A stretch of DNA of 64,000 nucleotides from a virus (IMGVR_UViG_3300033149_003379:4220-68219); one strand, 5' to 3'. Positions 1 through 64,000 are shown, numbered from the stretch's first letter. Translations and numbers: made by a program. Notes: generated from the sequence alone by a model not told the origin.

Positions 1-2
1 TG

Positions 3-1286
3 GCTCCTATACTCGGTCTTGTCTATCTGTCTCTTGCTAATGACAAGACCTACTTTCACTCTATTTTCCAACGAGTTATTCGTACTCCTAATGATTTGAG
101 AGACTTCGTTCAAATAGTTCGAAGCGGTCAGATCAGAGGAATGGGTCGAACGGTTAAGGATGCTGTGAATGCCTTCCTTTCGACAAGAATGTCTGAGTAT
201 TGGGCTATCAAGTACGGGTCCAATTCTCAGAATCCGTCTCTTCGAGATATTTATAGGATGACTCGTCCTGTTTTGACTGGAAAGGCACAAGCCATCGCTA
301 GATATCTCGTAAAGGGAGAGTTTGATGTTTCTCAGTTGAGCCAAGTGTCATACTTTGAGGCCCTTAAGAGTGTTGAAACTGAGGACAATGCAGTGTATTG
401 CATAGAGAGAGGAGCACTTCCCTATGAGGTTGTGACGTCTCTTGCTCCTTCAACAAAGAAGGTATGGACTGCTCTTTTGTATCAAGCTCCATACATGAAT
501 CTATTGATGAACCTCAACAACTTCCATAAATATGGAGTCTTTGATGATCCGAAGAATGTCGACTATGCAGTCAAGTACTTGGTTGATAATGTTGAGAAGT
601 CGAAAATCTTGCCATTCAGGTTCTTCTCAGCCTATAAGGCGCTGAACGTAGACAACAATCGAATAATTGAGGCTGTCTCGGAAGCATTGGAGAGGTCATT
701 CGTCAATTTGCCTGACATTGAAGGAAATGTGCTGATAGCGAATGACATCTCTGGGTCTATGAATTGTGCAATGTCGAATCGAGGAACCACTACCTATGCA
801 GAGGTTGCAGGTATCTTTGCAGCGGCATTGTTCAAGAAGGCTGGAGACCACTCCAAGATAGTCTCGTTCAATACGCAAGCTCTTGGAAGAACTGTAAACC
901 GAATGACTCCAATGCTTGATATGGCTCGAATGATTTCAAGCGGAGGAGGAGGTACTGATCTTAGTGCTCCTCTACAGTTCATGATGAATAATCGTCACTT
1001 TCCTGTAGATGTAGGAATTTTCATTACTGACAGTGAGAGTTGGGCTTCGTACGTGTTTAAGCACAAGACTGACAAGAGCGTCATTGAGGAATACAGAAGG
1101 ACTGTTAATCCGAATTTCAAGGCGTTCTTCATTCAACTTGCGCCATACACGCATGCTATAGTACCTAATAACTATCCTGGATGTTACTACATCTATGGTT
1201 GGTCTGAGCAGATCCTTCAATACATCACTACGATCCTTAATGGCGGAGAGACACAAGTTTCTCAAGTAAGGAAGTTGGTGATATAA
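3..1286 (+). CDS. Ro60/Rsr TROVE-domain RNA-binding protein with C-terminal VWA domain (5' truncated by window edge)
   Basis: Frame open from position 3 (APILGLVYLS...RTPNDLRDF). Motifs PYMNLLMNLNNF and SKILPFRFFSAY; VWA MIDAS DISGSM...GGGTDL...ITDSE. Confidence 0.9.
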   Translation, partial: APILGLVYLSLANDKTYFHSIFQRVIRTPNDLRDFVQIVRSGQIRGMGRTVKDAVNAFLSTRMSEYWAIKYGSNSQNPSLRDIYRMTRPVLTGKAQAIARYLVKGEFDVSQLSQVSYFEALKSVETEDNAVYCIERGALPYEVVTSLAPSTKKVWTALLYQAPYMNLLMNLNNFHKYGVFDDPKNVDYAVKYLVDNVEKSKILPFRFFSAYKALNVDNNRIIEAVSEALERSFVNLPDIEGNVLIANDISGSMNCAMSNRGTTTYAEVAGIFAAALFKKAGDHSKIVSFNTQALGRTVNRMTPMLDMARMISSGGGGTDLSAPLQFMMNNRHFPVDVGIFITDSESWASYVFKHKTDKSVIEEYRRTVNPNFKAFFIQLAPYTHAIVPNNYPGCYYIYGWSEQILQYITTILNGGETQVSQVRKLVI

Positions 1287-1287
1287 T
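1279..1287 (+). promoter_or_regulatory. Extended -10 promoter (TGATATAAT) overlapping the Ro60 stop codon
   Basis: TG-n-TATAAT ends 8 nt before the first Y-RNA-like element. Confidence 0.55.
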
Positions 1288-1295
1288 TGGAGTGT

Positions 1296-1365
1296 ATGAG
1301 GTGTGTAGAGAGGTTACTTCGCTGTTTTGAAGACTGCACTAGGACCTTTCTCGTAACTTCCTCAT
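1296..1365 (+). ncRNA. Y RNA-like element 1
   Basis: ATGAGGTG..AGAGAGG-TTACTTCG-loop-CCTTTCT..AACTTCCTCAT; terminal and inner stems pair; directly downstream of Ro60. Confidence 0.7.
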
Positions 1366-1384
1366 GTAAACCTATTGTATTAGA

Positions 1385-1477
1385 TGAGGTGCTGATCGGG
1401 CGTACTTCGACATATTACTGAATAGGTGCAACTAACATAGAATCAACTACTTTAGCGCCTGGTCTCGAATTTCCTCA
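1385..1477 (+). ncRNA. Y RNA-like element 2
   Basis: TGAGGTG..GATCGGGCG-TACTTCG-long loop-CGCCTGGTC..AATTTCCTCA. Confidence 0.7.
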
Positions 1478-1499
1478 ACGTTCCTTAAAAGATGCTAAC

Positions 1500-1571
1500 C
1501 TGAGGTGAAGGTGGAGTTACTTCGTTATTTTGTTGATCGAAGAATTAGTACTTCACCGTCAGCTTCCTCAG
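1500..1571 (+). ncRNA. Y RNA-like element 3
   Basis: CTGAGGTG..GGTGGAGT-TACTTCG-loop-ACTTCACC..AGCTTCCTCAG. Confidence 0.7.
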
Positions 1572-1582
1572 AGTTACATAAA

Positions 1583-1650
1583 TGAGGTGAATAGTAGGGT
1601 TACTTCGTTTTCTTTGCTAAAAACGCCACGCCTTACTAATAACTTCCTCA
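1583..1650 (+). ncRNA. Y RNA-like element 4
   Basis: TGAGGTG..TAGTAGGGT-TACTTCG-loop-GCCTTACTA..AACTTCCTCA. Confidence 0.7.
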
Positions 1651-1670
1651 GTATCTAAAAGGAGGATGAT

Positions 1671-2027
1671 ATGACGAACAGTAAGTCTAGCCTTTCGATT
1701 GATTTGAGTATCTCTATGTTACTTGCTGCGATCGCGATGGTCGGAGCATACATAGAGTTTAGAACATTTCTACCTGTAGGAATCATTGCTCTCTATTGGT
1801 TGATTCTACAATTAGCTTCGATCGTGAATCTCCTTCCTGTTGCAGGTCCAATCTTGTTCTACTTCATTGGACATGAATGGGCTCTTCCATTTCTCCTATC
1901 ACAAACCGATATTCCGATGTCAGGATTCTGGGGACTGTCTCTCGTATTCTGGGGATTGTTCATTCTAGGAGTACTCTCTAACATTCTGATTATTCTCATC
2001 ATCATAGCTCTAGCTCGATTGAAATAG
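1671..2027 (+). CDS. Multi-pass membrane protein, unknown function
   Basis: AGGAGG RBS; several hydrophobic segments. Confidence 0.75.
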   Translation: MTNSKSSLSIDLSISMLLAAIAMVGAYIEFRTFLPVGIIALYWLILQLASIVNLLPVAGPILFYFIGHEWALPFLLSQTDIPMSGFWGLSLVFWGLFILGVLSNILIILIIIALARLK

Positions 2028-2054
2028 GAAGTTGTATTCAGAGCTTACCAGCAT

Positions 2055-2069
2055 AGTATAATTATGTTG
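2055..2069 (+). promoter_or_regulatory. Putative late promoter motif AGTATAATTATGTTG
   Basis: Identical 15-mer at 34498-34512 upstream of the scaffold/capsid genes; AGTATAATTA also at 46920. Confidence 0.55.
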
Positions 2070-2113
2070 GAGGAGTCATGAAAGGCAAGACCATCCTAAA
2101 TGACTAGAAAGAT

Positions 2114-2584
2114 GTGGTTATAGCGAATACACAAGTTAGAGCAGATTCAGGCAAGCTTTCATTAATCTCGGCGGTCTCCATTGGTGATCGCCTGTTTTCG
2201 TGTAATGGACCTAGACCTGTATCAAGAATCTTGAGGAGACATGTAGACGAGAAGATAATCGCCATACGTACACCCAGAGATGTGATATGGTGCACTAGGG
2301 ACACTCTTTTTGTCAAAGATGATAGAACTATCATACGTGCAAAGGACCTCAAGAAGGGTGATCTTTTACTGTCTCACATCGTACGAAGGAATGGAGACAT
2401 GGTGGTTATTCCAGTAGATTGGACCGATCCTTGGAGAAGCAAGGACGGCTGGCTTCAGAGATACACAGGAGAACAGGTCCTCTTTACGTTAGACAAGTGG
2501 TTTACTGGATTCATGTACTCTGTTGAACTCGAAGGCACCGACACGTTCTTTTGTAGGAGGTTGTGCATTAAGTGGGAGAACTAA
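2114..2584 (+). CDS. Free-standing Hint (intein/hedgehog-like) domain protein, degenerate
   Basis: VIANTQV..ISAVSIGD..CTRD..RAKDLKKGD..MYSVELEGTDTFF follows the Hint blocks; no N-terminal Cys and no terminal HN. Confidence 0.7.
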   Translation: MVIANTQVRADSGKLSLISAVSIGDRLFSCNGPRPVSRILRRHVDEKIIAIRTPRDVIWCTRDTLFVKDDRTIIRAKDLKKGDLLLSHIVRRNGDMVVIPVDWTDPWRSKDGWLQRYTGEQVLFTLDKWFTGFMYSVELEGTDTFFCRRLCIKWEN

Positions 2585-4407
2585 CAAAACTTCATGAGTT
2601 GATCGCTGAGCTGTCAGAACCTCAGAAGCTCGAGAAGTTCTACTCGAAGAAATACAATCTTGAATTGATTCCACTGAAACCCGGACAATTGCCTCCGAAG
2701 GGAGCTCAGGTCTTTACAGGAAGGAGAGGTGGTAAATACTACTACTTTCCTCGTGGTAAAAAGAAGGAGGAAGAAGAGACTGTATCTCAACCGCAAATTG
2801 AGGAGAAGCCTGTTGAGACTGATCCTATCAAGAAATACACAGATGGGTCAAAGGAGGCTCACGAAAGGCTATTCAAGGAACATTCCTACGATCTAACAGG
2901 TCTTGTTAAAGATACTAAATACGATCGTATTGAATGGGAGGCTATACGTGAGTATGCACAAACTCACAAGGATAATGGAACAGATAAGTTCTTAAAGGAA
3001 GCTATAGAGCATGCTCGCTATAAAAGATTTCTTGTTTGGTCGGCTGAATATGACAAAAATGTTGAGCTCGCAGTTGAATATATTAAAAAGGCTCGAGAAA
3101 AACATCCTGAGATTTCTCATCCTCATGAACGTGGAATAAAAGATTCTGCAATTAAGAATGATGATGGTGAATGGTGGCTTTATAATCCATTAGAAAATGT
3201 CTTTGCTGGACGAGGAGACTATACATCTCTAACTAAAGATGATTGGGTTCATACAGGACTCAACGATCACAGTCGTAAATTACATATAGATGTCGAAAAT
3301 CATACTATCACAGACTCTAAGGATTCAAAGGTTTATAAGTTTAAAGACCTTGAGGACCTCCAAGAGATACTGATTGGTAGTTTCGGATTTTCATATGATG
3401 ACAAAGACTCAATCAAAAGATCGTATAACTTTTTCTCTGAAATAGGAACTGACAAAGGAGACCCTCTTGAAAAGTTTTCTGAGGAGGAGACCACTGAATT
3501 TAAGAGACTAATAAGTCGCTTTGCACATGATGATTATGATGCATATCATATTGAAACTCGAACTCAAGATGAAATCTACAGGTTTTGTCAGTATTTAGCA
3601 TCTGTAGACAAAATTGACATGTTCACCTCTGCACCATCATATTTAGACGAGGAACACGCTTCAAAATTAATTGATTGGACAGTCGGTCAGGTAAAAAGAG
3701 CACAATCTTTAGGTATAGCTCATCCATGTCAGGCAGATCTCTTAGGAATATTAATGGACTCTGGAGCTACAGGTGATGTTTGTGCCAAAGCATTAGCTGA
3801 AAGCTACAAATTGTACAGTCATTCTCATGGAGCGAGACTACCGATGCCACCCGTAATCGAGGACCAACAAAACTTAGATGTAGCTAAACATCAGGTCATT
3901 GATAATTTCTTGATTGCTGGTGGAACTAGAGCGCATCAAGCTCTCAGTAGTGCAGTCAACAAAATCTTCAATGGTAAAACTGATAGAACTGTATTTTATT
4001 GGAGAGACTCAGAGACGAGGCATGCAGAACCAATACCTCCATTAATAACCTCTCCTGATAATCAAATCCTCGCAGTCACTAAGGATATATATCGTGAGAC
4101 TCAGGAGTATTTTAGAAACAAGAAGATAGATACAGTAACTGTATATCGAGGAGTCAATTCAGGCATTACCACGAATTCTCCGATTGAGAGTTGGACCGCC
4201 AGTTTAGATTGTGCTCGGCGTTTCAATGGAGGAAGTGGAGCAATCTTCAAGGTGACTGTACCGATCGATCGAATCTTTATGTCATACAAATCACAACGAT
4301 ACGATTGGTTACCTGAGGAAGACTTGGAAGGAAAAAAGGAATACACTCTGATAGGCATAAAGGATGGTAAATCATTATTTGATGAATTCCAGGTGGAAAA
4401 GGTATGA
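2572..4407 (+). CDS. GPRGG-type leader protein with C-terminal ADP-ribosyltransferase-like domain
   Basis: N-term LKPGQLPPKGAQVFTGRRGGKYY; C-term VYRG...ESWT...KKEY. Confidence 0.6.
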   Translation: MGELTKLHELIAELSEPQKLEKFYSKKYNLELIPLKPGQLPPKGAQVFTGRRGGKYYYFPRGKKKEEEETVSQPQIEEKPVETDPIKKYTDGSKEAHERLFKEHSYDLTGLVKDTKYDRIEWEAIREYAQTHKDNGTDKFLKEAIEHARYKRFLVWSAEYDKNVELAVEYIKKAREKHPEISHPHERGIKDSAIKNDDGEWWLYNPLENVFAGRGDYTSLTKDDWVHTGLNDHSRKLHIDVENHTITDSKDSKVYKFKDLEDLQEILIGSFGFSYDDKDSIKRSYNFFSEIGTDKGDPLEKFSEEETTEFKRLISRFAHDDYDAYHIETRTQDEIYRFCQYLASVDKIDMFTSAPSYLDEEHASKLIDWTVGQVKRAQSLGIAHPCQADLLGILMDSGATGDVCAKALAESYKLYSHSHGARLPMPPVIEDQQNLDVAKHQVIDNFLIAGGTRAHQALSSAVNKIFNGKTDRTVFYWRDSETRHAEPIPPLITSPDNQILAVTKDIYRETQEYFRNKKIDTVTVYRGVNSGITTNSPIESWTASLDCARRFNGGSGAIFKVTVPIDRIFMSYKSQRYDWLPEEDLEGKKEYTLIGIKDGKSLFDEFQVEKV

Positions 4408-6689
4408 AGGAAATTAAAGTTGGACATGTAAAGGTCTTAGTGCCAGAGAATCCGAAGGATGAACTGAGGATTGGCTCTATGAAGGATGTTGTTCCGACCT
4501 TTATGAATAATAAACGTAGGACTAGTGAGCTTATCAGAAAGGAACAAGCTACTCCGCCTCGTCCAGGTCTTGTCTTCGATAGAGTCAAACATCGTTGGAT
4601 TAGGCCTAAATATGGGAAGGAGAAATACGAGGTAAACCTTCCACAAGAAATAAAGGAGATGAATGAGTACCTCGATAGGTTGAAGCATCGAAAACCTCAA
4701 CTTAAGGAGCTCGGAGAAAAACTTGATGCTCAGCAGATATCAAAAATAAAGGACAACGTAGATGAATACTTAGGCCAGTATGAACGCTTTTTCGATGCAG
4801 AAACCTACAATAAGGTTAGAAGTATCAGCTATAGGTTAGTCAGTTCCATCAGTAGATTCACATCCAGATACACTCCAGATGCACTTCAGGACCTTGTTTT
4901 TAAGTCCATTGACTGTCTTATTTACTGTGAAGCAAGGTCATGGGAGAGACAACTATCTGATCATGGTATCAGACATATATGGAATGATATTGATACAGCC
5001 AATCGTATATTCGATGCGATATCCTCTAAGAGTCCTAAAAATCCTATAACTAACCGAGAGGTCATGATGGCGAACCTCATTCTCATCTTCCATGATATCG
5101 GATATACTGCAGGTCCTGTTAGAGAGTCTATTGCTCATACAAAGCAACACCAGATTATCAGTCGAAGATGGTTCGAATATGAGAAGGAATTCTTCAAGAA
5201 GTATTTTTCTAATGACGAACTCGACTTCATGGCTGATATCATTCAGAATCATGATACTACGGTAATTGACTGGGAGAATCACCGACTGCTGACTACGGTA
5301 AGTCTATCAGATAATTTATCCTTGTTCCATGAGGAGAAATTACCATCATTGTTTAGGTACGTGCCAGGATCGTTAGAAGTTCTGTTCGACTTGAAGGATG
5401 CTCTTGAAGCAGGAGATGAGAAAGCTGAAGATCGAGCTAGGGAGCTTCTGGATAAGAAGATTGATGAGTCCTATCTGCCTGAATACAGCAAAGCATGGCT
5501 CAAACAAGCTGCTAAGGGTATAAATCCGTATACTGTAAAGGTTACTATACCTATGCTGATCGGTCGGATCAGGCATTTCGATTGGGAAGACTCTGGATTG
5601 GTCGTCGATATTGATGAGAGCCCATTTGATACGAAGGTTGCTCACTTCTTCGATATGGGTCAAAGAAAATACCAGAAGTTCGCTGAGGATTATGGTATAG
5701 ACCTCAAAGATAACGATAATATCGAATTCGTTAAGGATGGAAAAAAGGTCCTGACATTGAAAATACGGAGAAGTCCTGAACCTACCAAGATACGAAAGAA
5801 GTCATATGATGTAATGAAGGTTATGTCTACTCCTCCTCGTCCTGGATTAGTGTTTGATAGAACTAGACGGAGATGGATCAGACCGAACAAGGATATTCCT
5901 AAACCTAAACAGGAGGAGCTCTCTAGTCCATCCAAGACTCTGCTCAATATGGGAGCTAAAGATATCTTCTTCGGTAAAAAAGAAAGAGTCAATAAAATTG
6001 TCAAAGAGTTGGAGCAAGAACTCAAGACTGCTAGAGACAACCTCATTGGAAAACAAGAGGCAGCTCAAGGAGAGATGCTTGTTGATGAATGGTGTGAAGG
6101 CTCTCTATTGAATATCTATGGTCTTAGGTTCCTAGCTGCAAAGATCTCGGAAGCAAACTTCTCTGAGGAAGAGATTTTGGAAGGAACCGAGACCTTTGGA
6201 TTGAATGATAAGAGTCTCGACCTACTGAGACAGCTAAGTCAAGCTAAGTTTCTCATTCCAGATGAGCATGGAAATTTGTCTACAGATCGGGCAGAAAATA
6301 TCTTGAAGCGAGAAAAGGCCTTTGCTGAAAAGAGAGCACGAGAGCTCTTTGGAGATAAGATTAAAGTTTATAGAGCTGTTTATGGAGAACAGGCCGAGCA
6401 GATATTAGAAGAGTTGGAGAAGAGCAAAACAGGAGAAGCCTCCTTTAGTACAATGCCGCTCGCATCGTATAGTCAAGACCGAGACGCTGCGGTAATATTT
6501 GCTCATAACAATTCAAAGGGAAAGACTTCTGTATTGATCGAACGAGAAATTGGAGCAGACGAGATTCAATTCGCATGGTTCTCAAATCCAGTGTTCTTGT
6601 ATCAATTTAAGGAACAGTTCGAGGTTACTATAGCTCCAAAGGAGAAGACAATAACACTTAGTAGAGATTCGGTGACTAAGTTATGGTAA
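4404..6689 (+). CDS. Two-module protein: PPRPG leader + HD hydrolase, second PPRPG leader + ADP-ribosyltransferase-like domain
   Basis: PPRPGLVFDR..RWIRP occurs twice; DHGIRH..FHDIGY..H..NHD..SD; VYRA..ASYS..EQFE. Confidence 0.65.
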   Translation: MKEIKVGHVKVLVPENPKDELRIGSMKDVVPTFMNNKRRTSELIRKEQATPPRPGLVFDRVKHRWIRPKYGKEKYEVNLPQEIKEMNEYLDRLKHRKPQLKELGEKLDAQQISKIKDNVDEYLGQYERFFDAETYNKVRSISYRLVSSISRFTSRYTPDALQDLVFKSIDCLIYCEARSWERQLSDHGIRHIWNDIDTANRIFDAISSKSPKNPITNREVMMANLILIFHDIGYTAGPVRESIAHTKQHQIISRRWFEYEKEFFKKYFSNDELDFMADIIQNHDTTVIDWENHRLLTTVSLSDNLSLFHEEKLPSLFRYVPGSLEVLFDLKDALEAGDEKAEDRARELLDKKIDESYLPEYSKAWLKQAAKGINPYTVKVTIPMLIGRIRHFDWEDSGLVVDIDESPFDTKVAHFFDMGQRKYQKFAEDYGIDLKDNDNIEFVKDGKKVLTLKIRRSPEPTKIRKKSYDVMKVMSTPPRPGLVFDRTRRRWIRPNKDIPKPKQEELSSPSKTLLNMGAKDIFFGKKERVNKIVKELEQELKTARDNLIGKQEAAQGEMLVDEWCEGSLLNIYGLRFLAAKISEANFSEEEILEGTETFGLNDKSLDLLRQLSQAKFLIPDEHGNLSTDRAENILKREKAFAEKRARELFGDKIKVYRAVYGEQAEQILEELEKSKTGEASFSTMPLASYSQDRDAAVIFAHNNSKGKTSVLIEREIGADEIQFAWFSNPVFLYQFKEQFEVTIAPKEKTITLSRDSVTKLW

Positions 6690-8428
6690 ATATCGATATA
6701 CAAGATTGGTTGGATAGGGTAAAGATCGACGAAGAGGTTGGTGAAACCTTGAAAAAGGAACAAGCTGTTCCTCCAAGGCCAGGTCTCGTCTTTGATAGGC
6801 AGAGACATCGATGGGTTCGTCCAGATAAGGAACGACCGAAGGACTTCAAGTCTCCTAAAGAAGATCTGACCTCTATTTCAATACCAGAGAACCTGAAGGG
6901 AGACAAACAAGCTGAAGAGCTTATTAGTGTTCTCAACGAGAAATTGAAGAAACTGAAGGAAGACGAAAGCTTTGCTCCATCATATCTCGACAATTACGAG
7001 TATGATTTACTAATGAATTACTCGGAGGAGTACGCAGAACAACTTGTTCCAATAATAGTTGATTACTACAAGAAGGCTCTCGATATAGGAGTCAAAAGTG
7101 CTAAAGATAAAGACAGGTTCGATAAGTTAACATTTGCGGCAAATAAGATTATTCACGCTCTCTATTATCGAACTAGAGACTTTCATACTGATTCGAAGGA
7201 GGTTCACGACTTACTAGAAACATGCTTAAAGAAACCTTATGAAATAAAGGGAATATTATCACCTCGAGAAGCGAATCGTCTTTTTGATTATGGTGCTGAG
7301 CCTCGTCTACTTAGAGAACATTTCAACTTATTCAGTAAATATGCGTCTTCAATAAAAGAATTTTCTTACTTATTCAAGATCAGAATTTCTGATGCTCTTT
7401 TAGAGAAGTTTAGTAAGAAAGTTGATTTTGTTATGAGTCACTTGAGCCAAGATGAGCTTGACGAGATAAGCTTAGAAAATATCATAGAGAGCTTAGCATA
7501 TAATTGTAAGTCTTCACAGCTTGGAACTGTAGAAGGTCTCGCACATAAAGTATCTGAGACTCTTCGTACAAAGTTCAATGATGAGGAACACAGTGAAAGA
7601 TATAATTCAATTTTCAGAGCTATTGAGCATCGAAAGACTCTTCTTAATAAGATCGGTCTTGATAACCTTAAGCGCTATAAGGAAACTGGAGAATTAAGAC
7701 TTCCATCAGGTAACGAATTCAGATCGAAGTTGGAAGAAATCGTAGACATGAGTGTAAAGGACCCTGGTGAAGATACCAAAGAGTTTGTTTCGGAAATTAT
7801 GGCTGAGCTTGGAATGAGGGATGTTCACGAACTATTGGTTCGAGAGTGGGAATCTTCTGCTAACTCTCTTGGAGGCAATGCTCTGTCAAAATACATAGCG
7901 GAGTTTTATGATGGTGAAGTAAAGTATCATGAGTTTAAAGGCCCAGAGGATGTTTTACATGCTGTAGAGCAGCTAGGAATGGTGGATTTTGGAGAAGAAA
8001 AACTTACCAAATATATCAAGGAGCACTATCATTTGACTCAAGAAATGCTGAAGTACACCTTTCCTCATACAAACACAATTACTTTGTATAGAGGAACCTC
8101 TACTTATGAAAGTAAAAATATCGATGTAATAAGAGAGGCTTGGAAAAAACGAATCAAGAGTGGAGACCAAATTCAAGTTGATTCAAACTCCGTCAGTAGC
8201 TGGACACTTGACAAAGAAGTTGCGCGAAAATTTGCCAATCAACAAGAAGTACGTGGCTTAGTTTTGAGAGCTGAGGTTCCATTGTCTTCGATATTTGGAT
8301 ACTTGGCATCATACTGTTTCAGAGGAAATGAACGAGAGTTTCTCGTCATAAAGAAACCGAAGAACAAATATTACATAGAAGATGCTTGGGCGTTCCATCA
8401 TACAGAGGAGGAACTCTATAATGAATAA
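6683..8428 (+). CDS. PPRPG leader protein with C-terminal ADP-ribosyltransferase-like domain
   Basis: KEQAVPPRPGLVFDRQRHRWVRP; TLYRG...SSWT...NEREF (R-S-ExE). Confidence 0.65.
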   Translation: MVNIDIQDWLDRVKIDEEVGETLKKEQAVPPRPGLVFDRQRHRWVRPDKERPKDFKSPKEDLTSISIPENLKGDKQAEELISVLNEKLKKLKEDESFAPSYLDNYEYDLLMNYSEEYAEQLVPIIVDYYKKALDIGVKSAKDKDRFDKLTFAANKIIHALYYRTRDFHTDSKEVHDLLETCLKKPYEIKGILSPREANRLFDYGAEPRLLREHFNLFSKYASSIKEFSYLFKIRISDALLEKFSKKVDFVMSHLSQDELDEISLENIIESLAYNCKSSQLGTVEGLAHKVSETLRTKFNDEEHSERYNSIFRAIEHRKTLLNKIGLDNLKRYKETGELRLPSGNEFRSKLEEIVDMSVKDPGEDTKEFVSEIMAELGMRDVHELLVREWESSANSLGGNALSKYIAEFYDGEVKYHEFKGPEDVLHAVEQLGMVDFGEEKLTKYIKEHYHLTQEMLKYTFPHTNTITLYRGTSTYESKNIDVIREAWKKRIKSGDQIQVDSNSVSSWTLDKEVARKFANQQEVRGLVLRAEVPLSSIFGYLASYCFRGNEREFLVIKKPKNKYYIEDAWAFHHTEEELYNE

Positions 8429-10145
8429 AAATCTTGTTATAGAGATTGATTTTAATAAAAAGGATGCTGACTGGCTGAAGACTCTTAGAGAAAAGACTGA
8501 AGAACCTATTCAGAAAGAACAAGCGGTTCCTCCGAGACCGGGACTTGTGTTTGACAGACAACGACACAGATGGGTTCGACCTGTAAAGGAAGGTCCGAAG
8601 GAACCTAAGTCTTCTAATATGAATAAGCTTCGTATCTCTATACCTGATGACATAAAAGTAGATGAAGAAGTGAAGAATGTTGTCAAAGACTTCGAAGAAT
8701 CCTTAGAGAAAATGCAGAATGATGATGACTTTGTTCCTTCATATTCTGGTAGAGGCCTATTGGAGAGTTACTTCGGCGAATCTGTTAATAAGTTCATACC
8801 ATTACTTATTGATTATTACACGAAGGCTCTCGATGTATGTGTGAAGAATGAAAAACATACTGTTAGATTTCAGTATTTCGCAGCTTGGGCACAGAGCCTT
8901 GTCTCAATTTTAACTTCTGATGAATGCAAGAAGTATTCTAAGGAAATAAGAGCTTTGATAGAAACATGCTTGAGAAAAAAGTTTGTAGTAAAGGACATAG
9001 AGCCTAATTTTTATAGCCTAAACGAACTTTACACTTCTGGCCCTGTCATACTCAGGAGGTATTTCGGTCTCTTCTGCAAGTATGCATCATCACTAAGTGA
9101 ACTTGAGGCCGTTCTTAAAGTAGAAGTCTCAGACGAGCTTTTAGAGAAGTTTCGTAAGAAATTATATTCTTGGCTCGAACACCCAGATAAAATCTCACCA
9201 GCCGTACACGCCAGATTAGAAAACTTAATGTCCTTCTTAGCAGTTTATTGCAAACCTTCACAACTTGAAACCATAAAAGAACTTGAACATAAAGAATATA
9301 TGACTCTGAGTTCTTATGCTGATCCAGAGGTCAGCTCGCTACTAGAGAGAAAGATTAAGGAAAGACAAGACCGTATAAACAAAGTAGGTCTCAACAATAT
9401 CAAGCATTTCGCAGAAACTGGTGAATTGAAATTACCGATTGGCAATGAATTCAGAAGCATGCTAGAAGCCGTTCCTGATATGAGCGTAAAGGACCCTGGT
9501 AAGGAGACTAAGAAATTAGTGAGAGAAATCATGAGTGAACTTGGTCTTGCAAAGGTTCATTCAAAGCTAGTCTTAGATTGGGAAAAGTCAGCAAATTCGA
9601 CAGGAGGAAACGTCCTATCAACATATATTGCGAAATTGTATGACGAGAAGGTGAAGTATCATAAACTGAGAGATGAACTTAGTGTTTCGTCTGAGGTCCG
9701 AGAAGCAGAAGATAGGTTCGGAGAAGACAAACTTTTGGAATACACCAAAAAACACTATGAGTTGACACAACAGATGTTGAAGTACTCATTTCCTCATAAG
9801 AATACAATTACCTTGTATAGAGGAACCTCCGTTGAAGAAGGTAAGGGCAAGAAGTTTAAAAGTGACATCACAGAAGGGAGAGTGAAGTTAGGTGACTCGG
9901 TCGAAGTTGATGCTAATTCAGTTAGTAGTTGGACGCTCGACAAAAAGGTTGCTCGTAAATTTGCGAAAAGTAGAGCTACTCAAGGAGTAGTATTGAAGGC
10001 AGAAGTTCCGCTGTCTTCTGTATTTGGATATTTAGCTTCATATTGTTATAACGGAAATGAACGTGAATTCCTCGTAATAAAGAGACCAGAGAATACCTAT
10101 TACTTAGAAGATACTTGGGTACATTACGGAGATGACAATGACTAA
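8421..10145 (+). CDS. Tandem paralog of 6683..8428, ADP-ribosyltransferase-like
   Basis: GAGGAGG RBS before ATG 8421; same leader and TLYRG/SSWT/EREF motifs; long shared blocks such as DMSVKDPG and NSVSSWTLDK. Confidence 0.65.
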   Translation: MNKNLVIEIDFNKKDADWLKTLREKTEEPIQKEQAVPPRPGLVFDRQRHRWVRPVKEGPKEPKSSNMNKLRISIPDDIKVDEEVKNVVKDFEESLEKMQNDDDFVPSYSGRGLLESYFGESVNKFIPLLIDYYTKALDVCVKNEKHTVRFQYFAAWAQSLVSILTSDECKKYSKEIRALIETCLRKKFVVKDIEPNFYSLNELYTSGPVILRRYFGLFCKYASSLSELEAVLKVEVSDELLEKFRKKLYSWLEHPDKISPAVHARLENLMSFLAVYCKPSQLETIKELEHKEYMTLSSYADPEVSSLLERKIKERQDRINKVGLNNIKHFAETGELKLPIGNEFRSMLEAVPDMSVKDPGKETKKLVREIMSELGLAKVHSKLVLDWEKSANSTGGNVLSTYIAKLYDEKVKYHKLRDELSVSSEVREAEDRFGEDKLLEYTKKHYELTQQMLKYSFPHKNTITLYRGTSVEEGKGKKFKSDITEGRVKLGDSVEVDANSVSSWTLDKKVARKFAKSRATQGVVLKAEVPLSSVFGYLASYCYNGNEREFLVIKRPENTYYLEDTWVHYGDDND

Positions 10146-11067
10146 GAAATATGTCATAGAGATAGACTTCGATGCAGATGATGTGGATTGGTTGAAGCAG
10201 GTCAGAGAGGACACTCCTGAACCTGAGGAGGACCTTGATTCTGAAGATCTGATTAAGGACCTTGACGACTACGCCCTTCAGGAGATTATGGGTCATAAAT
10301 TTGCCATAATGGATAACGGAGGTACCAAGCAGAAGCCAGTCAAGCTGAACCATCTCGCTCCAGGAGAGGAGCCTCCAAAGGGTGCTCATTTGTATGTTGG
10401 ACCTAGAGGAGGACGTTACTATTACTACACAGGTGATAGTAGCATCACAGATGATAAAAAGAGGGCCCCAGATGCACATCCTGGTAGGCCAGAGGGCACT
10501 CGTATCGCATATTCCTATACCTTTCATAGGAACGACGATGTCAAAAATAACGACATAACGACATGGGTAGAACAGCTGAAGAAGATATCTGGCTATGAGG
10601 GCCTGACTCCGAAGGAGAAGGAGGCAATCGAAAAGGCAAAACATTCCCTACATCTCTTGAGGGCAATCAATAAGGAAGGCTCTAATGAGGACCACAATGT
10701 AATGACTATTAGAAATCCAAAGAGCGGAGAGCTCTATGGTGCTATGATGTGGACTCGTGTTCCTGAGGAGCTCTCAATACGATATAATATACCTAGATCG
10801 ATCGTGATAGAAGATTTGTGTTCATCTCCGAATGTAGTCGTAAATAGAACTAGAAAGGGTGTAGCTACAAGGCTCATGTATGAGCTCTTTAAAAATTATT
10901 TCCTTACAGATCCGAAACTTGAGGAGGTTTGCTTGTCTCCATACGAATCCGCAGTACCCTTTTATCAAAGGATCGGATTTGAAGGAGACCCTAATTATGA
11001 GGATATGACTATAACACGAAGGGATGCACAGAGATTTGTTGAACAATACGAAGCAGAGAGAATGTAA
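10132..11067 (+). CDS. GPRGG-type leader protein with C-terminal GNAT acetyltransferase
   Basis: LAPGEEPPKGAHLYVGPRGGRYY; acetyl-CoA motif RKGVATRL; AVPFYQRIGF. Confidence 0.75.
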   Translation: MTMTKKYVIEIDFDADDVDWLKQVREDTPEPEEDLDSEDLIKDLDDYALQEIMGHKFAIMDNGGTKQKPVKLNHLAPGEEPPKGAHLYVGPRGGRYYYYTGDSSITDDKKRAPDAHPGRPEGTRIAYSYTFHRNDDVKNNDITTWVEQLKKISGYEGLTPKEKEAIEKAKHSLHLLRAINKEGSNEDHNVMTIRNPKSGELYGAMMWTRVPEELSIRYNIPRSIVIEDLCSSPNVVVNRTRKGVATRLMYELFKNYFLTDPKLEEVCLSPYESAVPFYQRIGFEGDPNYEDMTITRRDAQRFVEQYEAERM

Positions 11068-12611
11068 TGGCAGTATATTCGAAGAAATTAGGAGCATGGT
11101 TAGAGCGTCTTGCTCCAGGAGAGAGTCCTCCTGAAGGTAAAAAGGAGGTTCGAGGTCCAAAAGGCGGACGCTACTACGTAATCGGTAAGGAACCAGAAGG
11201 TAAAAAGCCGACTAGAGGCCAGGAAGGCGGCATCTCTATAGAGGACCTTCTTGGTGATACTGAAGGTCTTCATAAGGATATCCTCGACGGCCTGCAGAAG
11301 ATCGCTGCTGGTCGTAATCTCACTCCTAATCAAATCTCTCGATTCGAAGATCGTGTTGTCGATCAAGTGGATCGATCTGTTACTGATAGGATCGTTAAAA
11401 CTCTAATTGAGCTGTGGAAGAAAAACAAGGCAAAGAACGGACAAACCTCTCTACAATTAGCTAGAGATTTGTCTCAAATCGCCTCTCCGCATCTAGTTGA
11501 GGAGATGATTTCTATCGGAATGGGAGGAGACGTTCTCGGAGTTAGTGATAGCTTCGTAAATAAGATTTTAGTGCAAGGTCCGCCAAAATATCAACGTAGC
11601 GTCAGTATTGTAAGAAGAATACATACTGATGAACAGTTACAAGATTACCTAAACGCCGAAGTTTTAGATACGAAGAATCTCATACGTCTATTGCCGAATC
11701 TGACAGAATCTCAACTCAAGATGGTTGAGGAATACCTAGAAGAGCACCCATTAGAAGATTCACTATATACCTCTGACAAGAAGTATTGGGATAAGCAAAT
11801 TGGAAATATGTTGTCCCTAAAGAAGGAAGTCTATGAGAACGATCGAGAATTGCTCTCATCTATAAAAGAGTACGGAGCTGATGCCCTAACTCCAGAGATG
11901 ATTTCTAATAAACTGAAGAGGTCACTTCGAAACGTAGCTAAGGAGAGCATTAAGAATCCATCTATATATTCATTACAACTGACACAGGAAATCTTCAACG
12001 AGCTAGGTTTAGGTGATATTCATAACATAATGAAGAATAGCTGGGAGGAATCAGCAAATACCTTGTTCTCTCTAGCACTACGACACAGAGCAGGAGAAAT
12101 GTACGGAAATACGAACGAGCACTCCTTAGGAGAATGGATACGTATGGTGCATGACACAGACAAGTTCTGTGAGAACATGGCTTCAATCATTAGTGATCGT
12201 TTCGAAGACGATAGATTCACAAAGTACGTTGCTACTCTGAGAAATCTGAGCCGAAGGATGCTCGATATCTCCTTCCCTGATAGTGATACTATAAAACTCT
12301 GGAGAGGAACATCAATATATGAGGTAGACTATCCGAAGGATAAGAAAGGATTTCCTCTCAGGACTAAGGAAGAGGATGTGGATATTAAATCGAATCCTCT
12401 CAGTAGTTGGACCTTGAGACGCTCAGTAGCGTTTGACTTCGCTTGGGAGCAAGGAAATCAGGTTGGAATGGTCCTGTCTACAGAGGTAGATAAGGATGAC
12501 ATCTTCTCGTACTCGGCATTGTACGCTAATGCAGGAAATGAAAGAGAATTTCTTTTGTTGAATAAAGGTCCAAGAAGGGTAAAGGCTAAAAAGGTTCTGG
12601 ATGTGAGATAA
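11067..12611 (+). CDS. GPRGG-type leader protein with ADP-ribosyltransferase-like domain
   Basis: LAPGESPPEGKKEVRGPKGGRYY; LWRG...SSWT...NEREF; related to the 6683/8421 C-termini. Confidence 0.65.
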   Translation: MAVYSKKLGAWLERLAPGESPPEGKKEVRGPKGGRYYVIGKEPEGKKPTRGQEGGISIEDLLGDTEGLHKDILDGLQKIAAGRNLTPNQISRFEDRVVDQVDRSVTDRIVKTLIELWKKNKAKNGQTSLQLARDLSQIASPHLVEEMISIGMGGDVLGVSDSFVNKILVQGPPKYQRSVSIVRRIHTDEQLQDYLNAEVLDTKNLIRLLPNLTESQLKMVEEYLEEHPLEDSLYTSDKKYWDKQIGNMLSLKKEVYENDRELLSSIKEYGADALTPEMISNKLKRSLRNVAKESIKNPSIYSLQLTQEIFNELGLGDIHNIMKNSWEESANTLFSLALRHRAGEMYGNTNEHSLGEWIRMVHDTDKFCENMASIISDRFEDDRFTKYVATLRNLSRRMLDISFPDSDTIKLWRGTSIYEVDYPKDKKGFPLRTKEEDVDIKSNPLSSWTLRRSVAFDFAWEQGNQVGMVLSTEVDKDDIFSYSALYANAGNEREFLLLNKGPRRVKAKKVLDVR

Positions 12612-14005
12612 TGAAGGAAATATTAGTAGACGACAACTACAATGCTGACTGGATAAAGAGGGTCAAACATAAGAGGCGCCAATTGAGAGAGGCAGCCGAA
12701 CTTGAGGAGTCCGTCCATAAGTCATCCTGTCCTGAAGGGCTCGAAATTGAGCTCCAACAGTTGAGTCCTGGTCAAAGCCTGTTTGAGGACGCACTAGTTC
12801 TCTCTAGTGTTAAAGGAGATCGAATTGGCGTAATCAGTAAGGGTAGAGTCTATTTGAAGCCATCTGAGGCTCCTTCGAAGGGAGCAAGCGTAAAGGTTGG
12901 CCCTAGAGGAGGCAGATACTACGAGACTGGAGACTCAGGACAAGTCTCTGAAGAGCCTAAGAAAATAACTTATACACCGTCTCAAGTTTCAGCTTATTCT
13001 ACTGATTACTCTACTAGGGAGGACTTCAGAAAACTCTACGAAGACTGTGATAAACTTCTTAATAAATACGATGAATGGCTCAACAATAAGGATGTGCCTA
13101 AAGACACAAAGGATGTCGTCAATGATATGAAGGAGAATCTAATTGCTATCAAGAAAACATTAGATGATTCTCCTTATGATACGAGAGTATTTTCGGTAAA
13201 GGATTCAAAAGGTAGACCACTCAACATCGCAGCTATTCGTCATGATCGGAAGGAAGACATGATAAGAGTCATGCCTACGTCAGTAGCTCCTGAAGCACTC
13301 AGTGGGTACTCAGACAACTTCGATAGGATTGTTCTTTATCATGCTACCTTGATGTCAAACGAAAGAGTCGTAGAAACTCTTGAGAAAAATGGAAGATATT
13401 TAAATGGTCCAGATAGAATTCTTGTGGTTAGAAATGCTTTAGAGGATGAACTAGGTATAAAACCGAAGATATATGAACAATCTGTCGAGAAGAGAGCGGA
13501 ATCTAGAAGGTACGCTAAAAGTGTTCTTGCGCGTAATGTATATGATGAAAAGCTTGCAGAGCCAGCACTTCAAGGAATAATGAAGAGTCCTCCAGAGCAT
13601 CTGAAGAACTTGAAGAGACTCATAATATCAACGAAGGCTCTTTGGGCTGTTGCTCCAAATGCAGCTGGAGCCTTTGATAGTGAAACAAACTTTCTTTATT
13701 ACGGAGACCCTCATTCAGACCCTTCAGTTGCATCCCATGAAGTCGGTCATCTTGTATACTCCACCTTATTGACACCAGAACAAAAGGAATGGATTCGTAA
13801 TAGATATTCTCTCTTGAGCAATCAAGTTTGGTACTTATTAACAGTTCCTCAATCGCTCTTTATCACTCCATATTCAGCGGTAGTTAATGATAATGAATGG
13901 TTCGCAGAGTGTTATAGAGCATACTTGAATAAACCAGAGACTCTATGGACTGTAGACCCTACAGTATACAAATTCTTAGAGAAGGAGGTCTTCCATAATG
14001 ACTAA
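12611..14005 (+). CDS. GPRGG-type leader protein with C-terminal zincin metallopeptidase (anthrax LF/MPTase-like)
   Basis: YLKPSEAPSKGASVKVGPRGGRYY; HEVGH; YS....NEWFAE. Confidence 0.7.
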   Translation: MKEILVDDNYNADWIKRVKHKRRQLREAAELEESVHKSSCPEGLEIELQQLSPGQSLFEDALVLSSVKGDRIGVISKGRVYLKPSEAPSKGASVKVGPRGGRYYETGDSGQVSEEPKKITYTPSQVSAYSTDYSTREDFRKLYEDCDKLLNKYDEWLNNKDVPKDTKDVVNDMKENLIAIKKTLDDSPYDTRVFSVKDSKGRPLNIAAIRHDRKEDMIRVMPTSVAPEALSGYSDNFDRIVLYHATLMSNERVVETLEKNGRYLNGPDRILVVRNALEDELGIKPKIYEQSVEKRAESRRYAKSVLARNVYDEKLAEPALQGIMKSPPEHLKNLKRLIISTKALWAVAPNAAGAFDSETNFLYYGDPHSDPSVASHEVGHLVYSTLLTPEQKEWIRNRYSLLSNQVWYLLTVPQSLFITPYSAVVNDNEWFAECYRAYLNKPETLWTVDPTVYKFLEKEVFHND

Positions 14006-15224
14006 TAAATACAAAGATTGGAAATCTGAAATTGACGGGATAAAGGTCGATCCGCCTCTCGACAAAATACCCGATGTCGAGGACCTCATAGAGAAGCTCA
14101 AAGGACTGCGAAAGTCTAGCAATGAGATAGTTGCTCTCTCGGACATAAAGGGAAATGTTGTGAAAATCGATCCTGAGGTCGAGCCAAATGATACGGAGAG
14201 ACTCAAAGGTAAGCTCTTGAAGGATAATGAGGAGAAGGCAAAGACATCGTCTTCTATAGACGAAATTGAAGAGCTAGAAGAGGAGGAGCCTCCGTTTGTT
14301 GGAGAGGTCACCCCAGATGAACTAGAGGTGAAATCCGAGGACGATATCCTTGACGAAATAGCCCAATTCATCGTGGACAATCCAGACTACACCGAGGATG
14401 AGCTGAGGGAGCTAGCAGATAGGGTCTCTATTGATTTCGATGACTTGAAAGAGATGCTGTCTCCAGAGCGCCTTGAGAAGGCTAGAAGATACGGTCATCC
14501 CAGGACTGAAGAGGAGCGTAGGGAACGACATGCTCGTCTTCATCCAGGAGAGGCCCTGCCTGAACGAGGAACAGGAAGACTTGCCTTGACTGGTAGTGAT
14601 GGATCAGTCATCAAGTGGTTTGAGAATCAACGAGAGATGAACGACTACATGAGGCGCTTCACCCAGTACACCCATGCAGTCCCGTTCGGTCCAGGAGGGC
14701 TGGTATGGATGATTGAATCCATTAGTATAGATAAGAATGATACCGACAGCCTCTCCAAGCTAGAATCAGTCGACTCGTATGATGATTGGAAAACGGTAAT
14801 CAGCACGATTAAGAAGGTCCAAAATCCTTCAGTAGACCTACTGTTCTCCAATACTACAACCCTACGTCTAGGCCTAGGAGATGCCCTAGATCTGCAAAGG
14901 GGCAACAAGCTAGTAGGGATCCAGGATGAAAAATTCGACCTAATGGAGGTTGAACTACTGGAGAAGGGATTTGAGGATTTGGTGTCTGAATTTAGGGGTC
15001 CTGGTGCAATCGTGATCGGCAGATCCCTCTCCGGATCTGGCACCGACGACCCGAACCTAGTGAGGATCAGCTTTGCTGCTGACTATGGGAGATACGAGGT
15101 CTATGGTATTGGTAAATCTCTAATGGAGTTGGATATTTATGGCACCAAGATCATGAAACGAGGAATTTACTCCATAGCTAGTGGAGATCCGAGTAATCTG
15201 AGCTACTCCGCTGGTCTGGTATAG
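13998..15224 (+). CDS. Acidic hypothetical protein with internal basic module (RYGHPRTEEERRERH)
   Basis: AGGAGG RBS; last gene of the coupled operon. Confidence 0.7.
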   Translation: MTNKYKDWKSEIDGIKVDPPLDKIPDVEDLIEKLKGLRKSSNEIVALSDIKGNVVKIDPEVEPNDTERLKGKLLKDNEEKAKTSSSIDEIEELEEEEPPFVGEVTPDELEVKSEDDILDEIAQFIVDNPDYTEDELRELADRVSIDFDDLKEMLSPERLEKARRYGHPRTEEERRERHARLHPGEALPERGTGRLALTGSDGSVIKWFENQREMNDYMRRFTQYTHAVPFGPGGLVWMIESISIDKNDTDSLSKLESVDSYDDWKTVISTIKKVQNPSVDLLFSNTTTLRLGLGDALDLQRGNKLVGIQDEKFDLMEVELLEKGFEDLVSEFRGPGAIVIGRSLSGSGTDDPNLVRISFAADYGRYEVYGIGKSLMELDIYGTKIMKRGIYSIASGDPSNLSYSAGLV

Positions 15225-15309
15225 GACACTCCTGGAGCTATCAGAATGCACATCTGGGGCCCTCTACAGGTAGTAGATGTAGGTAGCATCATCTAGGGAG
15301 ATTCCTGCA

Positions 15310-15680
15310 CCTAGTCCTGCTAGTGGCTGCTAGTGACTAAAGTGGCTGCGAAGGACTACAGAGGACTACCAGAAGCTGCGAAGGACTAATAGAGACTGAT
15401 TAGACTACCGTCGACTATTTGGAACCATTAGCATCTATTAGGTACTACTAATGACTACTCGAGACCACCATTTACCGATAGAAATAAAACGGTATTTCGA
15501 GGCCACTGAAGATTATGGTTGTTAATCAGGACCATGCGGACCATAGAAGAATTGAGTAATATTAGACACTACTAATGACTATAACCTCTATTTTAGTCAC
15601 CTGGACCCTCAGTAGTCGATATAGTCACTATTGAGGACCAGCAGTGACTACCTGAACTCCTGCCGGCTATTTGAGACTAC
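15310..15680. repeat. Degenerate GACTA short-repeat tract in a non-coding gap
   Basis: Ten GACTA copies on +, several on -; GCTGCGAAGGACTA x2; CTACTAATGACTA x2. Confidence 0.6.
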
Positions 15681-15831
15681 CACCTGCTTCAGTCACCAGG
15701 ACCCATGGCATTTTCATATATCAGGAGAAGGTCTTTTCAGTCGTCTACTAGCATCGGAACAGAGACAGCTCCTGGAGGGACCCTGACACGAATACAAATT
15801 TGTACCTGGATGTGCAGGTTGGGCAGAAGGG

Positions 15832-16263
15832 TTATTCGATGGGAAATTCGATTATTTGCTGTATATAGCTTCTGAGCCAGGCCACCGGTTCATTGTGTAG
15901 GTGTTTCTTTAGTACATCAGTCGAACCAAGGATCTCTAGTGACTGTACTACTGCATCTCGTACCTCTACATCCGGATGGTTCAGGGCTGAAGCTATAATG
16001 TCAATATAGTCCTCCTGATCTATCCGTCCCAAACACTTGATGATTGATGCAACAACCGAAGCATTAGTCTCGTAGGATATGAGATTATGAAGCCAATGTC
16101 TCATCTCCAATGGATGCTCAAAGAGGAGTAACCTAAGATGTTCCTCTGCTGGATGCTGGCAGCCGTCCTCAACAGGTTCGGTGTCTATGGCTAAGAGTAC
16201 CTCCAAAAGGCGATCATCAAATGTTCGGTCACTCCTTCTAGTATGTACGACATGTTGATTCAA
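15832..16263 (-). CDS. HEAT-repeat protein
   Basis: ALNHPDVEVRDAVVQSLEILG...HNEPVAWLR. Confidence 0.7.
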   Translation of the reverse strand: MNQHVVHTRRSDRTFDDRLLEVLLAIDTEPVEDGCQHPAEEHLRLLLFEHPLEMRHWLHNLISYETNASVVASIIKCLGRIDQEDYIDIIASALNHPDVEVRDAVVQSLEILGSTDVLKKHLHNEPVAWLRSYIQQIIEFPIE

Positions 16264-16264
16264 T

Positions 16265-16750
16265 CTATCTTCCTCCTACTTCCTTGTTCCACCTCTCCAC
16301 AGACTTAGACAATTCTTGGATGACACCTCTGGTATCTCGACTTGTTGCCTTGAGGCCGTCATGTAGCACAGCATATCGAAGGTGGTAGGTGAGTCCGTCA
16401 TCAGGTGTGAGCTCTCCGTCGTACCATTCGTACTGCTCGACAGAATCCTCCAGTTGTAATAATCCACCCATAATCTCAGCAACTTTGCGGAGCAACTCAA
16501 TGCCGTCGTAATTTGAACGAAGCGATAGAAGCGTGGCTCTACCTAACGGAGTAGGACTATGGCTGTGTACGTGTAATGTTCGCTCAGTATTTGTTGGACC
16601 TGTAAGGTACAATATCAAATAGTCGAGGCCCGCCGCACCGTCAATTGGGTGTTGTACCCTTATATTGCTACATCCTATTGCTTCCAATACTGCTGCGATG
16701 TCCTCTAGTCTGTAATCAACTGATATGTATAGACGTGTATCAACTCCCAT
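16265..16750 (-). CDS. Hypothetical protein
   Basis: Coupled minus-strand ORF. Confidence 0.65.
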   Translation of the reverse strand: MGVDTRLYISVDYRLEDIAAVLEAIGCSNIRVQHPIDGAAGLDYLILYLTGPTNTERTLHVHSHSPTPLGRATLLSLRSNYDGIELLRKVAEIMGGLLQLEDSVEQYEWYDGELTPDDGLTYHLRYAVLHDGLKATSRDTRGVIQELSKSVERWNKEVGGR

Positions 16751-16755
16751 TCTTA

Positions 16756-17058
16756 TTAGTCCTCCTCTCCGAGCAACTCATCATTACAAGGTTCTGGTAC
16801 ATCTCTTGGCTCCTCCTTCACGAGTTTCCACCTACAAGTGCTAGAAGACCAAAACCACGTCTCATGATGTCCACACTTTGGACACTGTAGTTCGATAAGG
16901 ACAAGTGGATTTCCCTTGTTAGACCAGTAGAGCATTGCATCAGCACATTTCATCTCAGTAAGACATGGATAATCACAACCTCTTCTAGGATAGTCTCCGT
17001 TCCGGACACATTCGAGGGTTTTCTGACATAGTCTAAGACTGTTCATACTGAAGCTCAT
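16756..17058 (-). CDS. Cys-rich zinc-ribbon hypothetical protein
   Basis: AGGAGG RBS on minus strand; CPKCGH. Confidence 0.6.
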   Translation of the reverse strand: MSFSMNSLRLCQKTLECVRNGDYPRRGCDYPCLTEMKCADAMLYWSNKGNPLVLIELQCPKCGHHETWFWSSSTCRWKLVKEEPRDVPEPCNDELLGEED

Positions 17059-17441
17059 TTGTTCCTCCTTGAATCTTAATTGATGGACCTCCTTTGGATA
17101 GTCATATAATATATTATTATCTTAGGAATGTACAAGGCAAGAGCTACATTGTACAAATCCTAGAAATACTGATATAATATTACTATATTTTATGATAAAG
17201 GAGGAACAAAATCAGCAGTCGAGCCTACCGAAAAATGTTAATCTGCAATAATGCAGACTCCTGTGACAATAAGGAATGTCCGCATAGGTATCCTCATAAT
17301 GCCTCTCTACAAAGAGGACCCCATCCTAGTATGAGATGTACCAATGTCAAAACTTCATGTGGTTTCCCTGAAGAGTCTATTTGTATAGTCAAGCGTTTTA
17401 GAATAAATCCTACTACTGGCAAGGTATGGATACGATAGGAG

Positions 17442-17750
17442 GTGTCTATGTCTATTCCTGATGCAGTTTCCTTCAAGCTTGTCCAAAATGGTAGGATTCT
17501 CCATAAAGGTTACACGTCGATACCGAACATCTATCAAAGGTTTTTCGCCCTCTACTTTCCTGATGCTAAGTTCATTGTAGGTGAGCCTGTATATAGAGCA
17601 GAAATGCCAAGAAAGGAGGCAAGAGAGACAGTTGAAACTAAGTACCATGAACAACCAAGAAAAGGACAAGAAAGGGACAAACCAAAAACCGCTCGACGTC
17701 GAAGGGCTGAAAAGAAGAACCTTTCTCAGCCGGAAGTTTTCTCACTCTAA
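17442..17750 (+). CDS. Hypothetical protein
   Basis: AGGAGG RBS. Confidence 0.5.
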   Translation: MSMSIPDAVSFKLVQNGRILHKGYTSIPNIYQRFFALYFPDAKFIVGEPVYRAEMPRKEARETVETKYHEQPRKGQERDKPKTARRRRAEKKNLSQPEVFSL

Positions 17751-18054
17751 AAAGTCCAGAAAGAAGAGGTCGAAGATGGTGATGAATCAATACTGGAGTC
17801 ATCGAGTCAAGAATGCTGAGCATCTAATCATGACAGGAGTAATTTCCTTAGAGTACTCCAATCAAGACATCTATTGGTCTGTACCATACCAGACGGCTCA
17901 ATCCTACAACCTCGACGAATCTGTCATTGATGAAGCTATCAACATATTAGTCAAACAGGGTAAGTTGAAGGACCTGAGACAGAGGCTTCAAAAAATCTCC
18001 ATCGAGGAGATAAACAAACTCGTGTGTAACTCTAGGTAATGAAAGGAGGAAGGT

Positions 18055-18129
18055 TCCCGAGTGGTGTAATGGTAGCACGTCTGGCTTTGGACCAGAAGAC
18101 TCTAGGTTCGAATCCTAGCTCGGGATCCA
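18055..18129 (+). tRNA. tRNA-Gln(TTG)
   Basis: Acceptor TCCCGAG/CTCGGGA, anticodon arm TCTGG-CTTTGGA-CCAGA, GGTTCGAATCC, encoded CCA. Confidence 0.92.
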
Positions 18130-18333
18130 GCATATGAAATGAAAATTCCGACATATATTTCAAGTGCAGCTATCCTAGGCATAGGTGCTGGAGGAGTAAT
18201 GATTGCTACTAATGATACACTCCGGTTGATAGCTTTGCTGATCACGATTTTAGGTACAATGATGACAACACTAAGTATCGAGCATGATGTGCGTTAGGAG
18301 TAGACATTGAAGTTTTCGACTCAAGGAGGTTAA

Positions 18334-18840
18334 ATGGGTGACATAGTCGCTATCAGTGGAGGTTTCGATCCAATCATGGACGGTCATATTCAACTCATGC
18401 AAGAGGTTGTCAGAATGAATCCTGACAGGATTGACATCTATGTTAATACTGATCAGGACTTGATAAATAAAAAGGGTTATGTTCTCCAGCCGCTGAGGTT
18501 GAGGTTGAAACTTTGTTTCTTCACCATTATGGGCATTTTGCAAGCTGTTTCCTACAACTATTCTCAACAGACCATCGGAAATGTACATGTGAATGTCACA
18601 CCTGTACTCGATAATGATGGAACTGTGCGAGAAACTCTCAGACAGTATAGACCTACTATCTTTGCCAATGGAGGTGATCGTAGTGATGAATCTACTATAC
18701 CTGAGAGGGATATATGCAAGGAGCTCGGCATAGAGATGAGGTTTGGAGTCGGAGGTTACACAAAGTTGTCTAGTAGTTCTGAAGCATTTCACAATGCGAG
18801 AAAGCAATTTGAGATGTACTTTAGAGATAAACCAGTTTAG
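18334..18840 (+). CDS. HIGH-family cytidylyltransferase-like protein
   Basis: SGGFDPIMDGH; FANGGDR...IPE. Confidence 0.8.
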   Translation: MGDIVAISGGFDPIMDGHIQLMQEVVRMNPDRIDIYVNTDQDLINKKGYVLQPLRLRLKLCFFTIMGILQAVSYNYSQQTIGNVHVNVTPVLDNDGTVRETLRQYRPTIFANGGDRSDESTIPERDICKELGIEMRFGVGGYTKLSSSSEAFHNARKQFEMYFRDKPV

Positions 18841-19350
18841 AATTCCATTATGGAACTAACAATGTCAATGATTCAGCGCTGTAGGCATCTTGCAATTCAG
18901 ACTCATGAGAGGAATTCTGAATTGAATGATGATGAGCGAGAAAGGGTTGACAGACTTCTGCTAAGACTTGAGAAGGAGAGTCTCTTAGAAAATGGAGAAG
19001 AAGACTACGATGACTTTTGAGACTTGGCTAACAGAATACAAGCATTGTTGGAAGGAACTTGTAGGTTTAGTTCCAATGGAGATTAAGTTCTGGATGGATG
19101 ACTTGAAGAGGAGGTACTTCTCTCGTGGAGTATCACCATTAGATGCAGCAAGAGAAGACTCGAGTGAGTACCTATGTGAGTAAATGAACAAACAAGAGGT
19201 ACGTGAGATGAACCAATGTGAACTATGTGGTACATGTCAGATCACTGCGGACTACAAACTAGATTCGAATTTGTGGCTGCAGCTAGGCGCAGACGAAGGA
19301 GACAGCTGAGGAAACAACAAAATAGAGGTTGAGCCTTAAAGGAGAAGAAA

Positions 19351-19722
19351 ATGGCAAAGAAGGAAGAGTGGAACATCAACAGCCCTGAGTATCTTCGAGA
19401 GTGGACAGAAGAAGTAGTAAGACGTACTGGGGAATATGAGTGTTTGATTTTGGTTGAAGACAAGTCTCAGCTTGGTAAATATCGTAAGGTTATCGAGAAG
19501 GCTTTATTAGATATTGTGGTGTCTAGATATGTGGAACCGCAATTCCGCAGTTTAGAAATTGATGACGGAAAGATCATATTGAAGTTCCTTGGTGCAGAGA
19601 TGCCAGCAGATATGCCGAATCCGATGCCGATAACCGGTCGCTATCAAAATCTAAAGCGGTTTGAAGCAGACATTGCTAACGGTATGGCTGAGGCCATGGC
19701 GAAAGAAGTGGTTGCGATGTAG
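19351..19722 (+). CDS. Hypothetical protein
   Basis: AAGGAG RBS. Confidence 0.6.
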   Translation: MAKKEEWNINSPEYLREWTEEVVRRTGEYECLILVEDKSQLGKYRKVIEKALLDIVVSRYVEPQFRSLEIDDGKIILKFLGAEMPADMPNPMPITGRYQNLKRFEADIANGMAEAMAKEVVAM

Positions 19723-19992
19723 GAGAAGCATGGGGATCAGATTCAATCAAGTCATACAAGACAATCCGAATTTGAATGACGGAACAATGAAGGAAAGGCG
19801 GATATGCAGTGTGTGTGGTATGACTGCTGATCGATTGTGGGGCTATAGATGGTGGAATGGGATCATTGTTAATGAGAAATGGTGTTGTAAGAAATGTCGT
19901 AAGAATGCACCGCCTATCAATCAATTCAAAGCACACGATGGACGCATCCTAGAATGGAGCCTGTCTGTCGATGCTGCAGAGGAGGAGAGATA

Positions 19993-20652
19993 ATGAACAT
20001 AGTAGCAGTCAAAGAACACCCTATCCTGTTTCCAGGAGACATGGTAAGGGCCATCTTGGATGGCAAGGAGCTCCAGGTGCGAGTTATCAAGATACCGCAC
20101 TGTCCCTATGGCCAACTGGGCGACAGGTTGCGGGTCACTGAGACATGGCGCATCGGTGCGTGGAACATAGACACCAGCTGCATCGCCATCGACTACAAAG
20201 CGGACGGATTCTGCCGCAGAGAATGGTTACAGGTAAATGACCCGGTACGGTTTGAGCGGTATGCCAAGCAGAGCACGCTCGATGCCAAAAGGGCCGGGTT
20301 TAAGCCGGACGCGGATGGCAATTATCACTGGAAGCCTGGAGAGTCACCTTGCCGCTGGAGGTCGGGGCGATTCATGCAAGCGAACTTCTCCCGCATCTTT
20401 CTGGAGCTTACCAACGTGAGAGCCAAGCGGTTGCAGGACATCATCAAGGCAGATGCGATAGCGGAAGGAACGCCCACGAAGGCATACCCTGTCGTTGACT
20501 ACGATGGCGGCTATATCGTCCACGAGCAAGGCACTTGGATTGGTGAATTCTCTGCCTTATGGGACTCAATCAATGCTGAGTGTGACTACCCGTGGGACTC
20601 GAATCCATGGGTGCGGGTACTGACGTTCAAGGTGTTGGAAGCCAATCGGTGA
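19993..20652 (+). CDS. ASCH/PUA-like phage protein
   Basis: PILF..MVRAILDGK..CPYGQLGDRL.V.E..RLQDI...AIAEG..WDSNPWV. Confidence 0.75.
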   Translation: MNIVAVKEHPILFPGDMVRAILDGKELQVRVIKIPHCPYGQLGDRLRVTETWRIGAWNIDTSCIAIDYKADGFCRREWLQVNDPVRFERYAKQSTLDAKRAGFKPDADGNYHWKPGESPCRWRSGRFMQANFSRIFLELTNVRAKRLQDIIKADAIAEGTPTKAYPVVDYDGGYIVHEQGTWIGEFSALWDSINAECDYPWDSNPWVRVLTFKVLEANR

Positions 20653-20690
20653 CGCACTGGGAAAGTAACAATTTTATACAGGAGGCAAGG

Positions 20691-21026
20691 ATGAACGAAG
20701 TAACATATGTACCAGGCGAACCGATACCGAGTTTGGCATCACTTCATTCACAACTAAATCAAGATCGTCCGGTGTTTATGGAAGGTCGATTGTATGAAGC
20801 CGAAGAAATTCGAGATTGCAGCCTCCGTTTGATTGAGCACATGATGTATCGAGGTTATCTCTGTTATGCACTCAAAGCTGCACAACCACCACCGCGACCA
20901 GATCCTTCAGACTCAGTCTCAGTTACAACTAAAGGAATAAGTAGTCGTGAATTCTTTGTGATAATTTCACCGCTCATGATTATCTGTGGCATACTAATTG
21001 TCAATCTTATTCGTGTACTCTTTTAA
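20691..21026 (+). CDS. Hypothetical protein with C-terminal TM helix
   Basis: GGAGG RBS; hydrophobic C-terminus. Confidence 0.55.
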   Translation: MNEVTYVPGEPIPSLASLHSQLNQDRPVFMEGRLYEAEEIRDCSLRLIEHMMYRGYLCYALKAAQPPPRPDPSDSVSVTTKGISSREFFVIISPLMIICGILIVNLIRVLF

Positions 21027-21043
21027 AGGAGGACGGAATAGAA

Positions 21044-21247
21044 ATGTACGTTAGACCAAATTTTCACACAAAAGCTGAATTAAAGAAAGCACTCGCTGCT
21101 GGGCATATCATAGAGGTCTTCCAGCCAGGTCTTGGAGATGTTCCAACAACAGGAGAGGTCTTCCTCGAAGGACCGCATTATCCAGAGCCTCATACGTGGT
21201 ATGCAAAAGGTATCATGAAGGATGGTCGATTAGTGAAGGTATACTAG
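21044..21247 (+). CDS. Small phage hypothetical protein
   Basis: AGGAGG RBS; NFHTKAELK..EGPHYPEPHTWYA. Confidence 0.65.
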   Translation: MYVRPNFHTKAELKKALAAGHIIEVFQPGLGDVPTTGEVFLEGPHYPEPHTWYAKGIMKDGRLVKVY

Positions 21248-21248
21248 G

Positions 21249-21551
21249 ATGAAGGAGCAGATAGTAGCTCAAATTGAAAATTACCTACATGGGTACTTAT
21301 CACTCAGTGAGCTTTCTAGTTGGTTATTGAGGAATTCTCAAAGCATCTTGGATAGTGGTGATTTGGAAGCTCGTCATTTGATGAACGCAGTAGATTCAGC
21401 TCTTATTCTCTTGTCAGAGAAGCTCATGACATTAGCTGAGCTTGAACAGGAACTCAGCACTCTCATAAGTATGCAGAGAACTACGTTCATTGAGTTGAGT
21501 TGTTCATCGATCACTACTGAAAGTTCAAGTGTAACAGAGTTCATTTTATAA
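21249..21551 (+). CDS. Hypothetical protein
   Basis: Coupled ORF. Confidence 0.5.
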   Translation: MKEQIVAQIENYLHGYLSLSELSSWLLRNSQSILDSGDLEARHLMNAVDSALILLSEKLMTLAELEQELSTLISMQRTTFIELSCSSITTESSSVTEFIL

Positions 21552-21557
21552 AGACGC

Positions 21558-21634
21558 GCCCTCGTAGCTCAATTGGATAGAGCATCTGCCTTCTAAGCAG
21601 ACGGTTCTGGGTTCGAGTCCCAGCGAGGGTGCCA
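21558..21634 (+). tRNA. tRNA-Arg(TCT)
   Basis: GCCCTCG/CGAGGGT acceptor, TCTGC-CTTCTAA-GCAGA anticodon arm, GGTTCGAGTCC, CCA. Confidence 0.93.
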
Positions 21635-21659
21635 TCGGAATGAATGAGGAGTGTCGTAA

Positions 21660-22235
21660 ATGAATAAACCTAAAGTGTCACTCGTAACATACACACCTAA
21701 TCCAGAAGAGGTCATTGAGAAGGCAGGTAGAGTTTGTTATGACACCATGGATCGCTTCCGTACAAATCCATCGAGAATTCAAGACTGGATTAAAGTTGGT
21801 CATGAATCAATGCTCGAACATGCTTCAGCAACGTTTCAAATAATTGCTAGTCGGGTGTTCACTCATGAAATCGTTAGGCATAGAATTGCAAGCTATAGCC
21901 AGCGCAGTCAGAGATATGTCTTCGAGTCGCTGCCAGAATTCTATTCACCTCCTCAATTTGATGATGAGGCCAACAAACTGTTTGAGGAATTGATGGATAA
22001 CTGTTGGAGTGTCTATAAGGAACTCATATCGAGAGGTTACAAGAAGGAGCTGGCTCGGTATGTGCTTCCTAATGCGTGTCTAACTACCATAGTGTGTACA
22101 TGGAATTTTCGAGAGCTTAGACATATCATTAAGCTGCGTACCTCTTCGAGAGCACTTCCTGAAATGAGAGAGGTAGCAACTCAAATTCTCGATATATGTA
22201 GAGAGATTGCACCTAATGTGTTTGAAGACCTATAG
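21660..22235 (+). CDS. thyX: Flavin-dependent thymidylate synthase
   Basis: GHESMLEH; RHRIASYSQRSQR; ARYVLP; NFRELRH. Confidence 0.93.
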   Translation: MNKPKVSLVTYTPNPEEVIEKAGRVCYDTMDRFRTNPSRIQDWIKVGHESMLEHASATFQIIASRVFTHEIVRHRIASYSQRSQRYVFESLPEFYSPPQFDDEANKLFEELMDNCWSVYKELISRGYKKELARYVLPNACLTTIVCTWNFRELRHIIKLRTSSRALPEMREVATQILDICREIAPNVFEDL

Positions 22236-22341
22236 TGTAGTTTTTGTAGAAATTCTCTGTGATCTAATACTCATTACCAGTTTACATGCGCAGAAAATAG
22301 GTATAAGATACCAGCAAAGAGAAAGGAGGTAGCTTCTAAAA

Positions 22342-22734
22342 TTGCTGATCATACGGAAGCCCTGGGGAAAGGAAATCCTTTGGGCTCATACCTCAAAGTA
22401 TGTATCAAAACTTCTGTTCATCAATAATAAGGAGCAGCTCAGTCTCCAGTTGCACTCTAAGAAGGATGAATCCATGCTTATCCTTAAAGGGAAAGTCCTC
22501 GTTAAACTCGGAAAAGCCGCCTTTACGTGCTCCGCCGGAGATTTCTTTGATATACCTCATGGGACGGAACATCGGTTAACGGCTTTGGAAGATGTAGTAG
22601 TTCTTGAAGTTTCAACTCCAGAGCTTGATGATATTATTAGAATAGCCGATAAGTATGATCGTGATTCTAAAGGAGGAAAGGAAGATGCAAGAAAAGGAAT
22701 GGTGGGAGAGAGATATCTTCGAAAAGGAGGGTGA
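22342..22734 (+). CDS. Cupin protein (mannose-6-phosphate isomerase type II C-terminal-like)
   Basis: KPWGKE; SLQLH..KDE; HRL..EVST..DIIRI.D.Y. Confidence 0.8.
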   Translation: MLIIRKPWGKEILWAHTSKYVSKLLFINNKEQLSLQLHSKKDESMLILKGKVLVKLGKAAFTCSAGDFFDIPHGTEHRLTALEDVVVLEVSTPELDDIIRIADKYDRDSKGGKEDARKGMVGERYLRKGG

Positions 22735-23035
22735 GTGTCCTGCTAATACTGGCGGTGAGAAGTGGGCGAAGTTTACTAGGGAGGAAGCGACTAGCTAAGG
22801 GATAGGTGGTTAGCTCAGAAGGATCGAAAGGAGAAGAAGATGTCTCAGAACTATGAGGAAGTCTCTAGAAGTGAAGGTTATGTATATTGTCCATCGTGTA
22901 AATACTTCGGACAATGCACTCCCGATCCAGAGGAATACAATCTTCCGTGCGATTCTTTTGAAGAGCAACCACTTGAAGATGACTCTTGCTGGGTCCCTCT
23001 GGATTGATAATTTTTTGTAAGGAGGAGAAAGACCT

Positions 23036-24745
23036 ATGAAAATTCAAGATTTGAGAGAGCATCGCGGTTTTAATGTGTGGGATTTGGATACATTTGATGA
23101 ATATACGGAACAAGATTTCTTTTTAGATGAGGTGTCAGTCTACACCAAGTATGGATACAAGATTACATTTGGTAAATGCGATCTTGATATGTTGCGTAGT
23201 GTGATTGCTTTATTCGAAGAACACATGGATAACACCGAAGTTACTTCAAAGGAGGACTGAGAAATGAATTTTAATGAAGACCATAAGGTCATTATGGAGT
23301 CACTGTCTGATGTAGAAGCTGAAGCCTATGTTGAGTTCTTAGAAAATGAGAAGCACAGACATGAACTTGCGGAGAAACGTGCTCAGGCCAAGGCAGAAAG
23401 TTTGTATGCTTTAGCCCAATTTTATGACTCAGCAGCGATACGTCATCATCTGGATGTTGTTGATATCGAGAAACTTGTCTCACGAGTAACTGAGCGCTTT
23501 TTCAGAGTCGGGAAAGGAACTGTAGATGCAGAGTATTAGCAGGGAGGAAGTGGTAGTAAAGACAGAACTCAGAATGTAAAATGAAAGGAGAAGACGATGC
23601 TTAATATTAGTGATGAATTAGCAAGAGGCAATAAGGTTAGTAGGGAGGACATTGAAGAGTGGGTTACGGACCAGTTTGAGGGACGGACTCTTTCTCATTC
23701 AGATTTAGAGCATGTTTGTGATTGCCTAGAGGACCTCGTTTATTGGTATTTGGACGGTCGACCATTAGGAGGATTCCTTTCAGCTGTTCTGAAAAATGAC
23801 TTTATGCAGGCATGTACAAGGGCGGATATCGTGAACAGGAAGGTTCTTCCATTGTACGCCAAGTTTGTCTTTAATTGCTTGCCGGCGGATTATTCTCTAA
23901 TGGTGCACTTTGATTAGAACCTCGGAGAGTTGAGATGACTAAGATTAAAGCTCATTCATCTGGAATAACAAAAGAGGAATTTGAAACCTACGAGGCCATT
24001 AGGAAAAGCGGAACAACAAATATGTTTGATGTTGGTGTTGTGGAAATGCTGAGTGGGTATACTCTTGATGGGAAAAAGATTCTTACAATAATGAAAAATT
24101 ATGATAACCTCTGTGATTTCTATCCTAGAAGGGAGGCAACATGAAAGGTTTTGTACTTATGAAAGGTGCGGCTCCTAAAGTATGTAGCTTATGTGATATG
24201 CCAGTAGATTTGGATGAATGTTTTTGTGAGGGATGTGGAGCAGAGCTTGTTTGGTGGGGGTGTAGAGATTGTGGTTATATTCCTCCAAATCAAGCTGCGC
24301 TCTATTGTCGCTATTGTGGCAAGAAATTGACACATGTTGTACAGAAGATCAGTAAAGACAATAAAAGAGTGCTCTGGCCTGCATCATCCGAGGAGGCATA
24401 ATGTACAAAGATAAATACAAGCTAAGAGCACTCAAGCGTGGTGAGGTTAGATTGGCTAATTGTGGCACTCCATATTGTTCGGGATTGGAGGGTCGTTGTT
24501 GGCTCTGTGGTATGACGTGGGCAGAGTGCCAATGCGGCTCATCAGGAGAGGCTCGGTGTTTCTGTGGCGCCCTAGCGGAGTCGTGGCGTGACGTGCGTCC
24601 TGCCCATATTTTGCGGCTAATTGGCAATAGTTTTCGCGCAGTCTACGAAGGCATCGCGTACACTATTGATTGTCTACATGAAGGCACTTATCCTGACTTG
24701 CACGAGGCCTTTTGGTATTTCATAGATGGATGGAGGGGAAAATAA
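23036..24745 (+). other. Run of small hypothetical genes (23036-23260, 23264-23539, 23597-23917, 23935-24144, 24141-24401 zinc ribbon, 24401-24745)
   Basis: Closely spaced ORFs, mostly with GGAG(G) RBS or overlapping start/stop codons. Confidence 0.55.
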
Positions 24746-25052
24746 CACAGGAGGTTGGTAAATGAAATCTACTTGGAAAATGGCACGAAAGCTTGCTTCG
24801 AGAAGGCTTTTTCTTGAAGTGCCGGCTGAGCATTGGGACATCTTTGAGAGAGCGTGGCAGTACGATAATTCGCATCCTTGCCCCATGCCGGTCGGGCATC
24901 GGATGTTCCGCCAGCGAGTATGGTTGTAGCATTGTCGGCGATATAGATGCTAAGATGCTCATAGACGCATGCACTGATGTCTGTAGCGAAATTGACAATG
25001 AAGTTGCGTCTCAAGAGCTCAAGGAGAAGAACGAACAAAAAGGAGTGTTGGA

Positions 25053-25526
25053 ATGAGTGATGCATGTGAAACAAAGGCATACTATACTATTCCAAACATC
25101 GCTCCAACTTCAAGTGGGAGTATTCATGTAGTGCCCAGACAGGTACTTGAAAGGATTGTACAGGGCGATATACAAATTATCATGAATAACGAGAGTCTGC
25201 AGCCTGTTCTCTCAACTATTGTTAGTGAATGGATGAAGTATGTTGACTCGTTGAAGCACCTCGCTACTGGGCCGTGGCAGTCAATGGATGATGCTCCCAA
25301 AGATGGAACCGCCGTTCTGCTTAGATTCAAAAATGGATTCTGTCAGGTCTGTTATTGGGCAGAATGGGAAGTTGGTGGAGAAAGCCCACAAGTTTATGGG
25401 GGCCAAACAGTGATTCAAGGAAGTCCTCCTGATGGATTAGAAAGTGGCTGGATAGTCAATGGAGATGATGTGTGTGTTATCATGGATGAGCCTATTGCGT
25501 GGGCAAGGCTGACGGAGGAGAAATGA
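25053..25526 (+). CDS. Phage protein with C-terminal DUF551-like domain
   Basis: WQSMDDAPKDGT.VLL...PIAW. Confidence 0.65.
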   Translation: MSDACETKAYYTIPNIAPTSSGSIHVVPRQVLERIVQGDIQIIMNNESLQPVLSTIVSEWMKYVDSLKHLATGPWQSMDDAPKDGTAVLLRFKNGFCQVCYWAEWEVGGESPQVYGGQTVIQGSPPDGLESGWIVNGDDVCVIMDEPIAWARLTEEK

Positions 25527-26167
25527 AGGCCTATCACTTTCTTCAAGAAGGTATGACGACCGGTTTTGGTGATGAGCCTCCGTGGACCAAAGGTGAGACA
25601 AGAACATGGGAAGGGAAAGTTGTGTTTTGTATCGCGGGTTATCACTCATCACCTACATGGCTGGACGCATTGGAATATGCTTCCGGTCCTATAGCCTGTA
25701 TTGTTGATGTCTCCAGACCTGTCGAGAAAGACGACACCAAGCAGGTGTCTAAGATAAGGACACTTGTAGATTACAGGGACGCAACACGAACCCTCTATCT
25801 ATTTGCCTGTGACTGTGCAGAGCGCGCTTTGAAAATGGGTAATGTCATTTGCCCACAAGCTCTCCGACACGTCATTGAGGTGGAGCGTCTGTGGGCAAAT
25901 GGGAATGCCACCAATAAAGAATTGAACGATGCAAGGAGAGAGGCGTGGTTGAAGTCATGGAGTTTCGCAAAGTCATCGGCAATTGCTGCCGCGTGGTCAG
26001 CTACTGGTATAGGCTTTGCAACGATCCCGGTGTCTATTGCGGCAATATGTGCAAGGCAAGCAGCTAGACACAGTGCTAGACAGGCCAATAACCATGATGT
26101 GGAATTAAAGTGGCAGCGCCATCGCCTTGACGAGATGATGACGGAACTATTCAGGGAGGGAGAATGA
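25523..26167 (+). CDS. Hypothetical protein, paralog of 26164..26829
   Basis: MKAYHFL..EPPW.KGETR.W..GYHSSP.WL..LFACDCAER. Confidence 0.7.
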   Translation: MKAYHFLQEGMTTGFGDEPPWTKGETRTWEGKVVFCIAGYHSSPTWLDALEYASGPIACIVDVSRPVEKDDTKQVSKIRTLVDYRDATRTLYLFACDCAERALKMGNVICPQALRHVIEVERLWANGNATNKELNDARREAWLKSWSFAKSSAIAAAWSATGIGFATIPVSIAAICARQAARHSARQANNHDVELKWQRHRLDEMMTELFREGE

Positions 26168-26829
26168 GAGCGTATCACTTTCTCAAAGAAGACATGACGA
26201 CACTGTTCGGCAACGAACCACCGTGGCAGAAAGGGGAGACTAGAGCGTGGCAAGGTGTTTGTGTGTTAGACCAAAGTGGCTATCATTCCTCCCCTGTGTG
26301 GCTTGGTGCCTTGTCGTGCGCACCAGGCCCCATAGCCTGTATTGTGGATGTTTCAAAGCCTATTCAAAAAGATAAACTGATACAAGTGTCCCGTGTTAGA
26401 ACATTGGTTGATTATCGTAATGCTACTACAGCACTCCTGTTGTTTGCGTGTGATTGTGCAGAACGGACACTAGAGAGGGCGAACTTCTCTGGACACTTAC
26501 TCATGGCAATGTGCCAACTTCTTGAAACGAGGCGCGAGCACATAAGTGGGCGAGTGTCAGACGCAGCATTAAAGGCGGTCCAACGAGACGTTGAACGGTT
26601 CCGCTTGTCAATAGATCGTACAGACCCAAAGTTCGTTTCCCATGAAAACCTCTGCGCACTCAGGGCAGTTGAAATTGTTGCCACGTCATATCATACATCT
26701 GTGGCATGTGCACAGTTAGTAGCACATTATTCTAATGCTCAAGTCCACGATGTCTCTTCGGAAGTACATTGGCAACGTCGTAGACTTGGCCTGCTTATAG
26801 GGAGGTTATTCCGTGAAGTGGGCAGTTGA
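26164..26829 (+). CDS. Hypothetical protein, paralog of 25523..26167
   Basis: Same N-terminal motifs; ATGA overlap. Confidence 0.7.
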   Translation: MRAYHFLKEDMTTLFGNEPPWQKGETRAWQGVCVLDQSGYHSSPVWLGALSCAPGPIACIVDVSKPIQKDKLIQVSRVRTLVDYRNATTALLLFACDCAERTLERANFSGHLLMAMCQLLETRREHISGRVSDAALKAVQRDVERFRLSIDRTDPKFVSHENLCALRAVEIVATSYHTSVACAQLVAHYSNAQVHDVSSEVHWQRRRLGLLIGRLFREVGS

Positions 26830-27426
26830 TAGAAACGGTCGTAGGTATCCCTTGATGGATGACTACGAAGAGGCCGAGGCCGAAAGGAGGGAAGACGAAA
26901 GACAGGAATTGGAGTATCGAAGGAGGAAAGACGAGAAACAGGAGAGAAGACACGAGTGAAGGAGAGCTAAATGAGTCATACTGATAGAGAATCTTTAAGA
27001 TTTACGTACAAATTCACATTGGGAGACATCTTTAGATTGTGTGAAGAGGACTATCGACGTAAAGAGATTCTCTATTTAGGTATCCTCTTAGGTATGCTTC
27101 TATCAGAATCTCATAAAAGCGAGTCAGAGGAGACCGAAGTTTCTAAAGGAGAATCAAATGGATAATGTTGAAAAAGCTAAATGGACGCAAGGAGTGATCG
27201 ATGGATGGCTCTCAGTAACTTTTGATCGTGATGCCTACATTATGTTTAGAACTACCGCTTACGGAGTAGAACTGACCCTATTCGATTTGTCTGCACAAGA
27301 TTTGGCTAAAATTGCTGCAGCGGCTCAAGAAGGGTTAGCCAAGAAATTGGATAATACCATAGGAAAAAAGTGAATTTTTTGACTACTGTGATATAATAAT
27401 GAGAGAGAAACAAAAGGAGGTGTATC

Positions 27427-27804
27427 GTGGAATTAGGTCCAGTAACAATTAATGCAACGGCAAGTTATACTCCACCCCATGATGGCTACTGTGAAGCCAG
27501 TTATGCACTTGAGGATTTCAGGATTTGTCATGAGTTGGAACTCCGCCTGAAAAGCTCTAGTCGGAATGAATGGTTTGAAGTGTTACGTCCTGAGATAGAG
27601 AAGATACTGAACTCTAAGGATTTTTACTTTGAGAATACCTTCAGTAAGACGATTTGTTCAGTTATCTACAGGAGACAAAATATTGCACCATTCAAAAATC
27701 TAGCGGATATTCAGAGAGAAGTTGAGGCCCTCGTAGAGCATTACGCAACTCGACTGAATGAACTGGAAGTTCTCAAGAAGATAGCAGCAATCGAAGGCAA
27801 GTGA
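27427..27804 (+). CDS. Hypothetical protein
   Basis: TGATATAAT promoter and AGGAGG RBS upstream. Confidence 0.6.
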   Translation: MELGPVTINATASYTPPHDGYCEASYALEDFRICHELELRLKSSSRNEWFEVLRPEIEKILNSKDFYFENTFSKTICSVIYRRQNIAPFKNLADIQREVEALVEHYATRLNELEVLKKIAAIEGK

Positions 27805-27838
27805 GAGTAAAGTTAAAAGGACAAAGGAGGAGATTCTA

Positions 27839-28795
27839 ATGAACAGGCGTCGAGTCGATCAACATTTGAGGAACAAGTTCAATGACTTCTTAGAGTCAAT
27901 TACTGATGAGGACCTCAAAAGTAAGATAAGTTCGGATGCTATCATCACCGGTGGGAGTATAGCCTCATTGCTTCTTGGTGAAAAGCCACATGATTACGAT
28001 ATCTACTTTAAGACTCACAATACCGCTCTTGCAGTTGCAAAGCATTACGTGAAGATTTTCAATGATCGTAGGCGTGAACAAGGAAAATCTGACAAGCTCG
28101 AGGCTGAGGTCTATTCAAATGACTCAGGTCGTATACGAATAAGAATTCCTTCTGCAGGAGTACTTGATGACGATACCGATGATTCACAGTATCAGTACTT
28201 TGAGACTACAGAAGATGAGTCTGCTGAGGACTACTTGACTGAGACCTTCACTGATTTATTGGAGGATGGAGATGACTATCCTGAAGAAGCTCTAGAAAAG
28301 GTCACTGAAAAAAGCAAGACTCCTCCATATACTCCAATCTTTCTCAGTGATAATGCCATAACTTTGAGTAATAAAATCCAGATCGTCATTAGGTTCTATG
28401 GGTCAGCTGCAGAGATTCACAAGAATTTCGATTATGTGCATTGTACAAATCATTGGACTCCTAGCGGAGGTCTCGTATTGAGAAAGGATGCCCTGTTAAG
28501 CCTTTTGACTAAGGACCTTCAATACGTAGGTTCGCTATATCCATTAGCGAGCGTAGTTAGGATGAGGAAATTCCTCAAGAAAGGTTGGAACATAAATGCA
28601 GGTCAAATACTGAAAATGTGTTACCAACTGAGTGAGCTTGATCTTAATGATTTCAGTGTTCTTGAGGAACAACTCACAGGTGTTGATACTGCATACTTTC
28701 AAGAGCTTCTCTCAGTTATTCGTAATGAGCGAGAGAATTTGAAAGACATCGACAGCACCTATGTGGCGAGCCTCATTGATAAGCTCCTCAAATGA
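27839..28795 (+). CDS. Pol-beta superfamily nucleotidyltransferase-like protein
   Basis: ITGGSIASLL...HDYDIYF; FDYVHC; RMRKFLKKGW. Confidence 0.7.
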   Translation: MNRRRVDQHLRNKFNDFLESITDEDLKSKISSDAIITGGSIASLLLGEKPHDYDIYFKTHNTALAVAKHYVKIFNDRRREQGKSDKLEAEVYSNDSGRIRIRIPSAGVLDDDTDDSQYQYFETTEDESAEDYLTETFTDLLEDGDDYPEEALEKVTEKSKTPPYTPIFLSDNAITLSNKIQIVIRFYGSAAEIHKNFDYVHCTNHWTPSGGLVLRKDALLSLLTKDLQYVGSLYPLASVVRMRKFLKKGWNINAGQILKMCYQLSELDLNDFSVLEEQLTGVDTAYFQELLSVIRNERENLKDIDSTYVASLIDKLLK

Positions 28796-28811
28796 TATCG
28801 CAAAGATAGGA

Positions 28812-28896
28812 GGAGAGTTGGCCGAGAGGACTATGGCGGCTGTCTTGAAAACAGCTTGAGCGAAAGCTCACATGGGTTCGAATCCCATACTCTCCT
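28812..28896 (+). tRNA. tRNA-Ser(TGA), long variable arm, no encoded CCA
   Basis: GGAGAGT/ACTCTCC acceptor; GCTGT-CTTGAAA-ACAGC; TGAGC-GAAA-GCTCA variable arm; GGTTCGAATCC. Confidence 0.88.
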
Positions 28897-29019
28897 TCAA
28901 GTTCGAAGTAACCAAATTCGCATTTTCTTTGATTTTTTTCCGACCCGAATACAAGCTAACTGTTTACATTTCGTGGTAGTTGTGGTACTATATTGCTAGA
29001 TTCAAAAAGGAGGCACAAG

Positions 29020-29364
29020 ATGAAGTTGTCCAGAAAGCAAGCAAAGCCCATCCTGAATGCTTCTTTCCCTGACTACTCTGGACGCAAAATCAAACTGGTT
29101 GAGACAGACCACGTCACCTTGTGTGACCTAAATTGGGGTGGTGGTAGTCGCAACTATTACTGTTTATTGCGCGCCAGTGACGGCGCAGCAATGCATTATG
29201 AGCCAGCGGCACCATGGGCTGAAATGAACGAAGGTTCGCGAGTCGCACTGTCGCCACGCGTTCTTGTCGTGGAACATTCCATATTTTGCGGGCAAGACTG
29301 TGGTATCACCATTTATGCTCATCCAGAGGCAATGGCGAGACTGAAGCCAATGCTTCTAAAATAA
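29020..29364 (+). CDS. Hypothetical protein
   Basis: AGGAGG RBS; promoter-like TTTACA...TGGTACTAT upstream. Confidence 0.65.
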   Translation: MKLSRKQAKPILNASFPDYSGRKIKLVETDHVTLCDLNWGGGSRNYYCLLRASDGAAMHYEPAAPWAEMNEGSRVALSPRVLVVEHSIFCGQDCGITIYAHPEAMARLKPMLLK

Positions 29365-29395
29365 TTTCTTGAAGGAGGACAATAAAGGAGGTATC

Positions 29396-30337
29396 ATGGT
29401 CGGAAACAAGTTCGACAAGGAACGCCACTTCGGAGTAGAGTTCGAAGGTTTCTGTCGAGATCGAGAGGTTCTCCTCTATAAACTGAGGGAAGAAGCTGGA
29501 TTAGATGTGGTTACTGGTGGACACTTCGATCGACCAGGCAGTCGCCGCTGGTTATTGACATCAGACGGCTCACTTGTTGCAAGTCCTCATTCACGCACAA
29601 GAGTTCCGTTTGAGTTGAAGACTCCGGTACTCAAAGGACTTTCAGGTCTTCGTAAAATCGAAAGTGCATGTAAGGTACTTGAGGAAGAGTGTGAAGTGAA
29701 TTACTCTTGTGGTCTTCATGTTCACCACGATGCGCATGATCTGACGAGACAACAAATAGAAAATGTCTACGTGCTATACTACAAGTTTCAATCTCTTATC
29801 GACTTGATGGTTCATCCTGATAGGAGGGAGAACCGATGCATATATGCACAAGCGCTTCGACGCAGATCTGTTAGCAGAGTTAACTTCTACGCTGAAGATC
29901 GATATTACAAGTTGAATCTCGCTTCAGTGGCTCTTCATGGAACTCTTGAGTTTAGGCAACATCAAGGGACCTTGAACTTCTTAGAAGTGAAACACTGGAT
30001 AGTATTCACTCAGGCGATGATAAATGCAGCTATCTCGACAGACAAGAAGCTGTCCTTCCGTCAAGTTAAGAAATGGGACAATCTTCGAGGTATCCTTGGA
30101 GCCTACAAATGGATGAAGTCCGGCAAGTTCCTTCTCGAAGCGGAAGAGTTCTATCGGCCGTTGATTACTGGTCAGCCTGTACGAAGGCGGCGGTCAGTCA
30201 CTCCTGAGGAGCCAGTACTTACTGAAGATGGAGTCGAAGTTGAAAGCCTTACTTCCAATGGCACAACAATTATGGCTACAGTTGATGTAACATTATCTCC
30301 GACAGGAGAGCCGCAAATCTCTATTAGGTCAGCATAA
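29396..30337 (+). CDS. Amidoligase (COOH-NH2 ligase, Amidoligase_2 type)
   Basis: FGVEFE; DGSL; ELKTPVL; SCGLHVH; TLEFRQHQGT. Confidence 0.85.
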   Translation: MVGNKFDKERHFGVEFEGFCRDREVLLYKLREEAGLDVVTGGHFDRPGSRRWLLTSDGSLVASPHSRTRVPFELKTPVLKGLSGLRKIESACKVLEEECEVNYSCGLHVHHDAHDLTRQQIENVYVLYYKFQSLIDLMVHPDRRENRCIYAQALRRRSVSRVNFYAEDRYYKLNLASVALHGTLEFRQHQGTLNFLEVKHWIVFTQAMINAAISTDKKLSFRQVKKWDNLRGILGAYKWMKSGKFLLEAEEFYRPLITGQPVRRRRSVTPEEPVLTEDGVEVESLTSNGTTIMATVDVTLSPTGEPQISIRSA

Positions 30338-30344
30338 AGGAGGT

Positions 30345-30584
30345 GTGATGATACGCATAAGATATAATGAGAACGAATGGACAGCCGAGAGCTATGATGA
30401 GTTAGTTCGTATGTTGAAGCTGTTTCCATGGTCCCAGTCATCTGATATCGAACAGTATATGAAGATGACTAAGGATCGGTTGAAGGACCTCTTCGATGTA
30501 GATATCAACTACACTGATTCGAAGAGTTTCATTGAGAGTCTTGTTTCTGAAGGATTCATAACGTCTGTAGAGGAGGAAGCATAA
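30345..30584 (+). CDS. Small protein in the amidoligase operon
   Basis: AGGAGG RBS; lies between the amidoligase and GATase. Confidence 0.6.
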   Translation: MMIRIRYNENEWTAESYDELVRMLKLFPWSQSSDIEQYMKMTKDRLKDLFDVDINYTDSKSFIESLVSEGFITSVEEEA

Positions 30585-31499
30585 ATGTGTAGGATTGGAG
30601 CTGTAATTCACTTCGGAGACTATCGAGTCTCTACTGATGAGCTTTCAAATTTGCTCCTGAATATGCAACATGGAGGTCGAGACGCGACTGGTGTTGGATT
30701 CATCGACGAAGATACTCTTATTGCGTCTAAGACGCCAGGTCCGGCGACCTTAGCAGTTCCTAAATTGACACCGTTTATGAATCGATATGTAAAGAGAACT
30801 AAGGTTGCTTTGCTTCATACGAGATTGGCAACTCACGGCTCTCCGGAGTCTAACTTGAACAACCATCCGATCTTAGGAGATAAGTTGATGATGGTTCATA
30901 ATGGTGTAGTTTGGTTGCCGATGAAGTTCCGATCGAATGGAGCCACAGATACTGAACAGATGCTTCGGGCTATGGAGGCTTTCGGAGTAAAGTATGGGCT
31001 TGAATTCACACATGGCTCTATAGCGGCAGTCTTTGGCAATAAGAGGACGCTGTTCTGGATGAGACGATCAATTTCTCGACTCAGTGCAGTCTTCGATGCT
31101 GAGTTGAAAATCTTAGTCATCTCTACTGAGATGAATGACATTCTGAAGTCTGTACGTTTCGAGAGGCCATTTGAAGTTCCAATTCTTCCAGGAAATCTCT
31201 ATCGAATGGACATAAAGTCGAATAACATTAAGGTCTTGACAGTGAACGAGCCGGTGTTGCATCGGAGTAGAGTCTTAGATACAACACCACGAAGGACTGA
31301 CTTAGAGATTCCGGTGCGTAGCTTAGAAGAAGCCTACCGGCCTGAACCTGCATTTGATTTTGATTCTATTGATGACTTGCATAGCGTATTTGAAGAGTCT
31401 CTGTCAGAAACGCTTAGTCGGTTGGATATGGAGGACTTCACCACAGTTGATGAAGCTGACTCAGATGAGGAGATGATTAACATCTATGAAAACGTCTAG
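30585..31499 (+). CDS. Class II (Ntn) glutamine amidotransferase
   Basis: N-terminal MC; GRDATG; HTRLATHG; NNHP; HNG; TDTE. Confidence 0.88.
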   Translation: MCRIGAVIHFGDYRVSTDELSNLLLNMQHGGRDATGVGFIDEDTLIASKTPGPATLAVPKLTPFMNRYVKRTKVALLHTRLATHGSPESNLNNHPILGDKLMMVHNGVVWLPMKFRSNGATDTEQMLRAMEAFGVKYGLEFTHGSIAAVFGNKRTLFWMRRSISRLSAVFDAELKILVISTEMNDILKSVRFERPFEVPILPGNLYRMDIKSNNIKVLTVNEPVLHRSRVLDTTPRRTDLEIPVRSLEEAYRPEPAFDFDSIDDLHSVFEESLSETLSRLDMEDFTTVDEADSDEEMINIYENV

Positions 31500-31746
31500 T
31501 TTCTACCTTGAGAGGTTTGAAGAATACGTTGATTTGGTGAATGAGTGTGCTCGTGAGAGGATCTTTTCAAATTGTATTGTGGATTGTGATAAGTGTCCGG
31601 TCTATCAGGAGTGTGTAGACTTTTGGGATGAATACGTTACTACTCCTCCTAGGAGGGATCCAGACTTTTACAAAAACTGTTTTGCTCGTCTGAGAGAACT
31701 CAGAATGTTGAAACATCTGTCAATTGTTGATGAAAGTGTGATATAA
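31486..31746 (+). CDS. Cys-rich hypothetical protein
   Basis: CDKCPVYQEC. Confidence 0.55.
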   Translation: MKTSSFYLERFEEYVDLVNECARERIFSNCIVDCDKCPVYQECVDFWDEYVTTPPRRDPDFYKNCFARLRELRMLKHLSIVDESVI

Positions 31747-31751
31747 TACCT

Positions 31752-31832
31752 GTGGCAGAGAGCCGGCGTATCTATCCCCTAGATGCGCTGCCTGAAGTTC
31801 GCCTCCTTTTCTTCAGGCCTCTGCCATCTTTT
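31752..31832 (+). ncRNA. Candidate three-helix sRNA with C-rich/anti-Shine-Dalgarno loops
   Basis: TGATATAAT upstream; outer stem GTGGCAGAG/CTCTGCCAT; two hairpins with loops TCCCC and TTCGCCTCCTTTT; T-run after. Confidence 0.6.
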
Positions 31833-31868
31833 GTACTTGTAAAGTCTATTTTGGTATAATCTACATGT

Positions 31869-33011
31869 ATGGACGCGCAAGAATTCTTGGCAATCTATTC
31901 GAAGCTTGCTCACAATGAGGCTAGCTCCGGAGAGATAAATTATGCCTTCACTAGGCTCAGACCCCTTTTGAAAGGTCTTTCGATCGGTTCGAGGTTTTCC
32001 TCAGCTCATTCCACTTTAGATAAGCTGATCTGCTTAGATGTGGTAGCTCATTGGATTCACCAGGAACCTACTAGAATCACTCAGGTGTGGTCCGATGCAG
32101 ATCCGATGATAGCCAAATCAACTCTAGACAGTTTGGCCGGTTATGAATCAAAAAATGATGTTAGGAAATTCAACCGAGGTTACAATACTAACCTTCTTGC
32201 GAAGGGACCTATTGAGGTCCTCGGAAGTAAGCTAACCGCTAAACATCGTCTTGGAACTCGTGAGAGTATCCGTCCAGCTGAAGAGAGACTTGTAAAGAAG
32301 TGGGTGGCCTTTCCTGATGAGTTGTCATCTGCTGAAAAGACTCTCTTGAAGCGTCTCGGTTATAAGATCTCTCTCGATGGCGTGTCAGAACCTTTGGTTG
32401 TCGGTGGTCCGTGTTCTGTAGAGATGATTGATAAGGAGGGACACCTCATTACCATAAAGGCATTGAAGGAAGCATTCGATAGGTTTATGAGGAATCCGTC
32501 GTACGCTAATGTAATGATGCTCCATTCTGACATGCAAGTTGCTCAGGCTCTGCCATTTTGGATAACTAAGGACGGTACGATCTATGAGAGTGGAATTAAA
32601 GACAATTATTTATATCTGATTGCGGCGCTCAGAGATGACGATGATATGAGTATTATCTCTAAGATTCGGAAGCAGATCGAAGATGGCACAATCAAATCAT
32701 ACTCTATTGCAGGTATCGCTCTTAACAAGGAGTTGAAGTCGAAGCAAGGTCAGGTCTTCTATCAGATAGACGCTCTCGATTTAGGTGAAGTTAGCTTTTG
32801 TGCAGATCCAGTCAATCCTGGAGCGTCATTTGAGATTCTCAAATCGAGTGATGGATGTATAGATTATTATGTGGACACTAAAAGGTCACACGTCGTGCGT
32901 TTTCGTGAACTCCTGGTGACACTGGACAACAAGCCACTAGTGACGAAGTCTATTGCAGGATCAGGGAGTGCTCTAGAAGACTTTAAGAAATTCCTAAGTG
33001 AGGCAGTTTAA
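31869..33011 (+). CDS. HK97-type prohead protease with N-terminal extension
   Basis: SVEMIDKEGH; VMMLH; KSYSIAG; LGEVSFCADPVNPGASF. Confidence 0.8.
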   Translation: MDAQEFLAIYSKLAHNEASSGEINYAFTRLRPLLKGLSIGSRFSSAHSTLDKLICLDVVAHWIHQEPTRITQVWSDADPMIAKSTLDSLAGYESKNDVRKFNRGYNTNLLAKGPIEVLGSKLTAKHRLGTRESIRPAEERLVKKWVAFPDELSSAEKTLLKRLGYKISLDGVSEPLVVGGPCSVEMIDKEGHLITIKALKEAFDRFMRNPSYANVMMLHSDMQVAQALPFWITKDGTIYESGIKDNYLYLIAALRDDDDMSIISKIRKQIEDGTIKSYSIAGIALNKELKSKQGQVFYQIDALDLGEVSFCADPVNPGASFEILKSSDGCIDYYVDTKRSHVVRFRELLVTLDNKPLVTKSIAGSGSALEDFKKFLSEAV

Positions 33012-33022
33012 CGAGGTGTACA

Positions 33023-33229
33023 ATGCCGGCAGAAAGTGAGTCACAAAGAAGATTGATGGCTATAGCTCTAGGGATTAAACGGGGAGAGATCCCGAGGTCG
33101 TATAGCAAAAAGGCTGCAGAACTTGCGGACTCGATGACTACAGAGGAACTTGAGGATTTTGCCTCGAAATCAATGACGAAGTCTCTCGGAGAGTTTGAAA
33201 GATTCTTAGTGAAAAACTCAGAAAGTTAA
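33023..33229 (+). CDS. DUF3008-like small protein
   Basis: MPAESESQRRLMAIALGIKRGE...SMTTEELEDFAS. Confidence 0.7.
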   Translation: MPAESESQRRLMAIALGIKRGEIPRSYSKKAAELADSMTTEELEDFASKSMTKSLGEFERFLVKNSES

Positions 33230-33443
33230 GAAAGAGAACTACACCTGTACATGTTCTTTGTGGCATGTTCTGTAGTTTCGTATATCACTTCTATCCAGGT
33301 TTGTCAGTGCTTCTGTTTGTTTCCTTCTCAGTATTTGAAATTTGGCAGGCTTCCGAAGAAGGCGACACAGGTTGCATTGATTACTGGGAAGGAGTGTTTG
33401 GTCTATTTGTTGGAGCCGCTATTTTGTGGCTTTGGAGGATTCT

Positions 33444-34484
33444 ATGCATATAGAGGATTTACGCAACAAAGCTCGTAGACTTGAATCGAACATCGTTTCG
33501 GTAGGTATAGGTAAAAAGTATGTCAAAGGTCAGGATACTGGCCGACTAGCCTTGCAGATAGGTGTGTTGAAGAAGCTACCTAAAGCATATCTGAAGGCTA
33601 GCGATATTGTTCCTCGTTCAGTGGATTCTATCGAAACTGACGTTGTCGAAGTCGGAGATGTTCGAATACCTGAATTGATAAAAAGTCAGGAAGTGGATCG
33701 TACAGTCAGAGTTCGGCCAGCTCCATGTGGAGTGTCTATTGGACATAAAGATGTAACGGCAGGAACTCTCGGACTTGTTGCTACAAAAAATGGTAAGAGA
33801 GTGATTGTCACCAATAACCATGTAGGAGCCAATGTTAATCGAGGAGTCAAAGGTGATCCTTGGTATCAACCAGGTCCGTACGATGGTGGGCAATTTCCTG
33901 ACATTATTGCTAGATTGTCTGAATATGTTCCGATTTATCCGGTGAATGAGATACCATCAGACTGCCCCGTAGGTTCAACTTTAGCAAAGGTGTTCAATTT
34001 CTTAGCTGAGAAATTCAATCGAGCGACTAGGCTCTCTGCTACTGTGATTCATGCTGAGCCAAATCTTGTGGATGTTTCTCTTGGTGAGGTGCTTCATCCA
34101 TATGATGTTACATTTGAGGTCCTCGGTTTCGGCTCCTACAATTTGAAGGACATCCGAGTTGTTGAGCCTGAGATTGACATGACTGTTAAGAAGAGTGGTA
34201 GGACTACTGGATGTACCGAAGGAAAGGTGACTGCAATTGATGTTACATTGAATGTGAATATGGGATCGTTCATTGCAGTGTTTGAAGACCAATTTTTGAC
34301 AACTCCGATGTCTGAAGGCGGAGATAGTGGTTCACATACCTTTACTAAGAATATGGACTTAGTCGGTCTCTTGTTTGCAGGTAGTGAACAGATAACTGCT
34401 CATAATACGTATATGAACGTGATAAATGAGATCGACTTGGATGCGTATCTACTCAATGATGAAGTTTTTCTGAGTTGTACATAA
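33444..34484 (+). CDS. Trypsin-like (S1, Nal1-like) serine protease
   Basis: GTLG; TNNHV; D; KSGRTTG; GGDSGS; GLLFAG. Confidence 0.85.
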   Translation: MHIEDLRNKARRLESNIVSVGIGKKYVKGQDTGRLALQIGVLKKLPKAYLKASDIVPRSVDSIETDVVEVGDVRIPELIKSQEVDRTVRVRPAPCGVSIGHKDVTAGTLGLVATKNGKRVIVTNNHVGANVNRGVKGDPWYQPGPYDGGQFPDIIARLSEYVPIYPVNEIPSDCPVGSTLAKVFNFLAEKFNRATRLSATVIHAEPNLVDVSLGEVLHPYDVTFEVLGFGSYNLKDIRVVEPEIDMTVKKSGRTTGCTEGKVTAIDVTLNVNMGSFIAVFEDQFLTTPMSEGGDSGSHTFTKNMDLVGLLFAGSEQITAHNTYMNVINEIDLDAYLLNDEVFLSCT

Positions 34485-34497
34485 TTATTTCTATTAG

Positions 34498-34512
34498 AGT
34501 ATAATTATGTTG
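34498..34512 (+). promoter_or_regulatory. Putative late promoter motif AGTATAATTATGTTG
   Basis: Identical to 2055-2069. Confidence 0.55.
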
Positions 34513-34578
34513 AGTCATAGTCGCAGAAGAGAAAGGCCAAGAGTACACTAGCAAATTCTGAATAGGTCGAGTAAAGGA

Positions 34579-34610
34579 GAGTCGAGTTCATGCGAATTCG
34601 GCTTCTTTTT
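34579..34610 (+). terminator. Intrinsic terminator-like hairpin upstream of the scaffold gene
   Basis: GAGTCGAGTTC-ATGC-GAATTCGGCTT followed by CTTTTT. Confidence 0.5.
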
Positions 34611-34642
34611 GTGTATAAAAATTAGAAACATGGAGGAATGGA

Positions 34643-35347
34643 ATGGAGATAGATGAGATTAAAGAGACCTTGGAGAAGGTACAGAAGGGGCAAGAGGGTC
34701 AGGTTACGGCATGGAAGGCTGTAGCTGAGACTTTGGATAAGATGAGTGATGTCCTCGAGAAGATGAATACTGCTCTATCAAAGCAGGAAGAGGACGAAAA
34801 GGAAGATGAAGACGAGCGGATGGTGGATGAGCTTGCTGAGAAGGTGAAGGCTAAGATGGCTGCTACTCAAATCTCGAAGGAAGACTCGAAGGAGAGTTCG
34901 GCCAAGCTGAAGACCAAGCCTGAAGCGCAGCAGGACATCATCCAGGGATCCGCAAATAGCGACGTTAGCAAGGCAGATGAGGATGAATGGGAAGATGAGG
35001 ATGAGGAGGAAGGAGAGGTCAGGAGACCTCCTAGAGATGTTGATGAGAATGCGCAAGTGAAGGCTCTCAAGTCATCACTTGACAAAGCGGTCGCGGAAGC
35101 TATGCGTAGCGTCGATGTGAAGGGTATCGTGGAGAAGGCTATTGATGAAAAACTCTCGAAGATGGGTGTCGGTGAAGCCAGGTCCGTTAAGAGAGTCAGC
35201 ATCCCAGTTAATCCCGATTCCCAAAACCTCTCGCTGAAAAAGTCAGCAAAAAGAGAGGACATAGTCGAGGAGCTGTCCAAGATGTCTTGGAGTCAGCTTT
35301 CGAGACTCGAGGAAGCCGTGAATAACGGCGAAGTAACGCTTGAATAG
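34643..35347 (+). CDS. Capsid scaffolding protein
   Basis: Acidic coiled coil immediately upstream of the MCP; many hydrophobic-x-K-(S/A/E/Q) sites. Confidence 0.7.
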   Translation: MEIDEIKETLEKVQKGQEGQVTAWKAVAETLDKMSDVLEKMNTALSKQEEDEKEDEDERMVDELAEKVKAKMAATQISKEDSKESSAKLKTKPEAQQDIIQGSANSDVSKADEDEWEDEDEEEGEVRRPPRDVDENAQVKALKSSLDKAVAEAMRSVDVKGIVEKAIDEKLSKMGVGEARSVKRVSIPVNPDSQNLSLKKSAKREDIVEELSKMSWSQLSRLEEAVNNGEVTLE

Positions 35348-35360
35348 AGGTGAATGATTA

Positions 35361-36692
35361 ATGCCAGATAGAATAAGTCTGCAGGAGTTTATAGCGCAGT
35401 CGCAACGTGGCGCTATGGGACGTGTGTTTGGTCCTGAGTTCATTCAGAAGCAAACATACCTGCAGGTCTCAAACATCTTCACCGAGACATACGGGCGTAA
35501 GGTCTGGGAAGCACTGAATAACCGGACCGTTTTTTGGAACGCTATCAAAAAGGTCGGATGGGGTCCTACCACTGGTTGGCGTCTGAGAACTGACAGAGGT
35601 TCCGATCGTTCAAGACCGGTTACTGAAGTTGGTTCACTGCCGACTATCGACGTGTCTAACTACGTCAATGTTAGTTCGCTGCCAAGAATTGCAGCTACCG
35701 ACTTCGGTGTTTCAATCAAGGCAATGTTTACAGGTCAGTTGGAAGGTGGTATTGGAGATGCTCTCGCGGTTGAACGTGAGGCTGCTTCGAGAGACCACCT
35801 GAAGGAATTGAACCAAGAGCTTCTGCTCAAGAGTGCGTGCCTCGCTAGTGCGGCAGGTTCGACTACTACGTTCAAATGTCCTACAGCTAGTAGATTCTAT
35901 CGTGTAGGCGACACAGTCGCATTCTACGATATTTCAGAAGCTGACTACGAGGAGACTCAGGGTGGTGTAATCTCTGACATCTCTTCAGATGGGACGACTG
36001 ATACTGTTACTGTGTCTACACTTGCACAGGCTACGGCTGATGGAGATGTTATTTACATCAAAGCTCGTGCCGGTATGACAAGCCTTGATGATATTGTTGC
36101 CGAAGATGATATGACTGTAGGTGGCCAGAAGGCTGCTCCAGATGTCTACAATCTCACCACTCGTACAGCTGGTACATATGCTGCTGGTGCCTATGTCAAT
36201 CACAACTCAGGTGTCGGAAGAGACCTGACGCTTGCCTTGATCGATACTTGTATTCAGAAGTGTCGTGAGAATGGTGGCGAACCCAAACTGATCCTTACAG
36301 GGCACGATCAGTACTTCAAGCTCAACCAGCTGCTGCAAGCTCAGCAGAGGTTCCTTGGTACTGGTGAACTTATCGTTGGTGTTGGTGATGAGAGGACCTA
36401 TCCTGGTACTGCGACCGGTCTTGCGGTTGCTACGTACATGGGTATTCCGATCCTTCCTGACGCAGATGTTCCTAAGTCAGTGGCGACTGATGATAGCGCG
36501 CTCGGCTCTAACCTGTATGTTCTCGATACGGACTTCTTTGAGATTGCTGTAGCTCAGCCTACTCAGTACATTGAGAATAGAGACTTCTTCGCAGCCAATG
36601 CGCTCGTGGTTAGAGGTCTTCTGTATACGATGGCTGAACTGAGATGCCGCAATATCTGGGTCCAATCGAAGTTGGGAGATCTGAACAGTTAA
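35361..36692 (+). CDS. Major capsid protein (HK97 fold)
   Basis: Position after protease/scaffold; YGRKVW.ALN; HLKELNQELL; ATYMGIPI; LYTMAELRC. Confidence 0.85.
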   Translation: MPDRISLQEFIAQSQRGAMGRVFGPEFIQKQTYLQVSNIFTETYGRKVWEALNNRTVFWNAIKKVGWGPTTGWRLRTDRGSDRSRPVTEVGSLPTIDVSNYVNVSSLPRIAATDFGVSIKAMFTGQLEGGIGDALAVEREAASRDHLKELNQELLLKSACLASAAGSTTTFKCPTASRFYRVGDTVAFYDISEADYEETQGGVISDISSDGTTDTVTVSTLAQATADGDVIYIKARAGMTSLDDIVAEDDMTVGGQKAAPDVYNLTTRTAGTYAAGAYVNHNSGVGRDLTLALIDTCIQKCRENGGEPKLILTGHDQYFKLNQLLQAQQRFLGTGELIVGVGDERTYPGTATGLAVATYMGIPILPDADVPKSVATDDSALGSNLYVLDTDFFEIAVAQPTQYIENRDFFAANALVVRGLLYTMAELRCRNIWVQSKLGDLNS

Positions 36693-36709
36693 CTCCAGGA
36701 GAAAATGAC

Positions 36710-36916
36710 TTGAAAGTAAGTGAGGTTTTGTCAGAAAGAGTAGGAAAACAGCTACTCGGTGAATTACTAACTATAGTGGATGCTTCTAGTGGAGATAAGG
36801 TCCAACGAGAGGCATTGAAGAGTCTTGTTAGACAAACTCTCAAGAAGTGCATGGCTGATCTCGTATGTTCTGTGGAAATAGAACATAGGAAGGGAGAGCA
36901 ATCTGAGAAAGATTGA
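36710..36916 (+). CDS. Small hypothetical protein
   Basis: AGGAG RBS, TTG start. Confidence 0.5.
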   Translation: MKVSEVLSERVGKQLLGELLTIVDASSGDKVQREALKSLVRQTLKKCMADLVCSVEIEHRKGEQSEKD

Positions 36917-36959
36917 GACCGCCTGAGGGATGGAGAGGTGGTCTCCATTTGGAGGATAA

Positions 36960-37283
36960 ATGGCTTTAAGTAGTGTAACAGTGTCAATAGACGCTAGAAC
37001 GGTGTTCGGAAACAAGAGAGTGGTATTTGCTAGTGTATCTCTCGGTAATGACACATTCCCATCAGGAGGGATTTCTCTAACGCCTTCTCAATTCGGACTT
37101 CAGCATGTCGACCTAGTGCTGTTCGAAGGAAAGAAGCTCGCATATTACTATGACTATGATAACGAAAAGATCAACGCCTATCTGCCAGGTAGTTCAACTG
37201 GTGCTTCTGAGGTTAGGGTTGCTGCTAATGGTGCTACTCCTAACGAGACAATAAAGGCGATCGTCATCGGGTATGGAGGTTAG
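36960..37283 (+). CDS. Putative head decoration protein, paralog 1
   Basis: FGNKR; FPSGG.SLTPS.FGL; YYYD; shared with the next gene. Confidence 0.6.
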   Translation: MALSSVTVSIDARTVFGNKRVVFASVSLGNDTFPSGGISLTPSQFGLQHVDLVLFEGKKLAYYYDYDNEKINAYLPGSSTGASEVRVAANGATPNETIKAIVIGYGG

Positions 37284-37285
37284 TC

Positions 37286-37618
37286 GTGGCAGACATTGGA
37301 AGTATAACTGTATCTACAGTTGCTAAAGGAGTCTTTGGAAATAAGAGATACGTCATCGCGTCATTGACTGTAGGTGACGGTTCGTCTACATTTCCTTCAG
37401 GAGGAGTCAGTCTGACACCATCAGATTTTGGACTCCAATCTATAGAATTGATGATGATCGAACATGGAAGCATCGATTACTATTATGACATTAGTAATGA
37501 GCTTTTGTCGGGTTATCTACCGGCAGCAACCACTGGAGAAGACAAGGTTCGAGTCGCAGTAGATGGTGCAGTACCTAATGAGACAGTTCGTTGCTTGGTG
37601 CTCGGTGTAGGAGGCTAA
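37286..37618 (+). CDS. Putative head decoration protein, paralog 2
   Basis: Same motifs as 36960..37283. Confidence 0.6.
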   Translation: MADIGSITVSTVAKGVFGNKRYVIASLTVGDGSSTFPSGGVSLTPSDFGLQSIELMMIEHGSIDYYYDISNELLSGYLPAATTGEDKVRVAVDGAVPNETVRCLVLGVGG

Positions 37619-37619
37619 C

Positions 37620-37901
37620 TTGGAATGGTCTGGGCAGATTATCGGGGCCTTTATTGGAGCAGTGGTTCTATTAATATTGAATCTTCTGACCTTTATTTTG
37701 ACATATGGAAGGCTCTCTCAGAAGGTAGAGGATTTGAATCATACTGTCAATAACGGCTTATGCGAGAAAGTTCAACAAACTTGTGCAGATGTAGCTCAGA
37801 TGAAAGGCAATTTAGAAACTTATATGAAGCTTGAGCATGAGATAAAGAAGATGTTGGTACGCCGAATAGAGGTTCTGGAGAGTAAGACCGATGGCTCATA
37901 G
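37620..37901 (+). CDS. N-terminal TM plus coiled-coil protein
   Basis: Hydrophobic N-terminus followed by a heptad pattern. Confidence 0.55.
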   Translation: MEWSGQIIGAFIGAVVLLILNLLTFILTYGRLSQKVEDLNHTVNNGLCEKVQQTCADVAQMKGNLETYMKLEHEIKKMLVRRIEVLESKTDGS

Positions 37902-38367
37902 ACCTATAGTAGCACAAACCATAACGAACGACCACTCGAAGGTTGCTGAAGAGCTTCAAAACTTGTTAAATGCTCATAACCTCGATACTAGTGCAATCAT
38001 TGACACTGAGATTACGAAGTTTGGAGCTAATCAGTTTCTGATTGTTGCGATCTTTTACGGTATCTATACTCATTGGCTACAAGCGAAGTTGAAACCTGTT
38101 CTCAATCGAGACCTTGTAATAAATAGGGCATATTCAGATTCATTATCACTCACAGCTGCGTTTGATTGGTTACTTACTGTTCCTAGATCAGATCAGATAT
38201 GTCTGAATGTTGCTGCAATTGCAAGAGCGCTGTCTAGTGTTAGGGCTCCATCTGATGAGATCGAATTGAGTCCTTCTATTAGTAGAGAGATGTCTTCAAA
38301 TCGTGGAAAGTCGACTAGTACGTCTCTTTCAGCCTCGGTTGAAGCTGAGAAGACTAGTACGTACTAA
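37891..38367 (+). CDS. Putative virion protein
   Basis: In the structural operon; S/R-rich repeats resembling the C-terminus of 45201. Confidence 0.5.
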   Translation: MAHRPIVAQTITNDHSKVAEELQNLLNAHNLDTSAIIDTEITKFGANQFLIVAIFYGIYTHWLQAKLKPVLNRDLVINRAYSDSLSLTAAFDWLLTVPRSDQICLNVAAIARALSSVRAPSDEIELSPSISREMSSNRGKSTSTSLSASVEAEKTSTY

Positions 38368-38383
38368 GGTGTAGGAGGAGATA

Positions 38384-38686
38384 ATGCCAGAGAAAAAATC
38401 AGATCTGTTAGCTGCGGTAGAATATGAACACCGTAAGAAAGGCGGTGATCTTGTCTCTAGAGGATACCAGAAGTTCGATTGGAGAGGACGAGTTCACATC
38501 ATCCAAGAGGACTCACAAGGCAGACTTATAGGCGAAGTTATCAAAGACAAAAAGGGTAATATCGTGAAGGTTATAGAAGGCCATCCTGAGAATCAGTCAC
38601 TTTTAAACTCATTAGTTAAAGCTATTACTCGTGCTAAGCCTACGAGTAAGGCGAAGAAGCGTTCTGTTCAGTCAGAATCTAATTAA
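38384..38686 (+). CDS. Hypothetical protein
   Basis: AGGAGG RBS. Confidence 0.6.
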   Translation: MPEKKSDLLAAVEYEHRKKGGDLVSRGYQKFDWRGRVHIIQEDSQGRLIGEVIKDKKGNIVKVIEGHPENQSLLNSLVKAITRAKPTSKAKKRSVQSESN

Positions 38687-38701
38687 TGGAGGTCGATATA
38701 G

Positions 38702-39085
38702 ATGGCTGCAACAGTAACTAAATATGGTTTCGTAGAAACTGCGAAGCTTATGACAGGTGTAGCTGCAACCGCGTTCAATCAGGTCGCTCTAGGTGTAGGG
38801 TCTCAGACAGAGAACACTAATATTCAGTCTCTCGCATCTGAGATTACCGACAGCGGTCTTGCAAGAGCGACTGCAGATACCGTAACTGTTGCTTCAAGTG
38901 CAACTGCAGGTGATACGTGCAAGTTCGAACACACTTGGACTGCTACAGGTTCTAAGAACGTGAAGGAGTGCGGTGTGTTGAACACTGACGACGACCTGCT
39001 TTGCTATGCCACCTTCGATAGTGCTATTCCGATGGAATCGGATGACACGCTGAAGGTTACTTGGAGTGTTCAAGTTACATCATAA
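38702..39085 (+). CDS. Virion structural protein (tail-fibre/collar base-like)
   Basis: VALGVG..LASEI..LARA..VKECGVLN..DTLKVTW. Confidence 0.6.
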   Translation: MAATVTKYGFVETAKLMTGVAATAFNQVALGVGSQTENTNIQSLASEITDSGLARATADTVTVASSATAGDTCKFEHTWTATGSKNVKECGVLNTDDDLLCYATFDSAIPMESDDTLKVTWSVQVTS

Positions 39086-39164
39086 GGAGATACAATGATA
39101 GGAGGTATTTTCATAGTATTTGAAGATACCTCCTATCGTCTCGTTATAGGTAAGGAGGACCAGA

Positions 39165-40293
39165 GTGAAGCTAATATGGTATAGTACGTCACCTCATGCA
39201 GGAGCAGGCTATGGAGTAATTACAAAGAATCTAGTCAAGAGAATGCAGGAGGACGGCCACACGGTTGATGTTTTTACCAAACATCACATGGCTGGAACCT
39301 TCATAATTGATGGAATAACTGTTAGAGAAGGAGTTGAGCTCGGCCTAGTAAATAAAGTCTTTGATGATGACGGCTACGATTTTATCTTCTCGTCAATGGA
39401 CAATTGGGTCTTAGAGAAACAGGAGCCATTTAGAAAGTGGGTCTCTCTCGTATTTATAGACACAGAGTTTCCAAATCCAAAACTGATTAATGCTACTAAA
39501 AAGGCGCTCGTTCCAGTAGCAATCACTCGACATGGTCTAGAAGCTCTGCAATATTCTGGACTGAAACCTCAGTATGCTCCATTAGGTGTAGACACCAGGA
39601 TGTTCAGACCTGATAGTGCATTACGAAGGTCCTATCGAGAAAGGCATGGTTGGAGTGATGATACCTTCGTTATAGGATTGGTCGGTATAAACTACATTAG
39701 TGATCGTAAAAACATCATAGGTACTATTAGAGCGTTCCAACGGTTCCATAATGACTATCCTAATTCAGTGTTGTATCTTCATACAGATGTGATGGGTTCA
39801 GCGACTAAGGGACATCCGTTGAAATGGGTTATACAAGCATGTGGATTCGATCCTGAAGGTCGTGGAGCAATACAGTATGTCAATCAGAGACTATATCATC
39901 AATACGAGATAGCTCATGAAAGGAGAAGGCTTCGGAATGCCATGGTTAGAGGCACAGTCTTGTGGTTGTCCGATCATAAACGCAGAAACTACCTCTGGAG
40001 CAGAATTGAACTTCGGAGGATTCCTGATACCTCAGGATGAGGATGATTTTGAATTCTCTACACTCCTCACGTGGGTCCTAAGTGTTAGGCCAAACAAGAT
40101 TTACGATGAACTAGTTAATGCATATAACGAGTGGTCCTCAGGAGAGCTCTCGAAACGTAGTGAGCGAGCTAGACAGGGAGCTCTACATTACGATTGGGAC
40201 CTAGTCTACAATCAATATTGGAGACCACTCTTGAAATATAAGTGGAAGAACTTCCAGATTATACCTCCATGTTGGATGAAAGGAGTGGAGTAA
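39165..40293 (+). pseudogene. GT-B (GT4) glycosyltransferase split across two frames (39165..40040, 39916..40293)
   Basis: N-part: GYG...PLGVD..FRP..RKN..LYLH; C-part: GEGFGMPWLEAQSCGCP. The connecting D-x-F segment is missing. Confidence 0.7.
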
Positions 40294-41123
40294 ATGGACA
40301 TCTCCTTCCATTTGACTGTGGTGTAGTATGTCCATCTAAGAAATGTGACAATATGCCTTGGTATCGATTTTTTGGAGAATCTGAGAATGTTCGTCCTCTT
40401 TTGTCAAGATTATGGCCTATAATGATGGATGAGGAGGAGAACCTTCTCGTAGATACAAGTTGTCCTGCATATCGTATGATGTCGCCGAGATTTAAGAACG
40501 AGGCGACTAGGGTATGGAAGCACCTGATGTCATATCCTAAGGTTCGTAATCATTACAAGGAGTCACTCCAAGACGGAACGATCAACATTATTGGCTGTGT
40601 ACCAATAGAAAACATCAAGCCAGAATTTGATGATGATTATTATGATTTTCTCCAGAAGTATGTCAAGACTGGTCTATCCTTAGAAGAGCGTTTTTTCAAG
40701 GAAGTTCCTGATGGAGGAGTCATTCTTGATGTTGGAGCAGGAAATGGTGATCGAGTGCGAGAACTCATACAACGTGGCTATAAGGCGATCGGATTGGAAG
40801 TTAATCCACGACTTGTAGATAATGATTTCGTGTTTCACGGAGATATCCACTCAATACCATATGAGGATAACTTCGCAGATTTAGTTATATGTGTAGATGT
40901 TCTAGAGCATGTCCAAGATCCGATGGCTGCATTAGAAGAGCTGCTCAGGGTGTCTAAGGGTGTTGTTGTGATTCAAGTCACTACCTTAGAAGACCCGTCG
41001 TTTGCGGAGGACCCGACACATGTAGTCGAATGGAATCAAGAACGATGGAAGAGAGAAATCTCTGAGTATGCATTCATAGAATATTGTGATGAGCAGTCTA
41101 CAATGATTCTAAGGAGGAAGTAA
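40242..41123 (+). CDS. Class I SAM-dependent methyltransferase
   Basis: ILDVGAGNG; DVLEHV; DPTHV. Confidence 0.85.
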   Translation: MEELPDYTSMLDERSGVNGHLLPFDCGVVCPSKKCDNMPWYRFFGESENVRPLLSRLWPIMMDEEENLLVDTSCPAYRMMSPRFKNEATRVWKHLMSYPKVRNHYKESLQDGTINIIGCVPIENIKPEFDDDYYDFLQKYVKTGLSLEERFFKEVPDGGVILDVGAGNGDRVRELIQRGYKAIGLEVNPRLVDNDFVFHGDIHSIPYEDNFADLVICVDVLEHVQDPMAALEELLRVSKGVVVIQVTTLEDPSFAEDPTHVVEWNQERWKREISEYAFIEYCDEQSTMILRRK

Positions 41124-42082
41124 TGAAGAGTGCATTGATAACTGGGATAACTGGACAGGATGGAAGCTACCTCGCAGAGTTCCTTCTAAGTAAGGGATAC
41201 GAGGTACACGGTTTGATCCGTAGGTCTGCTACAGACAATACAAAGAATATCAATCACCTATTAGGAGATATTGAGCTTCATTATGGAGACCTATTTCAAG
41301 AGCACTACCTGTGTAGCTTGATTGCGGCTCTGCAACCTGATGAAATCTATAATCTTGCTGCGCAGAGTGATGTAGGAACGAGCTTTGAGTGTCCAGAATA
41401 TACCTCTGAAGTTACTGGACTTGGAGTGTTGAGGCTGCTAGAAGCTGTTAGAGTATTCTCTCCAGAATCAAGACTCTACCAAGCTTCTACCTCTGAGATG
41501 TTTGGAGACGCAGAGCCTCCACAAGATGAGGACTCTCCTATGTGTCCTAGGAATCCATACGGAGTTGCGAAGCTCTTTGCGCATAGAATGGTCGACATTT
41601 ACAGAAAAAGTTATAATTTACATGCGTCCTGTGGGATCCTGTTCAATCATGAAAGTGAACGTAGAGGTCGAGAGTTTGTAACTCAAAAAATATGTTTTGG
41701 AGCAGCACGTATCAGCAGTGGACTGCAGAAGGAGCTCCGTTTAGGTAATCTTGATGCAGTCAGAGATTGGGGTTATGCTCCTGATTATGTTAAGGCGATG
41801 TGGCTGATGCTCCAACAACCTACGCCTGACGACTATGTGATTGGAACTGGAGAGGTCCATACAGTACGAGAGTTCGTAGAGAAGGCCTTCAATAGGTTAG
41901 GACTTGATTGGAAGGAGTATGTTATAGTTGACCCTATGTACTATAGGCCTCTTGAAACTAATTACTTGATGGCCAATACATCTAAGGCTAAAAAGGTGCT
42001 CGGATGGGCACCAGAAGTGTACCTGGATGAACTCGTGGATATCATGATACGTAATGCGATAGCGGAGGTCGGGCAGGTATGA
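41123..42082 (+). CDS. gmd: GDP-mannose 4,6-dehydratase
   Basis: ITGITGQDGSYLAE; YNLAAQS; QASTSE; PYGVAK; NHES; GNLDAVRDWG. Confidence 0.93.
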   Translation: MKSALITGITGQDGSYLAEFLLSKGYEVHGLIRRSATDNTKNINHLLGDIELHYGDLFQEHYLCSLIAALQPDEIYNLAAQSDVGTSFECPEYTSEVTGLGVLRLLEAVRVFSPESRLYQASTSEMFGDAEPPQDEDSPMCPRNPYGVAKLFAHRMVDIYRKSYNLHASCGILFNHESERRGREFVTQKICFGAARISSGLQKELRLGNLDAVRDWGYAPDYVKAMWLMLQQPTPDDYVIGTGEVHTVREFVEKAFNRLGLDWKEYVIVDPMYYRPLETNYLMANTSKAKKVLGWAPEVYLDELVDIMIRNAIAEVGQV

Positions 42083-42906
42083 GGGTATTGATAGCAATAC
42101 TTCTCATAGTAATAGTTCTAATACCTAGCCAAGTGATGGCATGGGGTCCACGGACTCATATACAGATAGCTCACGAGTTAGAGCGGACGTCAAATGACTT
42201 CCTTGCAGGTTCAGTATTGCCAGACTTTTCACTCTCACTGAGGGCACGTGGAGTGGACTATCCCAATTTGCAAAGTGTCACTCACTCGCAAGAGTTTATA
42301 GACCTTTTGCCCGAAGGCGACTTCAAAGACGGTTGGATAGCACACGTTGAGTCTGATAAGATTGAGACTGCCTATTCTAAACAAAGGATAAGCGAAGGTG
42401 CTCCGATGGGAGCGGATTATCCTGTAGATCAAGCTTATCATGTAGACCAACCTATTATCACTGAGACGCATGGAGCTATAATTGATGATATTTTAGACAA
42501 GCTAGGTATAGACCGTCCTGAAACGGACTGGCGACTAGTAAACTCAACCTATCGAGTGTATATCCGCTGTTACTGGATGGACAAGTACAAGAAGGTTCTG
42601 AATGAGTGGTACTCTGATTATCAGGAATACGTTGATAAGTCTGTGCAGGTATCTAAGGACAAGCTGGGCGATAAAGAACCTTCGCAGCACAATACTGTTA
42701 GGTCCTATTACAAGAAGCGGTGCTGTTGGTGTCACGCGGTGGTACCGGAAGGTAGGGCTGAGGCTGAGAAGCAAAAGAGAAAGTTGTGGCGAGAATACCG
42801 ACAAAGGATGAATGAAGCTGAAACGCGCAAGGAGAAAATGCAACTGTATGAGGAATGGAAGGTTGAAAGAGAGAAGTTAAGCACACCATCTATCTGTAGG
42901 ATATAA
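42079..42906 (+). CDS. Secreted zinc-dependent phospholipase C/S1-P1 nuclease-like protein
   Basis: Signal peptide followed by WGPRTH; GSVLPD; GWIAHVESD. Confidence 0.65.
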   Translation: MRVLIAILLIVIVLIPSQVMAWGPRTHIQIAHELERTSNDFLAGSVLPDFSLSLRARGVDYPNLQSVTHSQEFIDLLPEGDFKDGWIAHVESDKIETAYSKQRISEGAPMGADYPVDQAYHVDQPIITETHGAIIDDILDKLGIDRPETDWRLVNSTYRVYIRCYWMDKYKKVLNEWYSDYQEYVDKSVQVSKDKLGDKEPSQHNTVRSYYKKRCCWCHAVVPEGRAEAEKQKRKLWREYRQRMNEAETRKEKMQLYEEWKVEREKLSTPSICRI

Positions 42907-42928
42907 TTTAGATGTATGGAGACATAAA

Positions 42929-44590
42929 ATGGCAGATAAAAAGATTTCTGAACTGACAGCTAAGACAACTATCCATGATGACGACCTATTTGTCCTAGTT
43001 GACTCAGAGGCCACACCTGACGAAACGAAGAAAATTGCTGGAACCTATGTTCGTGCAGGTCGCACAGCTACCTACATAGTTGCAGCAAGTGATGCTCCTG
43101 ACCATGTGAAGGCACAGGCCGATTATGTCTGCGACGGTACTGCTGATGATGTGGAGATTCAGGCCGCGCTTGATGCTCTAGTTGGTATTGCGTATGATGG
43201 CGGGAGAGTATTGTTGTCAGAGGGAACCTACAATACCTCAGCCCCAATCGTGTGGCCAATACAAAGTGGGATTACTCTCGAAGGGCAAGGGCCAGAGAAC
43301 ACAGTACTTAAACTCACCCCTAACTCAGATTGCAATGTAATTGAGCATACAGGCGAAGGAGTATATTTCGGGACCATAAAGAGTCTGAAGATTCATGGCA
43401 ATAGGAGCAGCCAGGCATCTGGTAGTGGCATTTACATAACTGGTGATTTCAATGATGCCCGTTTTGAGGATTTGTATGTAAATTATTGTAAAGAATACGG
43501 CATGTATATCTATAATACTTGGACAACATCAATAACAAACTGTATTTCAGAGAATAATGACCTTGATGGCCTTTTCATAAGGAACGGGCCAAGTATTGTC
43601 ACTGGCGGCTTTTATTCCTACAATCGCAATGGGATAAAGATAGCGACTGCAGGTGATTTCCTAATTAGTGGAGCTACTTGCCGTAACAATAATGAAAAGG
43701 GCATACATTTGAGCGAGTCTGGGCATGGATTGATTATTGGGTGCCATACATATGGTGCGCCAGACGGAATATATATCCAGAACTCTGCCAAACTCTCTAT
43801 TATAGGCAATCAAATATACAGTAATACAGGCTCGGGTATCACCCTTCGGAGCAGTGGGACACCGTGGCCTACCGATAATGTAATCACAGACAACCTTATC
43901 TACAGTAATGATAAAGGTTTTTACCTTGTGGAGCATGAAAATGTTCCTATCTCCAGAATTGTTGTGGCAAACAACATATTTTATGATAACACTACCAATT
44001 TTAGCGTATACGATGAAGCACGTGACCTAGATACTTGGCGGATGTATAACAAATATTCTGACATCTTCATGGATGTCCTTGCTGAAGATGCAGACCATGT
44101 AGTGGCCGCCGAAGACTTGACTGCTGCTACTCCTATTACTTGTACGCTGGCAGCCCAGCCCGACGTGCCGAGGAATGTCACCATTGAGATAACCGATGCT
44201 GACACTTCGATAACCGCCTTCCAGATTACTGTCAGCGGCGTGGATGCCAAAGGCAACAGCACAAGCGAGGTCTTTGATGAATCTGGAGGCTTGACACAGA
44301 CTGGCAATGTTGCCTTTGCCACCATAAGCTCAGTGAAGGTGGATAGCATCACCGGAGTTGGAGCAGGAGACGTTCTTGATGTTGGTATCGGCTCCAAGCT
44401 GGGGCTGTCCAATGTTGTCTATGAAACAGAAGATGTCTACAAGGTCAAGAAGAACAATGCAGATTGGGCATCGGCAAACTACACGGTGAACACAACCTAT
44501 GACACCGTAGACGTTTCAACAGGCGGAGCAATAACGGGAGGCGATGACTTCACTATCTTCTACAGGAGCAACCTCAACATAATTTCGTGA
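42929..44590 (+). CDS. Tailspike/fibre with pectin-lyase-like beta-helix
   Basis: ADYVCDGTADDVEIQAAL; LSEGTY; parallel beta-helix repeats. Confidence 0.8.
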   Translation: MADKKISELTAKTTIHDDDLFVLVDSEATPDETKKIAGTYVRAGRTATYIVAASDAPDHVKAQADYVCDGTADDVEIQAALDALVGIAYDGGRVLLSEGTYNTSAPIVWPIQSGITLEGQGPENTVLKLTPNSDCNVIEHTGEGVYFGTIKSLKIHGNRSSQASGSGIYITGDFNDARFEDLYVNYCKEYGMYIYNTWTTSITNCISENNDLDGLFIRNGPSIVTGGFYSYNRNGIKIATAGDFLISGATCRNNNEKGIHLSESGHGLIIGCHTYGAPDGIYIQNSAKLSIIGNQIYSNTGSGITLRSSGTPWPTDNVITDNLIYSNDKGFYLVEHENVPISRIVVANNIFYDNTTNFSVYDEARDLDTWRMYNKYSDIFMDVLAEDADHVVAAEDLTAATPITCTLAAQPDVPRNVTIEITDADTSITAFQITVSGVDAKGNSTSEVFDESGGLTQTGNVAFATISSVKVDSITGVGAGDVLDVGIGSKLGLSNVVYETEDVYKVKKNNADWASANYTVNTTYDTVDVSTGGAITGGDDFTIFYRSNLNIIS

Positions 44591-44603
44591 ATGGAGGAAT
44601 AAG

Positions 44604-45167
44604 ATGTCGACACCGGTAGGTTCATATCAAGAAGATATAGATATAAACAATCTCCAGATTGGGACTGTCACAAGACATTTGGTGATACCTGCGGATAGCC
44701 TCGGCAAGAATCCAACCAATCCGCCAGCCGTGGCAGTCTATGGCATCTGCCAGTCATTGGAGTTTACCGTCGGTACGGACAAGGCGTACTACAAGCTTCA
44801 CGTGCCGGATGACTGGGTTGCAGGCACGGATATTACTATCCACATCCACTGGACACGGAGTTCCACCGGTGGTGATGACTCGACGAAGACGGTGAAATGG
44901 CAGGTCAAGTACCTTGCCGTAAACGGTGTTAGCGAGAACGTGAATTCCGGCGAAGCGACTCTGTCTGTGGAGGATACGTATGATTCTTCCAGTACTACTG
45001 ACCAGATTGCATACAAGACAGATGCACTTACGATTCCAAACGCCGTGATAGAGGCTGGCGACTGCATTACCTTTGAGCTAATGGCGGTGACGCTGAGTGG
45101 TACGGCATTGTCAGAACCTGCGTGCGTCGGGCTTAGTATTGATTGGACGGCTAAGCAAGTCCTGTAA
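44604..45167 (+). CDS. Putative fibre/virion protein
   Basis: Beta-rich; VPDDW; located between fibre genes. Confidence 0.55.
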   Translation: MSTPVGSYQEDIDINNLQIGTVTRHLVIPADSLGKNPTNPPAVAVYGICQSLEFTVGTDKAYYKLHVPDDWVAGTDITIHIHWTRSSTGGDDSTKTVKWQVKYLAVNGVSENVNSGEATLSVEDTYDSSSTTDQIAYKTDALTIPNAVIEAGDCITFELMAVTLSGTALSEPACVGLSIDWTAKQVL

Positions 45168-45200
45168 GGAGAACAATGATTACCTAATGGAGGATAATTA

Positions 45201-46898
45201 ATGACAGTAAAAATATCCCATCTTCTGACGGAAGATGGAGATGATCTACTGAAGGAGGACAGTAGTCTTCTAGTTTTAGAGCCAGTTGAAATTACCTCAT
45301 CAACTTTAGTCAATCTTAGAGTGTCTCCTGCGCCTTGGTATGATCGTAGTTGGGAATACCGAATTCAGCTTACACTCGATAAGGATAAAGCTGGTGGAGC
45401 TACCCTTACTGACTTTCCAATAGTAATTACTGAGAATCATATGCCTGATGCCTTTTGGAGTAATGTACGCTCAGATGGTGCTGACATTGTAGTCTGTGCT
45501 GCAGATGGAACGACGAAGCTGAAGCGGGAATTGGCTACCTTCTCTGTAGTCGACGAGAAGATGGAGCTGCATGTCAGGATACCTCGGTATTCTCATACTG
45601 CAGACACCATCATTTATCTCTACTTCGGGAATCCTGCTGGAGCTGAGGCCAATGACATTGATACGTGGGACTCTGATTTCGCGGCTGTCTGGCACATGAA
45701 CGATAGTCCTGCTGACTCAACACAGATACTGGACTCAACGGTAAATGGGAATACGGGCACGAAGGGCGCGGGAGACAGAGCACCAACAGAAGTTGATGAT
45801 GTAATTGGGAAGGGACAAAGCTTCGATGGAGTGGATGACTATATTGAATTACCTAAAGCTTTTGACTCGGTATTGACAGGGAATTACACGTTGTTGGCTG
45901 TAGCCAAGTGTGTAGGAGAGAACTCTGATGACCGTATGTACCAAAACGTTTTTGATATGCGCGGAGAGAGAGAGGTCACATTAGAAGTGAATGAGTCTCC
46001 TGACCTTAGAATAGCTCACTTTGTATATGATGGCACACCCTACAGGGCTTATGGCCCATCACAATTTGCCTATAATATGAATTACTTGATAGCAGCCACG
46101 AAATCGGGCACAACACAACTAGCGTGGAAAGACGGTGTGTCGGGGATCCCCGTTACTTCGGGAGAGCCACATTCGGGTAGTGCTAGCTCTCGAATTGGGT
46201 TGCTGTATACAGATTCAGACTCTGGTGGTGGCAACCTGCGCGGTGCGTTTCGAGGAACGATATCTGAGGCCCGTATCTCTTTCACTGCCCGCTCTCCCGA
46301 GTGGATAGAGGCGACGTATAACTGGCTTTTAGACAACAGTAATTGCTACAGTGTAGGTTCTCCGATGACTGTTGAAGATACATCATATCCACGTACATTT
46401 GAAGTGATGAGGGAGAAATTAACTTCATTGATAATTGCTCCACTGAGAGAAAGACTCATATTGCTAGCTAGGTCGTTCTCAACAGCAATAGCATTAACCT
46501 CTAATGTAGGTCGTACAATGGCGATAAATAGAAGTGTTTCTGCTTCTGAAGTAATGTCGGCTTCAATAGATAGGACGATTTCTCTTGCACGAAGATTGAC
46601 AGCATCTCTGTTACCTATTTCGAGTATCACAAGAACGATTCAATCTATGAGAGAATTCTCTTTTAGTAGTTCACTTTCTTCAACAGTCGGGAGGAATATT
46701 GCATCTGTTAGAAGAGTAGTCGCTCAAGAATCTCTACGTGTAATAGGATTGACAAGAGGAGTAGGTAGAACAATTAAAGTTTCATTCGCATTAGGCTCCT
46801 TCGTCAATAGAATCTTTAGGAAGTTTGGATACAAGACTATGACTATGAGACATCTGAGTTCTAGAATCAAGACATTCACCTTGAGACACAGAGAATAG
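45201..46898 (+). CDS. DUF2341 + LamG/ConA-domain virion protein
   Basis: WYDRSWEYR; TLTDFP; IYLYFGNP; VWHMND; SFDGVDDYI; ISEARIS..ARS. Confidence 0.8.
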   Translation: MTVKISHLLTEDGDDLLKEDSSLLVLEPVEITSSTLVNLRVSPAPWYDRSWEYRIQLTLDKDKAGGATLTDFPIVITENHMPDAFWSNVRSDGADIVVCAADGTTKLKRELATFSVVDEKMELHVRIPRYSHTADTIIYLYFGNPAGAEANDIDTWDSDFAAVWHMNDSPADSTQILDSTVNGNTGTKGAGDRAPTEVDDVIGKGQSFDGVDDYIELPKAFDSVLTGNYTLLAVAKCVGENSDDRMYQNVFDMRGEREVTLEVNESPDLRIAHFVYDGTPYRAYGPSQFAYNMNYLIAATKSGTTQLAWKDGVSGIPVTSGEPHSGSASSRIGLLYTDSDSGGGNLRGAFRGTISEARISFTARSPEWIEATYNWLLDNSNCYSVGSPMTVEDTSYPRTFEVMREKLTSLIIAPLRERLILLARSFSTAIALTSNVGRTMAINRSVSASEVMSASIDRTISLARRLTASLLPISSITRTIQSMREFSFSSSLSSTVGRNIASVRRVVAQESLRVIGLTRGVGRTIKVSFALGSFVNRIFRKFGYKTMTMRHLSSRIKTFTLRHRE

Positions 46899-46931
46899 TG
46901 TCTTCAAGCTTAGATTTATAGTATAATTAGA

Positions 46932-47270
46932 TTGAACATGGAGACAATATCTGTAAGAGAAGGCTCAACATCAGATTTAGTGTTTCAGCTTTTGGCTGAT
47001 AATGAAGCTATCGATTTGACTGGTGTGGATCATGTAGAGCTCCACATGCTGGACTCGAGAGGAAAAGCCTATAGGTATTCTTCTGATGGAAGTAACCTCG
47101 AGATATCAGTTCCAGAAAGTGGATTGGTAGCATTCACTCCAGAGAGCTCTACGTTTTATGCGATTCGTTCTCCATACAAAGTTTATGTTTTGGTGTATGA
47201 ATCACCTTCAGAGTATTATTCAGTACCAGAAGGAGAGGAGAATCAAATAGAGGTACGAAGACTTTTCTAA
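46932..47270 (+). CDS. BppU-N-like virion protein
   Basis: AIDLTG; G.VAFTP. Confidence 0.55.
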   Translation: MNMETISVREGSTSDLVFQLLADNEAIDLTGVDHVELHMLDSRGKAYRYSSDGSNLEISVPESGLVAFTPESSTFYAIRSPYKVYVLVYESPSEYYSVPEGEENQIEVRRLF

Positions 47271-48347
47271 ATGCTTAGACCAGACGCTATCTTCAAATTT
47301 GACGGAACATCGTATACGGATTTGTCTAATAATCCTAAGACAAATTCTTCGATTGACTTTATCTCTTCAACAGATGATATCTTCTATATTGGACTTAGAA
47401 GAAGATTCATCGGTTTGTATGTTACGCTATCGACACTCGGTAGCTATGATTCGATTTCATACAAATACTGGAACGGTGAGGAATGGAAGTATCTCTCTTT
47501 GTTAGATTCATATGCATTCTCTGTTTCTAAGTATCAACGATGGGTTGTTCCAACTGATTGGGAACCTCTGAACTTTACGGATACTTTCCCGCATTCTGCT
47601 ACAGCTCCAGACAATGTCGAGAGATTCTGGATAAAGATCGAAGCAGGAGGAGTGACAACTCAAGCAGTCATTAGTAAGATTCGTTGTTTACCGTATGCTA
47701 CATATGCTTCAAGTGGTGATGTGGCAGCCAAGCTCGGTCTAAATTCAGAAGATATATTTACTACCGTATCAGAGCCTCTGTCATCCTTTGATGTGGAGGA
47801 CTTCATAGTTAGAGCAGAGGACAGGATTGACTATCGTACGAGAAAATCATGGAGGTTTAACGCTGAACCAGAGGAACTTCTTGATTTCAATCTTGAAGGA
47901 GTTAGACTCCACCATAGGGACATTATAAAGGTCTTTAATGCGTACCTATGGGATGGGTCTAGTTTCGATTTACTAACTGAGGGCCGTAATCAGGATTACT
48001 TCGTTGATAATGATCGAGGTATGCTGTTCTTTACAAGGTTCTTTTTACCTCCTGCAAGATATCGATATCCTATGTATGGTATGGCGTTGGGTTCTTGGAA
48101 GGGAGAGTTTCGGTATGCAGTAAAGGTTGACTACTCTTGGGGTAGAGACCTTGAAACATCAAGAGATTTCCACATTGTTAATAATCTTGCTGCTAAGATG
48201 GCGGCCATCGAATGTTTGAGCTCGTCGAATTTCGTAGCATTGGTGCCAGAAGCTTCTGCATTAGAGGAGATTTCGCAAAGGATAGACAGGTGGGAGCGTG
48301 AGATTGAAGACCAACTTGAAAATCTCACAGCTTTGATAATAGAATAA
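47271..48347 (+). CDS. Head-tail adaptor with N-terminal beta-sandwich domain
   Basis: C-half YAS..DVA...AEDRID..T..SWR; VKVDYSWG. N-half YWNG..W. Confidence 0.65.
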   Translation: MLRPDAIFKFDGTSYTDLSNNPKTNSSIDFISSTDDIFYIGLRRRFIGLYVTLSTLGSYDSISYKYWNGEEWKYLSLLDSYAFSVSKYQRWVVPTDWEPLNFTDTFPHSATAPDNVERFWIKIEAGGVTTQAVISKIRCLPYATYASSGDVAAKLGLNSEDIFTTVSEPLSSFDVEDFIVRAEDRIDYRTRKSWRFNAEPEELLDFNLEGVRLHHRDIIKVFNAYLWDGSSFDLLTEGRNQDYFVDNDRGMLFFTRFFLPPARYRYPMYGMALGSWKGEFRYAVKVDYSWGRDLETSRDFHIVNNLAAKMAAIECLSSSNFVALVPEASALEEISQRIDRWEREIEDQLENLTALIIE

Positions 48348-48796
48348 TGGCCTACATCGCTGAATCAGTTCCACAAGAAACAATAAAGTCTCTGTTGGTT
48401 GATAATTGGGACCCTCAAGGAGGAGTAGTTCCGATGCCTCGAATAGAGATTGTGGCGTCAATTCCTTCGTCAGTTCGATTTGATATACAAAAGAGGGATT
48501 ACATTTTCATAGCTCAAGATAATGCTGGCGAGGAGATAACTTTGCGTAATACGTGTCAGCATTATGACAAGACATTCAATCTCGTATTACAGATAATGAC
48601 ATCGAATTCAAGACAGAGGTTGTACGATATAAAAAAGCAGATTCGAATCATTTGCTTCTCGAACGTACATAACTTCACAGGATGGCAAAGATTGCTCTAT
48701 AGGTCCTTTATTGAAGAAGGAGATGAGCAGCCAAAGATCTGGAAAGGGCGAGTTAGACTTACATTGGACTCAGCAAGAGTTCCAATAACTAGTTAG
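48347..48796 (+). CDS. Putative tail terminator/completion protein
   Basis: Position and size, immediately before the tail tube gene. Confidence 0.55.
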   Translation: MAYIAESVPQETIKSLLVDNWDPQGGVVPMPRIEIVASIPSSVRFDIQKRDYIFIAQDNAGEEITLRNTCQHYDKTFNLVLQIMTSNSRQRLYDIKKQIRIICFSNVHNFTGWQRLLYRSFIEEGDEQPKIWKGRVRLTLDSARVPITS

Positions 48797-48809
48797 TTGG
48801 AGGTAATAC

Positions 48810-49844
48810 ATGGCAGCAGGTGATGCAATTATCAGAGGTGAGTCTTGGGAATTATCGTTTGGTCCAGAAACATCATATGGTGTAGACCCAGGTACAGCAG
48901 CTCTGAATTGGGTGTTCGGTGTTGTTCAACAAGCGACTATGCCTGACCCCGAGTTTAATTGGATGCCATACTGGATGCTCGGCTCAGCATCTAAGAGGAA
49001 CTTCTATATTATGTATAGAGGTCGAAAATCCTTTGCTGGGTCGATACCAGATATAGTTCTCATAAATGGCTATCCGTTGTACCTTCCTATAGGAGATGTA
49101 GTAACGACTGGAACGGAATCTCCATATACTCATACAATCTCTGAGACAAATAGGCTCAAGTCTATAACTATGCAACATGAGTTATTCGATGCAGATGGAA
49201 ATTCTGAGCTCATTAGGCGTTGGAGTGGAGGAAAGGTAAACAGAGCTAGTTATCATGCTTCTGAAGGTGAGCCTCTCATGATGAGCATAGAGGAAATTAT
49301 ATTCAACTCTTATGCTAGTAGTGGAGATTCTGGAATAGCAAGTGCTAGTGCATCCTATCCTACGACTGATCCGTACTTGTTCTGTCATGGAGCACTTACG
49401 TTGTTCGGCACAGAGTTTGCTAGAGTCAGGAATTTCTCGATTGAAGTGAGCAACAATATCGAACCTAAGTACTACATAACGGATGACTCTGCAGAATCGA
49501 GGGCACCATATGAGCTCAGGGAAGGAAGACGAGAATACCGCATGACTGCTAATATTGACATAGCTGATAGTAGTATCTTCGATGCGCTGGTTGCAGAAGG
49601 CGTATACACGTCGTTGAAGGGATTCGACATCTCTCTTGTATTTACTAGAGGCGATAATGATACAATTACCTTTACGATTCCGCCGACTACAGCTGATGCA
49701 GGTGGAGATAGCCAAGGAGCATTCATACGTTCAGCTCCTCATAATATCGTGAATGAGCCAGCGGTATCTGTTCCTGTTGATATAATTTTTAGATCTATGA
49801 AGATCGTAGTAGTTGATGCAGTCGAGGATTATCCTGAAGATTAA
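48810..49844 (+). CDS. Tail tube (major tail) protein
   Basis: FGPETSYG; YTHTI; G.KVN; FSIEVSNN; EGRRE. Confidence 0.8.
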   Translation: MAAGDAIIRGESWELSFGPETSYGVDPGTAALNWVFGVVQQATMPDPEFNWMPYWMLGSASKRNFYIMYRGRKSFAGSIPDIVLINGYPLYLPIGDVVTTGTESPYTHTISETNRLKSITMQHELFDADGNSELIRRWSGGKVNRASYHASEGEPLMMSIEEIIFNSYASSGDSGIASASASYPTTDPYLFCHGALTLFGTEFARVRNFSIEVSNNIEPKYYITDDSAESRAPYELREGRREYRMTANIDIADSSIFDALVAEGVYTSLKGFDISLVFTRGDNDTITFTIPPTTADAGGDSQGAFIRSAPHNIVNEPAVSVPVDIIFRSMKIVVVDAVEDYPED

Positions 49845-49854
49845 GGAGGTTTAA

Positions 49855-50396
49855 ATGGCTGAAGTACAGTGGAGAATAAGTCACGAACCTGAGGAGAAGA
49901 CCATACACTACCAAGGGAAGGACTTTACTATTCAGGTGAGGCCCATGACTTGGAGTAAACGTAATCAAATTGTTTCTCAGTGTTTGACCTATACTGAGAG
50001 GGGAGAAGCACAGTTCAATCTCGATCGGTACTACAAGGAATCAATTATGTACATGATTCCTCAAGGTCCATGGGGAAAGACTGATGCGATTTTCTTGACT
50101 TCTATCAATGAGGAGCTCGGGAGAATCCTTCAATCGTTTGTATCTAATCCTTTTGATAGTGGTGGAGTTGAAGCTCAGGATTTTTTCGACGAAGAGCGAG
50201 AGCAGTCCTCATAGGTAGGGGCAACTTCTATGACTTCGATGTATACAGGAAGTTAGTTGAGATAAAATTGATGCAGCTAGGTATATCATTCGAGAGTCTA
50301 CAATCAATGACTGAGCAAGAGGTACTTAGTTACATGGGAGTCCTAGAGGCTGTGGAAGAGAAAATGATGGAGGAACAAGAGAGAAATGCCAGGTGA
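49855..50396 (+). CDS. Tail assembly chaperone G (49855..50214) and -1 frameshift product GT (to 50396)
   Basis: Slippery T TTT TTC at 50181-50187; the -1 frame is open to TGA 50394-50396, overlapping the TMP start. Confidence 0.75.
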
Positions 50397-51675
50397 GGGA
50401 GAAATCCTTGGTCGAATAATAGTCGAAGATACAATCAAGACTCAATATGAAGGTGCTCCAGGAGGCAGTCTCGGTCGACTTCCTGGAGGATTGCCTGGTC
50501 GAGTACCAGTAGGTCCAACTGGAGATCGTCCAGCTCAAAGCAAGGACATACAGGATTTGAAGAAAGGCCTCTTGGGAGCAGTCGGACTCGGTGGTCTAGC
50601 AAAGGCAGCAGGAGGTATAGGCCTTATTGTAGCTGCGGTTACATTTATTGTATCAGTCATTAAACGTAGTAAAGTGTTTAGTACATTCATGAATGCGTTT
50701 CTGACAGTACTGTCGTCATTTGTGGATGTTATGCTCATGCCTCTAATTCCGATTCTCTCGCGTTTTCTACGCTTTGCTCTGAAGGTCTTCCAAGGATTCA
50801 GAAAGGAAGGCATTATCGGAGCGATTAAGGCTATACTCGAAGGGATAAACCTAAAAGGAATACTTTCGAAGCTTCTAGACTGGGGAAACTTCATCGCAAA
50901 GCTCGTTTGGAGTGATTTTATTGTAGGCATAGTTTGGGAGAATCTCATCAAAGGCCCAGCTCAGTGGGTTTGGGAAAATGTCATTAAAGGCCCAGCTCAG
51001 TGGGTTTGGGAAAACTTGATTGAAGGCCCAGCGCAATGGGTTTGGGAGAATATAATTAAGGGCCCAGCTCAATGGATTTGGGAAAATGTTATCAAAGGTC
51101 CCGCTCAATGGGTTTGGGAGAACGTAATTACAGGTCCAACTCAATGGGTTTGGGAGAATCTCATCGAGGGTCCTGCTCAATGGGTCTGGGAGAATGTGAT
51201 TAAAGGTCCAGCCCAGTGGGTCTGGGAGAATCTCATCAAGGGTCCAGCCCAATGGGTCTGGGAGAATGTTATCAAAGGTCCTGCTCAGTGGGTCTGGGAA
51301 AATGTTATCAAGGGCCCAGCTCAATGGGTCTGGGAGAATACCATTAAAGGTCCCGCTCAGTGGGTTTGGGAGAACGCTTTATCTCCTTTAGGAAGTGCAT
51401 TGAAAAAGCTCTTTCCTGATATCGACATACCATTTCCTGATATTGATATACCATTCTTCCAAACAGAAAGTCTCCAAACAGGAAGTCCATACATTCCTCG
51501 CGATATGCTAGCGTACCTGCATAAAGGTGAAGCAGTGATTCCAGCTAGATATAATACGTTCAACATCACAAACAATCTGAGCTCCAATGCGCCTACTGGT
51601 TATCTAGCTGGTAGAGAGATGGGAGAAGGTTTTGTTAATTCTCTCACGAGTCTTGTATTGAGGACAGGTATCTAA
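50386..51675 (+). CDS. Tape measure protein
   Basis: Position after the chaperone; Trp-periodic repeats; AYLHKGEAVIP. Confidence 0.8.
   Translation: MPGEGEILGRIIVEDTIKTQYEGAPGGSLGRLPGGLPGRVPVGPTGDRPAQSKDIQDLKKGLLGAVGLGGLAKAAGGIGLIVAAVTFIVSVIKRSKVFSTFMNAFLTVLSSFVDVMLMPLIPILSRFLRFALKVFQGFRKEGIIGAIKAILEGINLKGILSKLLDWGNFIAKLVWSDFIVGIVWENLIKGPAQWVWENVIKGPAQWVWENLIEGPAQWVWENIIKGPAQWIWENVIKGPAQWVWENVITGPTQWVWENLIEGPAQWVWENVIKGPAQWVWENLIKGPAQWVWENVIKGPAQWVWENVIKGPAQWVWENTIKGPAQWVWENALSPLGSALKKLFPDIDIPFPDIDIPFFQTESLQTGSPYIPRDMLAYLHKGEAVIPARYNTFNITNNLSSNAPTGYLAGREMGEGFVNSLTSLVLRTGI
50935..51375 (+). repeat. 12 x 36-nt coding tandem repeat (WENxIKGPAQWV)
   Basis: In-frame units within the TMP, with mostly synonymous variation. 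Confidence 0.9.
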
Positions 51676-52100
51676 TGGCACTAGATGTATCGATTACTAG
51701 CCCAGACGGAAATACAAATACCACATATAATATACAATGTGAGGTCGTAGAGCATACTATTAGTCGTAGTCCTACTGCAGCAGCACTTCCTGGAGAGACT
51801 GGCGAAGGTGCAGGAGACCCAGATGTTTTCTATCTCGATCTAGGAATGCAACTTGAACAAATAACAATTTCAGGAGTACTCGATAATACTAATACTCCGA
51901 CGAAGGCTACACTTCGTACAATTGCGTCAACGTGGTGGAGAGACAGTGTAGAGGAGGATCCTCCAAAATATATCAAGCTAACTCTTCCGGGTAGTGAAGC
52001 ATATTACGGTGGTATCAAACAAGCATCATTTAGACGTGGTGCTGAAGATACAGAGTATTGGAGGTTCAGCTTGGTGTTTATTGTTGAATCAAAGGTATAA
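51675..52100 (+). CDS. Distal tail (Dit-like) protein
   Basis: Follows the TMP; LDLG...ITISG. Confidence 0.6.
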   Translation: MALDVSITSPDGNTNTTYNIQCEVVEHTISRSPTAAALPGETGEGAGDPDVFYLDLGMQLEQITISGVLDNTNTPTKATLRTIASTWWRDSVEEDPPKYIKLTLPGSEAYYGGIKQASFRRGAEDTEYWRFSLVFIVESKV

Positions 52101-55100
52101 TGGCAACTAGAAGTGGTGTAAAGATTGAATATCTGAATGATAGTGACGTTTGGACTGAAGAGACCGATCGTCTGAGCTTTGAATATACTGACACTATTCG
52201 CGGTAGAGCTAGACTAGTCAATATTCTTTTGTCTAATCGTCTGAATAACAAAGAGCCTAGGTATACGAATTACCGTAAGATTCGGGTTACAGAATGGCGT
52301 ACGAATCGAGTCATTTTCTTAGGTAGAGTAGAATCTGTTGAGCCTAAATGGAGTGATACATATGGCCAATGTGTGAAGCTCGTAGCTAGAGATTCACTCT
52401 CAGAGCTATATGAGCGTAAAATAACCTCTGACTACTCTGATACACCTCGTACTCGTAGTGAGCTAATCGCTCAGATAATCTCAGACTATGCATATTCAGG
52501 TTCTCTGTCTACAGACATAGAGGCTTCCGGCTCCTCTGAAACAGTTGCTCCAGACTATTCTACGTCTGAGATGACGGTAATGTCAGCGATTTTTTCATTA
52601 GCTAAGGAGGATCCTTGGAGCGATGAAGAGTTTGGTGCTGTATGGAGATGGAACGGAGCAAGTTGGGATGATAATACAACTGAGGCTGCTAGTGAAGCAG
52701 GAACTCCGTTTAACTTCCTTGAAGATACAGAGGATTACTTCTACTTTGGATTGAATAATCCGTTTATTGGAATTCAGTTCGATCTCGATACTCTTGGCTC
52801 CTACGGAGCCTTTACATGGGAATATTGGAATGGTTCTGAATGGTCTACGCTCTCTCTAGAAACGACTCATGACTTCACCGCAGATGGAAAGATAGAGTTC
52901 ATTCCTCCTTCAGATTGGGCTGCAAAAGCGTTCTCTAATGGAGATCCGCATGGAGCAGAGCCTCCAGATACAACAAGTAGATATTGGCTTCGTGTATCGG
53001 TAGATTCTGTAACTACTGCTGCAAGCTTCTACTATGCAATACCTCTAAGAGGCTATGGATATGAAGTTTGGGTTACGGACGATCCTACTCCAGTGTTTAA
53101 GTATGCTCGTAGAGGTAGTGTACCATCAGGAGGTCCGTCTGCCAATGGTTTGACTCTTGAGTACAAAGGCACTGCAGGTGATCAGACCATAAAGATCTTT
53201 AGTGATTATACCTTTCCCGTAGCATCTAAGGAACGATATACTAGAGTTACTGTTCGCGGAAAGGACAGTGATGGAGCGAAGGTAGAATCTACTGAGATTG
53301 ACTCTGACCTCGAAGGCACCATAGAGATGGTGAAGGAATTTGTCGAAGAGGTCTACGGAGTTACTACCCTACCCTGGCATATTGCCAGACGAGAGCTAAG
53401 GCACTACTCAGTCAGTTAAGCAAGGAAGCTCTACGAGGTAATGTGACTATACCAGGATTTCCAAGGTACAAGATTTCAGGTTCGTGGAATGTTGTAAGAG
53501 CTGGAAATCTTGTACGAGTCAAATGTTCGAACTCGTTATTGGATGAAGACTTTCTTGTTCAAGAGATAAAGTATACTGAACCAGAAGGTATCGCTAAACT
53601 AAAATTGCTCAGCTTAGACGGTTGTTGGGAATTCTCTCCATTCGAGATAGAGTCGATCTTTTCAGGTCTCAGTCATTCAGTGATGAACTCTATGTCTAGA
53701 GCTGGTACGATTCAATCAGCTCCTTCGACTCCGTCTGGATGGTCCGCTTCTAATATAACAGCAAGTACTGGTAATAATCCTGACGGTACTAGTATCATCT
53801 ATTTTGAAATTGAAGTTCCTCGAGTAGATGAGAATATTTCTGAATACATAGTAAGGTACAGAGTAAAGAATGCCTCTGAATGGAGAACGATTGTAGTTCC
53901 TCAGACAGAATCAGGAAATCCAGTTACTCAGACTCCTCCAGTTCTAGGAGGACAGACATATGAATTCGGTGTCAGATCAAGAGGAACATCTGGTCTTCTC
54001 TCAAGTTGGACCTCGACAGTTGAAAAGGCAGCCGTTGCTGACACTTCTGCTCCAGGAGCTCCATCGAATCTTTCTGCTACAGGAAGTTTCAAGTCGATCT
54101 TTCTCACTTGGGACAATCCTTCAGATAGTGATCTGAAGTATATCGAGGTTTGGGAGTCTGATACGAACGACCGAAGTGCAGCATCAAGAATCGCAGTAGT
54201 CTTTACAGACTTCTTCTCTAGAGGCGGCCTCGGAAATAATGTCACAAAGTACTATTGGATTCGAGGAGTGGATGCTACTGGTAATGAGGGAGCCTGGCAT
54301 CCTACAGGTTCAACGGCAGGTGTTAGCGCAACTACACTAGTCATAGGTTCTACTGATGTTGATGATTTTGCAATAACCGCTTCTAAGATACACAACAAGG
54401 TTCCAGTACTTTCAGGAGATTCTTGGACAGACAATTCACCTTCAGCAGGATCTGTTGCTTGGAATGAGCACTCACTCTATTACAACGGAGTTGAGTACAC
54501 GATATCTGCTGGAAGCACGAGCGACAAATACATTTACTGGACCGGAGGTACCTCCTATTCAACTTCTAATACGAATCCATCATCAGCCACTCTTGGAGAT
54601 GATGGCTTTGTTATTGCTACCAATATCAATGGAGCTCATGACCTCGCCTGGAATGCGATCGCGAATGAGATAATTGGCAATGCCTACATCGAAAGTATCA
54701 CCGCAGAAAAAATAACTGCTGGAGATATCGCTACGGCGAGATTGAGTGCACATGCAGCAGACGGTGTCAATGCTGGCACTATTGCTATCTCTGCAGATAA
54801 ACTGGCTGTTACAGGTACAACAACCTTCGCGAGCGGTAAGACTCTTGCTGAAGAGATAAACAACGGTGTCACAACGATAGATGGTGGAAAGATAACTACC
54901 GGTACGATCGAAGCTAATCGCTTGGATGTTTCAACACTTGATGCGATTACAGCTAATATGGGTACGTTGACTGCCGGTGAAATTCGATTAGGTACAGGCA
55001 CTGTAGGCACGGACTTCGCAGGTATTAGAATCTACAATGCTGGCACAGAAGTCTCTCCTGACTACAGAGTTTCGAGTTGGTCTGCTCCTGGAGGAACAGA

Positions 55101-56151
55101 AACTCTCAACGTCTATTTGGATAGTGATGGGCTTACTGTTATTGGTGAAAAGGTATACTTCAAAAACATATTAGGGGCTGATAGAGGAAAGGTCTTCGGT
55201 GCTTCAGGAGAATTTCTGGTGGTCAGTGCTGAGGATGATTTGCTTCTTGATGCTGACCTTATTGATATTCGTGGCCCTGATGGAGCGTACTTCTCGATTT
55301 CGTCATCTCTAACCAGATTTCTTAAGATTTATGAATATGATGGTGATGCATACATAACGAATGTTGAAGACATAGGTGATTCACCATCCGATCTATCATC
55401 AACTGATATAGTTATATACTCTGGAAATGACATCAAATTAAGTTGTGAGCATTACGTTTCTTTAAACTTATCTACTGACATAGATGAGAGTGTTGAACCA
55501 TATTCTGACTTCACTAGCAGTGCTTTGCTTCTTGAAGATGGTGATGATGTTGTTGTAGTTACGGATGATCTTCTATGTGTATATAAGCTGCTTATGGGTG
55601 GAGACATACAAGCGTCAGACAGTGAAGCTGAGGATATCGGTGACTTAAACGCATTCGATAATATATTTTGTGATGATTTGACTACCTCTACAGGGTCGTA
55701 TGATGAACTTGATGACATAGCCATCATAAAGAGGATTACGGACCGTGGAGATAGAATGTATGATAGGGAAACTCTGCCTGCTGAAATGAAGATAGACAAA
55801 GAACAGTATGTTGAAAAGAATCTAGCAAAATATTCAAAACACGTAATCGAGAAACATGAGCATCTGCAGCAGAAATTGGAAGAATTAACTAAGGCACTTG
55901 CTGTCGAAATGAATGCTTCTAAACGAGCGAAGATACAAAAATCTATAGATATGATAGAATCAAAGCAGAAGTCTTTGGGAGCGAATATTGACAAGGTTGA
56001 AGAGGACCTTTGGAAGAAAGCTGAAGAAAAGTATCAAAAATATGTGAAGATAGGACCAGCAGTCGGTTTAGCTCTCGGAGGTCTGAAGCAGTTGGCCTTA
56101 CGAGTTGAGGAATTAGAAAGGAGGTTAGATAATGGACTCGGAATCACTTAA
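52100..56151 (+). CDS. Tail tip hub/central fibre (FN3 domains, C-terminal coiled coil), interrupted by a 5-nt duplication
   Basis: ORFs 52100..53419 and 53443..56151 fuse in frame if one TACCC at 53365-53374 is removed; FN3 motifs YEFGVRS and LTWDNP..YYWIRGVD. Confidence 0.7.
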
Positions 56152-56326
56152 GAAACTCATCAACGAAGTGAATGATGAAATGAAGGCTCTTGTTGATGAG
56201 TATAATTCTCTTGTAGAGACAATCAAGAAGGCTCAATCAAGGCAGAACGAAATAACAAAACAGCTTCTTAGGTTAGAAGGCAAAGGACAAGCGATAAAGG
56301 AACTACAAGGAGGTAAAGAAGAATGA
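56132..56326 (+). CDS. Small coiled-coil protein
   Basis: AGGAGG RBS; heptads. Confidence 0.6.
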   Translation: MDSESLKKLINEVNDEMKALVDEYNSLVETIKKAQSRQNEITKQLLRLEGKGQAIKELQGGKEE

Positions 56327-56556
56327 ACGATGGTAAAGCTTGGGTTCGCCAGTGGATTGCGATTGCATTTACATTCGGTTTGTTAGGTATAACTACATTT
56401 GCTCTTTGGGGTGGAGTTGAGACAAATATGGAGGTCTTCTGGTCCTTCTTTACTGTAGCTACAGGCTATATCGGTTGGTTCTTCAAGAGTAGGGAAGACG
56501 AAAAGAGAGCACTTCGAGAAATGCTGAAAGAGAAGCTGAACCAAAAAAGCAAATAG
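56323..56556 (+). CDS. Two-TM protein, holin candidate
   Basis: Two TM segments, charged C-terminus, end of the late operon. Confidence 0.5.
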   Translation: MNDGKAWVRQWIAIAFTFGLLGITTFALWGGVETNMEVFWSFFTVATGYIGWFFKSREDEKRALREMLKEKLNQKSK

Positions 56557-56595
56557 CTTGATATAATAATCAAGTCAATAACTCAGCAAAGGAGG

Positions 56596-57338
56596 TTGCC
56601 GATTAACGAGACTATCAGAGTTTCTCATGTTCTTGATAATGGTGAGCTAGTGTGTTGGTGTCCGTTTCATTCAGATTCTAATCCTTCACTTTATGTTAAT
56701 CCATCAAAAGGTGTTGCACACTGCTTTGCAGGTTGCTATAGTGGAGACATCGTAGGTCTTGTAGCTATGTTGAGAGAGACAAATCGCCTAATGGCTAGAT
56801 CTGAATTGTATGAGGCCTTCGATTTTGACAATCTGACAGACCTCTCACGATTGCCAGCACAAGATGTGACGACTGAGAAACACATTGATGCAATCAAATG
56901 GTTCACTGACCAAGGATTCACCTTGAGGACAGCATATTACTGGAAGGTTGAATTCAATGACACATCGTTTACTCTTCCTATTCGTAATGTGAATTCAAAA
57001 ATTCTAGCATATATCACTAGGAATCTTGTCTCCTTTCCGAAGTATGTAATGTCGAAGGGATTCAAGAAAAATGTCCTCTTCGGTTTGTTAGTGAAGGTGT
57101 TCTTGATTGTTTGTGGTTGTGGCAGAACGGATTCAATAATGTTTCATTGTTAGGAGCTCATCCATCATTAGAGCAACTATCTCAATTGAAAGAGTTGAAT
57201 CCAGGTTGGTTCATCTTTGATGATGACATAGCAGGACAAAAGGGAGTTGAATACACAAGAACATTTTTTCCAGATGCGAAGTTTCTCTTATTCAATGTGA
57301 GAGAGCTCAATAAAGAACAAATTATGGAGGTTTTGTAG
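56596..57338 (+). CDS. DnaG-type primase (CHC2 zinc finger + TOPRIM), frameshifted near 57090
   Basis: CPFHSDSNPS..HCFAGC; alternative frame EGVLDCLWLWQ..FDDDIAG. Confidence 0.75.
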
Positions 57339-58106
57339 ATGGAAGGACAAACTTACGGATCATTAATCTCTGGTCTGGAACAGCTGAAGAAGCGCTCAGA
57401 GGAAATTCAGAAGGCTAGAGAGGCTATGAGAAACTCGAATCTTGAGTTGAGATTGAAAGCCGATGAAATAGCACATATTAGAATTCTAAGTGATGCACCA
57501 GACATTCAGACAGGATTGTTCCATAGAGTTGCACGTCAAACTCCTTCAGGAAAGACTTTTACAGAAGAGATTTTCTGTCCGATGCCTGACAAAGAGTGCC
57601 AGTTCTGCTTGAGTGAGAACTCTGATATTCGATCTCGCAGAGCTAAAATCTTCATTTGGGTGTATCTCTATTACATTCTACACAAGAAGCCGATTCAAGG
57701 AGTTGAGACTGAAGAGGTCTCTCGTGCAGGGATGAGGTTCTACAAAGAGACCGTCAATAACCTTAGATACATCCGAACTGGTGAAGGTTGGGGAGGATAC
57801 ATTTCAAGCAAGTTCATCCAGTTGTACCAGAAGTATGGTACTCTCTGTGATAGAGATTACGAATGGATTAGGCAAGGAGATTCGATGACAAATACCGTAT
57901 ATGACATCCTGCCAGAAGATCCGACACCGATTCCTGATGAGGTTAAGAAGGTGATTGAAAAGTTACCTCCTTTGAGCAAGCTCGTAAAGGGAGAACCGAT
58001 TGAGTTCGACGGTCAGATTATAGGTGAGGGTCAGTCTGGTGGTGAGAGTGCTAAAGAAGAAGAAATCCCTCTACTTGAACGTCTGAAGAGGGAGAGAGGA
58101 GGATAA
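57339..58106 (+). CDS. Putative single-stranded DNA-binding protein (gp32-like)
   Basis: H..C....CQFC zinc site; R.G....T.Y; follows the primase. Confidence 0.55.
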   Translation: MEGQTYGSLISGLEQLKKRSEEIQKAREAMRNSNLELRLKADEIAHIRILSDAPDIQTGLFHRVARQTPSGKTFTEEIFCPMPDKECQFCLSENSDIRSRRAKIFIWVYLYYILHKKPIQGVETEEVSRAGMRFYKETVNNLRYIRTGEGWGGYISSKFIQLYQKYGTLCDRDYEWIRQGDSMTNTVYDILPEDPTPIPDEVKKVIEKLPPLSKLVKGEPIEFDGQIIGEGQSGGESAKEEEIPLLERLKRERGG

Positions 58107-58447
58107 TGAAGGTTACTGTAGGAGTCGGCTTTACACTTCTAATAGGACCTAGAAGAAATGCCAATAATGAATACATTCGTCCTCAAGTTGTGTTCTCAGA
58201 TATCGATCTTGATGGAGATGTTGAGAAGCAGCTTGAGGATGCGAGAGAGGCAACTCGTAAGATTTTTGACGAGGTAGTTGACATCACACTTGAGAGAGTT
58301 AACATGTTGGCTAATCAAGACCTCTCTCCAGATCTAATGAAGGTTTTCTATCAAATTGATGAAAAATTGAAGGAGCTAGAGAATGGACTTATTGAAGTTG
58401 CAGGAAGAGTACCTGAGAAAAAAGTTCGGAAGAAAACCGAATCCTAA
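58106..58447 (+). CDS. Hypothetical protein
   Basis: Coupled ORF. Confidence 0.55.
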   Translation: MKVTVGVGFTLLIGPRRNANNEYIRPQVVFSDIDLDGDVEKQLEDAREATRKIFDEVVDITLERVNMLANQDLSPDLMKVFYQIDEKLKELENGLIEVAGRVPEKKVRKKTES

Positions 58448-58679
58448 AGACGCCGCGTTAGGTTTGGTTGGAGAGATCGGAGAGCTTGTTTGTAATTCAA
58501 CCTTTCTGCCGTGGAAGAAACAAGATTCGTTAGAGAATATTAAGGAAGAGCTGATTGACTGTCTCTTCTTCCTATTGGAGCTATTCATCTGCTTTGATAT
58601 GGATCAGGACGAAGTGAACAAGAGGTATTGTGATAAACTTGAGCATAACTTGAAGCGAGACGATCATGTGAGGTACTAG
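58383..58679 (+). CDS. MazG-like/all-alpha NTP pyrophosphohydrolase
   Basis: GEIGEL...PWK...EELIDCLFF...KLEHN..R. Confidence 0.8.
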   Translation: MDLLKLQEEYLRKKFGRKPNPKDAALGLVGEIGELVCNSTFLPWKKQDSLENIKEELIDCLFFLLELFICFDMDQDEVNKRYCDKLEHNLKRDDHVRY

Positions 58680-59558
58680 ATGTTCAAGCAAGAAGTAGTG
58701 TTTGTCGAAGGTGTAAACGGCACAGGAAAGGACTATTTTCTCGAGAAGTCTCGAGAGTACTTTCCTAATGTGATTCCATACTATGCTCCTAAGAGTAATT
58801 TCTCAATACCGATAAATGACTCCTTCGTTACATTCAATACAATATTCAGGAGTATTGAGATGAACGGAGGCAAACCGTCCTTCATTTATAGGTCTCCAAT
58901 AACGGAACTTGTCTATGATAGGTATTTCGGACGAGACCTCTCTGGAGCAGAGCGTCTATTGAAATTGTTTTTCGAGTTTTTGACTTCAGATGTTTATACC
59001 TCTCGTGTAGTGTACTTGAAGCCACTTCATTGGTCAGTTGTGCAACAGAGAAGGCCGTCTATGAAGGAGGAAGACCTTTGTCTGCTTGATCGGATGTATC
59101 ATGAAGAATTCGCAAAATATGGAGTGAGCATTATCTATCTAGAGGAATTCGACTCTCTACTGAAGAGGTTGGACCATCAGATTGAATCGCTGCCAGAGAA
59201 ATTCGTTCTCGTTGATGTTGATAACACGTATTATCAATATGGAGGCAGTGAAGAGAACTTTAGAGAGTCTATTCCAGTTTCTCTGTGGGAGCCAAAGGAG
59301 AGTGTTTCACTAGCAAGCATTTTCATTTCTGGAAGGCCTCATGAAGAGATCGGAGCATTGCAATCTCCATTCTACGAGATTCTCAGGTCGTCGGTTAGTT
59401 ATAAGTACTCACTAATCAAGAGATTGCTTGAAACGACCGACAAGAAGTTCATCCTGTATGATGACTATCTCTATATCCTAACACTCCTATATGAGCATTT
59501 CGATTTGTCACTTGATAAGGTTGATGGAAAGAATATATGGAGGCTTTCAAATTGCTGA
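58680..59558 (+). CDS. P-loop nucleotide kinase fused to a HAD-like domain
   Basis: EGVNGTGK; RSPITELVY; DVDNT; SGR; YDD. Confidence 0.7.
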   Translation: MFKQEVVFVEGVNGTGKDYFLEKSREYFPNVIPYYAPKSNFSIPINDSFVTFNTIFRSIEMNGGKPSFIYRSPITELVYDRYFGRDLSGAERLLKLFFEFLTSDVYTSRVVYLKPLHWSVVQQRRPSMKEEDLCLLDRMYHEEFAKYGVSIIYLEEFDSLLKRLDHQIESLPEKFVLVDVDNTYYQYGGSEENFRESIPVSLWEPKESVSLASIFISGRPHEEIGALQSPFYEILRSSVSYKYSLIKRLLETTDKKFILYDDYLYILTLLYEHFDLSLDKVDGKNIWRLSNC

Positions 59559-60190
59559 CCATACCTTCGTACAAGCTTTCGTACTACACGAAAAGACCTG
59601 ATTGGATGTCAAGGATTCTTGAGTCTAAATCTCAATATGTCTCAAATATTGTGGATAATGTCGAAGGTATTCTCTTTCCAGGATTCTACGGTGATAATCC
59701 AGAATACGAGGTTTTCTACAGGGAGAATCTCATGGAGAAGTTCACTCCTCCTAGAGGAAATCTAGGCGGAGAATATGCTGTAATAGGAATTGCTCCAGGA
59801 TATAGTGACAAATCGTTCGGAGAATCTGTGATGCTCTTCGGCCCATCATCAGAAATCTTCCATCGGTTACTTGCAAAGCTCGATATCTATCCGTATTTTA
59901 CGAATCTCTTCAAGGAGCCGTACGAGAAGAATCGTGTTCCTTCAGAGACTTCAGAAGAAACTGCTGAAGCGCTCGCTCTATTGAAGAAGGAGTTATCGAT
60001 CATCCTTCCGAAGACAGTCATCTTTCTAGGTAAATATCCTCATTACGAGCCGATTAAAGAATTCCTTAGTTCAAAGAATCAGAAGCATGTTACAATCTAT
60101 CATCCATCATATGTGAATAAAACAGGAACATTCGATGAATGGTTCGTGTCTACTAAGCAGAAACTTATGAGTCTAAAGGAGGAGAAATGA
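59537..60190 (+). CDS. Uracil-DNA glycosylase superfamily protein
   Basis: IGIAPG; YFTNLFK; VIFLG; YHPSY. Confidence 0.75.
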   Translation: MEAFKLLTIPSYKLSYYTKRPDWMSRILESKSQYVSNIVDNVEGILFPGFYGDNPEYEVFYRENLMEKFTPPRGNLGGEYAVIGIAPGYSDKSFGESVMLFGPSSEIFHRLLAKLDIYPYFTNLFKEPYEKNRVPSETSEETAEALALLKKELSIILPKTVIFLGKYPHYEPIKEFLSSKNQKHVTIYHPSYVNKTGTFDEWFVSTKQKLMSLKEEK

Positions 60191-61227
60191 AAGCTCTGTA
60201 CGGTTATTTCGGAGAGATTACTGAACACAATTTGAAGTATCCAGGACATCCTCTATATCAGTTGAATTTGCTCTCTTCGTTGAGCAACTATTTCGGTATA
60301 GACAAGTTCGATATACTTCACTATACTGATGATGAGGATCGCAACGGTATCTCTATTCATGCAGATCTTCGGTCTAGTCTTCTTGAATCTCTTGTGGGAG
60401 ATCGGTACCGAGGTGTGCTTCCTTCAGAATTGGACTACGACATAGTGATTCTTAAGCATCGCTTTCGCAACTTGTCTAGACTCCATGATACAAGGTTGAG
60501 TGATGTTTCTATCTATGAAGAGATGCTTGATGTCTGCAGACATAACGGTATTCCAACATATGTCATCGATTCCGATTTTTCTATTCATCCGTCATTCTGG
60601 AGGAGATTTCCTCATGTGAAGATTCTGTCGTTTGCGGACAATCTGGATATCTATCCTAGAGATGTAGATGTCACGAAACTCTCGCCGACCTCAGACGTTC
60701 TTCTTAGGATGATTCCTACGGAGGCAACAAATCGTCCTCATGATTGTTTCGTCTATGATGGAAATCCGTATTTTAAGGATTCGATGTTAATTGAGAGCAT
60801 GGAAGTTCTTCTCAGAAGTGACTCAATGATTGAGGAAGGCTTGATTCTAGGGAAAGGCTGGAAGGAATATCCGATCTATGTTAGTAGACCAGTAGAACAC
60901 TTTGGAAGGGATCGTAGAATTGAGTTTTACAAGAAGGCTCTTATGCGTGGAGCATGCACAGTAAATATAACTAAGAAGGCGTATGAGGAGAATAGATTCG
61001 TCTCTCCTAGGATCGTCGAAGCATTTATTCTTGGAGTATTTCCATTAGTTCCTAGCGGATACACCTTCATGCCAGAAGACCTTCGGTTCTCTTCTATCTC
61101 AGAACTAAGAGAGAAAGCCTTTTTCTTCTGTGAAACATATAATCCGAATTTGCTCCTAAAGTATGCATATGAAATGTTCCGAGAGCTGCGAAGTCTTGGA
61201 TTCGAGGGAATTCACGATGAGCTATAG
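60187..61227 (+). CDS. GT-B glycosyltransferase, DNA beta-glucosyltransferase-like
   Basis: YDGN.Y; TVNITK..Y....FVSPRIVEA; next to the TS-family gene. Confidence 0.6.
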   Translation: MKALYGYFGEITEHNLKYPGHPLYQLNLLSSLSNYFGIDKFDILHYTDDEDRNGISIHADLRSSLLESLVGDRYRGVLPSELDYDIVILKHRFRNLSRLHDTRLSDVSIYEEMLDVCRHNGIPTYVIDSDFSIHPSFWRRFPHVKILSFADNLDIYPRDVDVTKLSPTSDVLLRMIPTEATNRPHDCFVYDGNPYFKDSMLIESMEVLLRSDSMIEEGLILGKGWKEYPIYVSRPVEHFGRDRRIEFYKKALMRGACTVNITKKAYEENRFVSPRIVEAFILGVFPLVPSGYTFMPEDLRFSSISELREKAFFFCETYNPNLLLKYAYEMFRELRSLGFEGIHDEL

Positions 61228-62083
61228 AAACACGTTCGTACAAGATTCAATTGACCTTCTCTATAGAGACTTGGCATATGAGATACTCCATAATGGAGAA
61301 GATGTCACTGCGAGAGGTCTCAAGTTCAAGGAGATTCGATTCATTCATGCTATCTTGAATGACCCATTAAATAGGATTGTGACTAATCCATCGAGGCAGA
61401 TCAGTAAAAAGTTCGCTATGGCAGAGTTCATCTGGATGATGAATGGGCAAGACGATCTTGAGATGATTTCGTACTACAATCGACGAATGAAGAACTTCTC
61501 AGATGACGATAAGATTCTTCATGGAGCATATGGTCCAAGGCTTAGAAATTGGCCTATAGAGGGAGAGACCTTCGGATTGGACCAAATTGGAGATTGCCTT
61601 GGTCGGTTGCAAAGAGACATCTACACCCGTCAAGCTGTGATTGTCATCCTCAATCCTGGAAGAGACTTCACAGTTAGAACAAAAGATATTCCATGTAATG
61701 ACCTCCTCCAATTTATGTATCGAGAACATAGGCTTGATCTAGCGTGTTATGTTCGATCAAATGACCTTCTTTGGGGAGTGCCGTATGACATCTTTCACTG
61801 GACTATGTTGCAAGAGCTCTTTGCTAAGATTCTGAAGGTTCCTGTTGGTAGGTATCATCACTTTGTAGGTAGTATGCATATTTATGAGAAGGACTACGGT
61901 AAATTCGGAGAAATCATTAGGAATACACCTATGACTAAAGGGATGCCTGAAATGCCTCCTCATGATGACTTGAGCATTCTCAAGAAGCTCGCTCAAGCAG
62001 AAAAATCACATAGATGTGGTCTCAAAACGAAAGTGTCACTTCCAGACTATTGGAAGAATCTTCTTTCGTGGTTGGAGATGTGA
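61217..62083 (+). CDS. Thymidylate synthase-family enzyme, probably dCMP hydroxymethylase-like
   Basis: GAYGPR; TRQA; DIPC; RSNDLLWGVPYD (Asp at the Asn177-equivalent position); SMHIY. Confidence 0.75.
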   Translation: MSYRNTFVQDSIDLLYRDLAYEILHNGEDVTARGLKFKEIRFIHAILNDPLNRIVTNPSRQISKKFAMAEFIWMMNGQDDLEMISYYNRRMKNFSDDDKILHGAYGPRLRNWPIEGETFGLDQIGDCLGRLQRDIYTRQAVIVILNPGRDFTVRTKDIPCNDLLQFMYREHRLDLACYVRSNDLLWGVPYDIFHWTMLQELFAKILKVPVGRYHHFVGSMHIYEKDYGKFGEIIRNTPMTKGMPEMPPHDDLSILKKLAQAEKSHRCGLKTKVSLPDYWKNLLSWLEM

Positions 62084-63723
62084 TGATCGACATTGAGAAA
62101 CTCTACTTAGAAGGTATTAAGTCTGACTTCATTGCAGTAGATACTGAAACTACAGGTTTGAACTGGCAAATTGCAGAACTTGTAGGAGTAGGTATCGGAA
62201 ATCTCGAATGGTGTTATTGGGTTCCAGGAGACATGTTCAAAGAATATCATTATGTGTTTGAAGACCTGTTTGAAAAGGTTCCTGTCGTAATGCATAATGC
62301 TAAATACGACCTTCACATTCTCGATAAGTATATGGACAACAAGGTTCTTGAGAACATGACTCTACACGACACCATGATTATGTCAGCGCTTCTAGACGAG
62401 AATACCTCTCATACTCTTCAAGGTCTGATACAGCAAAGGTTCGGTTTGTTCAGAGATGAAAAGAATGTCGGTAAGATGAATGAAAGTGAACTCGCTGAGC
62501 ACTGTTTGAAGGACGTATTTGATACAGCGGTTCTCTTCAAAGAATTCACGCCAGAGATTACTCAAAATGACCTCGAGAATGCCTATTTAGTTGAAAGGCA
62601 AATGGTTAAGGTCCTTTGGCAAATGGAGAAGAAAGGAGTGCTTATAGACGTGAAGTACCTTGAAGAGTTCAGAGAAAAGCTCATCAAGGAGATCGAGGAG
62701 CTGAAGAGGACCTTTCCTCCAGACTTGAACCTAATCTCTCCGAAGCAAGTAGGAAAATATCTATTTGAGACACTAAAGCTGACTCCAAAAGGTTATACAA
62801 AGAAAGGAACTCCGTCTACGGATGAGAAGTTTTTATCGTTGATGCCTGATGAGGAAGCGAAAAGGATCGTACATTTCAGAGAATTGTCGCATACTCTCTC
62901 TACTTTTGTTGATGCGTATTTGTCTCAAATTGATAAGTCAAATCGGCTACATTGTGAGTTCAAGCAGCTTGGAGCTCGCACAGGTAGAATGAGCTGTAAA
63001 AAGCCCAATTTGCAGCAAGTTGCTAAAGAAGAGGCCGTACGAAGAATCTTTATCGGTGAAGAAAATATACTTGCGGCAGATTATCACCAGATGGAAGCAG
63101 TATTGTACGCGCATTTCTCTGGTGATGAAAAGTTTATACAGATGTTCTATGACAATCCGGATGTCTATTCCGTATTTGCATCACAGATCTTTCATGTTCC
63201 GATAGATAAAGTTCGAGAACCTTGTGTAATCATTCAAGACAAGACCTATCGAGATGTCGCGAAAGGCATCGTTTTAGGTATGATGTACGGTATGGGAGAA
63301 AAGAAATTCAAAGAAATAACTGGAGAAGCGTTGTTTCCTGAGTTGTTAGAGAAGTTCCCCGTATTGTACAATTACGGTAGGCAAGTAAGTGTTTTCACGA
63401 TGGAGAATGGATATGTTCGAACTCTTCTTGGAAGATATCGACATCTACCTCCTCATGCAGCCTATAAAGGTGTGAATGCGAAGGTTCAAGGAAGCGCTTC
63501 AGATGTAGTCAAACTTGTGATGATTTCACTGCCGAAGAGTATTCAAGAGAGGATGTTGATTCAGGTTCACGATGAATTACTGTTTGAGAATATCACGTCA
63601 GATGAGGCAAACATTATTAGGGAATGTATGACTGACTTTAATTTGAAAGTACCATTGAAAGTAAATATAGGTATAGGACCTAATTGGTGGGAGGCAAGCG
63701 AGAATGCAACATTATTCGCATAG
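62083..63723 (+). CDS. polA: DNA polymerase family A with 3'-5' exonuclease
   Basis: DTETTGL; HNAKYD; TGRMS..PNLQQ; DYHQME; K...LG..YG; QGSASD; VHDEL. Confidence 0.9.
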   Translation: MIDIEKLYLEGIKSDFIAVDTETTGLNWQIAELVGVGIGNLEWCYWVPGDMFKEYHYVFEDLFEKVPVVMHNAKYDLHILDKYMDNKVLENMTLHDTMIMSALLDENTSHTLQGLIQQRFGLFRDEKNVGKMNESELAEHCLKDVFDTAVLFKEFTPEITQNDLENAYLVERQMVKVLWQMEKKGVLIDVKYLEEFREKLIKEIEELKRTFPPDLNLISPKQVGKYLFETLKLTPKGYTKKGTPSTDEKFLSLMPDEEAKRIVHFRELSHTLSTFVDAYLSQIDKSNRLHCEFKQLGARTGRMSCKKPNLQQVAKEEAVRRIFIGEENILAADYHQMEAVLYAHFSGDEKFIQMFYDNPDVYSVFASQIFHVPIDKVREPCVIIQDKTYRDVAKGIVLGMMYGMGEKKFKEITGEALFPELLEKFPVLYNYGRQVSVFTMENGYVRTLLGRYRHLPPHAAYKGVNAKVQGSASDVVKLVMISLPKSIQERMLIQVHDELLFENITSDEANIIRECMTDFNLKVPLKVNIGIGPNWWEASENATLFA

Positions 63724-64000
63724 GCTCTCTTGGGATGAGTATTTCTGTAAGTTCGTAGAGATTGCTGAGCAACGAAGTTCCTGCTTGCGAAGACAAGTTG
63801 GAGCAGTATTAGTAAAGGATAGAGCAATAATTTCAATTGCATACAATGGAGCACCTTCAGGTATTCCTGAGTGCAAAGTTTGTGTCAGAGAAGGGTCAGA
63901 TTCAGGATACAACCTCGACAATTGTCTAGCAGTCCATGCTGAAGTGAATGCGATACTCCTAGCCGCTAAGTTCGGCCGGAGCTCGGACGGAGCTGTCTTA
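63704..64000 (+). CDS. dCMP deaminase (3' truncated; not in the ORF track)
   Basis: Translated by hand: SWDEYF...RSSCLRRQVGAVLV...YNG...HAEVNA. Confidence 0.88.
   Translation, partial: MQHYSHRLSWDEYFCKFVEIAEQRSSCLRRQVGAVLVKDRAIISIAYNGAPSGIPECKVCVREGSDSGYNLDNCLAVHAEVNAILLAAKFGRSSDGAVL

Follow-up and report, generated by a model that had tools for sequence, protein, structure and literature searches.

The internal proteins of phage T4 are diverse and share only a capsid targeting sequence (CTS), a short N-terminal peptide that takes anti-host and anti-defence proteins into the prohead (excerpts of PMC3012670). One of the packaged proteins is an ADP-ribosyltransferase (ART), Alt, and the prohead protease takes part in their processing, as outlined in sections of PMC5512222. 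Phage P1 similarly carries large anti-restriction enzymes in its head, the Dar system of DarA, Hdf, DarB, DdrA, DdrB and Ulx, in which an adaptor lines the capsid and the prohead protease trims DarA (PMC12810830; PMC5512222, both in excerpt). Phage-type polyvalent proteins (Iyer et al. 2017 and 2022) draw on a repertoire of ART, GNAT, zincin metallopeptidase, HD, NUDIX, ParB and HNH domains; their packaging into the head has been inferred where they are fused to MuF, portal or capsid protease domains or are encoded near head genes (parts of PMC5512222 and PMC9503650).

The gene cluster described here lies at positions 2572-15224 of the window, the whole stretch of 64,000 nucleotides that was analysed, whose source is a tailed virus, probably archaeal. 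Eight overlapping plus-strand genes make up the cluster, and seven of them carry one of two short peptide motifs, tag A or tag B, with four copies of each. With a probability of about 0.65, the cluster encodes effectors packaged in the virion that amount to a phage-type polyvalent set split into separate genes. The sequence-only reading had proposed eight translationally coupled genes, seven of them tagged, with tag A twice in the 4404 product and once each in the 6683 and 8421 products, tag B in the 2572, 10132, 11067 and 12611 products, and a DW(L/I) leader in several; ORF coordinates and motif scans bear out this layout. Stops and starts overlap, in gene order, by 4, 7, 47, 14, 1, 1 and 8 nt. 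The third value applies to gene 4 started at 8382; a start at 8421, which leaves an overlap of 8 nt with gene 3, agrees with the N-terminus that gene 4 has in common with the 10132 product. The acidic DW[LI] leader is present in the 6683, 8421, 10132 and 12611 products, and immunity genes are, as had been noted, absent within the cluster.

Gene 1 (2572-4407, 611 aa) encodes a copy of tag B (residues 24-65, 2641-2766), a helical middle region and an ART-like C-terminal domain (3769-4404). In the product of gene 2 (4404-6689, 761 aa), one tag A (residues 51-68, 4554-4607) precedes an HD/phosphodiesterase (PDE)-fold module (residues 81-467, 4644-5804), and a second (residues 477-494, 5832-5885) stands between this module and an ART-like domain (6321-6686). 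Gene 3 (6683-8428, 581 aa) encodes a DW leader, tag A (6770-6823), a helical region and a DRAT-like ART (7988-8350); its paralogue gene 4 (49% identity; ending at 10145, with 574 aa if it starts at 8421 and 587 aa if at 8382) likewise has a DW leader, tag A (8529-8582) and a DRAT-like ART (9558-10079). A DW leader and tag B (10324-10446) are followed in gene 5 (10132-11067, 311 aa) by a GNAT-like domain with its motif A region at 10852-10983, and in gene 7 (12611-14005, 464 aa; tag B at 12833-12946) by an anthrax-LF-like zincin (13598-14002). Between them, gene 6 (11067-12611, 514 aa) encodes tag B (11079-11201), a helical region and an ART (12054-12608). The last coupled gene, gene 8 (13998-15224, 408 aa), has no significant tag (best local HMM E 3), no match to a Pfam or PHROG family and no usable structure model. 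Upstream, a small ninth plus-strand ORF (2114-2584, 156 aa) overlaps the start of gene 1 by 13 nt; it resembles a Hint/intein domain by eye, matched nothing in Pfam or PHROG, and is of uncertain membership in the system.

The core of tag A, PPRPGLVFDR..[HR]RW[IV]RP, has two exact copies in the 4404 product (at residues 51 and 477) and one each in the 6683 product (at residue 30) and the 8382 product (at residue 50); 16 of the 50 alignment columns are invariant. Tag B is placed at residues 50, 90, 30 and 97 of the 2572, 10132, 11067 and 12611 products, with local HMM E-values of 3.6e-16, 1.8e-17, 3.7e-13 and 3e-21, respectively, which are partly circular because the scoring profile combines these four window copies with 12 outside copies. 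When the 64 kb window was scanned in six frames with regular expressions, both motifs turned up in the cluster alone; the one other PRPG match, on the minus strand, is without the remaining tag A motif. The two tags have no profile similarity to one another. In the gene 2 model, tag A is predicted at low confidence to form short beta-hairpins; mean pLDDT per 10-residue block is about 45-66 for the tags, and about 47-66 for the first copy.

The C-terminal modules comprise five R-S-E ART-like domains, one putative HD/PDE-fold module, one GNAT-like domain and one anthrax-LF-like zincin, and the domain list drawn up in the sequence-only reading holds. Pfam DRAT (PF07357, gathering cutoff 25) gives 29.9 bits for the 6683 product and 27.0 bits for the 8382 product, and the C-terminus of the tag B-bearing 11067 product is homologous to both (30-32% identity; BLASTP E 1.7e-33 and 3.3e-33); related ARTs do stand behind either tag, as had been noted. 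The C-termini of the 2572 and 4404 products join the other window ARTs weakly in BLAST (E 5.7e-4 and 0.009); DRAT reaches only E 0.21 against the former, and the latter matches no curated ART model in Pfam. An iterative local search of a small database linked both to the 6683 and 8382 products at E 1e-36. The catalytic Arg, Ser and Glu of the three conserved ART motifs are invariant in all five window ART domains and in 16/16 sequences of a wider alignment; they correspond to R526, S540 and E590 in gene 1, which fall in invariant columns, and to R657, S688 and E740 in gene 2. For the AF2 model of the gene 1 ART-like domain (pLDDT 73.1, pTM 0.72), all 50 of the VIA matches listed are ART-superfamily structures, with a best Z of only 6.6 over 72-78 aligned residues; ExoS scores Z 6.0 over 130 residues and ART2.2 Z 6.0 over 136. 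Foldseek returned nothing for this model at E<=1e-3, its top weak rows being ART-like. The strands and helices of the ART-like part of gene 2 are modelled at a pLDDT of about 78-92.

The HD/PDE-fold module of gene 2 carries the motifs SDHGIRH (185-191), FHDIGY (229-234), QNHD (281-284) and SDN (302-304), and each of its putative metal ligands H187, H191, H230-D231, H283 and D303 is either invariant across 10 sequences or conserved in at least 90% of them. It matched no Pfam HD model even at E<=5 and no PDB sequence, whether searched as a single protein or as a 10-sequence profile. In the gene 2 model (pLDDT 76.9), residues 81-467 resemble cyclic-nucleotide PDEs, PPX/GppA, YhaM and the SdeC PDE at VIA Z 10.3-11.7, a range in which similarity between helical folds can be generic (Z below 13); the top Foldseek rows are a SidE-family PDE, PPX, PDE and HD-GYP at E 0.03-0.2. 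The gene 5 GNAT-like domain scores 22.2 bits against Pfam Acetyltransf_10, below the cutoff of 23.6, with weaker matches to three more GNAT models over the same residues, and its homologue in viral locus L031 (phmmer E 5e-7) scores 25.6 bits. In gene 7, HEVGH (residues 376-380, 13736-13750) and EWFAE (residues 429-433, 13895-13909) are invariant in 10/10 aligned relatives. Pfam ATLF (PF07737) matches the zincin at 15.3 bits (E 0.017; cutoff 27.4), and a profile of the aligned relatives matches chains of the lethal factor catalytic domain, with both motifs in register, at E 2.9e-4 to 3.6e-3. Pfam models specific to polyvalent proteins (ART-PolyVal, MPTase-PolyVal, LPD) matched none of the window proteins.

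The new finding here is how widely tag B occurs; the module, about 35 residues long, was matched by no Pfam model at the thresholds applied. The motif survey that had been suggested from the sequence was run and revealed varied fused domains: among 1.84 billion proteins, the tag B profile retrieved 646 representatives at a threshold of E<=1e-3 and 101 at the stricter E<=1e-10, and a strict tag A DNA pattern found five viral loci. In a sample of 163 proteins there are 270 copies of tag B, up to four per protein. All 159 of these proteins from outside the window were scanned with Pfam, and 23 also contain a head-morphogenesis domain: Phage_portal in 12, Peptidase_S78 in nine and Phage_Mu_F in five, three of which also have a portal, with 4, 6 and 2 matches, respectively, reaching Pfam cutoffs. 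Enzyme partners are ART-type (14), TopoIB (12), SAM lyase (5), GNAT (3) and ATLF zincin (2) domains, and others include NUDIX, RelA/SpoT, PolyA_pol, Zeta_toxin, ParB_N and HNH. Many tag B proteins are polyvalent proteins. Since the same tags occur elsewhere on capsid-interior proteins, the enzymes of the window are probably packed in the particle and delivered with the DNA.

The arrangement of tag B copies also bears on a different account, in which the proteins are equally capsid-internal and the tags, instead of being addresses, are docking or cleavage modules for an S78-type prohead protease: polyproteins would be cut into modules and N-terminal leaders removed, with loading left to some other feature, such as the acidic DW leader or a portal, protease or MuF fusion. 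This account is unlikely, though several observations fit it. The 270 copies lie at module borders; of the 47 enzyme domains matched by Pfam, 44 have a tag upstream (35 of them within 250 aa), and portal, S78 and DUF192 domains are N-terminal to every tag in 19 of 21 proteins. A tag follows S78 in 7/9 S78 fusions and the portal in 12/12 portal fusions, where an address would be redundant. At least eight outside proteins have a conserved N-terminal leader ahead of tag B. Mean tag identity is higher within one protein (0.56) than between proteins (0.45; p 7e-21), as would be expected for recognition by one virus-specific enzyme, and internal proteins of T4 and P1 are indeed processed by the prohead protease, according to the portions of the literature cited above. 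However, 15/159 proteins open with the tag, no more than 15 residues from the start, and 7/159 end with it, where cutting would free nothing; such early starts, together with the 47 of 73 single-tag proteins that have theirs within the first 120 residues, argue against a purely inter-module cleavage role. About 30 conserved residues also far exceed a typical cleavage site, and the window virus has two unrelated tags, yet its first protease-like gene resembles that of L031, a virus that uses tag C.

The composition of the tags allows another idea to be weighed, that they are nucleic-acid-binding peptides of the RGG or AT-hook type, which would tether the enzymes to the packaged genome, letting them exit the capsid along with it, or help DNA enzymes onto DNA in the cell. 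Marine-type tag B is basic and contains GPRGGRYY, the cargo includes TopoIB (12/159), DNA ligase (in L014), ParB_N and HNH, and in phage P1 the DarA-Hdf surfaces face DNA (an excerpt of PMC12810830). Halophile-type copies of tag B, by contrast, are strongly acidic, keeping only a hydrophobic, Pro, Gly and Tyr core and hardly any basic residue beyond the RGG arginine, which argues against electrostatic DNA binding. Conservation is highest at K3, Y7, P15, G17, G23, G26, G27, Y29 and Y30, not at other charged positions, and tags A, C and D, quite different in composition, occupy the same positions. DNA binding as the function of the tags is highly improbable.

Tag A, too, is joined to head proteins. 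Among its five loci, L046 and L047, and L050 in part, encode a portal (E 2.4e-25) followed by tag A and a C-terminal domain; L048 combines tag A with an HExxH-bearing C-terminus, and L049 combines tag A-like copies with TopoIB. Alignment of the 4404 product with nine relatives revealed tags of types A, A', B, C or D at two fixed sites: A in the window, A' in P0168 and P0170, B in P0065, P0169, P0053 and P0106, C in P0167 and at the second site of P0168-P0170, and D in P0171 and P0172. Because orthologues of the HD+ART gene bear tags A-D at the same two positions, the tags are interchangeable, and ART, zincin, TopoIB and other warheads are found behind differing tags. These comparisons support the proposed shuffling of modules.

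Genome context is informative in relatives. L012 encodes a terminase, a portal with two tags and then tag-ART-tag-SAM lyase; L014, a complete virus with terminal repeats, has a terminase, a portal, a DNA ligase with a C-terminal tag, an S78 protease and the major capsid protein (MCP); giant tag-bearing proteins adjoin or fuse with S78 in L010 and L011. The only named viruses found to have tag B are Haloarcula siphoviruses, and in HVTV-1 the order is terminase, portal, gp113 (a weak tag), gp114 ('head assembly'), gp115 (one tag), gp116 (two tags), protease, MCP, which places gp115/gp116 between portal and protease. L031 has a terminase, a portal, a DUF5661 protein and a 1555-aa polyprotein with an HD+ART unit, continues with homologues of the window 10132, 2572 and 6683 genes and then the S78 protease; homologues of four cluster genes thus sit between portal and prohead protease. 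Its protease is similar to a protease-like gene at 31869-33011 of the window (E 3e-24).

In the window itself, 16.6 kb separate the cluster end (15224) from the start of this first protease-like gene (31869) and the capsid genes; genes on the minus strand, tRNAs and genes of nucleotide metabolism lie in this interval. The window together with the 4.2 kb upstream of it (a 68 kb record rated 82% complete) yielded no portal, terminase or MuF. These facts count against packaging, as do the cargo TopoIB and DNA ligase, which also fit a DNA- or replisome-directed motif, the mutual dissimilarity of A and B, and the absence of tags from 16/16 MCP-related loci (up to 10 kb either side of the MCP). Tag B was also missing from three of three related records, all fragmentary (16-44% complete). 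On another reading the proteins stay out of the particle: the cluster would be an early host-takeover operon, its tags would dock on some hub in the cytoplasm (for example a clamp, a polymerase or a host protein), and the fusions to portal, protease and MuF elsewhere would reflect unrelated reuse of a sticky motif. The cluster adjoins RNA/nucleotide-metabolism genes far from capsid genes, ligase and TopoIB are typical clamp clients, and the HVTV-1/HCTV-5 ART is placed among 'metabolic genes', with packaging unmentioned in the available part of PMC8651126. Against this stand the head-morphogenesis domains in 23/159 tag B proteins, the portal domain that also precedes tag A, the portal-to-protease position of homologous clusters (L031, L012, L014, HVTV-1) and a strict tag B DNA pattern without a true copy in 185,579 prokaryote species (one genome each), whose sole match was a chance one; the takeover operon is distinctly improbable. 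The idea of an injected, virion-internal set of tags and warheads is partly supported, through fusions and neighbourhoods outside the window, where both tags follow portal domains and tag B also follows S78 and lies next to MuF.

Compared with polyvalent proteins, the set is taken apart into genes with a single warhead: two enzyme modules occur together in the 4404 product alone, and the six other tagged genes have one module each. Fusion to, or neighbourhood of, head genes is seen in L031, L012, L014 and HVTV-1 and unseen in the 68 kb record of the window. The system works like a polyvalent protein, although most of its single genes are not polyvalent; recurring short tags go unmentioned in the accessible portion of PMC5512222. 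The tags depart from the T4 CTS in several respects. They span about 18-38 residues and are related to no named sequence, occur internally and repeatedly as well as N-terminally, and belong to at least four interchangeable types; the viruses that carry them are siphovirus-like and probably archaeal, and encode an S78 protease along with an MCP of the SU10 type. The P1 Dar system employs dedicated shell-binding adaptors, with no short tag common to the cargo described in the passages available. No DarA or Hdf homologues were seen here. Encapsulin cargo-loading peptides, about 10 residues long and N-terminal, C-terminal or repeated, are likewise short peptides on unrelated enzymes and dock at the luminal face of an HK97-fold shell. 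Their consensus differs from tags A and B, the compartments are cellular, without portal, DNA or ejection, and binding of the tags to a capsid protein is hypothetical.

The tags may load or anchor cargo, dock a protease or be processed by it, or tether the proteins to DNA. If the cluster is a packaged effector set, these short portable peptides, A and B here and C and D in other lineages, would mark proteins that reside inside the procapsid. Tagged proteins would be loaded into the procapsid, where the tag would bind an interior partner (shell, scaffold or portal) and retain the cargo, and the S78-type prohead protease might trim it. The cargo would be freed into the host together with the DNA, and there the enzymes would act on targets of the host or its defences by ADP-ribosylation, acetylation, cleavage or hydrolysis.

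The window spans bases 4220-68219 of a record that is linear, 68,219 bases long and rated 82% complete. Eight + strand genes at 2572-15224, each named here by its start, follow one another with stop/start overlaps of 1-14 nt when 8421 is taken as the fourth start. The sequence-only reading had described coupled genes whose products carry two short peptide tags, and this observation is confirmed: tag A (PPRPGLVFDRxxHRWxRP) is present in four copies, two in the 4404 product and one in each of the 6683 and 8421 products, tag B is present once in each of the 2572, 10132, 11067 and 12611 products, and neither motif turns up outside the cluster when all six frames of the window are scanned. The product of the last gene, 13998, lacks a tag and has no match in Pfam, PHROGs, the tag profile or the protein atlas; none of the eight proteins matches a PHROGs family. 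A tblastn search with the 6683 product finds no match among 50,697 phage records, and a related-locus search for the 11067 product returns 10 pattern matches and no relative. Promoter (27 vs 30.2) and terminator (13 vs 9.2) counts across 1200-16000 are within chance, and Rfam reports three tRNAs only.

An acidic leader ending in DW[LI][KD] opens four cluster products (6683-6740, 8421-8490, 10132-10200 and 12611-12670). More generally, a second conserved element, at the N-terminal end directly before tag B, is a brief hydrophobic-acidic stretch closed by (D/N)W(L/I/V)(K/R); it recurs in at least eight proteins of other viruses (P0003, P0035, P0013, P0079, P0128, P0146, P0136 and P0066) and inside the fused polyproteins P0001 and P0007, upstream of an internal tag. 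This leader may be what actually directs loading, or else a propeptide. The first tagged gene, 2572, is overlapped by 13 nt by a 156-residue reading frame (2114-2584) whose free-standing product resembles, by eye, a degenerate Hint/mini-intein domain and matches neither Pfam nor PHROGs. Directly upstream of the cluster, 3-1286 encodes a Ro60/TROVE and vWA protein (Pfam vWA_Ro60, E 5e-13; TROVE, E 1e-9; PHROG 'RNA-binding protein', E 2.5e-28), of which the full gene is seen in locus L002 (3868-5505); Rfam at gathering scores reports no Y-RNA-like family.

The enzyme domains proposed from sequence for the C-termini, five ARTs, an HD hydrolase, a GNAT and a zincin, hold up, with a certainty that is graded from domain to domain by the sequence and model evidence. 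Pfam DRAT is matched above the gathering score by the 6683 product and by the fourth product (8421, or 8382 from its earlier start); over its last 300 residues the 11067 product shares 30-32% identity with each of the two (E about 1e-33), and the 2572 and 4404 C-termini show weak BLAST similarity to the other cluster ARTs. Arg, Ser and Glu are invariant in 5/5 cluster ART domains and in 16/16 once relatives are added. The 2572 C-terminus, modelled with AF2 (pLDDT 73.1), has ART-superfamily proteins as all 50 of its listed structure matches, with modest Z scores (best 6.6). Against PDB sequences, the best match of the ART profile (A4) is a Listeria ART at E 0.79, and searches with the 4404 product, the 6683 product and a profile of the 4404 relatives (A5) find nothing useful.

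HD sequence models do not match the 4404 product. Its structure model (pLDDT 76.9) contains a helical module, residues 81-467, which carries a conserved H..H..HD..H..D pattern and aligns with cyclic-nucleotide phosphodiesterases, PPX/GppA, YhaM and a SidE-family PDE at Z 10.3-11.7. The best Foldseek rows for this model are SidE-family PDE domains (SdeD and DupA, E 0.03-0.07), a match no better than those to other HD/PDE proteins. HD/PDE-fold module and ART stay joined, and in that order, in all full-length relatives (P0065, P0167-P0170 and L031:7667-12334). In SidE effectors the PDE acts on the ADP-ribose mark placed by the adjoining ART; by analogy, the HD/PDE and ART pair may act sequentially on one target, leaving a phosphoribosyl mark or reversing ADP-ribosylation. 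GNAT matches of the 10132 product are below threshold and those of its homologue in the outside locus L031 are above it. The 12611 product carries HEVGH and EWFAE, each invariant in 10 relatives, and its family profile matches the catalytic domain of anthrax lethal factor (E 2.9e-4) with both motifs aligned.

Tag B is widespread. A profile built from 16 copies and searched among 1.84 billion proteins matches 101 representative proteins at E<=1e-10 and, at the looser cutoff of E<=1e-3, 646; loci were also located by a degenerate DNA pattern. The 163 proteins analysed contain 270 copies, with one copy in 77, two in 68, three in 15 and four in 3; the tag consensus, LeKaRVYLkPGEeAPeGv.Vq.GPRGGrYYEt, is best kept at K3, Y7, P15, G17, G23, G26, G27, Y/F29 and Y30. 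Among 159 outside proteins, no Pfam model is reported over the tag (E<=0.01 or E<=0.001, depending on the scan). Head domains are fused to the tag in 23 of these proteins (portal 12, S78 prohead protease 9, MuF 5), about half of the matches scoring below Pfam's own cutoffs. The cargo comprises ART-type domains (14), TopoIB (12), DUF5661 (6), SAM lyase, DUF192 and a PI3/PI4-kinase-like region (5 each), GNAT (3) and ATLF zincin (2), with NUDIX, PolyA polymerase, RelA/SpoT, Zeta toxin, HNH, methyltransferase and others besides. Of the recognised enzyme domains, 44/47 have a tag upstream, and portal, S78 and DUF192 are N-terminal to every tag in 19/21 proteins. DUF192 (COG1430) is N-terminal in five tagged polyproteins (P0063, P0075, P0089, P0112 and P0113), in the position elsewhere held by S78 or portal. 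A strict tag B DNA pattern run against one genome from each of 185,579 species gives one match, a chance hit in a 50-residue frame. In part of the literature, a literal search for four motif strings returns nothing relevant, a weak indication that the tags have not been described before.

Alignment of full-length relatives of the 4404 protein shows that its two tag sites, one before the HD module and one before the ART, hold differing tags: tag A in the window, a tag A variant, PPRPGLEWKPETHRWIRP, in P0168 and P0170, tag B in P0065, P0169, P0053 and P0106, tag C (EGLVPKKVxVxxxGKxYxxTxWVRP) in P0167, L031 and the second site of P0168-P0170, and tag D (GGPGSGNFGHxGRPGxVGGS) in P0171 and P0172. 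Tags are thus interchangeable at fixed positions in orthologues. Six consecutive genes of locus L038, next to MuF, hold 11 copies of tag D, which stands there ahead of an ATLF zincin, TopoIB and an HD module. These copies (L038:2656-16166; also L039 and L033) are nearly identical, KGGPGSGNFGH[AS]GRPGQVGGS, with one copy some 23 residues into each protein and another between modules (ATLF zincin, TopoIB, HD module, DUF3626); the L038 MuF gene contains an intein. A tblastn search of phages with the tag D stretch finds no match, possibly through low-complexity masking. A word-index search detects tag A in the window's own proteins only. A strict tag A DNA pattern finds five viral loci, so tag A is rare, not private, and has partners like those of tag B: it stands between a portal (E 2.4e-25) and a further domain, or accompanies a C-terminus that contains HExxH, and tag A-like copies come ahead of TopoIB. 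Descent of tags A and B from a common ancestor was considered and rejected, profile-profile comparison giving a probability of 0.1% and no similarity; the sole link between them runs through tag C, which shares, by eye, PGLV and RW[VI]RP.

The only named viruses in which the searches detected tag B are Haloarcula siphoviruses, which also carry the nearest capsid protein to that of the window. HVTV-1 has the order terminase, portal, gp113 (weak tag), gp114 'head assembly', gp115 'zeta toxin' (N-terminal tag), gp116 (two tags), protease and capsid protein. Metagenomic viruses gather their tags in one stretch per genome: L012 has a portal with two tags, then tag-ART-tag-SAM lyase; L010 and L011 have giant tagged proteins adjoining or fused to S78; and L014, a complete genome, places a DNA ligase that ends in tag B in the interval from portal to S78 protease. 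In L031, terminase, portal, a DUF5661 protein and a 1555-residue polyprotein (NUDIX plus the HD and ART unit) are followed by homologues of 10132, 2572 and 6683 and then by an S78 protease similar to that at 31869-33011 of the window. This order makes the window cluster the counterpart of the portal-to-prohead-protease segment, which we infer to be the usual site of internal head protein genes; passages of PMC5512222 and PMC9503650 apply head-gene neighbourhood reasoning of the same kind. Passages of PMC8651126 assign the HVTV-1 family capsid protein to an archaeal virus clade that is largely marine, so the window virus, by distant similarity, is probably archaeal.

Type IB topoisomerase is about as frequent as ART among tagged cargo. 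Its tag B carriers are P0036, P0048, P0050, P0056, P0058, P0059, P0063, P0073, P0091, P0109, P0112 and P0113, and it also stands behind tag A (L049) and tag D (L038:4092-5963). The tagged ligase of L014 (7681-10314) is ATP-dependent and intein-bearing. Viruses with a tagged TopoIB or DNA ligase may carry DNA-handling enzymes in the particle.

The proposal that the cluster encodes packaged effectors is partly supported, gaining from the head-domain fusions, the tag swaps and the L031 gene order. No portal, terminase or MuF was found in the 68,219-base record, 16.6 kb separate the cluster from the protease and capsid genes, and the capsid-proximal DNA of 16 related loci contains no tags, all of which count against packaging in this virus. 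A metagenome scan with the DNA polymerase, aimed at the rest of the genome, brought up 10 pattern matches, none of them a relative, so that the analysis did not reach this virus's portal. What is new relative to known packaged effectors and polyvalent proteins is the short, interchangeable and widespread tags, which no Pfam model reports here. Tags A-D may form a portable family of cargo-loading peptides for HK97-fold virus capsids, a reading to which we give a probability of roughly one in three (0.35): each virus lineage would keep one or two tag types for docking on a partner of its own inside the capsid, and the tags would be to these viruses what targeting peptides are to encapsulins and the CTS is to T4.

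Several observations favor loading or anchoring. The tag starts within 15 residues of the N-terminus in 15/159 proteins and lies within the first 120 residues in 47/73 single-tag proteins, several unrelated tags serve identical positions, and halophile tag B copies are acidic, against plain charge-based DNA binding. The tags also stand at every module boundary, including behind portal and protease, where an address would be needless, and copies within one protein are more alike than copies elsewhere (identity 0.56 vs 0.45); both points fit the alternative that the tags are candidate docking or processing sites of the prohead protease instead of loading peptides. In the 4404 model, the sole one that contains tags, the tag A copies are predicted, at low confidence, as hairpins with disordered linkers on either side, as would suit a peptide that folds upon its partner. 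Complex prediction of the capsid protein (A7 alignment) with tag B (A3 alignment) scored 0.00 in two runs that lacked controls and used a partner whose own fold is uncertain, and counts neither way.

Elsewhere in the window, the capsid gene has two dissimilar protease-like genes upstream of it: 31869-33011 is classed as S78-like through PHROG and through its resemblance to the proteases of L031 and L014, and 33426-34484 matches PHROG 20754 'protease' (E 1.7e-55) and no Pfam family. A candidate scaffold gene is at 34643-35347. The sole immunity-like match, distant from the cluster, is a 222-residue product (25499-26167) with weak similarity to Imm-5 (E 2.9e-5, 24.4 bits against a cutoff of 25) and a match to DUF7666. 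Genes for ThyX, an amidoligase followed by a glutamine amidotransferase, a UDG-family protein and a thymidylate-synthase-like protein (21660-22235, 29369-31499 and 59537-62083) co-occur, which suggests base hypermodification of the viral DNA.

Virion-packaged effectors are known in a few model phages and are otherwise inferred from MuF or portal fusions. The present analysis adds a syntax that can be read from sequence, a short tag ahead of each warhead, with ART, LF-like zincin, TopoIB, SAM lyase, GNAT, NUDIX and HD domains recurring behind four differing tags. Under a loading or anchoring role of the tags, virus-injected proteins could be listed without culturing, with the Haloarcula siphoviruses HVTV-1 and HCTV-1 as cultivable test systems and a possible handle for packing foreign proteins. 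Should the cargo-loading family prove real, about 35 added residues would direct any protein into such capsids, and the complete injected proteome of a large, mostly uncultivated and partly archaeal virus group would become legible from sequence. If they are protease docking sites, the tags would be the substrate code of S78-type prohead proteases. In either role, putative first-minute manipulation of the host takes 12.6 of the 68 kb of coding capacity of this virus.
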